A stretch of DNA of 64,000 nucleotides from Amphiscolops sp. MND2022 (Eukaryota): positions 53,196,001-53,260,000 of the forward strand of contig OZ076417.1 in assembly GCA_964187785.1 (NCBI GenBank), read 5' to 3'. The translations under genes and the position numbers were made by a program. The notes beneath the pieces are model-generated. The model ran no database searches, was not told the origin of the DNA, and saw nothing but the letters and a program-made list of their open reading frames with translations. This document shows, piece after piece, positions 1 through 64,000 of the stretch (positions within the stretch are counted from its first letter, which is position 1; each line of letters opens with the position of its first letter).

Positions 1-542
1 GTCGGCCATCCCATTGTTGCTCCTTCTTACTACTGGAGATATAAATCACAGAGTCAGCCGATATTGTTGAGCTCATTTCATCGACTTCAAACAGCTTTTC
101 AGGTAAGTTGTATTTTTGAATTATCAAGTTGTTTTTTTTTCGCAATTGTGAACTGCTAACTGAATTTGGCGAAGAATATAAAAGAATTAACCCGTTGGTA
201 ATTATCTGAGATTTCCCGGCTTTTTTTGTTTCTGCGGGAGAAGCTCCGGTATATTTCCCCGAGACGGCCTAACTTTTCTGAATGGAACTTCTCCTGCCGC
301 CGGCTCCCTTTGAATCCCTATTGTTTTTACCACCTCCTCATCACTCAGCTCCAGGAAGGTGTGAAAAGCTTTCGAGTTGTTGTCATCGAATAAACTCAGC
401 TCAAGAGGGTAATTAACGGCGCGCGTCGCATAATGTTCTCAAAAATTGAATCATAAAATAGCGGAAAAACGAAATAATCCAAAATAACATAAAATGGCAA
501 TAATTCTAATAGATATGGAATAAAGGAAATCAATGTGAAATA

Positions 543-1061
543 TATTTCTTTTAAATATGTAAATATTCATCATGAAATATTAGTCTAGTAATTTTCTTCA
601 ATCACGAACTCCAAAGTTAAGTCAGTTACATTGTAATTGTCGTATTTGTATTCAATCTCGTTTCTATTATCGTCTCGTGATCCGCACCCTGCCCTTTTAC
701 TTCACTCCAATCAAGAATTTTAGCAGTTGGTTCACTTCCAGTCGAAATTGGACATTTGTCTCTCCTAGCACTTCCCTCTTCAAGATACTTCCGTCTTCCC
801 TAGTGAGATGTCGACTCAATAAGGTTGATCTGATTTTACTTTTCTTTTGAATGAGCTTAAGCTTGATTAGGGCTCAATTTATTCACAATGGCTTCCTGTT
901 TCCATCGTAACACGTGATAACACGTCATAATTTGAAAACTACTTCCAAAAGATTTCAAAAGCGACGTAATGGATTTTTTTCCGAGGAAGCATACAGCTAA
1001 AACTCATTTTTTTTTGTTTCGAGGACCGAACAAGTGAAGCAATAGCAGCACCAGACTCTCG
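543..1061 (+). repeat. ~515-bp direct repeat, copy 1 (upstream region and first coding bases of the antisense cargo gene)
   Basis: Near-identical to 4520-5036 by direct comparison. Confidence 0.9.
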
Positions 1062-2900
1062 TCGTGGTGATCATCCCACAGAGGCCAGTACCTCAGCCCT
1101 AACGGGACAAGTTGAAACTGGGGCTCGGGATTCCCCTTCCAGTGATGACTGCAGTACTGACGTCAATGCTTATGCCGATGAGAAGGTTCGGTTCATGGGA
1201 GAAACGCATTTATTTGCACAGCAGCAGGCTACAGAGGCTACAGTGGATAATCCTGGAAAGACCGGTCAAGGCCAAAATAGCGCGTCAGAGACTTTGCCTT
1301 CCGTCTTTGTCCGGACTAGAACCCCAAAACCTCCAGGCGCAGACACTGAAGACGTCGCATGCTTGTCCCAACTTGAATCGGCACTCAGGGTAGCTGGTAC
1401 GTTTCAGACTCAATGCCCGGAACTATTACCTACATCTGACTCGTCCAATGAAATATCTGTCGCGTCTTTCCTTCAGGCCGACGATGACACTGCCGCATCT
1501 CTCTGTGACGCCCCTTCCCTTCCTGGGGGTGTGAAAAGGGTTAAATTCCTTGCTGATTTCAGTGAGAGAGAGAAAGACCGGAGACGACTCTAATCAAGAC
1601 AGTTGCCCTGTCGTCTATGGGCAATCCCGCTGTGCCCCGAGTCAGGGACCGAAGGAGGCGATGAGACTGATGCCAACATCTAATCAACCCACCAACCAGG
1701 TCCGTCCAGTTCCACAGCCAGACCACATGAAGGTACTCTGCGAGAGTTATCTGGCCGCAGTAGGGCCATCTTGAAACAATAACTCGATGAGGCAGAACCG
1801 ATTTCGTTCCGACAGGGCATCCGACTGTGGCCGTTACCGAATCGCAAGTTTATCATCTTTTGCGTGTCCTGGCCGATGAGACTCTCAATCTGTCTTGCTC
1901 GGCCATGGAGCGGATGGTCCTTCGTGCAGCCAAAGGAACCCTGGCCACTGTTTCATCAAGAACAAAGCACTTTTGGACCTGGACTCGAGCAAAATCGAAC
2001 TCGCCAAGGAAATCCTGGAATTTATCCACACTGAATTGGCTCACATCGGAGAGAGAATCCCTTTCTACGGTGAGTTCCTTGGAGGGAGCACCAAAGCGCT
2101 AGTTACAGCAGAGTCACGTACCAAGACTCAGGGATGCCTCATTGTATATTCCTTTTTGTTGACTTTATACAGAGCTATGTAGACCTTTTTTTGCTCCGGA
2201 GACTGTGGGCCCGAACCGGGGCTTTCACGGACCTGCAAGCCATGTTCTGTGACTTCAAATGGAGCGAAGAAAGATTGACAGTTGTTATAGTTTGTTACGT
2301 TTCTTCTTTGTCGTATGAACTGGTTTAAATATTATGACTTTAGGTTTCATGCGATATTCCAACACCTCTCTAACTGCGCGATGGAAGATATAGCTCAACA
2401 AGTCGCGGCCAGACAAAACTTCTCCATCGAGTTTGAAGACCGAGGGACTAATCGGTTCATGTAACAAGGCAAGAGCCCTTTCACATGTAGACTAATAGTT
2501 GACTTGTAGTTACATAATAAACCAGCCGGCATGGAGATTATCGTGCAGCCCTATTTCACTTGTTATTCCAGCTTGCTGTATTTACAGGAACAAAGCTTCG
2601 AATGGTTCCTTTTATGCGACGAATTCTTCGCTGTGAAGAAGGATTTCTTTCAACGTCTCGTCAGTGATTGTAAGTGCATTTCATATAGGAGAGGTAGCCT
2701 CCCTCTACGTGTACAATTAAGGACTCTTGTGCCTATGTTTCCAGACATTACCAGCTTTTGGTCAGTCAAAGGAGAGAATAAATTTTGACGTTCCTAAACA
2801 GTTTGTGAAGAAGTATTGCGTGTATATGGTCAACGATGGTAAATTTATGCCACGCCATCCTGTCGAGCGCATTTGTGTTGAAGTAGTTGGATTAAAGTAA
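1024..2900 (+). pseudogene. Antisense cargo gene A of element 1: low-complexity N-terminus plus degenerate hAT-like Zn-finger/helical region; end approximate
   Basis: Open frame 1024-1593 (DRTSEAIAAPDSRR...), then frameshifted pieces (FCVSW...SQRNPGH; LFLLRRLWARTGAFTDLQAMFCDFKWSEERL) resembling the post-Zn-finger segment of cargo gene B and of the element-2 cargo. Confidence 0.45.
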
Positions 2901-3348
2901 ATAGTAATCAGAAGTGACCGCGGCAGTCGGTGTTCTCTGGATTGTTAGTTGGTGCTCGTAGCTGTCAGTGAAATCCACGCGTCCGCTTTCTATTCTTTTG
3001 CTTTATTGCTTCACTTACTTGGCTTTGTGATTTATCTTGTTCTCATTCTTTGTCTACATCATTTATTCATTCTTGATTATCGGATGCCGGGCCTTGGGAG
3101 TCAGTTAGCGGGAAATCGATGCACCCAAGTGATGTTTCCAGTGTGGGGTCTCACATGCCGCCTGTGTTTGGAGAGATGACTTCTGCATCTGCAGCTGGCG
3201 ACGGTGAAGCTGGGTCGTTATCTGGGAATAAGCCTGGTACGAACTTCAAAGATCATATGTAATGTTATCCATGCAAAATTAGGATGGGTTCCCGACTAGC
3301 TGGTCTTAATATAGCTATATAGCAACTTACGGGCTTTGTCAATTTTTT

Positions 3349-6300
3349 TTGTTTTTTTTTGTTTTTGGTTTTTCGTCTTTTTTTAAAGTCAGGAAACGGA
3401 AGATCAACACGCATAATTTTTCCTACTTTGTGTTGTCAGTGGTAGACTTGTTTGTCGGTTTCCCTCGAGACAAACGCGTGATTGATGTTTACGCTAGATG
3501 CATGATGTGTCGCGCTGATTTTAGCATCGCCAGAAGGGGGATACAAAATCTTTGGGGGCACAGGAAGGGCGCTAGGCATACACGCATTGAGCAAAAATTC
3601 AAGATAATGACTCAGCATCCGCTTCTGGACAAATCGTGTCGCCCTGTCACAGTCGAAGAAGAACAACGGATCAGGTTGGAGTGCATGTCTGAACCTCCGG
3701 TCTATTTGGAGCTCCTGCTAAGCTTGACTTCGGAACGGCGTTTTGCTTTGGAGCAAGAATCGGAAGCCGCAATTAATCGTCCAACACTGAAAGAGCCTCC
3801 TATCTCTGGTTGTGTTTTTTTTATAAACTGTCTTTCGAGTGTTACAAACTTCCGAAATGTGAAGCGTCTGATGGATAGCTGGGGGATGAGTTTGCGCGGC
3901 GAGATGTCTGTCGTAGAGCAAAGACTTTTTAATGTCAAATGTCAGGTTAGGCCTTGTTTTGTGTTTTTAATTCCTATTTTCGTTTTGAAGCACTTTAAGT
4001 GTAGACATCGATTAGGTAAATTACATGACGTGTTAGGGTGTATAGTTTAACTATTTGGAGTGACTATGTAATTAGGTCAGGTTCCGAACTGCCGTGGTTT
4101 TAAGTCGTCTGTGTTATAATCAAGTTGCTTAAGTTTGTGGAATTTCGTGGCTGTGTTTCAGAAATAGGTCTTTTACGTCATTTACCCGTACGTCGTGGAG
4201 AAGGTATGCAGTTAAATCATTGCTGGGTGTCGCTTTGGTCTCCGAGTGCATTTCGATGGCAACATCCGGCGTGTGGGTTGTCATTTTGTTGATGATGTTG
4301 CTGTCACTTCAGTGACGCTTGTGACAAAACCTATAAACGAAGAGTGGAAGAAGGCTTGTCATACTAGAGGTTACCTTGTTATCATGTTTTGATCCTGTAC
4401 CATCTTTGTGTTGTGTCGTCGTGGAAAGTTATGTTGCTATTGGCCGTGCTCTATCAAAAGTAGTAATGCCAGAGATGTCAGTCGTCCTGAGGTTTTCGAT
4501 GTGCAATGGGGCAAAGCTGTATTCTTTTAAATGAGTAAATAATCATCACGAAATATTAGTCTAGTAATTTTCTTCAATCACGAACTCCAAAGTTAAGTCA
4601 GTTACATTGTAATTGTCGTATTTGTATTCAATCCCATTTCCATTATCTTCTCGTGATCCGCACCCTGCCCTTTTACTTCACTCCAATCGAGAATTTTAGC
4701 AGTTGGTTCACTTCCTGTCGAAATTGGACATTTGTCTCTCCTAGCACTTCCTTCTTCAAGATACTTCCGTCTTCCCTATTGAGATGTCAACTCAATAAGG
4801 TTGGTCTGATTTTACTTTTCTTTTGAATGAGCTTAAGCTTGATTAGGGCTCAACTTGTTCATAATGGCTTCCTGTTTCCATCGTTACACGTGATAACACG
4901 TCATAATTTGAAAACTACTTCCAAAAGATTTCAAAAGCGGCGTAATGGATTTTTTCCGAGGAAGCATACAGCTAAAACTTATTTCTTTTTGTTTCGAGGG
5001 CCAAACAGGTGAAGCAATAGCAGCACCAGACTCTCGATGTGCAATGGGTGCAAAGATGTATCCGGGCTCAGTTTATGCAAAGTTTCGGCAGTCTGGATCC
5101 ATATAACGTCCTCGAATTTTTGAAGTACCAATTGTCAAATATGGTGAATGGTCCTTCTTTCGATAAGATGCCACTACTGCGTCAGGTAATTAGTTGTGTT
5201 TGATAAAAAAAGTAAAGAAAATGAAAGATGTTTGCTTATTGAGCTTTTTGACAAGGAGCGTGTGTTTATAAAGTTATTGTGGTTTTAGTGGTTTTAGTGT
5301 GTTCGAAGTGATGACGTTGTCTCAATTGGCTGCTGTGTGCGCCGAGTTAGTTAACAGATGGGACTATTTAGCTGGGTATTTTGGAAGTGGGTGTGGTGGG
5401 ACTCTGGTCGAATTGCGCTCCGTGGCTAGTCTCAACGTACAGATATTCAGTGATCGTCTTTCTCGTCCTCAATTTGCGGTTCTGAGCTGGTTATTGAACC
5501 CAAGTATATAATAAGTTTTCGACTTTTTTAAAATTTTAATTTTCTTGTGTGTGTGTTTTTTGTTGTATTTTTTTTGCGTTTGAAAGTTTTATGTTAAAAG
5601 TTGTGGCAGTTTTCCGCTTAGCTGATAGGTCAGTTGTGTGTTTCGGTCGTTACGGAGTTTCCTCGAGGGTGCACCTAAAGGCGCGACCGCGACTTCTGTT
5701 TTGAACGAGAGTTTGCCGCATTCGTTCGTTGCCTGCGAATTATGGTCCAAGACCAAACTACAATCTCTGCCGAATTCGATTACGACCGGATCCTGAGTTC
5801 AAAACCTTTTACCTTTAGGGTCATATCACAGGAGATGTACAAGGCTTTGTGTGGACAGTGTTTCCGATTTGATGTTTTGGACCAGCAGCGAGTCTTCTAC
5901 CGCGAAATGCAGTTCTTGAGCGGCATATGCGAGTCGATGTTAGCAGAGTACCATACACATCGCGTTCCACGAAATAGTGGTGGTGCTTTTGACCCTGAAT
6001 ATGTTGCTAGGCGATCGATAGAACGGGTCGTCGTTAGTTCAATGGACTTTTGTTTCGTACTAACGCGTATCGGAATACTCAGTGAGGGACAAGGTGCCGT
6101 TATTCTGCATCAATGCGACGGAGTTAGCTAATATTTCCTCAATCGTTGGAAGATGCACCCATCTCGATGCCCTATTGTGGATGAGATTGTAAACCTATGA
6201 TTGTCGTATCCGAACTGGCAGCGGTGTGCTGAACTTCTAGACATGTTCCGACTTTTGGTTTGTTGTATTGTGCGGAGTGATGATGTGGCGGATTTTGTTG

Positions 6301-6901
6301 ACGTCGGGACACCTGCTATGGAACCGGATCAAATGCTATGTAGCCTCGATTTTGTACGAAGTTGGCTAGCTGCGGAGTCGTCGATAGGGCGAGAAAAATG
6401 ATGACCGGATTTGTCAGACATGCGGAGACCTCCGATATGCAGGTCTCTTGCTTAAGTGATCTGGAGAGAAGCCGACTCTGGGATCTACTGTTAAAGGATG
6501 GTCTAGATGAAACGATGTCTCGATGTCAAGGAGCTTTGGTCGAGGACAGTATCGACGCAGGTGTTTGTATGACTGTGGATTTTTATCTTTCTGCAGTGTG
6601 TGCACAGCTTGAAAGCTTGAAAGCAGATTTCCGTAATCCAGTTAAAGCGAAGAAAGTCGTCAGGTTTCCCGTCGACCTGTTTTCCCATTCCGGGAGTCTG
6701 ATGACAAGCCTCTTCTACAGAGTACTTTGCGTTCTAAGGAAGCGAAAAAACAAGCTGACGTGGTTATCTCGATGGAAGTGTCTGGGAGCGAGTTCTCGCA
6801 TGTCCCTTGTCATGCGGAACAGTGAGAGGAGGGATGTCAGGCGCAACCAGAAAGCAAAGAGTGGCCGTAAAGGAATTGAACCATATGTGTATCTGATTTA
6901 G
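3349..6901 (+). pseudogene. Antisense cargo gene B of element 1: multi-exon, hAT-transposase-like protein, broken
   Basis: CMMC-x16-H-x5-H finger in ORF 3349-4050; GT donor at 3946 in phase 0. LVNRWDYLAGYF resembles the hAT LEQWxALxxYF motif. RCAELLDMFRLLVCCIV and VDVGTPAM align with the element-2 cargo (RTELSRVFRVACLCLP, FEVSIPEL). Confidence 0.65.
4520..5036 (+). repeat. ~515-bp direct repeat, copy 2, inserted inside cargo gene B and flanked by a ~27-bp duplication
   Basis: Matches 543-1061. Flanks are TCGATGTGCAATGGGGCAAAGCTGTAT (4496-4522) and TCGATGTGCAATGGGTGCAAAGATGTAT (5034-5061). Confidence 0.85.
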
Positions 6902-8865
6902 AAGCCACTAGGAAAACTTCCAAAATGGATCGTGCCCAGCTGGTCTCATCAATTGAGTCAGATTCTTGAATGTGTCCGATTTGGCAGAGAGTAAAACCTC
7001 TTTTGATTTACTTTTTATTGTTACCATAGTCTTGACCGAAAATTAAATCGTGTTGTTAATACTGCCAGAGATCCTTGTTGTCTTTTGGTTTTCATGTATT
7101 TTGATGGAAGTTGTAATTACGTTCCAATTTCTGTTGTTTTTTGTTGTTTGAGTCATTTGTAGTTGAACCATGTTTTACTTATTGATTTTCGTGAGAGGAC
7201 TTGTTTGTAATTTTACTCTGTGAGAGTATTGTATTTACTCCGAACAAAATTTGGGTGTTTATCTGGCTGCCATCTACAATTGAAATATTTGCCAGTTAGA
7301 CGTTTTGATGACTGAGTCGTAGTTGTGTGCTGAGCTAGTTCAGGAGTTCTTTCAATTCAGAGATTTTCTACCATTTTTTGCATGTTACTTGACAGTTTAC
7401 GTTATCGTACATCTTTACGCTATATTTGCATGTTTTTTTTAAGCTTTAAAATGTTGGAGTTGAAGGCGCAGCTTTGAATGTCATGTCATTTTATGTGTGG
7501 TAGAGTAGTGACGTTTGCGACTACCATTGAATAGGTTCTCACTCACCAAGTTGTCTGTGTTCGGAAAGTTGATTTACATCAGTCAGAGATAGAGACCTTG
7601 GTGAGTGGGCGGAGCCGCTCTGCTCCTTTCAGGTGACTTGAACATTTTTCGCTTTTGCTTTTATACTCTACGGACAAGTATTCTGACGGGTGGTAGTTAC
7701 CAATTTGGTTGGCTATTGCTGTCAATCAACTTCTTGTTTGTATGTATTTTATCAGAGGACGGGTTGTTTATGACGTCATCATTGCTGATGTGTGTCTTGT
7801 GACGTCATCACTCGTGATGTGCGTCCTTGACGTCTTTGACAATTAGTCGTTACATGGTTTTCATATCTCGTTTGCATCTATACATGACGTTTTCTGGTAG
7901 TGTATTTCTTTCTTTTGTATTGTGACGACTGTAATTTACCGTCTCAAGCTATTACTTTTTTGTTGCTATTCGTTTCTAGCGAAAGGTTTTTGCCGTCACA
8001 AAAACCCTACAAAACTACCTTAGACTCCATTTACCGCTGGTTTGCCACGCAGTAAGCTTCGTCCGATGGCACGACCAACCACCCAGACACGCTTTTGACG
8101 ACGCACCCACATAGCCGACACTTTCTGTAGGATGAGGACGGGGTTTAGGTTTAAAAAACATAACCTTATCTAAGCCGTGATAGTTTTTTTTCTAGCGTGT
8201 TTGGTGTCTTAGTTTTGTTTTCTTTTTGTTCAGTGAGATAAAGTATCAACAAATGTAGGACAAATTTTCAATGTGGTTGGTAGGTGGTTTTTTCATGAAT
8301 TGCATAAATTATCAGCGAGCTAAATTTCGATGACATGTGATTTACAATTGCGGAAGTTCTTCGTCGACTAAAGGTATGCGTCGTTGCAGCTATTGTTGGT
8401 TTATAATTACTGCGTTGCTTGAGTGCGGTGCTTCGAAAATGTCCATTCCCGCACTGTTGAACGCGAGACGACGGTGAGTAGCAGTCGTCACGTAGCATGG
8501 CTGATGACTTTTAGCGAGTGTTCGTGGAATTGTTAATTGTGTTAATTGATATGTTACATGTATTTTTTTAGTGACGTGCAGGACACTTTCATTTGGGTTT
8601 AAGGTAGTCATTTATTTTTAGTAAAAAGTTTTGTATGTTAGTTCATTGTTTCAGGTGAATTTTTAATTTTGATCAGATACGAGGCGATACGCTTACGAAT
8701 TATCAGACAGGGGTGAAAACGGTGAATTTCCGAAGTGTGTTGTAAACGTAGGACGTTTACTTGATGGTGTCCGTTATTGGTTTCTTGTTAAGTTCTAAGC
8801 AGAGGACGCTTGTTTGAGACTTTCACATGATTTTTAGTTGGCTTTTTGTCTTGCATGATTTTTAG

Positions 8866-10696
8866 TCAGGCAGATTTGACTCGAAGTTCGTGAACAAGAA
8901 AGTCTTGGTAAGTTTTTAGTTTTGGTTCAGACCGTCGCTTGTATAGGGTACTGTTGTTGCGTGACGTGACTTGTGTTCTGTCACTAGTGCATGTCAGTTC
9001 AGCATCGTCTATTGCAGCTTCATCGGCTTCAACTCGGTATTCGTCGTTTGTGGTGGTGCTGACAACCGAGGTCGTCAGGTGGTTGCTAGAAGGTCTGGGG
9101 AGAGTTTTCGGGGGTCGGTTGTAGCTGTGTTTGGTCAATTAATCTTTGTGCGTGTTCGTAGTTTATGATGCCGTGTTCAGTATCAATTTCTTCATGTTCC
9201 ACTGTTTCGGGCGTCGGTTCGAAATGAAATTTACTTGAGGAACGTGGTCATTGAAGAGCCCTTGACGCTTCGATGTCCGGTATGGGTGCGTTTGAGGTGA
9301 AAGAACGTAATCGTACTGTGTTCGGAAAGTGCCGACGTTAAAGTTTGTATATGTAGTTGAAGTTTGTTAAGACTTTAACTACTTTGAAAGAGCCTTCCCA
9401 TTTGAAGTGGTTAAGGCAATTTGGTCAGACTGAGTTGTGATTTTTGGGTTGAGAAGGAACGTGAAGTTGTTAACTTTTAACGGTAACTCCTGAGCCTTAC
9501 GGTCGCAGTACCTTTTGTACTTGTGGTATGCCGGGAGTGGGTTGTCATTGACTTGTTAGTATGTTTCGTTCACTTGGTCTACTAATTTTGTTATGTCGGT
9601 TTCTTTTGTTTCGCATCTCAGAGTGTTGCTGAACTAAAGGTCCAGCGCGTTAACCGGAATCCTACAGTGAATCACTTCGCTCGGTGTACACTTAAGTGAT
9701 TGGTGGTAGGTAGTGTTGTGTGCCATGACTGCTAGATTAACGTACTTATCCCATAGGAGTGAGTCAGCTGAAACGTTGGTTTTCAGAATCTGCTTCAGTC
9801 TTTGAGGGAAGCTTTAAACCATCCCTGAGGTCGGAGCATGTTTTACAGTCGCGTGTTCGATTTTGATGCCGGCAGTTCTCATAATTTCGGTCACGATGGT
9901 GGATGTGAAGGCTGTGCCATTGTCAGGTATGGTTGTCCTCGGGTTGTGAGCATGTTGAGTGAATATTTGCATGAGCGCGTTCACCACAGATTTTGTGTCT
10001 GGTTTACGGATCGGAATAGCGAACAAGTAGCGCGAGAAGTAATCGCACGCCGTCAGGATGTTCGTGTATCTATTTGAACAGGGCAACTGGCCGACCAGGT
10101 CGATCTAAAGTACGTCTTTAGGACCATTGCAGGGGTCAAAGATTGTCTCCAAAGGGGAGATTAGTCGCCTTGGGTTGACAGGTTTGGCTTTGATAGATTC
10201 GGTACAGTTACTTACATACTTCGAAACGTGTTCACTAAGAATTGGTATGTATTGACGCTTGCGGAGTTCTACCAACATCTTTGATGCCCCAGGGTGGCCC
10301 TGCATGGGACCGCCATGCATCGTCCTGATTATTGGCATAGTAGTTTCTGGAGGTACTACAATTTGTTTCAAAACAACTCTACCAATGTTATCAAAAAAGT
10401 TCCTGAACAAAACTTAAGTTAACTACAGCAAGACGTTTTCGGTTTTTCACAAGTTTTTGGAAAAAGGAATTAGCAATGTTTACGTGGTTAAACAGTGGTT
10501 CGCTGTTTACCAAGACGCGAACCATTTTTTGAACGTTCTGGTTACTTGACTGATCCTGGATTATTTGTGAATCACCTTGCGGACAAACCTGGTTTACCGT
10601 GTGGAAGTGGTGACGTCGGGTAAACTTCGTCAGCATGATGGAATGAGCCTCGCCAGCTAGGACCGGCTCGAGGTGACGACTGATGATCTGGATCAT
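8866..10696 (-). pseudogene. Gypsy integrase of element 1, fragmented
   Basis: ORFs 10391-10696, 10105-10410 (HGGPMQGHPG...C) and 9814-10086 (D,D core), then recognisable core sequence (WDKYVNLAVMAHNTTYHQSLKCTPSE) near 9670-9760. Confidence 0.85.
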
Positions 10697-10887
10697 CTTG
10701 ACACGGTCGTAATTTTGCTGGTGTTAGTAGTTCGCGAGGGAATGCAGCAAGGTCTGCATATGACTATGTTGTCGTGGGTGTTGATTGCACCAAGCTGTTC
10801 TTGTTCAAGGGGTCACTGGTTGTTGCTGTTGTTCAGGGTTGTAGTCTTCTTCGTCATCATCCTGTTTGGGAGTTTTTGCGGTAATAA

Positions 10888-11914
10888 CTATACCGCATTT
10901 ATAATTGCGGTAATAGTCGAACTATAATTCGGTATAAAACGGTAATAGTTCAGGAATCCCAAATAACGTCGTAAAGCCTTTTTCGACTTCAGGAAATGAG
11001 TCTTTTCAAGAAAGTTCTGAGCATTTTGCTTATGGAAATTTAAGCCTTGAGGGGTAATAGTTCTTCCAAGGAAATCAGTTCCTGTTGCTCCAAAGTGATA
11101 TTTGTGCATTGTGAGTGTAAGGCCTGCCTCCTGAACACATTTACAGGTTGCTTGCAGGTTGGCTATGAGGTGTTCGGCATCATTGGCTGCGATGCCGATG
11201 TCGTCCACATATCGAACACATTGATCCGCTTTGATAAAGTTGTCGAGGTATTCGCACATAACGCTCGAGAATGGGGAAAGTGTCCGGATATGGCCTCGTT
11301 CATTATCAAATCGGTGTCTTGCAGAAAAATCGTGGAGTTCCACTAACAATTTTTCGATTCATGCTATTTTATCAGGTGCAAGCGTGGATTCATTTCATTC
11401 AAGGTTTCTAGGAGTGTGGTCCGCAATCTGCATCCCTTGTGGGATCCGGGGTCTGTGTGGTAGGAAACCAGTATTTTTCAGAGTTTGGCGTGTTTTTTTA
11501 TTCGCTTAATGAGGGTACTGACCTGGTGCGAAGCTTGCTTGTGGTCATTTTGTAGTATGTGCCAAGTTGACGCTGTGTCAACAGGTTTGACATACTTCAT
11601 TTATTCCGGTGCCACGACGGAAAAGTTGGCAATATGAAGTCCCTTTTGGGTTCGCAAGTGTGGTCTGTAACGTTGTTTACTGGTATCTGAATATTGCCGT
11701 ATTTCATGGTACCCAACGCCGGAGAGAAGGTAATGTCACCTTCTTCGTGCAATAGGTCACATATTTGAAGTATGCTCGTGTTAGAGTTTTCGGGATACAA
11801 TTTGGAAGTTGTCCTAATTATGACTCGATCGTTCGATGTAATGGTTATTTCGATAGGATTGAGGATTCCATCAAGGACATTGGAACACCAATGATCAGCT
11901 ATTTTGAGCTGCAT
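10888..11914 (-). pseudogene. Gypsy reverse transcriptase of element 1; central deletions, RNase H missing
   Basis: YVDDIGIAA, FLGRTITPQG, YLGFLNYYR. Downstream of YYR the sequence jumps to the pre-integrase linker. Confidence 0.85.
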
Positions 11915-12060
11915 CGAGAAGAATAGGAAGTTCTAAATGCATCCCCGCCAGCACTGTATGATTTCTCTGAAAGAACAATAGTCCAAATATCGGTCCTGTT
12001 AGGTTCTCCATTACAATGAATATTTCACAGCACTCGATGTCACTAATCTCGATTATCAAT

Positions 12061-12844
12061 TCAATAGTAATCAATTCTCTTGGGGGTTTCTAATTGTCCA
12101 TTAGTGACCTTTATTCGGAAGTTTCGAGGCTGACCTTCTATGATAACTGATTTCGGAGAGAGGAGGTGAATTTTCCGAAGGTCCATTTCAAGAAATGCAC
12201 TGGATAAAGCACCAGTGTCGATTAGGCGACCTATAGTTAATTCTCCAAAGTCCATTGGGAAGTACAGCATGCGTTTCTTGCATGTGAGTTTGGTATTGGT
12301 AGAGAGTGGAATTGGAGACGGGATGGGTTGTTCCAATATTCTTTCGCCAGTTTTCAAGAGACCCCATAAATTGTTGTTGGTATTCAAGAAACAATTTTGT
12401 TGGAGGTACAGATCTGGTGTATTGGCGGACTGACACTAGATGGTGGTGTTGGAGTCTCGTTGCGAAAATAGCTTTTGGAATTGTCGTTATTTGTTGTGTA
12501 CTGGGACTTGGACGATGTGGACGTATGGCTAGCTTTCGAGGCTTTAGTTTCTGAGTTGCTCTATGATGAGTCTTCAGGCCTAGTACGTTCAAGCATGAGA
12601 TGCGCACCTGCACCCTCTGATGAGTCTTCAGGCCTAGTACGTTCAAGCATCAGATGCGCACCTGCACCCTGCCAACATCGTTCCTCAGGGTGGTTTGTCC
12701 TGGGGGTTGTAGGGCGCCTTTGCGGAGAAGTGAATGAAAACAAATAATCTTCATCTGCTCTGACATCTCCGGTTGCATCTTGATCATTGTATGAAATAGA
12801 TCCTTAAATAGCTCAAATTTCTCGTTTTCCCCGTCAAACGCCAT
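12061..12844 (-). pseudogene. gag C-terminus and aspartic protease of element 1, deleted and fragmented
   Basis: FDGENEKFELFKDLFHTMIKMQPEM (gag); MLYFPMDFGELTIGRLIDTGALSS (protease DTG). Confidence 0.8.
12564..12670. repeat. Tandem duplication, 2 x 54 bp, in gag remnant
   Basis: TGATGAGTCTTCAGGCCTAGTACGTTCAAGCAT(G/C)AGATGCGCACCTGCACCCT repeated with period 54. Confidence 0.95.
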
Positions 12845-13439
12845 TGTATTAGAATTGACTGGACGAATCGTGAGTTGTTGTTGAGCCTTGGTCTGTTCTG
12901 TAGGCTAGTCAGTACATCGGCTTGCTTTACGAGGTACTTGTCCTTGTTCGGACCCAAGGTTGACTTGAATCTGAGGCAGGTAAGACTTGCTCATTCATAG
13001 CTTCACTTAAGGCCCCTGGATTTGTGATGAGCTCACACTGCTAGGACTTTCTGGCCTTCGGACTCATTTTATTAGTTCACTCTTTTATCTTCCGACGTGA
13101 TTGCAACTTAACATTATATGCATGTTTTCTATATCGGATAACCTTTCCGCTTATTTTGATTTTCAATTTTTGATTTTCTGTTGTTTTTTGTAGTCATGGT
13201 GAATATCTGATCGCGAATATTTCAAATCTTCAATCAGGAAATATGACTTGAAAGGAGTTTGAACAATAGAACGGTTCGTCAAATTGTGTCAACATACTAT
13301 CTAAGAAAACGACAAATGACAATTAACAACTGCATTACTAGAATAGCACTTGGTTATCAACAAATGGACGCATCAAAGCGTACGAGGATTTTGAATTCCT
13401 GTAACAAAGTACTTCAAAGGCATTTTCAAAGGAATCATC

Positions 13440-14050
13440 ATACTACTGGTAACTAACAAAGCTTCAAATCCAAAACAAGGTGCAAAAATCATTCCATAAT
13501 AAACACAACAGTCTTAGGCACGTGCTGGCATACGAACATTAGAAGGATACATGAGTGCAATAATCTCCATATTGTATGCAATGAGTAATTTCTGATGTGG
13601 CCTAGTATGGCCATTGGGCATTTTATCATACTTTAACTACTAGCAGGAATAGGGTCGGAGACCGATATCTACTAACATCAAACCAAATCAACAATTAATA
13701 CTACAAACACCAGTTTTAGCTGCTTTTCATTATGTAATGGCAATTGTACCAATATAATTGTAACTAATGTTATCTTGCACAGAATAACAGCGACTTGAGA
13801 AGGCATTAGTTTATTTGGCAGGAACTGGCCAATTACCTAGCTCTCAGTACAATCCTTTCAAGCATGTTGTAACGGTCGTAACTGGCAGATAAAGGTACTG
13901 CAGTAGTATAGACTGAATTTTGATTGGACAATAAATTGGCGACTAGCTTCGTTGACGTAAAAGTACAGGAGCTCATTCTGTCACAGCTTTGATTCAAATT
14001 CACCGCATTAAACAATTCAACCAACATTTCTAACAATCCAGTATATATTG
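13440..14050 (-). mobile_element. Probable decayed non-LTR retrotransposon (LINE) RT C-terminal fragment
   Basis: SVYTTAVPLSASYDRYNMLERIVLRAR resembles the LINE RT thumb motif (Y....W.......LERIQRRA.R). Stops follow. Confidence 0.4.
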
Positions 14051-14986
14051 TTAACTGACTAATTTTTCTTATTTTCATAACAAGAATGCAGCAACTTTAT
14101 GAAATGATATTAACTTGCGTCAGTAAAGGTTTAGTTTTAGTATTTAGGGAGTGTACCTGCGGCTGGATCCTGTTTACCGGCGCATGTCGTATACTTTGTC
14201 CCGTCACATGCGGCAGCCTGCTAAAGGAGAGTTTTTGAGAAAATCGAAAAAAAACTCGAAAAATGGCTGTTTTTTGTCCGTTTTTGCGTTATCTTTGGCT
14301 GTGTTTCTCACATCCCAGCCATACAATTTTTCAGACATTTTTTAAGAAGTTTGAAATTTTCATTGAAATATCGGGAGAAAAAAACGACACGATTGCATTA
14401 GTAGTCATCGAATTTTTTGCGACTCCTAAATATAAAAACAGTAGTACTTGATGAGTACTATGCGGAATTGCACAAGTTGTTTCTTTCTTCATTGCTTGCC
14501 GAAAACATTCAAAGTGAAAACCGAACCACCATTGGTTGCATGAACAGAACATCCGCCACAGAGCGGCTTCCATTGTTTGGGGACGAACCATAGTAATTGT
14601 GGCTAAACCCGGAAAATATCCAATCTCTCAGCTTCTTAGAGAATCGGTGATTGCATAAATGATCGGCTATCAAGTTCATTCATTCATCAATGAATTTCAG
14701 TAAGGAAACTCTTATTGCAATTGTGAAACGCTAAACTAATTGTTCATCACTTTTATAGTGTTCTTTCTGAATTCCAAAGCTACTGTCTCAATAAAATAGA
14801 TTCCTTCGTTTTTCACCGACTTATTTTGACTAAATCTGTCCCATTTTGAACTATTATGGCAGCGACTGATTTTGCTGTGACGGAAGATCTTGGACGAAAT
14901 GAATCTCAGAACTCTTCTATTTCTGCTCACAATCCAAATTTCAAAAAATCAGGTTAATAAGAGATTCAATTATTCTATATACTTCA

Positions 14987-17931
14987 TCAAATAATTTCTT
15001 TCTTGAGTTGCATATACAAAGGCATCACTTCAATTTTAATTTGTTCCAGTTTTGCTTTGTCTTCCTCCGTCAATTCGTTTCCGGGGCCCTCCGAAACCGT
15101 TCTTATCGGTTCCAATGTTGAGCTCTTACATGCAGTACCGTGCCAGTCATGCCCATGAACTGCTGGATCGTTTAGCATACTAATTGTAGGGGGTAGCCAC
15201 CAGTCCTCAGGGTATGTGTGGGAACTTTTAGTTTGCATCATCGCTTCGTTGAAAGGAAGACCACCGAACTCACACATGGACCTGATAAACTCCGTTCCCT
15301 CTGTGGGGTTCAGTTTTTCAGAGTCGAAGATCCTGTACTCGAACCCCTTTTGTTGCAGGTAGTCTCGAAGTTTGACCATCCCTTGATAACATTCAAGCAT
15401 CGATGGGTGTCCCGTCAAGCATTCTCCTTCAATGAGGTTCATGAATCGCCAAGGTTGACCTGAAAAAATCATTTTTAACTCTCAACAGAAAACGTTTTCA
15501 AAAATTTCAACTCGGAAAAATAAGTGTCGAGACTATTTTGAGTACCCGTACGATATTCACATCCCACGACAGCAATCCTCAGGCAACATTTTTTCCTCGA
15601 AGCTATCACCATGGACGAAAAATGAAAATTATAGGACAAAAGATTCGTTAAAAACGCATCATCAGAGAACTTATGCATAAAGACTTTTCATTTTTCGTGT
15701 TTCAAATAAATGTCGTCATATTAATGTCCTTTCACGAGTTTGATATGGTAGTATTTGTAATCTAATGCAAAAATATCTCAAAGTGATTGAAAGTTCAAAC
15801 AACTTCAAGCGTTTTTGATGATTAACGTTTAGTTTTTCGAATGACGTTTTTTGATTTTGCTGTTTTTGAGTATCCTGTAAGTGTTTTCTAGCTGATGTTT
15901 TGCGCAAAAAACAACTCAAAAGCAACTCAGAACACCAACATTATATCATGAAAGTCGCGATAATTGTCAACGAGTTCAAATCCATGTGTCAAACATTGTC
16001 GGAAACCGCCGAAAATGATGAAAAAAGTTTTCATTCATTTTCCAAAACTAATCTGAACCAAACACCTCAGGCAACATAAGTGGCAACTAATTGGCTCCAA
16101 TACTTTTTCGTGGACAACCAAGACACAAAATTGCGGAAAGTAAGATTGCAACTTCAAACGAAGCTAAAGCAGTCAGCATCAAAGGGGAATGAATTCAATG
16201 CACGTGTCTGTTTCCGAAATTTCCTGTACCGATTTCCGCAAAACTCTCAATTGAAGCTTGCAGATACACTGTGATGCTCTACGAACATTTCATTGAAATT
16301 ATATCCTTGAGACAGTTTGATAGCTTTTTTGTTTTTGTATTGTCATTGTTTATTGCATATTTAATATCGAAAGTATTATCCTTAAATTGGTATTTTGGAA
16401 TGCAAGCGCATCATTAGTGGTTTTTCAGAAAGTGGACCACTGATGTTTTGATTGTTCGGCAAAACTGTTCCGACTCGTCTTTTAGTAGCTAATTTCGTCC
16501 AAAAAATAATATTGATATTCTTGATCTTGGAACATTTTGATTTAAAAATAATGCAGAATATGTCACTACTTCAGTCTTGCTTGTCTCTAGTCGGCTTTAA
16601 CAGTGCTCTATTTTTACAGTGGCTAGTTCATCAAACCACACTTTCCATGCGTACACTCTCTCAACAAAAAATTTCACGCTCTTTGCTTTAGTTTTTTTGG
16701 CATCGTGCAACTTTTTGAAAACTGCAATTGTTTCATGAAACAATCCCCTGCTGTTTTTCCGTATCTTAACTTCCAAAAGAACGTTTTTCAAGGCTAAAGG
16801 TTTCATTCTGTAGGTCGTTCGGCACTGTGCGACTTTTTTGAGAACTATTCGTTTCATCACTTTGAGTGTTTTTGAGGTTTTCATAAAGAGAAGCTGTGAT
16901 CCCCTTTCGGATGTTTCTTGGCACTCTGAGTGTCATGAAAGTTTCCTAAAAACCCATTGTAGCATTTTTCAGATTTTGGGATTTCAGTTTCAAGAAGGGT
17001 GCCTCTGATGTATATTTGATTCTTTTGTGAAAGATATGTTTGTGGATTTACTGAATTTTCCTAATGTAACGGAACCCTCTGGTACAGAAAAAGAAGCCGA
17101 TTTTGAAATTTTGACATGTTCAGAAATTTGGTCAAAAATTCTAGTTCGATGTGTGACGTGCTCCATTTTCAATGCAAACGAAGATGAGAGTAGACCGAGT
17201 GAGACCGAGAGAAAACACGGAGAACGACATAGCCTGAGAGCTCACAGAGACTGTACAAACTCCTAAAAAGACTCTTTTTAGGTGCTAATTCTAGTTTTTT
17301 TTTGATATTCAGCATGATGCTACCTTAAGTAGCGGGAACCGGAAAATGAGTCTTTTCGCTTAATGATCTTGCTTGGTACTTAGAGCCCCTGCGCCTCCGG
17401 CAGTCATCTGGAGGCAAAATGGACTAAAGCCATGGTGTTCAGTCCCGGATCTATATCCATGGTATTGGTTCCTCCACGTCTTGTGCCGGCTAAACGCACA
17501 GCGCTTGTCGTTACATAAGTTATATAATTTGAAGTTGATCAATATAATGACAAAACATATGTATTTGGAAGAAAAGTGTTCCAATATTTGAACTAACCTT
17601 TGTATCCAACTATTGACATAGCAACATCCTCTGGATTTCGGATCAGCAAAATATGTTTGAAAGATTGATCATGCACCCATTTTTTGAAGTCTAGGTTTTC
17701 CACGAAATATGGAATATCTTTCCACACAATATTATTGTTGATAAAAGGTTCTTTCGTTACCTTTTCTTCTAAATGCTTGAAATTATATAGAGTTCCATCA
17801 CCGTACCAATGGGCGAAATAAGCAAAAGTGAGAGGTTCGAAAATTCCTTGAACTTCGGAGTTGTTGGTCAAAATTTTCAAAATAATCGTAGATTTACTGC
17901 GAGATATAACCCAAAGCATAACTCGAGCCAT
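14987..17931 (-). CDS. Two-exon sulfotransferase-fold (P-loop, Sulfotransfer_5 / BCAT-like N-terminal family) protein, 268 aa, intact; exons 17931-17598 and 15459-14987
   Basis: N-terminal MARVMLWVISRSKST (PAPS-loop-like W..RS.ST), FEP, HILLIRNP. The GT-AG intron 17597-15460 joins in frame (phase 1) and gives 807 nt. Confidence 0.8.
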
Positions 17932-18767
17932 CATAAACTGCAAACTGTGACCCCAACTTAAAACAAATATTTCATTTCAATCGAATCGTGGATTGGAATG
18001 CAACCTTGGAACGGTCAAAGTAACTAATAACATTTAGGTTCAGTTTTAGTTCAAAAGTTTTTATCTGTAGAGCCTGTTTGCTTTCAGTAAGGGTCAAATT
18101 TGGAACAATCTATGAGTAAACACGTGAGAACGTTTACAGACATATGCATCTGTCTCGAGGTTTCGGTAAAGCTTCATGTTCACTTTTTGACTAATATTCA
18201 GGCACTATTTCCCAAACTTTTAGGAACTGGGACACTTTTCAGTCTTGATTGTTTGACAGAGAAAAAGTAAGGGAATCATATAAACCGAATGAGACATGGG
18301 AACAGAGATTAAAGTACCCTTTGAGACACAAAAAACGCAAAGTCTTTTGAAAGGCTAAAGAATTGTTTTTCAAGATAATTCTGAAATCTCGACAGGCTAC
18401 AAAATGACCTTATGATCTTGAACGGAATTTTTTGTTAAATCTGAATTACAGTCAATGTAACAGTGTAAGTGTCTAAACTGAGGTTTCAATCCATGATTTC
18501 AACACTTTTTCTTCATTGAAGTCCTACCTGAGCAGCTTTGCAGCCCAAACCCTTCAAGTTGTGACATAATATGCGGAGATTTAGCAGTTTATTTCGACTA
18601 TTTCTGCTACAATTTGATCTATTATGGCAGACATTGATTTTGCTCTGACAAAATTTCTCGGACGAAATGAGTCTCAGAACTTTCAAACACATTTCTATTT
18701 CTAATCAGAAGAAATCAAATTTCACAAATTGAGATCAATAAAATAATCAATCCGTTACTATCCCACT

Positions 18768-19864
18768 TCAAATGATTTCTTTCTTGAGTTGCATATACAA
18801 AGGCATCACTTCATTTTTAATTTGTTCCAGTTTTGCTTTGTCTTCCTCCGTCAATTCGTTCTCGGGGCCCTCCGAAATCGTTCTTATCGGTTCCAATGTT
18901 GAGCTCTTACATGCAGTACCGTGCCAGTCATGCCCGTGAACTGCTGGGTCGTTTAGCATACTAATGGTAGGGGGTATCCACCAGTCCTCAGGGTATGTGT
19001 GGGAACTCTTAGTTTGCATCATCGCTTCGTTGAAAGGGAGACCAGCGAACTCACACATGGACCTGATAAACTCCGTTCCTTCTGTGGGGTTCAACTTTTC
19101 GGAGTCAAAGATCCTGTACTCGAACCCCTTTTGTTGCAGGTAGTCTCGAAGTTTGACCATCCCCTGATAACATCCGAGTATCGAGGGATACCCCGCCATG
19201 GTTTCGTGTTCAACCAGGTTCATGAATCTCCAGGGCTGACCTGGAAAATGCATTTTATATCCCGGCAAAAAAGGGAATAGTTAATCTGGAAGTTAATTTC
19301 AAAATAGATAAGCACAGTTGCGATTGTTTGACCGAATTTGCTACCAGTTTGTCTTTCAGTAGTTTTTCTTCAGTGCTGAAGTATTTTAAAACCGACAATT
19401 TTGAAATTCAATTTACCTGAATCGGAAACTTATTGCAGACGTTGCTATTTTAGTTTCCATAATAAATTATTGCCATGGTTGCTTTTCAACCCACAAAAAC
19501 TTCTGGTCATTATTTTAATTACAAAAGCATGGAAAGGAAAACAGGTCAAGCATACCTTGGCGTCCAACTATCGACATGGCAACCTCCACTGAATTTCTGA
19601 TCAGCAAAATGTGTTTGAAAGATTTGTCGGAGACCCATTTCTCAAAATCCGATCTTTCCACACAATATTATCATCGCTGAAAGGTTTTTTCTTCACGTTT
19701 TCTTGCAAATGCTCGAAAGTGAAAATGTTCCCATCTCCGAACGCATGGGCGAAGTAAGCATACGCGAATGGCTCAAAAATTCCTTGAACTTCGGAGTTGT
19801 TGGTTAAAATCTTCATTATTGTGGATTTACTGCGGGTTATAACCCAAAGCATAACGCGCGCCAT
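18768..19864 (-). pseudogene. Tandem paralog of the sulfotransferase-fold gene with a frameshifting net 22-nt deletion in exon 1; exons 19864-19556 and 19240-18768
   Basis: Same intron position and phase; exon 2 nearly identical in protein. In exon 1, IPYFVENL is replaced by CG, shifting the frame. The 3' flanks are also homologous. Confidence 0.8.
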
Positions 19865-20756
19865 TATAAACTGCAGAATTTGGCTTTAATTTACACCAGT
19901 TCTTCGTTTCAATCAAGTCGTAGAGTTTAACGTTGAATCAGCGTACGTAAAGTAGGAATTGTCGAATTTTCTAATTATATGAAAAGCTAACTTCGAAGCT
20001 TTTTTCTTGGAGGAATCTTCACAAAAAGTCTAATTATGGTTTATAAAGAAGAACTGAATCAAATGTGAAGATTTGAAAGCAGCTTTTTAGTCCACTTTCA
20101 AGTTTCTATCTAAACGTTTGAAGTCATATAGGTCTCGTGAGTTCGGTGTAGTTTTACTGTCGCGTTATGACACGTTAAACCAAAAGTGTTCAAGTATGTT
20201 TATTCTAACGCCACAGTGATGTATATACTTTAAAACACGTGCGATGATAAAAACTTTGCCTCTAGAAACTTTGTCAAAAATCAAAATATAATCTGGGATT
20301 AAAATGTATTAAAAAACATGAAAACATGACTTTTTTGGAGGGTTTGAAACGAAAGAGAATAGTGGATAAATGTGGTGGACAAAAGTGGTGAAAGTTTATG
20401 AACGTTGAGCAGTGAATTTAATCGATAACCTCTTGGAAACATTACCGTGCGTTGCCCTGATAAAATGAAATTTATTATCGAAAGATCTTGCAAGCTTTTT
20501 GCAAAAAGAAAAGAAAACTTGCAAGATCATCCAAGAAAGTTTCATTTCCTAGGAGATGAAAAAATTGTTCGCATTCATGTTTTGCGTTAGTCTCGCCCTT
20601 ACCCAACCTGCGTTTTGCCGCAAAATTGGTCGTACGATAATACAGTAAGGTATAATAACTAAAGCATCTTTTCACAAAATAAACCCTTCTATAGGTACTA
20701 GAATATGCCTTATGTCTGTTGTATGATAGAGTTCGTATACAGTGTGAAAAGTGAAA

Positions 20757-21270
20757 CAACCCGGGATCGGCATAAGCAGGCGCCATATCTAAGGCTCAAA
20801 AATAGCAAAAGGACGTCAAAGTGTCAAATATTCTTTTGCAGTGCCTGGAAGTGTCAAGTATTTTTTTACAGTACAAAAGTTGAGCCAAATTGGCGCGCTA
20901 AAAGGGGGACCCTTTCGGATTTCTTAACATCCATTGCTGTCAAATATCAAATATTAAAAAAAACTGAAGGCCCATGGACGCTTTGGGTTTTAAAAAATTC
21001 TCACAACGACGAAAAAAACTGAAAGGGAGGCCTTTGGGTTTTTCAACATATATGCTGTCGCTAAACATCAAAAAAATGAAGGGGACCCTTTGGCGAAAAA
21101 AACTGAAAAAAGTCTCACAATGCCGAAAAAACTTGAAAAAACGTTAGTCTCTCCCGGTATTGTATGTTACCCGGAAAAAGAGGAAAAACCTTTTTGGTAC
21201 AATTTGCTAGGCCTAATGATTCAATTTGCGACCATAAAAATTCGTAGAACTTTTAAGAACTATTTTGGTC
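20757..21270 (+). repeat. Interspersed repeat family (AGGCTCAAAAATAGCAAAAGGAC..., AAAGGGGGACCCTTT subrepeats); other copies ~42820-42960 (inverted), ~55750-56150, ~57355-57510
   Basis: Shared motifs visible at all four loci; non-coding; internal tandem subrepeats. Confidence 0.75.
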
Positions 21271-22133
21271 AGTTCGTGTGGGTTGAAAAAAAGAGTCATT
21301 ATAATAGTAGCGTTTCACTTCATGAAGCGCCGACTAATAATCCCTGCTATTTGGCACTGGAACTTTGAAAAAGTTGACGAAATGAAAAATCTATGCTATA
21401 TACTTACGATGCTACATTGTGTACTACTCCTACTACATGTTTTTCATAGTACTTTCACGGAAACCTCCAAGCAATAAATTTGTCAGTTGAATTTAATCAG
21501 GCTGCCTTAAAAATTGCATCGTAAATTTGGCAGCTGCTCGAAGTCACGAAGGTTTGCTGGTTTTATTAAGAATCAATTCTTTTTTGAATGCAGCTGAGAC
21601 CTCACCAATTTCACCGCCATTTTGAGGTAAATCAATTTAAGTCACGTTATAAGTTTGAAAGTAGCTTCATATTCAGCAAAATTGCGATAAAACGTTTTAC
21701 GTTTTTCTTTTCTTCTTCAGCGTGCAGTCTGCCTAACGGTAAAGCGATTTCACCAGTTGAGAGCATGAGAAACAAAATTATCAAACAAAAAGTGTGAAGA
21801 CAAAATTACCGAGACGTAGAAAAAATTTTAGTTTGATCAAAAAAGTGGACGCTGCATTTTAATCCTACAAAATACTTCCGTCCAGGCTCTTGTAACTTTG
21901 CATGTTTTTTTTCAAAAAAAAACTAACGTTGTACACATGAAAGCAGCATGAAAAATTCCCAGCAGTTTCAACTGGCATGCTCTACAATTGACATGTTGGT
22001 GTCGTGAGGCTCATTCTGGATAATCTTAAAACTGGAGCTGGTCGTTTTCAATTTGAATAAACATTATAAAGTATGTTGTAGTACATATATGTAGTACGTA
22101 TTTGTAGTACGTATATGTTTTAGTATAGGTAAG

Positions 22134-23804
22134 TGTGATAATCCTCTATTTCTGCTTCTGATTCTTCGTCAGAATATATTTTTATGTCTATATCCGATTC
22201 ACTTCGGAACAAGGGTTTAGTAGGATGTTTGGGATCCTTCGTTTTAGAAGCTCTAAGAGGATAATCGTCGTTTTCAGAATCTGAATTTTCTTTATTAGAT
22301 GCGTGAACTCCTATAGGCGGGTCTATCCTGGATCCCGATGGTTGTGGTTCTTGTATCTCATTTGTATCAGACCTTGGGTTTGTCGTCATTGAAGCACCCT
22401 TATTGTGTTTTATCTCCTTCAAAATTGCATCTAGTTTGTTGTCCATTTCTTCTCTCATTTTCTCTATTCTTTCAGTATTTTTCCGCTCAACAATCTGAGT
22501 CCAAACTTGTATCTCATCACTAATTTGACTGGGTTCTCTTAGTTGGTTTTCCGAATTCAATCCACCTAAACTTTCTTGAACATTTAGGTTAGAAATAGTT
22601 AAAGTTATATTACCTGTTCCTGGAGAGTCAACTCTAGTTTCGCTCGTTTCTCTCTCAGGAGATGGGGTTGCTAATCTCCTTGATCTTCGACTCCTCTTAT
22701 TTCCCATTTCGCTCAGTAGAAAACAAGTTATGTTTGTTGGGGAAGAATTTTAATTATGTTCTCGGCACGGAAAATCCAATCTTGGAGAAAGCAATGAAAA
22801 TGTTGATAGTATTAGCAAGAGTCTGGAGAAATTGATACAACTGCACTTTGGAGAGGTTAATTCAATTGTGTCTTGCATTTAGGAAATCCCCTTTTCAGAA
22901 TATAAAAGAATGACAGTCATTTTTACAAGTATCATGTAGTCCTGGAAAACACGAAAATAGGATAACGTCAAATTACGTAATTCTATTTATATCATTCCCG
23001 TAATGACATACGTTTGTCTAATCGGTCGTAAGACCCTAGAGAAATACTGTAAAATGGTATATCAAACACCTCTAGTGCTATCTAATGATGTATAATTGCA
23101 TGACGTTCAAAACTACACCTTTTGCTGAAAAATGCATAATCCCGCATATGCGGTGGACCTGGAACCGCACAAAGACGTATAACGCACGTGAGCATCTTCC
23201 TCACATCCGGATAGTAATGCATATACGGCACAATTCGATCCGTATGATATTTCAATAAAAACGTATGTTAATGCATATACAGCACTAGTAGTACCGTATA
23301 GTGATGCATGTTACAATTGATAAAAAGGTATGATACCGCATACTCTATTAATTTAAAACGTATCTTAATGTATACTCAAACGTATAATGACGCATACAGA
23401 AAAATCATTTAATGCATGATAACGCATATTCAAACAACCATTTTACGTACAATGACTCATCTTTGATATTTGAAAAGCGTTTAACACCGTATATTCACAA
23501 TCCTAATTGTAGCACGATGACGCATAATGTGACATCAAAAATCGTAGATTGATCATGCTTATGTAATTTTTATGCACATGTGTTGTTTATGAAGAAGATT
23601 TAAAGAAGTCAAGCAACATTTATGGACTTAAGGAGTAGTCCAGAGAGAACTTCATCGACATAAGCAAACAAATAATTTACATGACGATTTGAAAATACCA
23701 TTGAAATGAATTTTAAAAGGTTTGAAGTGTTTTATTTTGGATCTCTTCAGGAGTTCCTTTTCACTGCTGCACTACGGAACCATCGCATCTTGGTGGATGC
23801 GACA
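22134..23804 (-). repeat. 3' LTR of element 2 (1,671 bp)
   Basis: Collinear with 37292-38543 at offset 15158; about 13 mismatches in ~1,236 aligned bp by manual count. Confidence 0.95.
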
Positions 23805-24789
23805 GTCCCGCATTTTTAAAAAGGAACAATGCTGCTTCGAACCCGTGGATGAATGCCCTTGATCTGATTGTCCTTTCCTTGACTGTTTCACCCTCGTACT
23901 CCGTTGCAACCAGATACTCTCCCAGAGTCTCCAACGCGATTTGATCATAGCATTTTCCGCAGAGTTCACAATATCCTGCGACGTTGGCCATCACAGTGGG
24001 TATCAACCGGATGCTATGCCTTTCTTGGGCCGGAATTAGGAGTGAGTTCGTGCTGTGGGTTGTGTTGAACGGAAACCCCAGTTGAACAGTGGGTTGCATC
24101 AACTGTGCCAAAGGCTGAGTTCCGCTGTCTAGTCCACTAATTTTGAGGGGGAACAGCATTGGGGATAAATTGAACCCTGTGAAGTTTTCTTGCGTTGTTC
24201 TTTGTTGTGGGATTGTATTATTTCGTACCTCTTGTTCCATTGGCTCCCTTGTTGATCGTTGTTGAAAGCCTGTTTGTTCTTGCCTGTAATTTGGCGGATA
24301 GATCGGGATTGGACGGGGTAAGATTCCACTGTCGCTGGAATTTGTCCTCAGAGTAGGGAGGACCCTTGCGGTGGGACGACCATAGTTGTTTGTAGTTCTT
24401 TCGGGGCCGACGCCCATGGTCCATGGGAAGAGATTCCCCTCCTCGAACTCGCTGTCTACAAACGAACCTGGAGATTCCATTAGTCCGTTCTGAGGGACTT
24501 CAATTAGGTCCATAAGTTCTCTCTCCAACTGAGTTCCAGATGCGATCGTTGCCGGGTCCTGTCTTGGCGACATTTCTGTATCAGGGTACAAAGTGGCTGT
24601 TGCCGCTCCCATAAATGCTGACATTAAGTTGCTCCCAGTTGTGTCTATACGGAATCTATCGTTTAGTTGGGTCACGTCTCCGGGGGCAATGGAGAACTCA
24701 CCTTCTGACCCGCTCGAGATGTCCACCACATCAGGGGAGATAGGGGAGTATAGTGAGTCTTCATCGATGTCGAATTGAAGCTTGTTCAT
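23761..24789 (-). CDS. Extra sense-strand ORF3 of element 2, 342 aa, disordered with a C-terminal CxxC-containing domain; ends inside the 3' LTR
   Basis: Intact 1-kb ORF between the internal region and the LTR. CELCGKCY...RSRAFIHGFEAA. Function unknown. Confidence 0.7.
   Translation of the reverse strand: MNKLQFDIDEDSLYSPISPDVVDISSGSEGEFSIAPGDVTQLNDRFRIDTTGSNLMSAFMGAATATLYPDTEMSPRQDPATIASGTQLERELMDLIEVPQNGLMESPGSFVDSEFEEGNLFPWTMGVGPERTTNNYGRPTARVLPTLRTNSSDSGILPRPIPIYPPNYRQEQTGFQQRSTREPMEQEVRNNTIPQQRTTQENFTGFNLSPMLFPLKISGLDSGTQPLAQLMQPTVQLGFPFNTTHSTNSLLIPAQERHSIRLIPTVMANVAGYCELCGKCYDQIALETLGEYLVATEYEGETVKERTIRSRAFIHGFEAALFLFKNAGLSHPPRCDGSVVQQ
23805..23817 (-). promoter_or_regulatory. Polypurine tract (AAAAATGCGGGAC) abutting the 3' LTR
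   Basis: Purine-rich run immediately 5' of the LTR TGT on the element strand. Confidence 0.65.
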
Positions 24790-25679
24790 TTTTGATTTGC
24801 AGAGAACTATTTAGCTTTTCAGGTTTTCAAGTGTTTTACAAAGCGACTGATTTATGAAATTGTAAAGACCATATGGTGAATCTTCTTTTCAGTTTGACTT
24901 GATTTAGACGGAACCCCGCCAAAAAATTGGGTGTCATGATTTTGTGGGTCTAGCAACACCTTATCTGGGATGTAGGTGGCGGGTCACCGTATAAAAGAGG
25001 GGTTTGGTTTTGGTTTCTTCCACATATGTAAATAAACAAAATGAGTGTGACTTCGTTTGCCATATCTTTCAACGGCAGTTTCCTTTTGATCTTTCTAGTT
25101 TTGTTTCAGTTACATTTAAATATGATGTAAACAAATATCTTCACCTAGGAAGCCACAAAAATTGAGTGAATTAACTGCTCAATATAATTTTATTTAGAAG
25201 CATCAATGAAACTCATATCAAGACTAAACATATTGCATGAATTTTTAAATGTTTTACCAAGTTTTTTTCTTTAAAATATCACATGATCGCGACATGGTAT
25301 ATCATTCGATGTCCCGCATTTTGAAAAGGCACAAACTTTTGAGATAGGTACCTGTGATAGCCTCTCACAACTAGGTAGATTGGTGGAGGTCTATCCATTC
25401 GGGTTGACTCAATGCATTTTAATATGCTTCTCTGTGTATATTGCTTCGGACGCCGTCCCACAATCTCTTTCTTCCAAAGTTCGTAAGGCTGCTGATTCAT
25501 CAATACTAGAATCCGCATGCTACCTCGTGCTTGCCATGACTCATTCGATCGTCAAAGTGAATTTGTTTGTTTTAATTCCTCCAATGATTACGTATCATTC
25601 AATTCTTCTTCGCTTTCATACTGCATACCAGCACGTGCTCTTTTTCTCTTTATTCCGCATATTGACGCATAGACTACAA

Positions 25680-26060
25680 CCATATTTCCGCATATTGCCG
25701 TATGTTTGTAAGTCACAAGTACATGTGCAGCCGCATATTGCTCATCTGTAAATTTGTGTATTTAAGTATAATTGCAACTGCAAATCCGCATTTTGCAGCA
25801 TATTGTTCATCTGTGAATCCGCATAGTTACGCATAGTTGTAATCTGGAAAACGTATGTTGCTGTATATTGTCCATTTGTGAATCCGCATAATTGCGTGTG
25901 ATTACAATCTAAAGTCCGCATGTTGCTGTATATTGTCCATTTGTGAATCCGCATAATTGCGCATAATTGCAATCCAAAGTTCGCATGTTGCTGTACATTG
26001 AATGCTGGTATTTTGCAGATCACCGTATTAGCGTATGTAGTAAGTTTGCATATTACCGCA
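25680..26060. repeat. Degenerate CCGCATA-rich tandem repeats upstream of the antisense gene
   Basis: Recurrent GAATCCGCATA and CATGTTGCTGTATATTGTCCATTTGTGAATCCGCATAATTGCG units. Confidence 0.7.
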
Positions 26061-26390
26061 GGTCTATTTACTTTTGCTTTCACATGTGTTGTTAATATGC
26101 CAATTACGTAATCGGACACTCTGGCAGAAGTGACTGACATTCTAATTGGCCAATCATATTAGAGCGTACTACCAATTTCAGTACAATTTCTGAGCGCATT
26201 TGCTCTTTGCCTTTCGTTTAGATCGCCACGCCTTCCTTTATTGGTTTAGTCAGTTTTTATACACATTTATACTTTTATAAAATTCTACTCTAGTCCTTTT
26301 ATTAGTCTATTCAGTTTGTCCTCCAAACCTCATTCCATTAAATTATTAATTGGGTCATTGGAGATAACTGAGGGTTTCCAATTCAGCATC

Positions 26391-29300
26391 ATGAGTGACA
26401 ATAGAGGACGAAATCTTTCCCAGGAGTTCGTTTCCAGAATGAGGACCCGATCTTGGGGATACAAGTCCCCGACAGCTGATTCTCCAGGTGAGTTTGAGCT
26501 TTTGTCTTGGTTTATTTCTTCCAGTTTCGAATTTGTTAAGAATAACATAGTTGGCCGGACTATGAATTCATCGATTTTGTGATCAAGAGAATACTCAGAT
26601 CAGAATTCTGTCTTGGAAATATTTCTACTTCCGGTCTCAATTTAGTTTGACTTCCGCTTTTTCTGTTCAAATTACCGCGTCCGGTAAAAAGGTTTCCACA
26701 GCAGATCCAAGTCAAAAATTTCAATTTGTCTGTTTGGATTTATAAACCAATCATTTTAGGTAAACTCGCGATCGTGGAGAAATCGCCTCAGCCGTCTCCT
26801 GAGAAGGTTTATGCTCCCCTCCAAGTTGTTTCGCCTAATCAGTCTGAGCCTTCCGTATACAGCATCCCACCACCAACTCTTGTCCGCCCTGCACAAGAAG
26901 GAGTAGAACAAGAAGCCGTTGTGGACACACATAACCCCTTCGGAACCCAGGAATGCAGTGTTCTTCCTGAAAATCCTGAGGAAAATCCTGAAGCGGGCGA
27001 ACAGCCTCACGAAACCCAAGGCGCTACACCTCCTATTGCTTCCACTTCTGCCTTACAGGATACATTCACTTCTCAACTCTTGGATAGTCTTGCTGCTGCT
27101 ATTTCATCACGGACTAATTCCCCCCGATTTTCACAGTACTTACCTGTGGATCAACGAATTGACTCATTTATCAGCGACCATTTACCGATGGGACAAACTA
27201 CTCTTATGGGGGACACAAACGAGATTTTCCAAGCTCCTCAATCTTTGTCGGCGGAGCTCAATACTTCCTCACCACCAGTGACCAATGCCAGCATCAGCAT
27301 TACTCGAAATGAGGTCATAGCTTTAACCAACGTGTTGAGTCGCATTCCCCAATCATTCTTGTCAGGGGAAAACGTTCTGTCCCCCAGACTTACTGTCTCA
27401 GTCGTTGAAAATCCACCTGGACCCAGCAACGAACTCTCTCCACATTATCCAACTAGTACCGATCGAGGCGCCCTTGAGCGGGGAACACGACCGAATTTGA
27501 TCCCGAAGAAAATCCTCTGAGACCAGCCAAGCGACCAAGGCCTCGGTATTGCTTGACTGAAAGTATGTTCAGAAAACACCCAGTATTGAAATTTTCTGCA
27601 ACTGGGTCGATTGACAAAGAAAAAACCCCCTACAAATGGTGGTGTAGGGTGTGCAAACTTGAATTATCCCTAATGAGCCGAGGACCCTTGGAAATGATAT
27701 CGCACTACAAGACAGAATCCCATCTCGTAAAAGAACATAGAATCCGGATGGAAACACCAGGTTTGGCCCTTTATGACCGTGAAGAGGTAGAGTTGCAAGG
27801 TATTGCTTTACAAGAAGCAAAAAGGACAGCTAAGGACACTTACCCAATACCACCCCAACTTGGTCCTCGAAGGTTGCTTGTGGGGCAGGACAGGCTACCA
27901 GACATAAAAGGTGACTCCAGTCCAGTCGAGATTGTGTTGGCTCAATTGCGGGTTTTGGAATTTGGGTTGAAACATGGAGGGCCCCTTGCTAGTCTAATCG
28001 GAATTCACGACGAGATTTTGCAACATACTTCTACGACCAGTGATTTCCAGCCCTTCAATTGGGAGAGCTCACGAATCTTCGTAAGCATTTACTACATTTT
28101 GCAATTTACATATAGTAACTAAACCTCATCTTTTGCACATTCACCTCTTCTAACTATGATCGAAAATTGACCACTAGCCTATGTTTCAGGGAATGCTGGT
28201 ATATATGTTCCGTGAACTCATCAGTTATTGCATTACCCACATTACTTCTTCTGGAAATTACTCGCTAGTCCTGCAACGATCCCCGACCCACTCTTTCCTC
28301 TTTTTATCCTTTTGGTCTGGGAACATTTTCCAGCAAGTTTGTATTGGGACAGGTCCTCGGGGCGTGCTAGTCCCTAAGAAAATTCTCATCTTGATATCTT
28401 CTCTCTTGAGTTTATTTGAGTCTCCACCCAATTGCATTAGTTTGGTTGATATGGAAGAGAAACTTAGCAGTTGTTTAATCTCTGTACTGAATTGTGATCC
28501 GAAACCCAGCATTGTCAATAGCTTTAGTCCTGCTGAGTTTGAAAAGTGTTTGGCCATCCCAACTGCCAAAATAATTGAGCGTCACGATTTCCGAATAATT
28601 ATCGATTACCTGCTCCTAAAATTACTCACTGCTCTCGATCGGGATTGGGTCCATTCACTGCCTGTCCTTCACAAGGTAGTATTTTACTTCCGAGTTTCCA
28701 ACACAAAACAAGCCTTGATTGTCGTTGACCAATTTCTTTTTTCAGTCCATATTAACTCTGGAGTACAACCTGGCGGAAGCATCTGCTTTGATTGAATGTT
28801 TTTCCGCTAATTGGGACAGAATCAAGGACCATCTGACACAGGTGTCACGAATGCCGGAATACCGATTTCACATGAGAGAAGTAAGTGTTCAAATTTCACA
28901 CCCATTTCCGAAAAACATCTTCCAAATAGGTTACTTTTCGTTTGTGTTATAGCCTACTTCCCTAGATGAGTGTTTCCAATTGGACACCGCGTACTTAGCA
29001 GGTTTATTCGTAATCCGATGTGCCATTGATCACTGTTAGTGAACTTTTATTTCCCTCTTATTTTTCAAATGGTTTCCATGATTTGTATTTAAGACGATCT
29101 TGTTTGTTTTGTGAACCCTGGTATCTATTCGTAAAGTCTTCCTCTGTCGCGAAGGTCGTAAGTTAGTCCGGTAACTCAAATACGTGTGGTTTTTAATTCC
29201 GTATTGGGATCTACATGTTTGACTCTCAGATTTCTAAATTCCGTACTTCAGCGCATATACGTCATGTCATGTCTTTCATTACGCCGTCCAGCTCAAATCT

Positions 29301-31162
29301 GAATTATGCACAACTTTAAATACTCTTCATTTCATTCCGCATAGTAGCGTACGACTGTAGTTCGAATTCCGCATAGTAGCGTACGACTGTAGTTCGAATT
29401 CCGCGTAGTACTGCATATTTAGAATTCAAATTCCGCATAATACTGCGTAACCAGAATACAAATTCCGCACAGCGCCGCATAATCAGATTCCAAGTTCCGC
29501 ACAGCGCCGCATAATCAGATTCCAAGTTTCGCACAGTGCCGCATAATCAGATTCCAAGTTCCGCACAGCGCCGCATAATCAGATTTCAATTTCCGCACAG
29601 CGCCGCATAATCAGATTCCAAGTTCCGTGTGTTAACGAATGGTGAGGGTTTGAGTTCCGTAGAACTACGTATATGCATTCTTCTCTAATTCGCTTGGTGA
29701 CGCTTAATTGTCTTGTGATAATGCTTTTGTAATTGCTTGTTGAATGACACGGAAAAAAAACGCATATTGGCGCATAAGAACTAGCCTTTTCCGTATGGTT
29801 GCGCATAAACAAATTTGTAACGTTGTGAGAATGGAATCACAGAAAATTTGTGTATTACCGTATACACAATGGCAACATCTCGCATATTGCGGTATATACT
29901 TCTGAGATTTTTTGCGTGGACACCGAGTAAATAGCTAGGATTTTCGCGGAATACCTCATAGTTGAAGTTTTTCGAACGGTATAGTAAAGTGTACACACTT
30001 CTATATTTCATGCTAAAAATTGTATAGCTGTATTCATAAGTTTGTTTCAGACAACTCAGCGTTCGCCGAGGTACAAGGAGAAATGAATCAAGGTTTCAGG
30101 ATTTTCAACCAATTCACCGTCTTTGTGTATAGTCAGTTACAAAACTTGCTACCGGACAGTTTCCTTGGAGACATTTCGAATTGGGATTCATATTTGAAGA
30201 TCGATTTGTCGGGCACTGAATTACCTCTGAAAACTCCTGCTGAGTTTGCTCTTAATCCTGATTTCCACTATCTCGTTACCTCCAGTCGGCTGCCTCGTCC
30301 TAGTCGATTTGTTGAACAATCCATGGCTTTCTGCAAGTCATTTTGCAGTATATTGTTGTCCCATGATATTTTAAAGTCAACACTGCTTCGAGGACTTTCT
30401 TGTTTTGACCATGCTGTTATTCTGGATGGTTCGGAACAAAATTATACCATTGCTATTGAGGATCTTACAAGTTACTTCGTCTCTACAGGTGTAATTTCAG
30501 CAGGGGACAAGACCAAGGCAGTGAGCCAGTACCGCTCCTTTGTTACTAAATTACGAGCTAACGACGATGTCCCCCGATGTGATTGGGTTTTGTACTTAGG
30601 TTCTCATTATGAGATGCAGAGTCGGACTGAGCTATCACGTGTATTTCGTGTTGCTTGCTTGTGTCTACCGCCTGTGATCACAATCCCTGACAAATTCGAG
30701 GTTTCTATTCCAGAGTTAAAATCTGACCATGATGCTTTTGAATCAGTGGTTAGGAGCTTGCAGTTATCTTATGTCACTGTGCCTAACGTCTCTAGTCTGT
30801 ATGGAGACTCTAAATCGGTGGGAAGAATCTTCCGATTGCTTGGGCTAGGACGTGAATTAATCAACGACAAGAAGTTTTCCATCTGGAGTTTTTTGCGTGG
30901 AAGTGGGGTCCGGATGTCATCTATGTTAGAGAAATTCGAGGCGGCTTACAAGAGGTCTGTGCTGCTGAGTGAAGGTTTGCCTATATTTCTGGAAGCTACT
31001 ACACCCAGTGTAAGTCATTCGTCGAGCACCACTAGTTCACCTGGATCTGGGCTGTCCCCCAAACGAATGCCTAATAAAGTGACTCCTGCTACACTGATGG
31101 AGCCCGGAGTAGAAAAAGGTAGGAAGGGAAAAGCCAAGAAGACCAGAGAAAAGAAGGATTGA
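26391..31162 (+). CDS. Six-exon antisense cargo gene of element 2, ~1,066 aa, hAT-transposase-derived protein lacking catalytic motifs; one 1-bp frameshift at the G run 27480-27483
   Basis: Exons 26391-26487, 26760-28080, 28190-28675, 28746-28880, 28953-29001, 30051-31162. All five GT-AG introns join in frame (phases 1,0,0,0,1). Contains the CRVC-x16-H-x5-H finger. Confidence 0.85.
29335..29627. repeat. 32-bp minisatellite (two unit variants) in intron 5 of the antisense gene
   Basis: TTCCGCATAGTAGCGTACGACTGTAGTTCGAA and TTCCGCACAGCGCCGCATAATCAGATTCCAAG units, period 32. Confidence 0.92.
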
Positions 31163-31401
31163 TGCGATTTTGAACTTTCAGACTCTGTTAACTCGTTTTT
31201 TTTTAAACTTGATTTACGTTTTCTTTGTTTGTATGTATTTATTGCAATTTTTTTGGAATGCTGACAAGGAGGATAATATTATGAGTTTCAAGTCCTCGAG
31301 TTTAAAGGAAAATTTGTCAGTGATTTGTTTTTAGTATCTGTATGAGTCTGAAAAGTTTGGGTTGGGGTTGGGGCGTAAGTTATATTTTTCACCACGTGTG
31401 T

Positions 31402-32997
31402 TTATGGGTTGTTCTTACAATGGGGTATTTTGGGAATTTTCTGGGGTTTTTTGGATATCGTCAACTGGTGTACTATTTGGTTTTTCTTGAGTTTTTTGGG
31501 TATTTTGATTATCTTCATTGATGTGTTGTGGTATTTCATTTTCATGGTTGTCGTAATCTTGATTTGGTTCAGTGGTCTGTTCCACTGGCTCCCCTCCTTA
31601 TTTTTTGAAGATCTTGGGGAGGGAGGGCGGTTATCATCAGGTGTTTGAATTGGAGTATATTCAACGTCTTCAGTGTCTTGTGTAAATTCTGAAGGACCAT
31701 CTTCGAACGGGTTAGACCCAAAATTTGTGTTCCATGATTGGGCATATAGGTCATCATTTGCTATAGGCATTTGGTCATCTTTTTGCCAATCAGTTTCGCG
31801 AACGAAAATGTCTGCTAATGGGGCTTGCGGGGTGAATTTCCGTAAACGGATCCTGTGTAGTAATTGCGTTTTGTTAGTTCCAAGTCTCCGGACAATATAA
31901 TTATTGTTAGGGAGTACTTTTTCTACTTTATATGGACCACACCATCTGAATTCTCGGAATGGTATTTTTGTCGCTTGAGTATCTGCTTTTGGGTTAAGAA
32001 TGTAACAATAGTCCGTCGTTTCAAGTGGAGCTGCTTTGGCTTTTCGATCATAGTAAGCCTTGTATTTGAGATACGATTGCATAATGTTCTTCTTAGTTTG
32101 ATCCAAGAGGATTTTCATTCGTTTTTGAATTTCTTCTGCCACATCTGACTGTGGTTGGTATCGTGGGTTAGGGTTATATCCGAGTTTGTAGTCGAGGATA
32201 TTATGTGGTATTCTACCATGGAAAACTCGTGAAGGTTCACAGCCGAGTGATGCATGGTATGTTGTATTGTGGTTGAGGACTGCCAATGGGAGATATTTAT
32301 GCCAATTATTTCTGAATTCGTCTGTTGCAGCTTTCAGATGTGTTTTCACTGAGGCATGGGTTCTCTCGAGGAGTCCTATTGTTTGGGCATGTTTCATTGT
32401 GGCATGTTTAAGTTCAATTCCTAGCACTGCTGCAATTTCGTGAGTCACCTGTGCGTTGAACTGGGTTCCTAAATCCGTGATTATTGTCGTTGGTAGGTAG
32501 GTGTGTTTGCATAATATATCCATGACGACTCTTGATACTGCTGTTGCAGTGATACGAGTTACGGGATATGCGAGCAAATACCTCGAGAAGACATCTATGG
32601 CTGTGATAATATGATCATATCCTCCGCTCGGAGGGAGGTTTGGTAGGATATCCATCTGTAGGGTGTCTTCCGGACCTAGATCCCATTCGGGACAATTGAG
32701 GAGTTCTGTCCTTAGGAGGTCATTGTTAATACGTTTGGTTTGGATGCAGGTTTGACAGTTACTAATCCACTTTTTTATGTACTTTGCCATACAAGGATAG
32801 AAATATTTTTGTCTTGCTTCTTGTATCATTTTTGTGATACCTGGGTGGTTTGAATTATGACCATGTAGGGCTTGGAGGAATTCGTCTACAAGTTGAATCG
32901 GAAGGAGAATTTGGTACTGTGATACTGTTCCAGTATCCGTATAGTATTTCCTGGTAAGGACTTCTTGTTTTATCTCAATCCGTGTTATGTTTTGCAG
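31402..32997 (-). CDS. Integrase region of element 2 pol (HHCC + DDE), separated from RH by a premature stop
   Basis: HGHNSNHPGITKMIQE...CQTC; LQMDILP, IITDLGTQF, GLLERTH. Stop at 32998-33000. Confidence 0.93.
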   Translation of the reverse strand: MQNITRIEIKQEVLTRKYYTDTGTVSQYQILLPIQLVDEFLQALHGHNSNHPGITKMIQEARQKYFYPCMAKYIKKWISNCQTCIQTKRINNDLLRTELLNCPEWDLGPEDTLQMDILPNLPPSGGYDHIITAIDVFSRYLLAYPVTRITATAVSRVVMDILCKHTYLPTTIITDLGTQFNAQVTHEIAAVLGIELKHATMKHAQTIGLLERTHASVKTHLKAATDEFRNNWHKYLPLAVLNHNTTYHASLGCEPSRVFHGRIPHNILDYKLGYNPNPRYQPQSDVAEEIQKRMKILLDQTKKNIMQSYLKYKAYYDRKAKAAPLETTDYCYILNPKADTQATKIPFREFRWCGPYKVEKVLPNNNYIVRRLGTNKTQLLHRIRLRKFTPQAPLADIFVRETDWQKDDQMPIANDDLYAQSWNTNFGSNPFEDGPSEFTQDTEDVEYTPIQTPDDNRPPSPRSSKNKEGSQWNRPLNQIKITTTMKMKYHNTSMKIIKIPKKLKKNQIVHQLTISKKPQKIPKIPHCKNNP

Positions 32998-35016
32998 TTA
33001 GTGGTGGTATCGATAGTCAGATGCTAAATCGTTTTCGTCAAAGGGTTCGCCCTGTATTTTCGCTCTGAGATTTCTGAGAACAATGTCATTATTTTGTTCG
33101 AGGCGAATCCTTGCATTGTCTCTGAAGTATCCTGATGATACCGAGATCAAACCCGATGTGGGTTTGTGGAAATGGTGTAGTTCAGAGATGTTATTTTCTG
33201 GTTCGTTGTGGGTTTCAGTTTGAGCTTGTGTACGTACATTTTGTTTTTCTTCCCATAGTTGATTCTCGTCTATTTCATCATCGGGGAGAATGTAGATGTG
33301 TTCTTCTTCTACGATACCTGATGATTGGATGTTGACTTCTATTGCCTTTGTGTAGATGTCATTGCGGATAGTCATTTCTAGCTTTTCTTTTGGGTTTACT
33401 TCTGTTCTGGATAGAAAATCTGCTGCAGTGTTCAAGGAACCAGCGACGTGGGCAATGACAAAATTATATTGCAATACGTAATCGCAGGCGTTCCAGAGTG
33501 CTGGAGGAATCATTTTTGTTTGAAAGAATCGGGTTACCGAGCGATTGTCGGTAAACACGATTACCGGGAAGGTGTTGCCCCACATGAGGTGTCCAAATTC
33601 CACAAATGCGAAGTATATGGAAAGGAATTCTTTTGCGTAGATTGACATCTTGGTTTGTGTGGGGTTGAATGTTTTGGATCCAAACGCTATGGGTGCATAG
33701 GTTTTTCGTTTGGATTGTAACTTCTGGTTCGGGTCATCTTCTATCATGATTGCATAGCCCGCAGCAGTAAAACTAGCATCAGACATGACTATGAGCTGTT
33801 TGTGTTTTAGTGGTTGTTTCAGTGCCAGTTGGCAGGAATTTTCGAGAAGTTTGTTCAAGCTTGTGAAGTCGTCGACTAAATTTGTTGGTACATAGAACTT
33901 GGAAGTTTCTTTGAGGAGTTTGAAAAACGGGGTTAGACGTTCTGAGAGGCGAGGAATGTAGTTTCGGTAATAATTCAAAAATCCGATATACCTTTGTAAT
34001 GCCTTTTTTGATTTAGGAAAACGAAGCTTTGAGATGAAGTCTTTAACCTTGTCGGCTTGTGGGGCGACTCCATCTGGGGTGATTGTACGTCCCAGAAAGT
34101 CGACTTGTTTGACTCCGAAATGACATTTAGACATTGAGAGTTTTAATCCTGCGTTGCGGATGCATTCAAACACTGTTTTGATGTTAAGACACAACTGTTT
34201 GGTGTCGTTGGCTGCTCTGCCTATGTCATCGACATATTGGGCACATTGGTCTGCTTTAATCGCTTTGTCTAGGTAGTCTCTCATGAAACTCGAAAATGCT
34301 GAAAGGGATCTGCTGAGACCCTGGGCAAGCCTACGGTATGCGAATGTTCTGCTTGCAAAGTTAAAAGCGAGCATCTGTATGGACTGATAATCTGCCATTT
34401 GGAGGCAGTGGTAAGCAGTCTAGTTTACAGAAAAGTTTTCTCCCCGCCATATGTTGGGCTGCATCCGATAATGTGCTTACCGGGTGGTTGTTGTTGGCGT
34501 AATCTTCTGTGATTAGTTGTTGATTTTTCGTAGGTCGACTAGAAGTCTGAGTCGCCCGTTAGGTTTGCGTTGTGCAAAGATTGGGCTTGTGTATTTTGAG
34601 AAGGGTAGAGTTGTTATGATGCCATACTTGTGTAGAAGTGCGAGTTCTACAGTGATATCATCTTTGAGGTTAATTGGAGTCGGTAGACTTTGGCTATAAG
34701 CAGGTCTGTCATCGTTGGGTGTGAGTTTTACTTTGAATTCACGATTTATGTCAATATCAAAACGATGTCTGGCAAAAATATCGTGAAACTTAATGAGGAT
34801 TTCTTCAATTGCTTTGCGTTCATCTGAGCTGAGTGTTGTGTCAGACCAATCAAAGTGTGAGAGAAATGCTGTTCTGGAGGTTTCACTATCATGTGGGTTT
34901 AGTTTCTCGAGTTCTTTGAGTTCGAGAAGTTCATTATATATACGTTGCTGAATTGGGGTGTATGTTGTAGGGTCGCCTGGTTCTTCAGGTGTAGGGAACC
35001 AGTATGTTTCTTGGTC
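32998..35016 (-). pseudogene. RT and RNase H of element 2 pol, with an ~8-nt frameshifting deletion near 34410
   Basis: YVDDIG, FLGRTI, VMSDAS, VFTDNRS. LDC(SQA)YHC is collapsed to GACTGCTTACCAC. Confidence 0.93.
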
Positions 35017-36189
35017 TTAATGTTGTTGTGGTACTTTAAGGAGTTCATTTATGTGGACTTCAGTTGTTTCCTCATATTGTATCATGAACGATAGTAACGC
35101 TGGATCAACTGGTTGTATATGCTTGATTTGTTCTGGGGTTAGTATCTTAAAATCTGCTAAATGGGTATCCATTGTGATTGTATGGGGTAGTTCTGAAAAG
35201 TTGATAATTTGATAATCGATAGCATTGTTGTTAACAATGCTGAGTGATGCAGTAATGAAAATGCTATCATGATTTTCGTATTGTTGTGATGGGGTAACTA
35301 TGCCAGTGGCATTATGGTCCATTAGGTGAGGCATTCTGCTTGCTATTACAAGGGTTTCGCCTGGTTGTAAGGTATAGGTGTTTTCGGCAAATAAGGGTGT
35401 TGCTTGGCGTACTGCTGTTTGGGTATCGGGTTTAAGTTGCATTGACAGATAGGGAAATGTTAAGATGCCTTGGTTGACATCAAAAATTGCATTGTTTCTG
35501 CGGAGGAAGCACAATCCTATCAGTGGGTTCGGTAGATTTTTCATGTAGATGAAATTTTCTTTTGGCATGAAATCAGCCACTTCGAATTCCAGTAGTACCG
35601 TACCAATGGGGACTTCTAGTTGTCCGTTGGCCACCATGATTTGGAAGTTTGGTGGGGGACCAGTTTCTTTAATTGCTTCATTTGCTAACAACTTTATTTT
35701 ATTAAGATCTTGTTCGAAGATCGCACTTGTAAGGGCTCCGGTATCAATAAGACCGTCAAGTGTAAGCTTTTCGAAGTCCATTGGGATATAGTACATATGG
35801 CGTTTTCGTTTTAATGTCAAGGAGGTTGAGATCGGAAGCTATGACAAATTTCGTTCCTTGTCAAATTGTATGTGTTCGGTGAGGTCTTCATTGAGAAGAG
35901 GTTGTTTTTCATCATTGCCAGAAGTTTTAATTAGGACTTAATTTTTTGGTGATTGTGGGGATTCTGGGGTTAAGTCAGTTGTGGGAGAAGTTGGTTGTTG
36001 TGTAAAATAGTTGTCTGGTGCGTCATGTAAGAGTTCATATATATCTTCAGGTTGAGTTTCTTGTGTTGTTGAATCATTTTTATTGTTTATGATTTTTGTA
36101 GGTTTTGGGCTCGGCTGATGCTGCCAGACATCTGCAGGGCTTAATTTTTGTAGTGGTTTTTTGCAAAGGCGTGGCGATTCTAGTTTAAA
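35017..36189 (-). pseudogene. pol N-terminal linker and aspartic protease of element 2; in-frame stops near 35938, 35840 and 35017
   Basis: LIDTGALTSA, IMVANG, IGLCFLRRN. Confidence 0.9.
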
Positions 36190-38036
36190 TCCTTCGAAGT
36201 GGATTGTTGTGGGCGTTCGATTTTTGGTTTTATTGGTTTTCGAGCTTGTTTGTATTCTTCAATAACTTTCTTTTGGGCTTCGGTGAGATTCCACTTAGAT
36301 GGGCGATTTTCCATGTTGGCGCCAAAGTAGCAATTTTCTTCCTCGTGACCTGGTGTGTTGCAGTTTTCACTCTTTGCCGCATCCGGGTCTTCTTCAAATT
36401 TTCGTCGTTTTGCTAGTTTGGGGCAATCAGCCATCATGTGTCCTGCCTTTTTGCAATAACGGCATTGGTTATTTTTGTGTGTTTTATCAGGTACTGTTTT
36501 AGGCGTTTGTTTTTTGGTTTTTTCGTTCGGTTTTTTGTTAGTTTTCTCAGTGTTTTGTTCTTTTTTAGTAGCGGTCATTTGGGTTTTCACTAGGGGCTCG
36601 TCTGCTTCGAGACCGTTAAGTTCCATCTCTCTTTCGAGATGTTTAACTATCTGATCGTATGTTCCATTTTCGAGGTAGGCTTGGTTTATGGACTTTTTGA
36701 GATGTGGGGGCATTTTTGCGTAGAGTAGATTCTCTATCATTTGATGGGCGTTGTCCCCAAACGCTTTCTCGGCACTTTCTTGGAGTTCTTTCAGGAAATC
36801 CGGGAGTTTTTGGTTCTCTGGGTCAAATGAGAGTCTGTTGAATCGATGCTTGGCAGATGCGCTAGACTCTGGTTTGACGTACTTTCTGCGGAAGACCTTT
36901 AGAATATCATCTAAGGTTGTATTTGGGGTTCTTTGTATGTTTTTGAATGTTTTGAGAGCCAAACCTCTTAGATGTGCGTGAAAATGGTTGATTTTCATTT
37001 CCTCTGTTAGGTTTGGTTGCATTCGAAGTGTTGTGTGGAATAAGTCTTCAAAGTATTCGAATTTCTCATTTTTCTCATTTTTCCCATTGAAGGTGAGTGT
37101 GTTTTTAGGATGAAATAATGACTGTGGAGAATTTTTGTTTGCCAATTTTTCGATTGCTAATGCAATCTGATTTACTGGATCGAGAGGCTTCGGTGTCATA
37201 TTTGACGAGTTTTGGTCTGCGCGGGATCCTAATGTGTCGTTTAGCTTCTGTGAGCTTTGTGTATGGAGTTGTTGGTTGGCTCCTGTCACCATGTGATAAT
37301 CCTCTATTTCTGCTTCTGATTCTTCGTCAGAATATATATTTATGTCTATATCCGATTCACTTCGGAACAAGGGTTTAGTAGGATGTTTGGGATCCATCGT
37401 TTTAGAAGCTCTAAGAGGATAATTGTCGTTTTCAGAATCTGAATTTTCTTTCTTAGATGCGTGAACTCCTATAGGCGGGTCTATCCTGGATCCCGATGGT
37501 TGTGGTTCTTGTATCTCATTTGTATCAGACCTTGGGTTTGTCGTCATTGAAGCACCCTTATTGTGTTTTATCTCCTTCAAAATTGCTTCTAGTTTGTTGT
37601 TCATTTCTTCTCTCATTTTCTCTATTCTTTCAGTATTTTTCCGCTCAACAATCTGAGTCCAAACTTGTATCTCATCACTAATTTGACTGGGTTCTCTTAG
37701 TTGGTTTTCCGAGTTCAATCCACCTAAACTTTCTTGAACATTTAGGTTAGAATTATTTAAAGTTATATTACCTGTTCCTGGAGAGTCAACTCTAGTTTCG
37801 CTCGTTTCTCTCTCAGGAGATGGGGTTGCTAATCTCCTTGATCTTCGACTCCTCTTATTTCCCATTTCGCTCAGTAGAAAACAAGTTATGTTTGTTGGGG
37901 AAGAATTTGAATTATGTTCTCGGCACGGAAAATCCAATCTTGGAGAAAGCAATGAAAATGTTGATAGTATTAGCAAGAGTCTGGAGAAATTGATACAACT
38001 GCACTTTGGAGAGGTTATTTCAATTGTGTCTTGCAT
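36180..38036 (-). CDS. gag of element 2 (likely start at 37865 or 38036, inside the 5' LTR); CCHC knuckles
   Basis: 618-aa ORF; FNGKNEKNEKFEYFEDLF; CRYCKKAGHMMADC; second knuckle SENCNTPGHEEENC. Confidence 0.93.
   Translation of the reverse strand: MQDTIEITSPKCSCINFSRLLLILSTFSLLSPRLDFPCREHNSNSSPTNITCFLLSEMGNKRSRRSRRLATPSPERETSETRVDSPGTGNITLNNSNLNVQESLGGLNSENQLREPSQISDEIQVWTQIVERKNTERIEKMREEMNNKLEAILKEIKHNKGASMTTNPRSDTNEIQEPQPSGSRIDPPIGVHASKKENSDSENDNYPLRASKTMDPKHPTKPLFRSESDIDINIYSDEESEAEIEDYHMVTGANQQLHTQSSQKLNDTLGSRADQNSSNMTPKPLDPVNQIALAIEKLANKNSPQSLFHPKNTLTFNGKNEKNEKFEYFEDLFHTTLRMQPNLTEEMKINHFHAHLRGLALKTFKNIQRTPNTTLDDILKVFRRKYVKPESSASAKHRFNRLSFDPENQKLPDFLKELQESAEKAFGDNAHQMIENLLYAKMPPHLKKSINQAYLENGTYDQIVKHLEREMELNGLEADEPLVKTQMTATKKEQNTEKTNKKPNEKTKKQTPKTVPDKTHKNNQCRYCKKAGHMMADCPKLAKRRKFEEDPDAAKSENCNTPGHEEENCYFGANMENRPSKWNLTEAQKKVIEEYKQARKPIKPKIERPQQSTSKDLN
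36183..36189 (-). promoter_or_regulatory. -1 programmed ribosomal frameshift slippery site U UUA AAC at the gag stop
   Basis: GAT TTA AAC TAG ends gag; the -1 frame continues as the pol linker (FKLESPRLCKK...). Confidence 0.8.
37279..37291 (-). promoter_or_regulatory. Primer-binding site TGGTGACAGGAGC directly after the 5' LTR
   Basis: Starts with TGG (pairs with tRNA CCA) with no gap after LTR ...ATCACA. Confidence 0.88.
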
Positions 38037-38543
38037 TTAGGAAATCCCCTTTTCAGAATAAAAAAGAATGACAGTCATTTTTACAAGTATCATGTAGTCC
38101 TGGAAAACACGAAAATAGGATAACGTCAAATTACGTAATTCTATTTATATCATTCCCATAATGACATACGTTTGTCTAATCGGTCGTAAGACCCTAGAGA
38201 AATACTGTAAAATGGTATATCAAACACCTCTAGTGCTATCTAATGATGTATAATTGCATGACGTTCAAAACTACACCTTTTGCTGAAAAATGCATAATCC
38301 CGCATATGCGGTGGACCTGGAACCGCACAAAGACGTATAACGCACGTGAGCATCTTCCTCACATCCGGATAGTAATGCATATACGGCACAATTCGATCCG
38401 TATGATATTTCAATAAAAACGTATGTTAATGCATATACAGCACTAGTAGTACCGTATAGTGATGCATGTTACAATTGATAAAAAGGTATGATACCGCATA
38501 CTCTATTAATTTAAAACGTATCTTAATCTTGGTGGATGCGACA
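37292..38543 (-). repeat. 5' LTR of element 2 (1,252 bp), carrying a 419-bp deletion relative to the 3' LTR
   Basis: Lacks the equivalent of 23370-23788; 2-bp AT microhomology at the junction. Confidence 0.95.
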
Positions 38544-38548
38544 GTAAG

Positions 38549-38680
38549 ATAATTATTTTTTTCCGCCCACATATAATGGCGGAGGAAAATCATGATCTGT
38601 GTTGGGTTTTTGTTCCAAATTTTACCAAATCTCCTCTTTAGTTCCTCCTCATCGACTTCACTTGACTATTTGTAACTTCA
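38549..38680 (+). repeat. Short interspersed repeat (TTATTTTCCGCCCAC...CACTTGACTATTT); inverted copies at ~40660-40752 and ~43738-43882
   Basis: Direct comparison of the three loci. Confidence 0.7.
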
Positions 38681-38691
38681 CTACTTTACTT

Positions 38692-38764
38692 ATTCGTTAG
38701 AGCAGTTGGTAGTGCGTCTGCCTGGTAGACACGAGGTTGTGGGTTCCGAACCCGAGCTGATGCG
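38692..38764 (+). ncRNA. tRNA-derived SINE head or pseudo-tRNA
   Basis: A-box-like TAGAGCAGTTGG and B-box-like GGTTCCGAACCC at tRNA spacing; acceptor stem degraded. Confidence 0.6.
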
Positions 38765-39710
38765 TTACATTTTTAGCGGAAAATATCCAAGTGCATAGCG
38801 GGTGTCTTGTTTGATATCAGACGAAATCAATACATCGAACGAATCGATACCTCCAATTCTTCTGTTGATGAAGTCACTCCCCTGACCAGAAGAAGTCTTA
38901 GTTTCTATGAAATTAATATGAATTCTTTATTGAAACAAAACATTGATTTGGCCAAAATATCCTAACCCAAGAAAATGACGATGAATTCGATGATGATTTT
39001 ATTTTCGTAGAGGATTAAAAAGATGTAACGTCAATGACTCTGAACTTTTTCCTAAGAGATTTCTTTGTTGGTCCTATAGTTCACAATCAATTTTTTTTCA
39101 TACAGTCATCGGAATTGAAATCAAAACAAACATTGAACAACGACGCACGAACAAAATTAATACTGACTTCTAAAATGTCTTTAACGCTAACCTTTTTGTT
39201 ATATCTACGAAAAACCCTTTGTTACGATTACTTTTCTAGTGACTGTATGGGGGGTTTATATGGAATTTTGAAGATTTTTTAACCGTGTGACATAGATGGT
39301 ATATGAACATGAGATTCACGCAGAAATGTAATTGAAAGACTGCGTGAACGCGTTTTACAGTTCGATTCTAGAGTCATGAACGGATATGTCAGGATCTCAC
39401 TGCTTTTCGATGCGTGGGAGTTTATCATCCACTTCAGCCCTCCCAAATTTATAAATATCAACGACAAACAAGGTCAGGCAAACAGCAGCGAAGATTACGG
39501 TGCAATTGAAAAAGACTGAACGACAATAACGGCGATAAAAGTAAGAAGTCGAATGTGAATCTCTAGAACATTTCAGGGCTTATCAAGAGCACTTGAGCTG
39601 AAACTCAAATCCAACCGCTGCTCAGTATTTTATCGGGACTACTGAAACGAGTTGTTTTCCGATTCATTTTCGAAACTGCAAATACACAATATTCAAAGCG
39701 AGTTAACACA

Positions 39711-40993
39711 ATGACGTTTCAATTCAAGATACTGTTAGCTCTTCTTCTGGCTTTTTCGTCATCGAGACTTGTTACCAGTAAAAGCTGGAGATCCGAAAAG
39801 GTGATCAGCGCTTTATATTATGAACGACCTTTGCTTCTGTCAGAGTTCTGGAAGGACTTCAGCGGCTACCTCCAGAATTGGACCAATTACACCTTGGCAG
39901 ATGTAGCTGATTATGTAACCGGCTACAACTTGACTCACGACGGTGTTGTAGTTAACACCGATGGGGGAAATTCGTTCCTGATCCATAACACACCTGGATC
40001 GGGGGTGGTTGCAACCTATGCTAAATATATGAGCAGAAACTGGAAAATAAACCACACCATCCCGGGTTAACATGTACCATCTGTAAGGAGTAAAATCCGT
40101 AGCTTCCCTAAGATCACTCTCTGTTCTAAGAATTTCCATCCATGATCATCCATGACATCCATGTTCAAAACCTCGACGCCATTATTGAAACAATTGATTT
40201 TAAATTTAAGGCCTTAATTGGTGTCATTGAATTCAGATCTTAATTAAGCCGCGCCTTTTGGCTAATGTCAATACATCTGTTTTTCAACGATTCTGGATGT
40301 TTTTGAGAGCTGGCTTTCGTGCTTGTAAAGTCACTTGCTCTTGTTAGAGGTTGCTGTTGTCTTTTTGAAACTTTTGTTGCTCAAATGAAATATTCCATCT
40401 CATATAGGCTTCTTGTAACATTATATAAACAGTGTGTAACTGCACCTACTGTTTCTCTCATTCCACAAGATTTCTGGTTTTTACTTCAGCCAGACTGTGT
40501 AGTAAACAGAAAGACTCCCGCAAAGCACTGGGATCATTTCCCGTCACTAAAATTTCAGGCTCCAGCCCGGGTTCCAACACATCACCTTCTGTCTCCCAGA
40601 CAAACACCCTACCAACTGGACCACGTTGACTAAAATTTCTACATACTAAATGAAGCAATAAAGTGGAGATTAGGCAGAAATTGGAAACAACACTACATAG
40701 ATGGTGATTTTCCACTTTCAACACATTAAAACGTGGGGGCGGAAAATAACAATCCAAAAGTCAAATTAGAGAAAAATGTGTTGAAATGAAAAAAATCTGA
40801 AATAGTTGGTTTGAAGTAAGAAGTTAACTCAAGTTAACCCGGGATTCAAGTGAATGGAGACAAGACTGTTCAAGATGTTATGACTGCTGCGTCGGCTCCC
40901 TGGGGTCATATCACTGGGAATGGCATCAATTACGTCATTTCTGGCCTCTGCTACGGAGCAGCTGCAAGTGCAGAACAAAAACTGAGAGACTAA
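39711..40993 (+). pseudogene. Secreted NlpC/P60 (LRAT-like, permuted papain fold) protein, 165 aa when reconstructed, split by a MITE
   Basis: Signal peptide; THDGVVV, LIH. Removing 40061-40843 and one AT restores HTIQVNGDKTVQDVM...NYVISGLCYGAAASAEQKLRD* in frame (498 nt). Confidence 0.75.
40061..40843. mobile_element. 783-bp non-autonomous DNA transposon (CMC/EnSpm-like), TIR CCCGGGTTAAC, 2-bp TSD AT
   Basis: 11-bp perfect TIRs; AT at 40059-40060 and 40844-40845; precise removal restores the ORF. Confidence 0.9.
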
Positions 40994-41442
40994 AATCTTG
41001 GAGTCTCTCTATTTTAAACCTGAACTCTGCATCATGACAATCCAAAATGGCAGAAAGTGACTAAATTGGTCAAGGTTCTCAGATCGAACTTTCAATTTTA
41101 ATCAGTTTAACCTGAATTTCGATTTATATATATGTATATATATTCAGGAAAAATTTTTGAACCCTATATTTTCATTTATATTTATATTCTAGAACAAATA
41201 TTTTTGTCTCTTCTCACTCTGAATTACCTAAACCAAACAGCCACTACTTCGACTAGGTGAACCGAACCGAAAAACAACGCAACGCACCAAAGCCAGGCAT
41301 TGAAAATTTATCACTGTCAGTTTGGATCAGCAGTTTTAGATCAAATTTCAACGATCTGCAAATTCAAAGTTAGGGAATTACTTTCTCTGTTTTTGCATCA
41401 TCAATTGCTTGTAGAATTTGCAATTTCAAGTCAATTTTAATT

Positions 41443-41736
41443 TCATCTAATTTCTTGAGTAACTGGGTTCAAAAGCCCAGCAGTTTCGGCGGTCCCCGTA
41501 CTGTTCTCTCGACTGTTTGATTTCATCACTGACCTGCAATCCTCAACATTCATATTCCCTCCTTCATGTAGTTCTCCTGACGTAACGTATACTTGGGTTT
41601 CCCAGTCTAGTGATTTATTCTCACATTCGTTTCCGAGGAGGTTTCCAATCATCATGTTCACATACCCTAAGTTGAACAGTTGGTCTGACTGGCGAGGGCG
41701 TTTCTCTCTTACATTCTGTTTTCTGGTAGAAGGCAT
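41443..41736 (-). mobile_element. Probable solo-LTR or gag N-terminal remnant of another gypsy family
   Basis: MPSTRKQNVREKRPRQ...NSRENSTG...LNPVTQEIR has the same basic-then-acidic, coiled-coil layout as the LTR-encoded gag start of element 2. Confidence 0.5.
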
Positions 41737-42179
41737 ATCAAAGAATGAATGCTGTTTCAAGAATGAACTTTGTTCTAGCATGAATACAGAACAACAAAGC
41801 AAAACGGAAACGTTTGAAAACAATTGGAGTGAACTGCAAAAGTTATTTTTATCGAATGATCCCTATAGTCCCGGTTTTGAGGTATTTAGACTTCCATTAG
41901 CATGACAGTCAAAATAAGGGTGCCATGTTACTGAAAGTAGCCTATCCATCATTATTACCTCATCAAAAGAAGAATAGTTTTCAGTTTGTAACTTGATATT
42001 ACATAAAATAATCCTAGTGATTTAATCCTACATGAGATCTTCATGCACAACCATAATTTAGCAAAGTTGTTAATGGGATTTAGACGTATTAGTTAGTAGG
42101 TCGTCGAGTTACATTATCAAAATGCAAAAGCCTACAGACGAGGTTCTCATCAACGCGTCGCTCATCGTTTCCTTTGTGG

Positions 42180-42460
42180 TCCCCAATGTTCTAAAGGGCC
42201 TGAATAGTACATGAAACTCTACCTATGATTATCGGTTTATATTAGGTTGGCAGCCCAATAAAATTCTGTCCACCTAGCGTAACATGTGGATCTGTACGCA
42301 ACCGACGACATAACTATACGGATTATTGGCATGGCCGTTGAGGGTCAATTGGTTGGAACTGGGAGGTTATGACCTGTCCACTAACTTTGTCGTCGTGGAC
42401 GCTTTCAATGGCGTGGGAGAGTTTTAGTTGGGAAGAAACTTGCTAAGGACTCACTAACTC
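42180..42460 (+). pseudogene. Decayed retroelement protease-like fragment
   Basis: Frame-broken IRIIGMAV / LSTNFVVVD...FLVGRNLLRT resembles the retropepsin C-terminal (I/L)LGRxFL motif. Confidence 0.4.
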
Positions 42461-42575
42461 AGTTACTCAGTTAGTGAGTCCTTAGCAAGTTTCTTCCCAA
42501 CTAAAACTCTCACACGCTTTTTCCAGTGCGGTTAGTGAACAAGCAGGCTGCTTGTTCACTAACCGCACTGGAAAA
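42411..42575. repeat. Two back-to-back long inverted repeats: 49-bp arms with 9-nt spacer, and 28-bp arms with 1-nt spacer
   Basis: 42411-42459 vs 42469-42517 (1 mismatch); 42519-42546 vs 42548-42575 (perfect). Confidence 0.95.
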
Positions 42576-43666
42576 CATGCTGCGGGGCACATTTGTCCCG
42601 CCTGTACGATTCACTGAAGCATGTGTGTAATTAGACTTGCTCGCCACCACGGAATTCAAATAATTAATTTTTTTAGAAGGCAGAGAGTCCACGTTTTAGT
42701 CGGCGCTTTTCTCAAGAAAAGAGTCGACTATAGTCATGGCTTTTCGTCAGTGTTTTGTTTTCATACGCCTGAAACGACCAAAATAGTTTAACAAACTTTA
42801 GGGTATTACAAAATTGCACCTGTTGGCCTAGGGAACTGAACCAAAAATGTTTCCTTTTTTTCTGCGTAACGTACAATACCGGGCGAGACTAAAGGTTTCA
42901 CTCTTTCAGTTTTTTTTCGGGCGCACCAATTCCGTCCGAAACTTTTGGGTTTTTCGGTAGCTGTAGAAGAGAGTACTTCGACAATTTGGAGTCCTTTTGC
43001 TATTTCTGAGCCATAGATATGGGCCGGTCCCGGCTTGTTGGGCAAAGGTATGCGTTCTACTTCAGTCACTGGTCAAAAGCCTAATGCCGATATTGGCCAG
43101 GGGATGTCCCTCATCTTGATCAGGCCCGGCAACTGTCCGTTGAAAAGCCAGAAAAGTACTTAAAAAGGTCCACAGGTCTTCTGGCGTTGGATGAATTCAT
43201 TTAATCGTGTCACCCTAGGCAAGTGCTTAAAATTCACGCCGTGATCACAAAAGTCCACCTGGTTTGGGTAACTGTGAAGGTAACAAGGTTATACTTTACT
43301 TTGATTACGTTTTCTGTTTTTCTTCTGAGAGACTAATGAGTATCATATGATCCGGATAAGAGAAGTTTTTGAAGGAAACTTCAAGATCAAGGATGCTAAA
43401 CGCGACATTTGTGAAGAAACAAGACGCCCGCTATGCACCGGGATATTTTGACTAACAATAGGCGCTTAACCGAAACTTTACTCTCTTGGCGAAACGCGAA
43501 TTACTTCGGATATAACGTCAAAAGTTCGGTTATAGCGTACTGGTAAAAATGGGAGCATATTTTTTGAACCTCCGCATCCTCCTTAGTAGAATGCAATATA
43601 GTTCTGATATAAGGTCAAAAATTCGGAAATAGCGCCATATTTCAAATTTTCGCTTCCTCCTTAGTC

Positions 43667-43790
43667 AAACGCAATTTACTTCGTATATAAAAACGCAATT
43701 TACTTCGTATTTCAGTAAAACGCAATCTACTTCGTATTCAAGTGGATGTTAAATAGTCAAGTGGATGTAAAATAGTCAAGTGGATGGAGA
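43667..43790. repeat. Short tandem repeats (AAACGCAATTTACTTCGTAT x3, then TCAAGTGGATGT(T/A)AAATAG x3)
   Basis: Visible periodicity. Confidence 0.85.
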
Positions 43791-44497
43791 TCGTCACGGT
43801 GGAGATTTGGCAGAATTTGGAGAAAACGCAACACAGATTACGATTTTCCTCCCCCAAAATATGTGGGCGGAAAATAACAATAAAATACTTGGAGCAAATT
43901 GTCTGCGCTGTAGGCGCAAAGCCCGTCGCAAAAACAACTACAAAGTTGCGCAACTGTGAAATAACCAGAACATTAGACGGAATTCCGAGGGCGGTTTCCC
44001 TGGGGGGGGCTTCAGAAGCACTGATGTTACTTGTACCTTCAATGCAATGAAATTGTCCCTGGTTGAAGTCGCTGCCTACTCAAGGCTGAAGGGGATATTG
44101 CATTGGATTCAGAAGCTAGTAGAGTTGCTTTCTGCGAGATTAGGCACCAGTGGCAAGAGCCCTTTGCGATTTCTCATTTTCGGTAGATCAAAACGTGATG
44201 CCTCCTAAGCAAAGTTTGGCGCACCCGAGAAGGATACGTAAGTGATGCACTATTTTTTTTCCAAAAATCACGCTTTATATGGCCATCATAATCAAGCAAT
44301 TATTGGAAGATGATTTGTCGCTTCAGGGTAGTATCATTTACATTGGACCACCGACGACGCAACCAGAACCGTAATGCTGTTGGTTTGAACAACCCGGGTT
44401 TCCCGACCATCCCGATCATAATCTGACCATATTATGGCACCATACAAATCATACAAATTTCCTTACTATGATCTTGCTATGATCGGCCTGGAATCAT

Positions 44498-44626
44498 ATA
44501 TGGTCCAGAGTATGGTCAGCCTGAAACCATAAACTTTTATGGTCCAGTATGGAACCATATATGGTCCAGAATATGGACAGCCTGAAATCATAAATGGTCC
44601 AGAGTATGGACAACCTGAAATCATAA
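44498..44626. repeat. ~33-bp degenerate tandem repeat (TGGTCCAGAGTATGGACAGCCTGAAATCATAAA)
   Basis: Three to four related units. Confidence 0.8.
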
Positions 44627-45073
44627 AAACCCAAAAGTTCAATTCTTATCAGATAGATGTCGGACAAGGCAACCACTTGCGCACAAGATGCACAAAAATT
44701 TGTTGCCGAGGTCCTTATGCTGTATTTTTAGGGAGGCACTCAGCTCGTGAGATACATAGTATCGCACTTGACAAGACCCACGACAAGAACGTGGCCTCCT
44801 TCGGGTCTCAGAAAGAGTAAATCACAATAAGCTCCAGGGAATTGATACCGCAGTGAAATCTTAAATCGAATTCAATAGGTTTACAAGAATCTAGTTGAAG
44901 CATTTGAATGACACTAAAACCTGTTTTATTATAGCCGAAAAACTCTTTATCAAACAGCAGATCATAAGGTCATACATTGACAACGATAGATTGGAAAAAT
45001 GAAAGCTCCTGGTTACCTTATAATGCAGTTAAACTTTGAATCAAATTTAGATAAGGTTACCAGTGTGATGGTA

Positions 45074-46995
45074 ATTGATGCAATTGAATGACTCCAAAAA
45101 CTGTTTTAACATGGTCGAAAAACTTTTTAAACTGCAGGTCATAAGAATATATTTTTAGAACTTTTTAAAGCATGTACTCCCAGCATGCTTCAAATGGTCC
45201 TTCCTGAGCCTCTATACAATACTATTCGAAGAAAAATGTCTTTTCCTTTTTTTTCAACAGTTCCAATTCTCAAATTATACAATGAAAATACACCTAAACT
45301 TTCGAAAACATTTTGGGTCGAGCGCGTGCAGAGTAAACGGTAGGGCCCGTCTACGGCAATCCACCTGCAGGGTTCAGGATTAAAGCAATTAACAGTGTAT
45401 TTTCGACTATAAAGGACACTATAGTGATGTAGCAAGAAAAAGGTAAAAAGAGTTGAAAAGAAATCGTACAAAGTCTAGATCTACAAAAGTGTCCTTAAAC
45501 ATGCGTTGGCTCTTGCACGGCGCTTCTAAGATGGAGTATGTGTGGTCTTAACTGGAAGTTTGCACTTAGGTAACTTTGACAGCTGTTGAGAGGAAAATTG
45601 CGATTTTTGTGTTTTTCACTACTACGTCTCGTGGACAGTTTTCCGGCAGACCAAGAATGTTAAAACGGTTTAATCACTGTGCAAATTGCTTCAACAAATC
45701 CTAGCACGTGTGTCTAGTGTAAAAATGAGGTTGTTATCTCACTTTTTTGATTTCAGACGGTGTCTATCGAGGAGTTTTTGTGCAAATTTTGACAAAGTCA
45801 GCTATTTTTGCATCAAAACGCACGCCCGAGGAAGGTGAAAATCACTTCTAGTGATGTTAGCGACCTGAAATTTTCACACGGTAACCTACATTAGCAGATT
45901 CGTGGGGAATTGAACGCCGATTGCGCTAAATTGACTTTACCCGAAACACTGGGGCTCGTCAAAATTGTTTGAGAAATCGAGTACGTCGTGAAATTCACAC
46001 TTTTCTATCAAACTCGCCTTCTAGGCAACCTAGCTATCTGAAAGTTTGCATACGACCGTAAACAAAACCCACATAACAGAAAAAACAAAATGGTGTGGTG
46101 CCCGGACCGACATCTGGTGATCCGAAGTGACAAAACTATAGTGAACCCTTGGTTTCACTTTTTCAGGTCTAATATTACGAAAAAAAAACAATTTCTTCGT
46201 GTTGGATGGTAGCAGAATGCTCAAAATGCCCTAATCGTCAGCGTTTGGTGCCGTACAGTCGAGAGTGCAAACGTTCTGGTGCTGGGATGTCCCGGAGATA
46301 TCGCACTGTGTTCAACTAAATATCGATTTTTGCGTGACTTTTCCACGAATTTCAAGCGAAACTGCGCCTAAGTTTTCTTATCAACTAGTAATGCTAAGCT
46401 ACGAAAACCAACCACTAACGTAATTTTTTGCGGTCTATACGATGCTGCAATCAGTTTTGAGCTGCTTCTACTAGGAGAGATTTCGACCTGTCTCGGGAAT
46501 GCTACTACAGTGTTCCCAAAAAGTCGCAAAATGAACGTTTTCCGCTCAGGAACCACTGGTTAGAATCATTCGCGGATTTCTGCGTTTGCAACGTTATACA
46601 CTAGATTAGCAAATGTAAACAAGTAAATTTAGTAGGTTTCAAGTGAGGTCTCTCAAATTTAGGTTCACAAGTATGATCGTAATTGATGCAATTGAATGAC
46701 TCCAAAACTGGTTTCATTATGGTCGAAAATCTTTTCAAACTGCAGGTCATAAGAATATATTTTTTGAACTTCTCAAAGCGTGTACTCCCAGCATGCTTCA
46801 AATGGTCCTTGCCGAGCCTCAGTACTATACTATTCGAAGAAAACTTTTCCTTTTTTTTCAACAGTTCCAAGTCTCAAATTATACAAAGAAATAACACTTG
46901 AATTTTCAAAAAAAATTTTGGATCGAGCGCGTCTCACGGCAATCCACCTGCAGTTCAGGATTCAAGCAACTAACAGTGCCACTTTAGTGATGTAG
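45074..46995. repeat. ~320-350-bp direct repeats at 45074-45430 and 46682-46995 (partial third copy near 44900-44970)
   Basis: Shared ATTGATGCAATTGAATGACTCC...GTACTCCCAGCATGCTTCAAATGGTCCTT...GGCAATCCACCTGCAG. Confidence 0.85.
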
Positions 46996-47419
46996 CAAGA
47001 CAAACATAAAAATTAGTTCAAAAGTAATTGCTCCAGAATATTGAGGATTGGTTTTTTTACAAACAGTCCTACTTTGCCTCTATACCAGCGAGTTTTATAT
47101 TTTTTCTAAAATTCCTACTGTCGTTTGACAATTTAGATGAAAAAAAACCGAGTGACTGGAATAGCACGTCAGAAAATCAAAAAATGTCCAAAGTCTTGAA
47201 AATGGCAAAACCTTCGCGTTTTTTGGCACTGCATTGGAATCTGAGATTTAACTTGGACAAAACTACCAGTTCTTTGAACCACACTAAGGGGTGTTTTCTT
47301 GTCAAAATTTTGTTTTCTGAACTGCAGCTCACAAGTTGACAACCACACAAAATAGAATTGGTAAAATCATTAATGTATAGAGAAAGCAAGCGAAAAAAAG
47401 TACGACCTTCTATCAATTC

Positions 47420-50025
47420 TTAATCATGTTCAAAGTGTTTAAGCAGCGGTACAAAGTATATTCTATCATCAATCTGAAGTTTCACTAATTTCTCATCAAT
47501 TTGAGACATCGAGTACTGCCTAACATCTTCTGTAGCTCTCGCTTCGAAAAAAGCGGCTGGTAGGTCCTCATTCGCGTCAATGCAGCGGTATAACTTTTTA
47601 CAACGATAAACTCTCAGCAGCAGCTGATCTTCTGGGGAGCTCTCAAAAAAAATTAGCACTTCACCCGCAACCAGTTCTTCATCGCAGTATACAGTAACAA
47701 AGCTGTTGACATTACTTTCGTTGTTTGAAGCTTCAATGGTGTGAAACTCTGTTTTCGTATTCACAAAAATTTTTCCAGCCAACGGCGGAAGATACATTCG
47801 CAGATGGGGGTTAAGTTTCGCATAATTTCTTTCGAAATGGCTTTTCCCTCTCAGCGGAGACACCCAATGAGAGATAGAGTCATCAGCAATTCTTTTTTTC
47901 CTGGAAACTTTGTTTCTGATATATCTCTCAACAAGAAGATCCATATGATTAACTGAGCCAGAAAAAGTTTCTCGAACTCTCGAACATGACTGCGGATGTA
48001 GACCAAAGTGGGCCGAACATCTCCACCTAAGGTAAAACAAACATCGAACGAAAGTCACTCATTAGAAACCAATATGCAAAATTTTATGCACCCGCTCAGG
48101 ACTCGATTCGGAGGAGCGTGCCCATTTCTTCAGCAAAAAATTACTCACCTGCCAAGCCAGATGAGATAAGCTAAGAATGTTTGCCGAAAAGCATTCTTCG
48201 CCGTGCTCGTTTTGTGTTTCGTCAAGGAAATGTTTCATCAAATTACCACCCGCGGTGGCAAACTCAGACGAAATCAGGAACAGTCTAATGGCAAAGCTGA
48301 AGATCATGAACCGGGCATAGAGTCCGTCTTCCAAAACGTTCCGGAGAACAACTGGCCCTACGTAAAGTAGCCACACTTTGAATTCGGTTGCTTTGAAATG
48401 TGGCAGCTTGTCGAGTCCTCGCACTGGTCTTTTAAACTCCTTGGGTAGCTGAAAGTCATGATCATGACTTTTCGAACCAAAAACGAGCAACTTTTTAACC
48501 GATAAATTTGGACAAATAAACGTTTCATACTGCAATATAGAGGTGTTTCCGGCTTGATCTTATTTATTCCCCATTAAAAAAGCTGCGTTCACTTTGGAAG
48601 GCATTTCAATAATTTTCTACGGTTCCGTTTTGAGTATCGAGTTCAGTCAGAAATAACTGCAATATCACTATCAATCAAATAATTGTTTCAACAAGGCATC
48701 CATTAGTTATTTGATAAACACTTTAAGGAAAATTGCTTTTTTTGACTGCAGCAACTTTGGCAATTTCGAGAAAAAAATCAATAGGCAATCACAACCTATG
48801 AATGCGGAGATGAATTCAAATAGACATGATCAGAAACCTTGACAGAAAGTGCGACTTTGTTGGCTTCAGTTAGGGAGCGCCCAAGTCTGGATTGAGAAAT
48901 CTGAAGGAGAACTCTCGTAACACCCAACAGAACCTGATGCATGTAATCAATAGGCGCAGTTAGGGGTAAATTGCTGATGAGTTCAAAGAGCTTGCTGCGA
49001 CTCTTGACACCAAAAGTATCAACCTGCACTCCATCTTCAATTGCAGAAACATTTTTCAGATGATGGCCGGGGTCACGCATTTCAGAATCAACATTCGGAT
49101 AATAATGAGTTCGACCACTTCGACGAGCGAGAGTGTAACAGAGTGTGCAGCCATAGAGAGCATTGTATTGAGCCATAGCTAGAAGTGACGCTTTTGCAGG
49201 TAGATCAGCCACAAGGAAAATGATTTCCATAACCAGCAAAAACTTCCTGCCTCCAAACTCCACGATTTTTTTTTTGGTTGAGAGTTCAATCTTGATTTTC
49301 TGCAGAAAATAACGTTCAACAAAAAGAAAAAACAACTAAAAGAACTTAAAGGATTCAGAAATAACTCAAAAATCGAATTCCATGTCGGCTTCTTCGATCC
49401 AAACCAGAGAGAAGCGAGGATAATATTCTCGAAGGCGCGCCGAATAGTTGGAGGTAAATTTGCCACCCCTAACCAGACAGGCCAAATTGAGGTTCCATCT
49501 GACTTGACTAGACGAACACCATCCGAATTCAAAATGAGAAAAATGCGAAGCTCATTCATTTCCAACGAAAAACAGTCCGGTATTTTCAAATCGAGTTTAT
49601 TGTCTCGACCAACTTCATATTCCCAAATTAATTCTATGTGCTCCTGCACTACCTCACGAATTTCTTCAGTGAAATCAAGCGTGGTCCAATCCCCATTTTC
49701 TTCTTTGCCTTTTAGGATGGTTCTTTGCAACCTGAGTTTTTGGTACCGACGCTTTTGAACTTTAAAGCTGGGACATCGTGAAAACGGGAACGATTTTTTG
49801 ATCAATGAGAACCATTCATTGGCTTCCACATCAGAAGTGCCATGCTTGGCAATAATTAGGTCGGCTGCTAGGAGGAAATTATCCAGAGTAACGTCGGACG
49901 ACGGGTGAAGTGTTCTAGGTACGTCTTGCTCGTGATCGAGAAGTTCACTTGAAATACAAAATGATTTCAGCAAGACCTCGTTCTGAACAAAACGAAACAC
50001 TTAAATCAGATAACTCAACAGCGTC
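47420..50025 (-). pseudogene. CMC/EnSpm (CACTA-type) DDE transposase, multi-exon, with lesions; exons ~50025-49365, 49299-48838, 48448-48149, 48026-47420
   Basis: LNSDGVRLVKS..SIWP..ANLPP..R...NIILASLWFGSKKP; ADLPAKA...YGCTLC; PIDYMHQVLLGV; LPKEFKRPVR...FKATEFKVWLLYVGP; FGPLWSTSAVMFES. Frameshift after FES; one donor lacks GT. Confidence 0.92.
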
Positions 50026-50103
50026 CTACAAGTGAAAATAAAAAAAAATAAAATGAATTGATTTGAAAATGCAACCCTCTTTCAACGCTTTAATTATTCT
50101 AAC

Positions 50104-51067
50104 GTTTCAAACCTCAGTGCTTGTTCTTCGACATCAAAAACATCTTCGACACTATCAGGGGCTATTGTTGACACATTCGGCACGCTCATTTGATCTCTGT
50201 CAAGCTTAGGGCACTTCGGAGAAGAAATGAAAAAACATAGATCCGGCGTTGACGAACAATTGGACTCTGAATCTTCGGTTTCAGTGTCATCAGCTGTTAC
50301 TGACACACAACTCCTGTATTCGTTTTTCTTCGGTTTTTTCTTCTTGACCTCCTTCCTTGTTACATTGAAATTCAATTTCCGATTCTGATACCTTACATCT
50401 GGACGGTCTTTTAGGACGATAAGGCGACAAAGAATCAAGAATCGTTCTTCCACGGAATCAAGGCTACCAGATAAAGCCCCATGTCTATCTGTGAAGTCGC
50501 ATTTGCACGACCTGTTATTCAGGTCAAAATAGTGAGGTCCGTAGTCGACAGTCAGAGCCTCGCCAGGTCTGCACGATCGAATGACAGTCAGTTTGACACA
50601 TTTCCTACCATTGTGTTCCGTTGCCAGAAACTGAACATAAGGAACACAAGAGTGATTAGCAAAGCGGACTGCACCAACCAGTACTCTTTTGGCTTTGCAG
50701 TATTCTGTTTCATCGATGATAGATATAGGGTTGATTGAAAGCTCTTTACTAGGTGGTATCCGCTCCATATATCCTCTACATTCATGCAAGATTTCACCTT
50801 TTGGGAGTGATGTTTCTTTCTATTCACAAGCTCATATCCATCATATTTATCGTGCTCGAACTGTATCTTACTTTTTTGAGCATCTTCATAACACGATCGG
50901 AGTAGACTATCGTACCATGCAAGTTTTTTATTTGATTGCAGTTCCTGTAAATACTGATCACGGGGAACAAGACTAACTAAGGTAGCACTTTTCCTTTCTC
51001 CACTTTCGACGAGATCTTGCACCACGAAAGCGTCCGACAAAGCAATCAGTTCGCAATTAGTGAGCAT
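50104..51067 (-). pseudogene. SET-domain protein of the Suv4-20/KMT5B (H4K20 methyltransferase) type directly upstream of the transposase; 1-bp frameshift near 50820
   Basis: GYELV..ETSLPKGEILHECRGY; LVGAVRFANHSCVP; GEALTVDYGPHYFDLNNRSCKC. N-terminal MLTNCELIALSDAFVV resembles the Suv4-20 pre-SET helix. Confidence 0.85.
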
Positions 51068-52169
51068 GGACACGTTCATCCAAGACTTCAAAATCTTCAA
51101 TAGAAACAAATTTAAAAAGGCACTAAGGAACAACAAACAGTGTTTTGAAGAAAAAAAACGCTCCAATGAGGCGGAAATTACTTTTACCGGGTTTCCCATG
51201 TAGCCAACGGGCCTACTTTGGGTCGCCAGGAAAAAGATTAGTGCTTTACATTTAACGCAAAAACTCTGAACGTTTCAAAATACGATTCAAACACCGGAAA
51301 GGCAATTGTACAGAATGAGCTTCAAATTACTCATCAGGTATTACAAGTATTTAACTTCAATCTCATTTGCTTTAAATACCCCTCGGTAGCCAACGGGCCT
51401 ATCGAAGGAAGCAAATAGTAAGATTCGAAACCCTCTGGTAGAAAGTCTGATCTCTGACATCAAGCGAAAAGACTCAAATACTCTCAATAGTCAAAGGACA
51501 ATACTAAAAAAAACTGAACGAAACTGAAAATGAGTTTTTCAAAGAAGAATTCTAGGATGAATGAACTCGTATAATTGCTTTTTTAATGAATGAATAGGAA
51601 ATCTGTTGTACAATAAGTTAGCACGCTGCATTATGGAAATTCCTTTCAATACCAGAGGTAAAACTGGTAAATTACTTCTTTGATTTCACGAAGTGACTTG
51701 TATCAAAAAATTTGGTAAAAAGACATCGCCGTCAATCAAAAAGCCATGAGAAAATCGGAAGTCTTTTGTGATCTTTATGTCATTGCCGAAAGAAAAAAAT
51801 TCAACCAACTACTATTTCTTGCTAGCATTCCCACAGAATGATCGCAAACTTTTCAAAATATAGCTATCAATTTCAAAAAAGGGTAGATTTTTTCTGTCAG
51901 GAAAAGTGAAAGTTCAAGAGGTTTTGTGTATACGCAGAAAAAATGCTGAGATACAAGTCAATATGGAATCAACAACATTGGGGAAGAAATGGCACTCATT
52001 TTTACAATCTTGTACTTACTGTCACAGCACAGTATTCGCAAACAATAGAGTAAAATTCTATTTTGCGCAGAACTTTTCAAGAAAAACAAACAATCAACTG
52101 CCTCCAAGTAGCCTGAAGTCAGGTCGAAAGTGGGTTTTTTCCTGGCGAAACAAAAAGATGAAAAAAGCA

Positions 52170-54530
52170 GGGTGGTTGAAGGTAAAGACCATATGGAAGT
52201 AATTACCAATTGCAGAAGCAAAACTTGTCAATGTTAAAATACGATAATAAAGAATTGGGAATTTAGCCCTCATTGGATACAAGGCAGACAACACGCCTGC
52301 CATAAATCAGAGTTATCTACGGGGCAGGGAAGATTAAAAGGTACGAAAAAGAAAAAACAATTCTGATCTTTCACGTGGTTCAAGCCCACTTTCCTGAGAT
52401 AAAAAAAGAAAAACGTACTTGATGGTACTTGATGACGTACTGAGAGGCAAACAGTCAAAACATAAAACTTTCCATTGGAAATAAAGTAGCACTTATGGTG
52501 TAAGGAAATGCCACATCGATGAAACTAGCGACTTATAAAAGTAAGACTTGCCACGCTTGAGAGACAGTGATTCTGAAACGAATCCAAAGTTCAAATTTCA
52601 AAAGAAATAGAGTAGCCACCGAACTGTTGAAGAGTTTGAATCATTGCAGAACTCCGGGGGACTAGGAACCACAGAGTTCAAGCTCAAAAAAGAAGCAAGT
52701 CGAAGCAAAAACTGATAACTAGCGCATATCGAAAACAAATACAGATGGATTTTTATCCGATGCAGACTTTACACTGGAATTTTCTTCTCATTTCTCGGCC
52801 ATATATTCTCGCCTAAACTCCAGGCCCATTTGATTGGCTCCTTTAATAGCGTCGGCCACGGCATAACTGGGAGCTCTGGGGTATTTCCGTCTCACAACCT
52901 CTGCAACAAAATAGCAAACATCGAAAAGGTATATCGGTTTTACAGTCAAGGAAGCATTTGGAATCAGAAAAAGTTGAAGCACTGAAAGAAACAAACCTTC
53001 GAACTTGTTCCGCAGAGTCACGTCACATGGAGAACGTTGAAGACCCGGTTTTCCGATTATTTCATTCATCAATTTGCAATCTTGGTGACTACCAAATAGT
53101 TTGCGCGCGAGCACTCGACCAAACTTGCTGGGCTCAGGTCCAGCAACCAATTCCAACAAAATTTCACCGTCGTGAACAATAGAGTTACCGGGTGAAGAAT
53201 TGTCAGACTTACATGAATCCGAAGAGCCGCGCACAATCATGTTAATAACATTCAAAAACTCCTCAGTATTTGCTTTGTTTTCTATTGCCAGAGCATCGGT
53301 ATTGGTTTTACTTTCGGAAATCATTCCGTCAACAGTCTCCTGTAAGCGTGTAGCCATTTGAGAGAACTGCTGCTGATTCTGAAAAGAAAACCCAAGATAA
53401 GTGATAATGAGAAAATTTAATCAAACGAAAAAAATCAAAAATCAAACCATTGGTGCGTTTTTTGATTTTCGTTTGCATCCTTCTGTAACAGGAGAATACT
53501 CATCCAAGAAACGAACTACGGGAGATTCTTCAAACTCTTCGAAGCTTCGATTCATTACGTTTACTAGAATATCAGGCAGGAATCATCACATGAAGCTCAA
53601 TTGGGAAGTTTGGCTTAGACGTCTCGGCCTTCAAACTCCTGAAGACTCTGCACTCGTAAATCCAAGATGAAAATCATCCAGTTGACAGCCAACGGGCCTG
53701 TCAAAACAAATAAACATTAAAAATTCGAAGATGGAAATTGTTTTCATTTTTGTTTTTAAAATCTCAAACATTGATTGGTTCGCTAAACTTTGTGAAAGAT
53801 TGAATCGAAAAACTTCAATTGAGCAAAAGTTAAGGAAATCAATTTAACAATAGGAAAGTCTTGCAATCATAACAAAAAGTGAATGAGGCTGGGGAGAGCC
53901 AATAACTCGAACACAAAAATTAAACAGAACAATGAAAAAGCAGCGTTACAATATGAAAGTGGTTATCAGTTGCAGAAGCGCGACTATCTAGGTAAAACTA
54001 CAAAAACAATAAAATGGGATTTTAGCTCTTAATGGATGCAAGGCAGCCAACAGGTCTGCCATAGTTCAAAATATTCTACGGGACAAGGAGATTAGAAGAT
54101 ACAAAAAAAAACAAATCTGATCTTTCACATTGTTCAAGTTCACTTTTCTGAGATACAAAAACCGAACGTGATGACTAGCGCTGAGAAAGGAAAAGTGTCA
54201 AAACAACATAAAAACTTGCCAAGTGAATGAAAGAAGCATCTATGTTGTAATGAAATGTCATAATGATACGTGATAAAACCAGCTACTTATAGCACAAGAA
54301 AGGTTTGCCACGCTTCAAAGACATTTTCAAAACGATTCCAAAATTCAATTCTGAAATGAAATAGAGTAGTCACTGAACCTTTAAAGAATTCCATTTCATG
54401 CACTTTTCTGACTGACCAGGAAGCATAAACTAAACACAAGGAAGGATCCTATTGAAACTGACAGTGTTCAAGCTCGGAAATGAAGCAAGTCAAATCAAAA
54501 ACTGTAATAACTAGCGCAGCGCGAAAAATG
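52170..54530. repeat. Diverged ~570-bp duplicated blocks (52170-52740 and 53940-54530), each lying 3' of a BEN-like gene
   Basis: Collinear shared motifs (TTGCAGAAGC, CTGATCTTTCAC, TTGCCACGCTT, AAATAGAGTAG, GTTCAAGCTC, ATAACTAGCGCA). Confidence 0.8.
52788..53380 (-). CDS. BEN-like domain protein 1 (3' exons; 96-nt intron 52996-52901; upstream exon 53420-53698 contains stops)
   Basis: HDGEILLEL...PSKFGRVLARKLFG...RSPCD...KFE|EVVRRKYP..AIKGANQ. Confidence 0.65.
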
Positions 54531-54808
54531 TTAGCTTTAGAGGGACTTACAAGTAGATCTAAAAAAGCAAAAAGCACCGCAGTTGAGGAAATTGATAGCG
54601 CATTGGATTGTGTAATTTCGGTATTGAGAAACTGCAGCAGCCCAAAATCTGGAACTTTGCATGTACTTTCACTTTATTTGGGTCAAACGGTTCAACAAAA
54701 CGCGCACAAGATACACATTCAAATGATGATTCAGGAACTTGAAGTTTTTTTGCTTCGCATGGTCTGACCTCTACTAGCTTTTGTAAAATGGTCAAAAATC
54801 AGGAACGT

Positions 54809-57244
54809 TTAAGGTGGAGCTGTATTTTCCTTCTCAGCAACTTTTTCAATCAAGGAGGGATATTTTCCTCGGACTTCTGCACCGTACTGATTCGCTCCTT
54901 TAATTGCCATAGCCACAGCTGTTTTTTTACACTCCGGAAAGTTTCGTTCAACCACGTCTAAACAATACCAAAAATCAGCTGCCTCGGAAAACAGCAATGT
55001 TCTTAGGATTATTAATGCAGTTATCGACATTACTGGCAAACAATTTTGCTAATGTTTTAGAAATAACTACCGAAACATTCTCATCGATGGAAAACATTGT
55101 GAAGAATAGTTTTTCACAACCAAAATATTTGAGGTTTTCTCAAAAGTTATTTAAACGCATTTTTCTCAAAACTTCACACAAACAGTTCTAGAAACAATAA
55201 CCTGTGAATTTTTTCTCGAGCTCAGAACAACAACGCTTTCTTGAGTTTTTTCTATTGATTCGAGCACCAAGTCGTTGATTAATCAAAATGCATTTGTCTT
55301 CAGTTCCGAATACATTAGCAGCTAACAATCGGCCGAAAGAGCTCGGTCCGTCGGTGGGTTGCAAATCCAGCAAATTCATTCCATTATGCAAGATTGGCTC
55401 CCCTTTGTTGAAGATCGCAGTTTTGAAGGAAGTAGTGGGTTCATCAGATCGTTTGAGAAGTTCAACTAATTCTTTTTTCATGTTGTGGTTTTGTTTCACT
55501 AGCGCTCCGATCGTCTTTTCTGTATGTTTTAAAACATTGCTCAGACCTTCCGTGAAAATACTTGTTACCTCCTGCAGTTTCTGGTCACATCCACTACACT
55601 CACACGCCTATCAAACAAAAATCTAAAGAAACGATACATTTAATCGCGTTCCTGATAGAAGCAAAACGAAGTGCCTGTGAACATTTGGTTGCCAACGGGC
55701 CAACCTGGTAGCACTTTGTGTGATGCTATTTGAAAAAATCTCGAAGGAAAAAGAACAAGCTGGGATCGGCCCAAGTCGGCGCCATATCTAAGCTCAAAAA
55801 CAGCAAAAGGACTTCAAAGTGTCAAAGTATTCTCTTCTACGGTACCGGAAAAACCCAAAAATTGAACCGAATTGGCACACCAGAAGGACACTTTGAGAAT
55901 TTTCATCCATTCTGTCGCAAATCATCAAACCAAATTGAAGGAGAGGCACTTTTGGTGAAAAAAATTAGAAAAAGTCTCACAATGCCGAAAAAACTGAAAG
56001 GGGGGACCCTTTGGGATTTTTCGACATCCTCTCTGTCGGAAAACTCCACAAAAAATTGAAGGGGGGACACTTTGGGGAAAATTCTTTTTTCGAAAAAAAG
56101 TCTCACAGGGCTGAAAAAAATTGAAAGGGGGGACCCTTTGGTCTCTTTGAGTTTCTTAGATGATGTAAATATCTACTTCACAAACTTTCTTTAAATTTGC
56201 TAAGTAAGAATTTTAAGATTGTATTTGGTGGCCCGATCAGTGTGAGGAGTGTAGTCTGAAGAAAAAAGTCACTGCTATAGTCGGGCATTTTTCCTTGAAA
56301 GGATAAAGCGCCGACTAAAAACACCATAGGAAACAACATTTTAATCAAAACATCACTTACTGTCGTTTCAGGAAACACTGGGGTAGCTGAACTCGAAATG
56401 CGATACAAAGGGGTTGATCCTAAAGCTATTCGTGGCTTCTTGGCAGGAGTAGGATCCCGATCTGCCTCAGTATGCGGTCCATTCCTGGCTTCATTAGTTT
56501 TTGAGCGTTTTACACAGCTATTCACGCTTTCGGAATCCGACTCAGGTACATCAGAATAGGAGTTCACATCAAATTGCATCCTAAAACGTTTTCAAACTCC
56601 GGAAGTTATCTTGAAACAAACATGCCTTTTTGAATAGTTACAAAACAAAAACAGGAAAGCTCCAAACCTTTGCCTCTGTACCAAATGGACCACATTGAAT
56701 AAAACAGGTAAACAAGACGATAGAGGTTCGAGAAAGCACTTTCGAACGTATTTGTATCACACGCAAAAGTGGACTCAGTGAAAATGGTATTTAAATAGGA
56801 TATTAATGTTTTTCTCCATCAGGGCTGCATGAGAGTGGGCCAATCAAGAAAACTTAAATCATCTAGTCACTCCAAACCAAATATGCTAAAGACAACTTAC
56901 TCATTCAAACTGACGTCAGTCATACTGGTCTCAGCTTCTTGAACTTTCTGGTGAACCTGCTGCGCCTTGAGATTCGTTTTTTCTGCGTCACAGATACATA
57001 CTAGTGACATCATGTAATTACCAGTCGATGTCTTGACACATATTTTCTCAGATTTTTTCATTGCCATTTTACCTTCCAACGTCCAATTGGAAGGCCAGAG
57101 TGTACTATTGTGCTCCATAACGAACGGGACATCATCGCCTTTGGTATAAAACAACCAGCGTTTCAAACTTGCGGCTTTTAGGAGATCAGCATCCTCCTGG
57201 ATCTGACTGCTGCGACCTCTATTTATTCGACTTGGCAACACCAT
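54809..57244 (-). CDS. BEN-like domain protein 2, four exons, 372 aa, intact; exons 57244-56901, 56580-56361, 55607-55202, 54957-54809
   Basis: All GT-AG joins are in frame (1,119 nt). HNGMNLLDL...PSSFGRLLAANVFG...KFT|DVVERNFP..AIKGANQ. Last intron matches paralog 1 in position and phase. Confidence 0.75.
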
Positions 57245-57506
57245 ATTTTTCCTCAAAAATTGATCACGAGGACAAACAATCAGACTGTCAGTTTTCTGAC
57301 TGCAATGGATGATGCACCGAGAATACGTCGAACAAAATTTCCGAAAGTGACGATGAACAAGCCGAGAACGGCCAAAGTCGGCGCTTTATCCAAGGCTCAA
57401 AAAGATAAGCTGGTAGCAAAAATTCAAAAAAATTGAAGGGAGGACCCTTTGGTGACTTGAAAATTTTCCAAAAAATCAAATAAGACTCAAAAATAGCAAA
57501 AGGACT

Positions 57507-58378
57507 TCGAAAACGTTATATCCTAACTTTAAAAACGTTACATCCGAACTTTGAAAACGTTACATCCGAACATTTAACGTTATATCCGAACTTTGAAAAC
57601 GTTATATGCGAACTTTGAAAACGTTATATCCGAACTTTGAAAACGTTATATCCGAACAATGAAAACGTTATATCCGAACTTTGAAAACGTTATGTCCGAA
57701 CTTTGAAAACGTTTTATCCGAACTTTGAAAACGTTATATCCGAACTTTGAAAAAGTTATATCCGAACTACGAAAACGTTACATCCGAACTTTGAAAACGT
57801 TATATCCTAACTTTGAAAACGTTATATCCGAACTTTGAAAACGTTATATCCGAACTTTGAAAACGTTATATCCGAACTTTGAAAACGTTATATCCGAACT
57901 TTGGAAACGTTACATCCGAACACTAAACGTTACACCTGAACTTTGAAAACGTTACATCCGAACTTTGAAAACGTTATATCCGAACAATGAAAACGTTATA
58001 TCCGAACTTTGAAAACGTTATGTCCGAACTTTGAAAACGTTTTATCCGAACTTTGAAAACGTTATATCCGAACTTTGAAAACGTTATATCCGAACTACGA
58101 AAACGTTACATCCGAACTTTAAAAACGTTACATCCGAATTTCGAAACGTTATATTCGTACATTGAAAACGTTACATCCGAACTTCGAAAACGTTACATCC
58201 GAACATTTAACGTTATATCCGAACTTTGAAAACGTTATATGCGAACTTTGAAAACGTTATATCCGAACTTTGAAAACGTTATATCCGAACTTTGAAAACG
58301 TTACATCCGAACTTCCAAACGTTATATTCGAACATTGAAAACTTTGAAAACGTTACATTCGAACTTTGAAAATGTTTT
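57507..58378. repeat. 22-bp minisatellite (GAAAACGTTATATCCGAACTTT), roughly 40 copies, with higher-order duplication
   Basis: Period 22; the variant series recurs at ~328-bp spacing (GAACAAT at 57654 and 57982). Confidence 0.97.
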
Positions 58379-58549
58379 CAGAAAGAAGAGTGGAACTTTC
58401 GTGTCTTAAAAAAACTACCCACTGTAAAAGTCGGGCACATTTTCTACTAAAATGCGCCGACTAAAAAGGATATCTTTAGCAACCGCACAAACTCTCCCAA
58501 CGAGGTAAAAGATGTCCTCGATCGGAGTTTCGATGCAGGCACTCGAGCT

Positions 58550-58703
58550 TGAAGCGATCAAACTTTTTTTGAGCAAAAACACTGAATCAAATAGACTTTT
58601 GCTTGTTTCGTGAACTTGAACGTAACTTACGTTCAAGTTCAAGAAACAAGAGAAAGTCAATTTGATTCAGTGTTTTTGCTCGAAAAAAAAATTGATTGCT
58701 TCA
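58550..58703. repeat. ~154-bp imperfect palindrome (~76-bp arms, 1-nt loop)
   Basis: TGAAGCGATCAA...GAACGTAA-C-TTACGTTC...TTGATTGCTTCA; about 8 mismatches. Confidence 0.93.
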
Positions 58704-59483
58704 CATTTTCAGTTTCAGTTGACTGAAGTGCCCCGATGTCAGCCAATTTGCCTAAGACAGGTATGAACTTGCAAGGAGTGGCTCAAGTCGGCGCCATGCT
58801 CAAGAAAAAAGTATACGATGATTGAAGATTCTAAAATTGGGTTTTTGAAAAACAACACTGCACAAAAAAGCGAAGTCTGATAATAGTAAAACGCTACAAA
58901 TTTCAATTTTGATGAAAGTAGGGCAGCCAACGGGCCTACCATGAAACCAGATTTATGAAAAATACAGGACAATAGGGAAGGAAGAACACAAGGAGGAAGT
59001 TATCCCTCTAATCATTCACAAAGTCAAGCCAGATAACTGGGGAAGTTGAAACAGAAAACCTCGGATGAACATTTTTTTCTGAAAACCTGAAAACAAAACC
59101 GCTAGGAGCGGAGAGGACTTCGCAAAAATCACGACAAAGGCTTTTCGGCTCGCGCTTGTATACTAGCTCGGTTTGAAGTTAGCCTCGGGTAAAGTTAAAC
59201 TAAAAGTGACCATTTTGTGATGTCCCCCAAAATTTGTAAAATTAATCGAAAAGAAAAATTTTCAAACATTTCACTGACTTGGTGCCCTCATCTTGCTCCA
59301 AATAATCCACACTGCACCTAGTGCAGCGAGTTTCATTTTTGAACAAAAACTTTCGAAAAGATTTCAACATTTCAAAATGTGCGGAAACTTTGGCGTTAAA
59401 AAATCACAACTGTGATCTCGAATTGAAAACTTTGCGAAGTCCTAAGATTTGCTTGAAAAAGTTAGGTTTCAATGCAATTACCA

Positions 59484-60048
59484 CTAGGTTATCTGAGTGA
59501 GGACTTCGTTCAAAATTTCCACATAACAATTCTTGGTCAGGTGCGTAGCATTAGCAAATTCAAGTTCTAAGTTGGACTCAACAAAGCAGCTCCTGAAACG
59601 TTTTTTCAAACGGAAGTTCGCATTTTCAATTTCGAGTTGATATTTTGGCCTGGTGATTATTTGCATTATTTTATTAAGTTTCTTGGCCCAGACCATCAGC
59701 GAAACTTTTGAATGACTTGGAAAGGTGCGCAGGGAAATCAGGAACAACATTCGATTTCTTTGGGTGAAATGAAACATCATTGCCTCCACATTGGACTATG
59801 ACAATATCAAATTTTCGGAGTCTTTCGAGATATGTAGCAGTGTCCCGCATGCATAGACCTGACTTTGAGATGAAATCTATTTTTCTCGAACAGCTTGCAT
59901 CTTCAAATGCTTTTTGCATGCGAGAAACATGGCTATCTCCGAAGAAACACAGAGACAGCTCTTTAGCACGATCCCTCGAATTATAGTTTGCAGACAAAAG
60001 AGCATCATATGAATCAACCAGCCGTTCAGAATCGTAGCATGAAAACAT
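59484..60048 (-). pseudogene. SGNH/GDSL hydrolase-family protein with one frameshift near 59685
   Basis: Blocks FFGDSHV, SKSG, QCGGNDV. After the shift: WAKKLNKIMQIITRPKY...FANATHLTKNCY (block V-like). Confidence 0.75.
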
Positions 60049-60242
60049 TTCGTAGCATGAATTCAGTTGGTTAGTGACGGGAACATTGCCTTGAAACTGA
60101 ATGCAAAAACAGTAAAGTGAACACAGAGGCGAAGCGGTGCTTCGCAACACATGACGAAGACGTGGATTATTTTAAAGATAGCTCTACGTTGTTTATTCAA
60201 TCGCATGCGTATATATTCAACAGTTCAACTTTGTTCAATAAC

Positions 60243-60315
60243 GTCCCTATGGCACAGTGGTCAACACTTACGCCGTGTAATCGGGAGGCTGCAGGTTCGA
60301 ATCTCACTGGGGTTT
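60243..60315 (+). ncRNA. Pseudo-tRNA or SINE head, Thr(TGT)-like
   Basis: A box TGGCACAGTGG, B box GGTTCGAATCT, TGT in the loop; acceptor and anticodon stems mismatched. Confidence 0.55.
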
Positions 60316-61258
60316 TGGCTTTTCTCTAAAAAGCGATCTTTATTAAGTTGACGATTGTGGAAAAAAAAACTTTCTTAGCTGGACTGCAATGCACATTGAC
60401 TTCGTCATGTGCAAAATTGAAGATTAGTAGTTGTTGTACTTTTGGTATTATTAAAAAATCTACTCAAGTAACATCATTTCCAATGCCTTTTAATAGAGTG
60501 AGCAAAAGTACACAATTTTAAAAAAAGATCACCCAAAAGAAGGAGTCCGCGTTCAAATTTTCTTAATATTAGACACTTACAGACAAGGAAAAATGTTAGT
60601 CCATCGTTTAGAAGCTAACAGTACATACATTATATTCTAAAAGTGAAAATAATCTTTCAGCTGTCATGAGGTGCAATTATCCTAATCAATGTCTCTGTCA
60701 AAAACCTCAAACCGGAAAACGTGAAAAAAGCGAAATATTCCTCCTATTAATGTCAAATGTTATACACTAAACATTGTTAGTGGTGAAAAAAGTGTCGAAA
60801 TTTCGCTAATGAAAGCTCTAACGTGGAATTTTAGCAAGTAAAGTCGACGCCGAAGGCGGCTGTTCTTCGGAAAAAGTTTTATGTGTTTATCTAACTCACA
60901 GATCTTGATTTGTGCTTTTAGAAACTCAAAAACGACTTGAGCAGCAATGATTGTTAAACAATTTTTAAAACGTACGAGGAGAAAAAAGCCTTTTGCGATT
61001 TCCATAATATGAAATGAGTTAAATTTGTAGAATTGTCAGCTAAAATAAGCACCCTCTTTTCAGTTGTCTTTAAACTCTCTACAATATTAGCACTGTCGGT
61101 GGCTTAGAGCACCATTCAAAAACATCGACAGAAGTGTCAGACTGTTTGATAAGTTGAACATTTGCATGAATGTTGCTGTTGAATTGAAAGGTAGATACAA
61201 CAACATATACAAGAACATTGAAGAATTGTTCATTAGTATCATTGTGGATAGAAGATAC

Positions 61259-61978
61259 CTGCTGAGCGAGTTTGTCTCGTTCTTTCTCTAGATGATAAGC
61301 CACGTCATCTCCCACGGCTTGATCTTGAGCATGTTTCTTCTTCTCTTCTTCTAGGTCTGCTAGAGCCTAAATCACAACAGCAGCGCTATTCACGATACAA
61401 CCATCTATCAAGACACAACCACCCATCTATATACAACATACCACTACTCCTTGTTACTTACAACAACACAAGTTATAAAACATTACAACCCAACAAAATA
61501 AAAGTTTAAAATAAAAGATCTTTGTTTTGATTTTGTCTTTTTGTCCTAGTATTTCAATCAAATTTCCTCAAAAAAAATAATTCATTGGTGTACCTGCAAT
61601 TAACTTTTGAAAGCCCCTGATAACGTGGAATATGATTTTGAATCTAACTTGAGGGCCATATCTGGCGGTATGATGACTTCTTTCCAGATACTGTCGCGTT
61701 TCGTGTCCCAGAGCATAAGGTAAAATCATCCGCTCATTGCACATCATATCTGTGACGCATTTTTGGAGCTGACTAATTCTAGTGTAGGGACCACCTAACC
61801 CCCTTTTTCGTTTCTGCAGTTTTTCATCCATTACTCTGTACCCTTTGTAAGGATTCACTTTTCCAGAAGCGTCTTCTCTCAAAGCAGGGGGTACATAACC
61901 AGGTCTCTTAGCGGTATATGGGGTGTACTTCCAGCGTGGGAGGGGTTATCGGTGTCGCTTCAGAGAAATTGGTGCCAT
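61259..61978 (-). pseudogene. MRPL17: Mitochondrial ribosomal protein L17-like gene; exon 61978-61649 has an in-frame TAA at codon 11; probable next exon 61366-61259
   Basis: RKRGLGGPYTRISQLQKCVTDMMCNERMILPYALGHETRQYLER aligns by eye with bL17m [43 protein letters not shown]. Confidence 0.7.
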
Positions 61979-62169
61979 CTCAACAAATTTAAACAAAGGC
62001 ACTCAGTCTGAAGAAAAGGAGCTTCATTAACAAATGAAAGACATAAAATAGAAATTTGATGAACATTCTAGATGAGAAAACTAAAAATCAGTTCAAATCA
62101 ATTATTAGATGTAGGTTCAAAAAGAATTACTCAATGAATTAGAAATTTTCGGGATTCAACAAAAGTCTA

Positions 62170-63582
62170 AACTAGCTTGCAGCGGATGCATCCCCAAGGG
62201 TCATATGGAATTCGGCCTTGACTTTCGGCTAATTGTGTAATTTTGATAACAGCCCTAGTTGAGAATGCCGTGAAGTTTTGTAAGCACATGAATAAAATGC
62301 AGGCTAATTTTTGATTTAACTTAGAAAAATCAGGGACCGTGCATAGAAAATTTTGTAAAACTTCCCTGCATCTTGGAAAATCTTGGAAAACTTCCCTGCA
62401 TCTTAGAAAATCTTGGAAAACTTTCCTGCATCTTGCAAAAACTTGGAAAAATGTCCATTAAGCCTTGACAAAAAATCTCCAGCAAAAATCTTGAAAAGGA
62501 TGCAAGTTTTTGATCTCTCAATCTTTTAGTTCTCTCTCAAAGAAATTTAGTTCTCACAAAAAGGTCATCTTCTCGCAACCTAATAAGAGCTGAGAAAAAA
62601 TTGAATTGCAAAAACTTGAGGTTTTGCCCGCAAAAACATGGAAAATTTCGCAGGGAATTTCTCTTGAACTTCCTTGATGTTGCTCTGAAAACCCGCCAAA
62701 TTGTATAGAAATCCTAATAAATACTTGAAGAAATAGCATTGCATCAGGGAAATATTTAGCATTAATGATTCTCTATGAAACTCTAAAAATCATGCTAAAA
62801 GTGCTTGGTAGCCTACAAAATCATATAAAAGTTTCAAGCAGTTTCAACTAGGGAGATGATTCATCAATGTTGATTCCCGAAGGTAAGAGAAAAGGCTTTG
62901 ACATTAACTCGTAGGTTATTGCATCCTTAAACTCCTCAGGGCAATCACCATCTATAAATAGTTCATTAAATTGTTTAGAAGTTTCAGATTCATTACAAAC
63001 GGGGATTGACGATTCCAACTGTGTGTACGAAACGCTAGAATGAAAAGAATCGAAATTTTCTTGTCTGCAAAATAAATTTAGGCTACTCAAACAAGGAGTG
63101 CCGGCATTCTTCACTCCTCTTATTTTCATTAACAAACGTCGCACTCCCGATAATGCAACAGCAGAGACACGGCAATGTTCCTGTTGCAATTCCCATAGTG
63201 AGAATACTAAATATTTTGGATAGTAATCAGAATTGGCAACAAATGCGGCCACTTTGCGTTCTCTGCTGATAATTCTACCATGTTTCAATAAGCCTTCACA
63301 TAGGGTAAAAACTTCCAGTGAACTGACCACTTGCTCCCCGACACAAATTCCAATTACAATTGTATCAATATCATTACGTTCTTTGAAATTTACTGCAATG
63401 GTAACAGGTGGTCGCATAAAATTAGCAGCACGAAACCCTCTACTACGAGAATTTGAATCGTCGCTGATCAAATTGGTAACTTCGAAACCATCCGTGCAAA
63501 CTGAAGAAGACTCGATTGACTCAATTGACGAATTATGGCTGATGTCCCTCTCGATTATTGGGTACCCAGTTGAGTTACTCAT
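62170..63582 (-). pseudogene. UBOX5: UBOX5/RNF37-like U-box E3 ligase gene split by a MITE within the U-box
   Basis: DGFEVTNLISDD...SRGFRAANFMRPPV matches the UBOX5 N-terminus. PEEFKDAITYELM..PFLLPSG..IDESS continues beyond the insert as VIKITQLAESQGRIPYDP. Confidence 0.82.
62253..62853. mobile_element. 601-bp non-autonomous CMC/EnSpm-like element, TIR CCCTAGTTGA, 2-bp TSD AG, with internal ~30-bp tandem repeats
   Basis: 10-bp perfect TIRs; AG at 62251-62252 and 62854-62855; removal restores the UBOX5 frame; repeats at ~62355-62455. Confidence 0.9.
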
Positions 63583-64000
63583 CTTTACTCAGTTGGGCTG
63601 AAGTAAAATTGACACAAACCACGAATCGCGTAGACCAGCAGAAACTAGTGTCTTTCATACGACGACTGTGCCTGGTTCTGAATTTAAAATGTTATGTCAT
63701 ACCACTGAAACCAATAATGAAACCGTTATTCATTGGTCACAGCGAAAAGCGTTAGAATCAAACTAAAAATGCGTTGAATTCAGCGTCGAGAGCAAAAATG
63801 TTAAGATTTACCAGCTCGCAGCTCTCATTACACGTATTTTCCTCTTTCTTCACGGATGACACTTTGGTAGGTTAGCGACACTGTCTAAGCGACGAGTAAT
63901 TACCATTCTATGACTTTCTATTTTGAAGTTTTTGATTGACAATGTCGGACTATTCTGGAAAGCAGAGCAAATTCTACTTCTGCTGGTGCAAACTCTGGAG

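Follow-up and report, generated by a model that had tools for sequence, protein, structure and literature searches.

In primates, SETMAR (Metnase) joins a SET domain to the transposase of the mariner element Hsmar1: a single polypeptide starts with a SET lysine methyltransferase and ends with a transposase of the DDE type. It is a single-copy, domesticated host gene. Its SET domain has pre- and post-SET regions and reportedly acts on H3K36; the transposase is of the Tc1/mariner type and immobile. It has been proposed that this protein connects histone methylation to the repair of DNA breaks. In Phytophthora, HarbingerS and MuDR families of DNA transposons have been recorded that themselves encode a SET histone methyltransferase (Kojima and Jurka, Repbase Reports 2014, cited in PMC12730594). 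As the citing paper describes them, these belong to the Harbinger/PIF and Mutator superfamilies and to oomycetes, not animals. Other mobile elements also bear an epigenetic writer, eraser, or reader, namely fungal DNA transposons with TET/JBP dioxygenases (PMC12730594) and chromodomain-bearing LTR retrotransposons; in both, the module and the element class are different. TET/JBP is described in that paper as a gene inside the element, whereas the SET domain described here is fused to the transposase.

For animals, one gene model of Ptychodera flava (pfl_40v0_9_20150316_1g29542.t1) combines SET with Transposase_21, has a CACTA/CMC/EnSpm match, and shows partial expression support. It stands as one row of 823 candidate fusions, under the orthogroup "like:KMT5A" (Grau-Bove et al. 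2022, Supplementary Table 6, bioRxiv 10.1101/2021.11.30.470311). That row does not describe a transposon family and comes without element ends, copy number, phylogeny, or selection. The initial annotation of the locus studied here presented a CMC transposon with a Suv4-20-type SET domain of its own as not known before; in view of this model, the architecture is barely described rather than wholly unrecorded. The Ptychodera flava protein very probably belongs to the same SET-CMC lineage as the elements below.

Here, we analyzed a window of 64,000 nucleotides of the Amphiscolops sp. MND2022 genome. The locus within it shares its overall plan with SETMAR. Unlike SETMAR, its SET domain is of the KMT5B/C type, its transposase is of the CMC type, and its relatives are multicopy, recently mobile elements with TIRs, TSDs, and MITEs.

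RESULTS AND DISCUSSION

A broken CMC transposon copy in the window

Positions 47420-51199 on the minus strand hold a broken DNA transposon that belongs to the CMC group (CACTA/EnSpm-Mirage-Chapaev). Six ORF pieces, running from 51199 to 47420 on that strand, are collinear with residues 4-1001 of an intact 1001-amino-acid protein found elsewhere in the genome, in which a KMT5B/C-type SET domain stands at the N terminus, joined by a disordered linker to a DDE transposase of the CMC type. The transposase polypeptide thus begins with a SET domain of the KMT5B/C (Suv4-20) type, which is native to it; a basic patch and a disordered acidic linker follow, and then comes the DDE catalytic core. The initial annotation had placed a SET ORF (50789-50094) and a transposase ORF (50000-49179) in one reading frame. 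Both ORFs exist and share the frame (50789 and 50000 are each 2 modulo 3), but the coding region extends well beyond them.

All parts of the copy lie on the minus strand. For the N-terminal helical part of the SET module (50588-51199; residues 4-94 of the intact protein), the possible start codons lie at 51079 and 51067. Near 50826-50810, a frameshift of one base splits this part from the SET core; the C4 copy, which is the closest intact-like relative, is unbroken there. The next piece (50094-50789; residues 110-298) holds the SET core (RFANHSC, GEALTVDYG), the post-SET motif CKC-x5-H, the basic patch KKKKPKK, and an acidic, serine-rich linker, and it scores 33.9 bits on Pfam SET (E 4.6e-8; cut-off 22.4). 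It runs into a candidate short in-frame intron of 87 nt (50026-50112), with a pyrimidine tract before the acceptor AG at 50027-50026. The 78-nt GT-AG intron first proposed (50103-50026) can indeed be read, with GT at 50103-50102 and the same acceptor, and either donor keeps the frame; however, the donor homologous to that of the C4 copy is GAG/GT at 50112-50111. The homologous intron of the C4 copy is 66 nt long and in phase 2 (CAG/GTTAGT...GTGAAG/). Removal of the intron leaves a premature in-frame TAA at 50001-50003, directly before the GTG at 50000, just as originally annotated.

The first part of the transposase (49179-50000; residues 337-530) contains the catalytic D1 (LNSDGV) and matches DUF1258 and Transposase_21, both only below their cut-offs. 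The second part (48796-49335; residues 539-680) contains the catalytic D2 (VADLPAKA) and the C(2)C motif (GCTLC). The frame changes between them beside ten consecutive A and what is probably a short intron. A probable second GT-AG intron of 389 nt (48449-48837; AAG/GTTTCT...TTTCAG/, phase 0) accounts for the frame change between the second part and the third, and it matches an intron of the C4 copy in position and phase. The third part (48062-48535; residues 698-820) carries the H(3)H motif, in which the first His is Leu, together with the catalytic E, and it ends in TAA TGA. The C-terminal domain (47420-48058; residues 820-1001) ends in ...IYFVPLLKHFEHD. Judged from sequence, the gene of the window's subfamily appears to have short introns, whereas other subfamilies encode the entire fusion in a single exon.

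The initial annotation listed frameshifts among the signs of decay in this copy. One frameshift is real, the one within the SET module, but two apparent frame breaks are best read as introns shared with a relative. The PN-to-PY change also holds: N154 is invariant across 13 full-length relatives, and the window copy has Y. The window transposase keeps D, D, CxxC, H790, and E, and Leu replaces H786. Thus, with its frameshift, its in-frame stops (the TAA and the TAA-TGA), and the substitutions N154Y and H786L, the window copy is unable to make the protein.

At the DNA level, homology spans 47235-51345 (minus strand) at 86-88%, weaker in the 3' tail, and the only other close copy is C7:38828113-38831260. 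Downstream homology to C7 at 44862-45084 was considered as part of the element and rejected, as it belongs to an unrelated abundant repeat. We found neither TIRs nor a TSD for the window copy, and no convincing inverted repeats flank it. The TIR of family A, an intact family described below, and the SGNH-like ORF of families A and B are absent from the window. A 22-bp tandem array at 57504-58342 could be a subterminal repeat like those of CACTA elements, a reading supported only by a single inverted unit at 56582 and a weak match at 43505.

Remnants of accessory genes lie upstream of the fusion. One copy with a BEN-like C-terminal domain (52791-53420, minus strand) is about 1.6 kb upstream of the SET start, a spacing also seen in an intact family B element. 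Another copy with a BEN-like domain is at 54812-55607 (minus strand), and 56903-57178 may be a remnant of its N terminus. The BEN-like call comes from Atlas features (0.92), and the fold matches of the accessory protein in PDB are all BEN-DNA complexes, although weak (E of 1 or more). A BEN-like gene is found upstream of the fusion in several families and in other species. One or two such accessory genes, BEN-like and probably DNA-binding, belong to the element.

A KMT5B/C-type SET domain under purifying selection

The SET motifs and N-terminal helix had been likened to KMT5B/Suv4-20, and sequence and predicted fold both support this assignment. A phmmer search of PDB returned SUV420H2 and SUV420H1 (KMT5C and KMT5B) at E 8e-13 to 3e-11; the class that came next, KMT2C, had an E of 6e-3. 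The AF2 model has a core pLDDT above 90. The top 15 Foldseek matches in PDB were SUV420H1/H2 without exception. Their E values ranged from 1e-10 to 1e-8, and the alignments, of up to 226 columns, took in the N-terminal helices.

KMT5B and KMT5C are the cellular H4K20 di- and trimethyltransferases. The transposon SET domain resembles them down to the N-terminal helical domain, and it conserves the Asn of NHxC, the ...YG Tyr, and a pair of post-SET cysteines. In contrast to them, it is without the KMT5 C-terminal region, and its post-SET motif is CxC-x4-5-H in all transposon families, where KMT5 has CxCxxC (CECITC in the host). The absence of a third post-SET Cys, first taken for decay, is therefore a family trait. 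The NHxC motif also varies. Families A, B, D, and F retain its His, F being the window's own family (RFANHSC), but Ser takes its place (N-S-S-C) in families C and E as well as in the cross-species consensus, and most families carry N-S-S-C instead of NHxC. The Asn and the ...YG Tyr are invariant in transposon SETs, and the invariant set includes Asn148, Tyr186, and the zinc cysteines. Because of N-S-S-C, and because the third zinc ligand of the post-SET is His and not Cys, catalysis is possibly weak, altered, or absent in many members.

The SET domain is under purifying selection between families: dN is 0.20-0.28, dS is saturated, and omega is about 0.13 where computable, compared with 0.24-0.35 in the linker and 0.4-0.9 for young copies within families. 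A host KMT5 exon lies on another chromosome (C12:41458719-41459054). It shares 57% identity with turtle KMT5B, and in the SET tree it falls with vertebrate KMT5B (99/98). The window SET domain clusters with other transposon SETs and not with this host gene. It is neither single-copy nor the host Suv4-20, either of which would have spoken against the initial annotation. Since the tree is short (121 columns) and unrooted, it places these sequences relative to each other but gives no origin for the SET domain, single or multiple.

What might such a domain do for a transposon? In active relatives, the transposase would bind the element ends, excise the element, and reinsert it at another site, with target duplications of 2 bp as the result. 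Tethered to it, the SET domain would act on the nucleosomes adjacent to the transposase, wherever that sits. Our best guess, a tentative one, is that it would methylate histone H4 Lys20 at those nucleosomes. H4K20 methylation is an established docking mark for 53BP1/Crb2-type repair factors, and we propose that the breaks of excision and integration might be repaired efficiently because of this docking. Such a repair-marking role would parallel the one reported for SETMAR and H3K36me2, as an analogy only.

The variation in the NHxC motif suits another explanation, in which the SET domain is retained as a noncatalytic nucleosome-binding module that holds the transposase on chromatin, or loosens the DNA on nucleosomes, and in this way guides or facilitates integration. 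The motif His is replaced in most families, yet the fold and the other residues are under purifying selection, and one PDB entry matched by fold is titled "Catalytic and non-catalytic mechanisms of ... SUV420H1." However, NHxC persists in the window's own family and three others, and a module that only binds nucleosomes fits less well with invariant Asn148, ...YG Tyr, and zinc cysteines. We consider this explanation somewhat unlikely. Taken as a whole, it is highly probable that the locus is a decayed CMC copy with a native KMT5B/C-type SET domain that would act on nucleosomes near the transposase.

The fusion is a trait of a recently mobile transposon lineage

We then considered the SET-transposase pairing across the genome. 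At all of the 35 best SET matches, a transposase lies 0.5-1.4 kb downstream on the same strand, with SET always first. There are more than 20 further SET-transposase pairs, and among them both domains occur in one ORF of 977, 1001, 934, 655, 635, 618, or 593 amino acids. In several families, one uninterrupted ORF of 575-1001 amino acids encodes both domains, and these single-ORF families are only 27-30% identical to each other. Related transposase copies do carry the SET domain, and their lack of it, which would have refuted the initial annotation, is not what these pairings and single ORFs show. In family B, an intron is predicted between ORFs of 323 and 710 amino acids. At an intron-bearing family B copy, four sets of genomic contigs span SET, intron, and transposase unspliced, which confirms their contiguity.

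The relatives also show the marks of mobility that the window copy does not. The intact 1001-amino-acid ORF is present in two copies on different chromosomes that are 98.3-98.6% identical, and two family B loci are 99.9% identical along 9.96 kb. The intact family A element is 10.25 kb long and has 45-bp TIRs, with ends CCCAGGTT...AACCTGGG. This TIR sequence occurs 391 times, against 0 for a reversed control, and a perfect 2-bp TSD flanks seven of nine family A elements. About 190 derived MITEs are made up of the element's two ends, with identity of up to 99.7%. The intact relatives are recently mobile, and the fusion is a real, long-kept trait of a transposon lineage.

This recent mobility bears on a further reading of the SET domain, that it writes repressive H4K20me3-type heterochromatin on the element or its surroundings and thereby limits its own copy number or redirects or blunts host silencing. 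In animals, the heterochromatin of repeats is marked by the products of KMT5B/C. Epigenetic modifiers are carried by transposons of other kinds too, e.g., TET/JBP in fungal transposons and VANC in VANDAL (PMC12730594), and one other SET-carrying transposon type is present in this genome. However, self-silencing fits poorly with the MITE pairs, which are very young and number about 190, and with autonomous copies that are nearly identical, and we regard this reading as unlikely. A domesticated host gene, rather than a mobile element, would match SETMAR in its overall domain logic (SET plus transposase). This is very improbable, since there are dozens of loci, many of them decayed, with TIRs, 2-bp TSDs, derived MITEs, and near-identical copies on different chromosomes, and evolution within families is neutral. 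Finally, that the two domains are neighbors by chance, or that the window copy alone once captured a piece of a host Suv4-20, is a reading for which nothing beyond adjacency in the window speaks; it can be dismissed given the constant order and strand at the 35 loci, the single ORFs in strongly diverged families, the occurrence of the fusion in other species, and a host KMT5 that lies elsewhere and clusters with vertebrate KMT5B.

Transposase relationships and wider occurrence

The transposase had been assigned to CACTA/CMC, and the assignment stands. The CMC signature (D477, D560, C579-x2-C582, H786-x3-H790, and E810) is invariant in 33 aligned proteins. The intact relative passes the DUF1258 threshold (44 bits; cut-off 33.1) and falls just under that of Transposase_21 (27.6 bits; cut-off 28.6). 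Like CMC elements, these are multigene elements with introns, an accessory gene of DNA-binding type, and, as seen in intact family A, TIRs with a 2-bp TSD, within the 2-3 bp of the superfamily. A 2-bp TSD is typical of Mirage. Two features set them apart from CMC elements: the transposase has an N-terminal SET domain, and the family A termini are CCCAGG...CCTGGG rather than CACTA-like 5'-CA...TG-3'. CA...TG termini hold "in most cases" (PMC12730594), wording by which they are not an absolute criterion for CMC.

In a transposase tree of 159 rows, all 30 SET carriers fall in one 50-row subtree, and none is among the other 90 rows, of the opposite half. SET presence requires 3 changes on this tree, compared with 19.4 when labels are shuffled. 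The SET-less half includes named sponge, octocoral, and arthropod proteins. The fusion is also found in three other assemblies (GCA_013332895.1, ERZ25071366, and ERZ25071359), whose DNA match to this genome is none or faint; clear TIRs were not found around the fusion genes of these other species. A more far-reaching account, which we hold to be less likely than not, is that an entire old clade of animal cut-and-paste transposases has an integral, selected KMT5-type SET domain that would write H4K20 methylation at sites of cutting and entry, as a "repair-here" or chromatin-state signal. Under this account, unrelated transposon types in this genome (tyrosine-recombinase and Transib-like) would have taken up the same kind of SET domain.

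Transposons are usually viewed as targets of chromatin marks. The SET-CMC lineage instead bears a domain of the type that writes histone marks, fused to its mobilizing enzyme and selected across diverged families and several species. If the SET domain is active, these elements would offer a natural system for the effects of H4K20 methylation, or of KMT5-type nucleosome binding, on DNA breakage, repair, and integration. Being still mobile, they would in addition serve as an independent counterpart to the much-debated SETMAR. The genome contains more than 130 KMT5-like SET matches, and these are mostly transposon-borne; counting them as host chromatin genes would therefore badly inflate the repertoire.

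The SET domain and the transposase occur together in many copies

Each window ORF was used to search the genome from which the window comes (1.07 Gb), which gave at least 150 matches for SET and at least 141 for the transposase. At all 35 of the best SET matches (34 loci), a transposase match was found 0.5 to 1.4 kb downstream on the same strand; 34 rows of this count came from comparing the two match lists and 1 row from a separate analysis. Thus, the SET of the initial annotation is multicopy, and its neighborhood with a transposase recurs. At two loci, on C9 and C11, both matches fell inside a single open frame. The C11 copy has a 1001-aa ORF running from ATG to stop, in which Pfam placed SET at residues 137 to 187 and DUF1258 at 44 bits, above the cut-off; Transposase_21 scored 27.6 bits, just below it. 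A turtle KMT5B SET query found more than 20 further pairs, which were missing from the earlier list because their SETs are too diverged from that of the window. Single ORFs with both domains among these pairs were 977, 1001, 934, 655, 635, 618, and 593 aa long. Families 27 to 30% identical to the reference carried SET and transposase in one unbroken frame of 546 to 644 aa, lengths that are lower bounds, being clipped at the ends of the fetched loci.

The window gene is full length but broken

On the minus strand of the window, ORFs at 50094-50789 (231 aa) and 49179-50000 (273 aa) share one frame, with a TAA at 50003-50001, exactly as first annotated. The SET call is significant, at E 4.6e-8 and 33.9 bits (cut-off 22.4). 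The transposase call on the second ORF is suggestive, its DUF1258 and Transposase_21 matches both being below the Pfam cut-offs. Six minus-strand pieces are collinear with the C11 protein: 50588-51199 aligns to residues 4-94, 50094-50789 to 110-298, 49179-50000 to 337-530, 48796-49335 to 539-680, 48062-48535 to 698-820, and 47420-48058 to 820-1001. Therefore, the window gene (51199-47420) is full length but broken.

The closest intact-like relative, a copy on C4 with 41 to 52% protein identity, has a predicted 66-nt phase-2 intron of canonical form (CAG/GTTAGT ... GTGAAG/), placed exactly where the SET-linker meets the transposase; its excision joins the two in frame. In the window, the T-rich stretch between the ORFs contains a GT at 50103 and an AG at 50027-50026, which had been proposed as intron borders. 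A GAG/GT donor homologous to that of C4 lies at 50112-50111 and, with the acceptor at 50027-50026, would give an in-frame intron of 87 nt. This supports the proposed intron, with the donor moved slightly. Another probable intron, at 48837-48449 (AAG/GT...CAG/, phase 0), whose position and phase are common to the C4 copy, explains one of the apparent frameshifts previously ascribed to decay. A one-base frameshift near 50826-50810 is real; the C4 copy is continuous there. The remaining defects are the premature TAA at 50003-50001, a frame change beside a run of ten A near 49265, a TAA-TGA at 48064-48059, and the substitutions H786L and N154Y, the latter being the PN-to-PY change already noted as decay. 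The only close DNA-level relative, on C7, is 86 to 88% identical and has its own deletions, which argues that the window's family is old and probably extinct in this genome. The interest rests on the lineage, not on the dead window copy.

Intact families have the ends and derivatives of mobile elements

An independent public assembly (L049) also contains the C9 locus, there with longer flanking sequence, and is identical to it over 10.6 kb. Homology between the family A copies on C9 and C11 (98.3 to 98.6% identity) breaks off precisely at a 45-bp sequence, an inverted counterpart of which lies 10.25 kb upstream in C9. We counted 200 + 191 genomic occurrences of this terminal repeat versus 0 for a reversed control, most of them in facing pairs 0.6 to 1 kb apart. 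A 2-bp target duplication was perfect in 7 of 9 elements examined and mismatched at one base in the other 2. The terminal repeats and target duplications that the initial annotation suggested seeking are thus present in this family. The short elements are built from the two ends of the 10.25-kb element (left 570 bp, right 390 bp; up to 99.7% identity), which makes them its deletion derivatives (MITEs). A third family copy, on C2, has the same terminal repeat at an equal distance downstream. Family B has two loci, on different chromosomes, that share 99.9% identity across 9.96 kb, a stretch comprising an SGNH-hydrolase-like ORF, two tandem accessory ORFs, and the SET-transposase gene. We conclude that families A and B are cut-and-paste elements that are active or were so very recently.

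A tandem duplication of ~792 bp (L049:8943-9830, and in the C11 copy) lies just upstream of the 1001-aa ORF and extends over its start, with unequal unit numbers in C9 and C11.

The transposase is CMC-like and the SET is KMT5-like

In 33 aligned proteins from this and other genomes, D477, D560, C579-x2-C582, H786-x3-H790, and E810 were among the invariant residues. A D, D, C(2)C, H(3)H, E signature has been given for the CMC group and for Transib (PMC12730594). Together with the Pfam matches and the 2-bp duplication, these residues place the element in CMC, in agreement with the original assignment. CMC transposons usually end in CA...TG, whereas this element has CCCAGG...CCTGGG. Its place within CMC is presumably toward the Mirage side, as suggested by the 2-bp duplication and by a DUF1258 model based on C. 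elegans.

When compared with every PDB sequence, the intact protein's SET region matched SUV420H2/H1 (KMT5C/B) at E 8e-13 to 3e-11, followed by KMT2C as the next class at E 6e-3. The best 15 PDB fold matches of an AlphaFold model (11 input sequences, transposon copies only; core pLDDT above 90) were all SUV420H1/H2 structures, and longer alignments (up to 226 columns) covered the N-terminal helical domain. The Suv4-20 likeness first seen in motifs thus extends to PDB sequences and fold. The family alignment shows conservation of the NHxC Asn, of the ...YG Tyr, and of two post-SET Cys. Families A, B, D, and F retain the NHxC His (RFANHSC in the window); Ser takes its place in families C and E, as it does in a consensus built from 13 full-length proteins of several genomes. 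All transposon families have a post-SET CxC-x4-5-H versus CxCxxC in KMT5. Therefore, the third Cys missing from the window, initially read as decay, is a family trait, and the His is plausibly a replacement zinc ligand.

The likely host KMT5B/C exon (C12:41458719-41459054) has the canonical motifs NHDC and CECITC and shares 57% identity with turtle KMT5B. It ranked first for the turtle query and is the sole cellular-type sequence among the genome's KMT5-like SET matches, which number at least 138. In an unrooted SET tree without resolution of the deeper branching, this exon joined vertebrate KMT5B (support 99/98) and the window SET joined the C4 copy and another transposon protein (97/97), which sets it with the transposon SETs in the comparison that had been proposed.

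A second family of KMT5-like SET ORFs (C515:24539, C11:60852238, and C4:70211669) has canonical NHDC and CxCxxC and, at 42 to 46% identity, is closer to host KMT5; one SET lies inside an ORF of up to 1153 aa. After the SET at C4:70211669, a putative tyrosine recombinase (Crypton-like) region is seen, and this family would be a different transposon type with the same kind of SET.

Accessory genes lie upstream

Several families have one or two copies of an accessory gene with a conserved C-terminal domain upstream, on the same strand as the SET-transposase gene. Elements of at least one other species (assembly ERZ25071359) have this arrangement too, with weaker matches in ERZ25071366 and GCA_013332895.1. 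The domain had no Pfam match. A language-model feature search returned BEN-domain clusters (0.92), and the top PDB matches of a moderate-confidence model were only BEN-DNA complexes, at E 1 or more. We therefore term the protein BEN-like; it is probably DNA binding and would be the analogue of the second protein of CACTA elements. Minus-strand remnants lie at 52791-53420 and 54812-55607 of the window, with a possible one at 56903-57178, and their spacing to the SET start equals that in family B. Thus, the window element probably extended upstream of the region first annotated. A ~450-bp repeat lies between the remnants (52168-52633 and 53948-54390) and is found again, as 12 or more clustered tandem units, at C4:74938607-74946287 (72 to 79% identity).

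An SGNH/GDSL-hydrolase-like ORF with GDSI and GGNDL motifs sits upstream of the SET-transposase gene in families A (L049:8160-8762) and B (L047:612-1250). It had no Pfam match at E 0.1 and was not found in the window.

The lineage is under selection and occurs in other species

Between families, the SET had dN of 0.20 to 0.28 with saturated dS, and omega was ~0.13 where computable; the linker was less constrained (0.24 to 0.35). Young copies inside a family differed near-neutrally (0.4 to 0.9). This pattern would be expected from selection on an active lineage and decay of copies after insertion.

We searched 1.84 billion representative proteins exhaustively, without a profile, and obtained 9085 relatives; SET preceded transposase in 22 of the best 150. 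In a 159-row transposase tree, all 30 SET carriers fell within one 50-row subtree (SH-aLRT 88), 27 of them in one clade (support 99), and none among the 90 rows across the root, which include named sponge, octocoral, and springtail proteins. The SET label required 3 changes versus 19.4 under shuffled labels. This distribution fits one old SET acquisition, with absence calls on unannotated contigs being unreliable. Fusion genes in GCA_013332895.1, ERZ25071366, and ERZ25071359 had no DNA match in the genome, or just 160 nt at 70%, and are therefore from other species.

SET genes are recorded on Harbinger and MuDR families of Phytophthora (Repbase Reports 2014, as cited in PMC12730594). SET is among the chromatin domains counted as fused to transposon domains, and one Ptychodera flava SET + Transposase_21 model matched CACTA/CMC/EnSpm (Grau-Bove et al. 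2022, Supplementary Table 6). Full-text searches returned no account of a CMC transposase lineage in which a KMT5-type SET forms an integral part, and nothing on such a lineage's ends, MITEs, selection, or spread.

Possible roles of the SET

Our comparisons demonstrate a KMT5-like SET fused to a transposase and maintained by selection in mobile elements. H4K20 methylation has an established role in recruiting 53BP1/Crb2-type factors. Because of this role, and by analogy with SETMAR, we tentatively prefer a reading in which the SET would methylate H4K20 locally on chromatin where the transposase acts, a mark that might flag excision and integration breaks for 53BP1/Crb2-type repair. The frequent loss of the NHxC His leaves room for a noncatalytic SET that would tether the transposase to nucleosomes, a somewhat less probable reading. 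A SET that would set or counter silencing is slightly less probable again.

Other repeats in the window

Window 44393-45352 is a copy of a very abundant, young ~960-bp interspersed repeat, many copies of which are 97 to 99% identical. This repeat is unrelated to the SET-transposase element and produced a misleading match to the C7 locus. A tandem array at 57504-58342 contains 38.5 copies of a 22-bp unit (ACTTTGAAAACGTTATATCCGA), with a single unit inverted at 56582-56602 and another, weak match in inverted orientation at 43505-43538; it may be a subterminal repeat of the decayed element or an unrelated minisatellite. Strong strand asymmetry over ~8 to 10 kb each marks 2001-12000 and 30001-38000, where GC skew reaches +0.27 and AT skew -0.35. 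Two adjoining near-perfect palindromes occupy 42411-42575, one with 53-nt arms (96% complementarity) and one with 28-nt arms (100%), each with a 1-nt loop.
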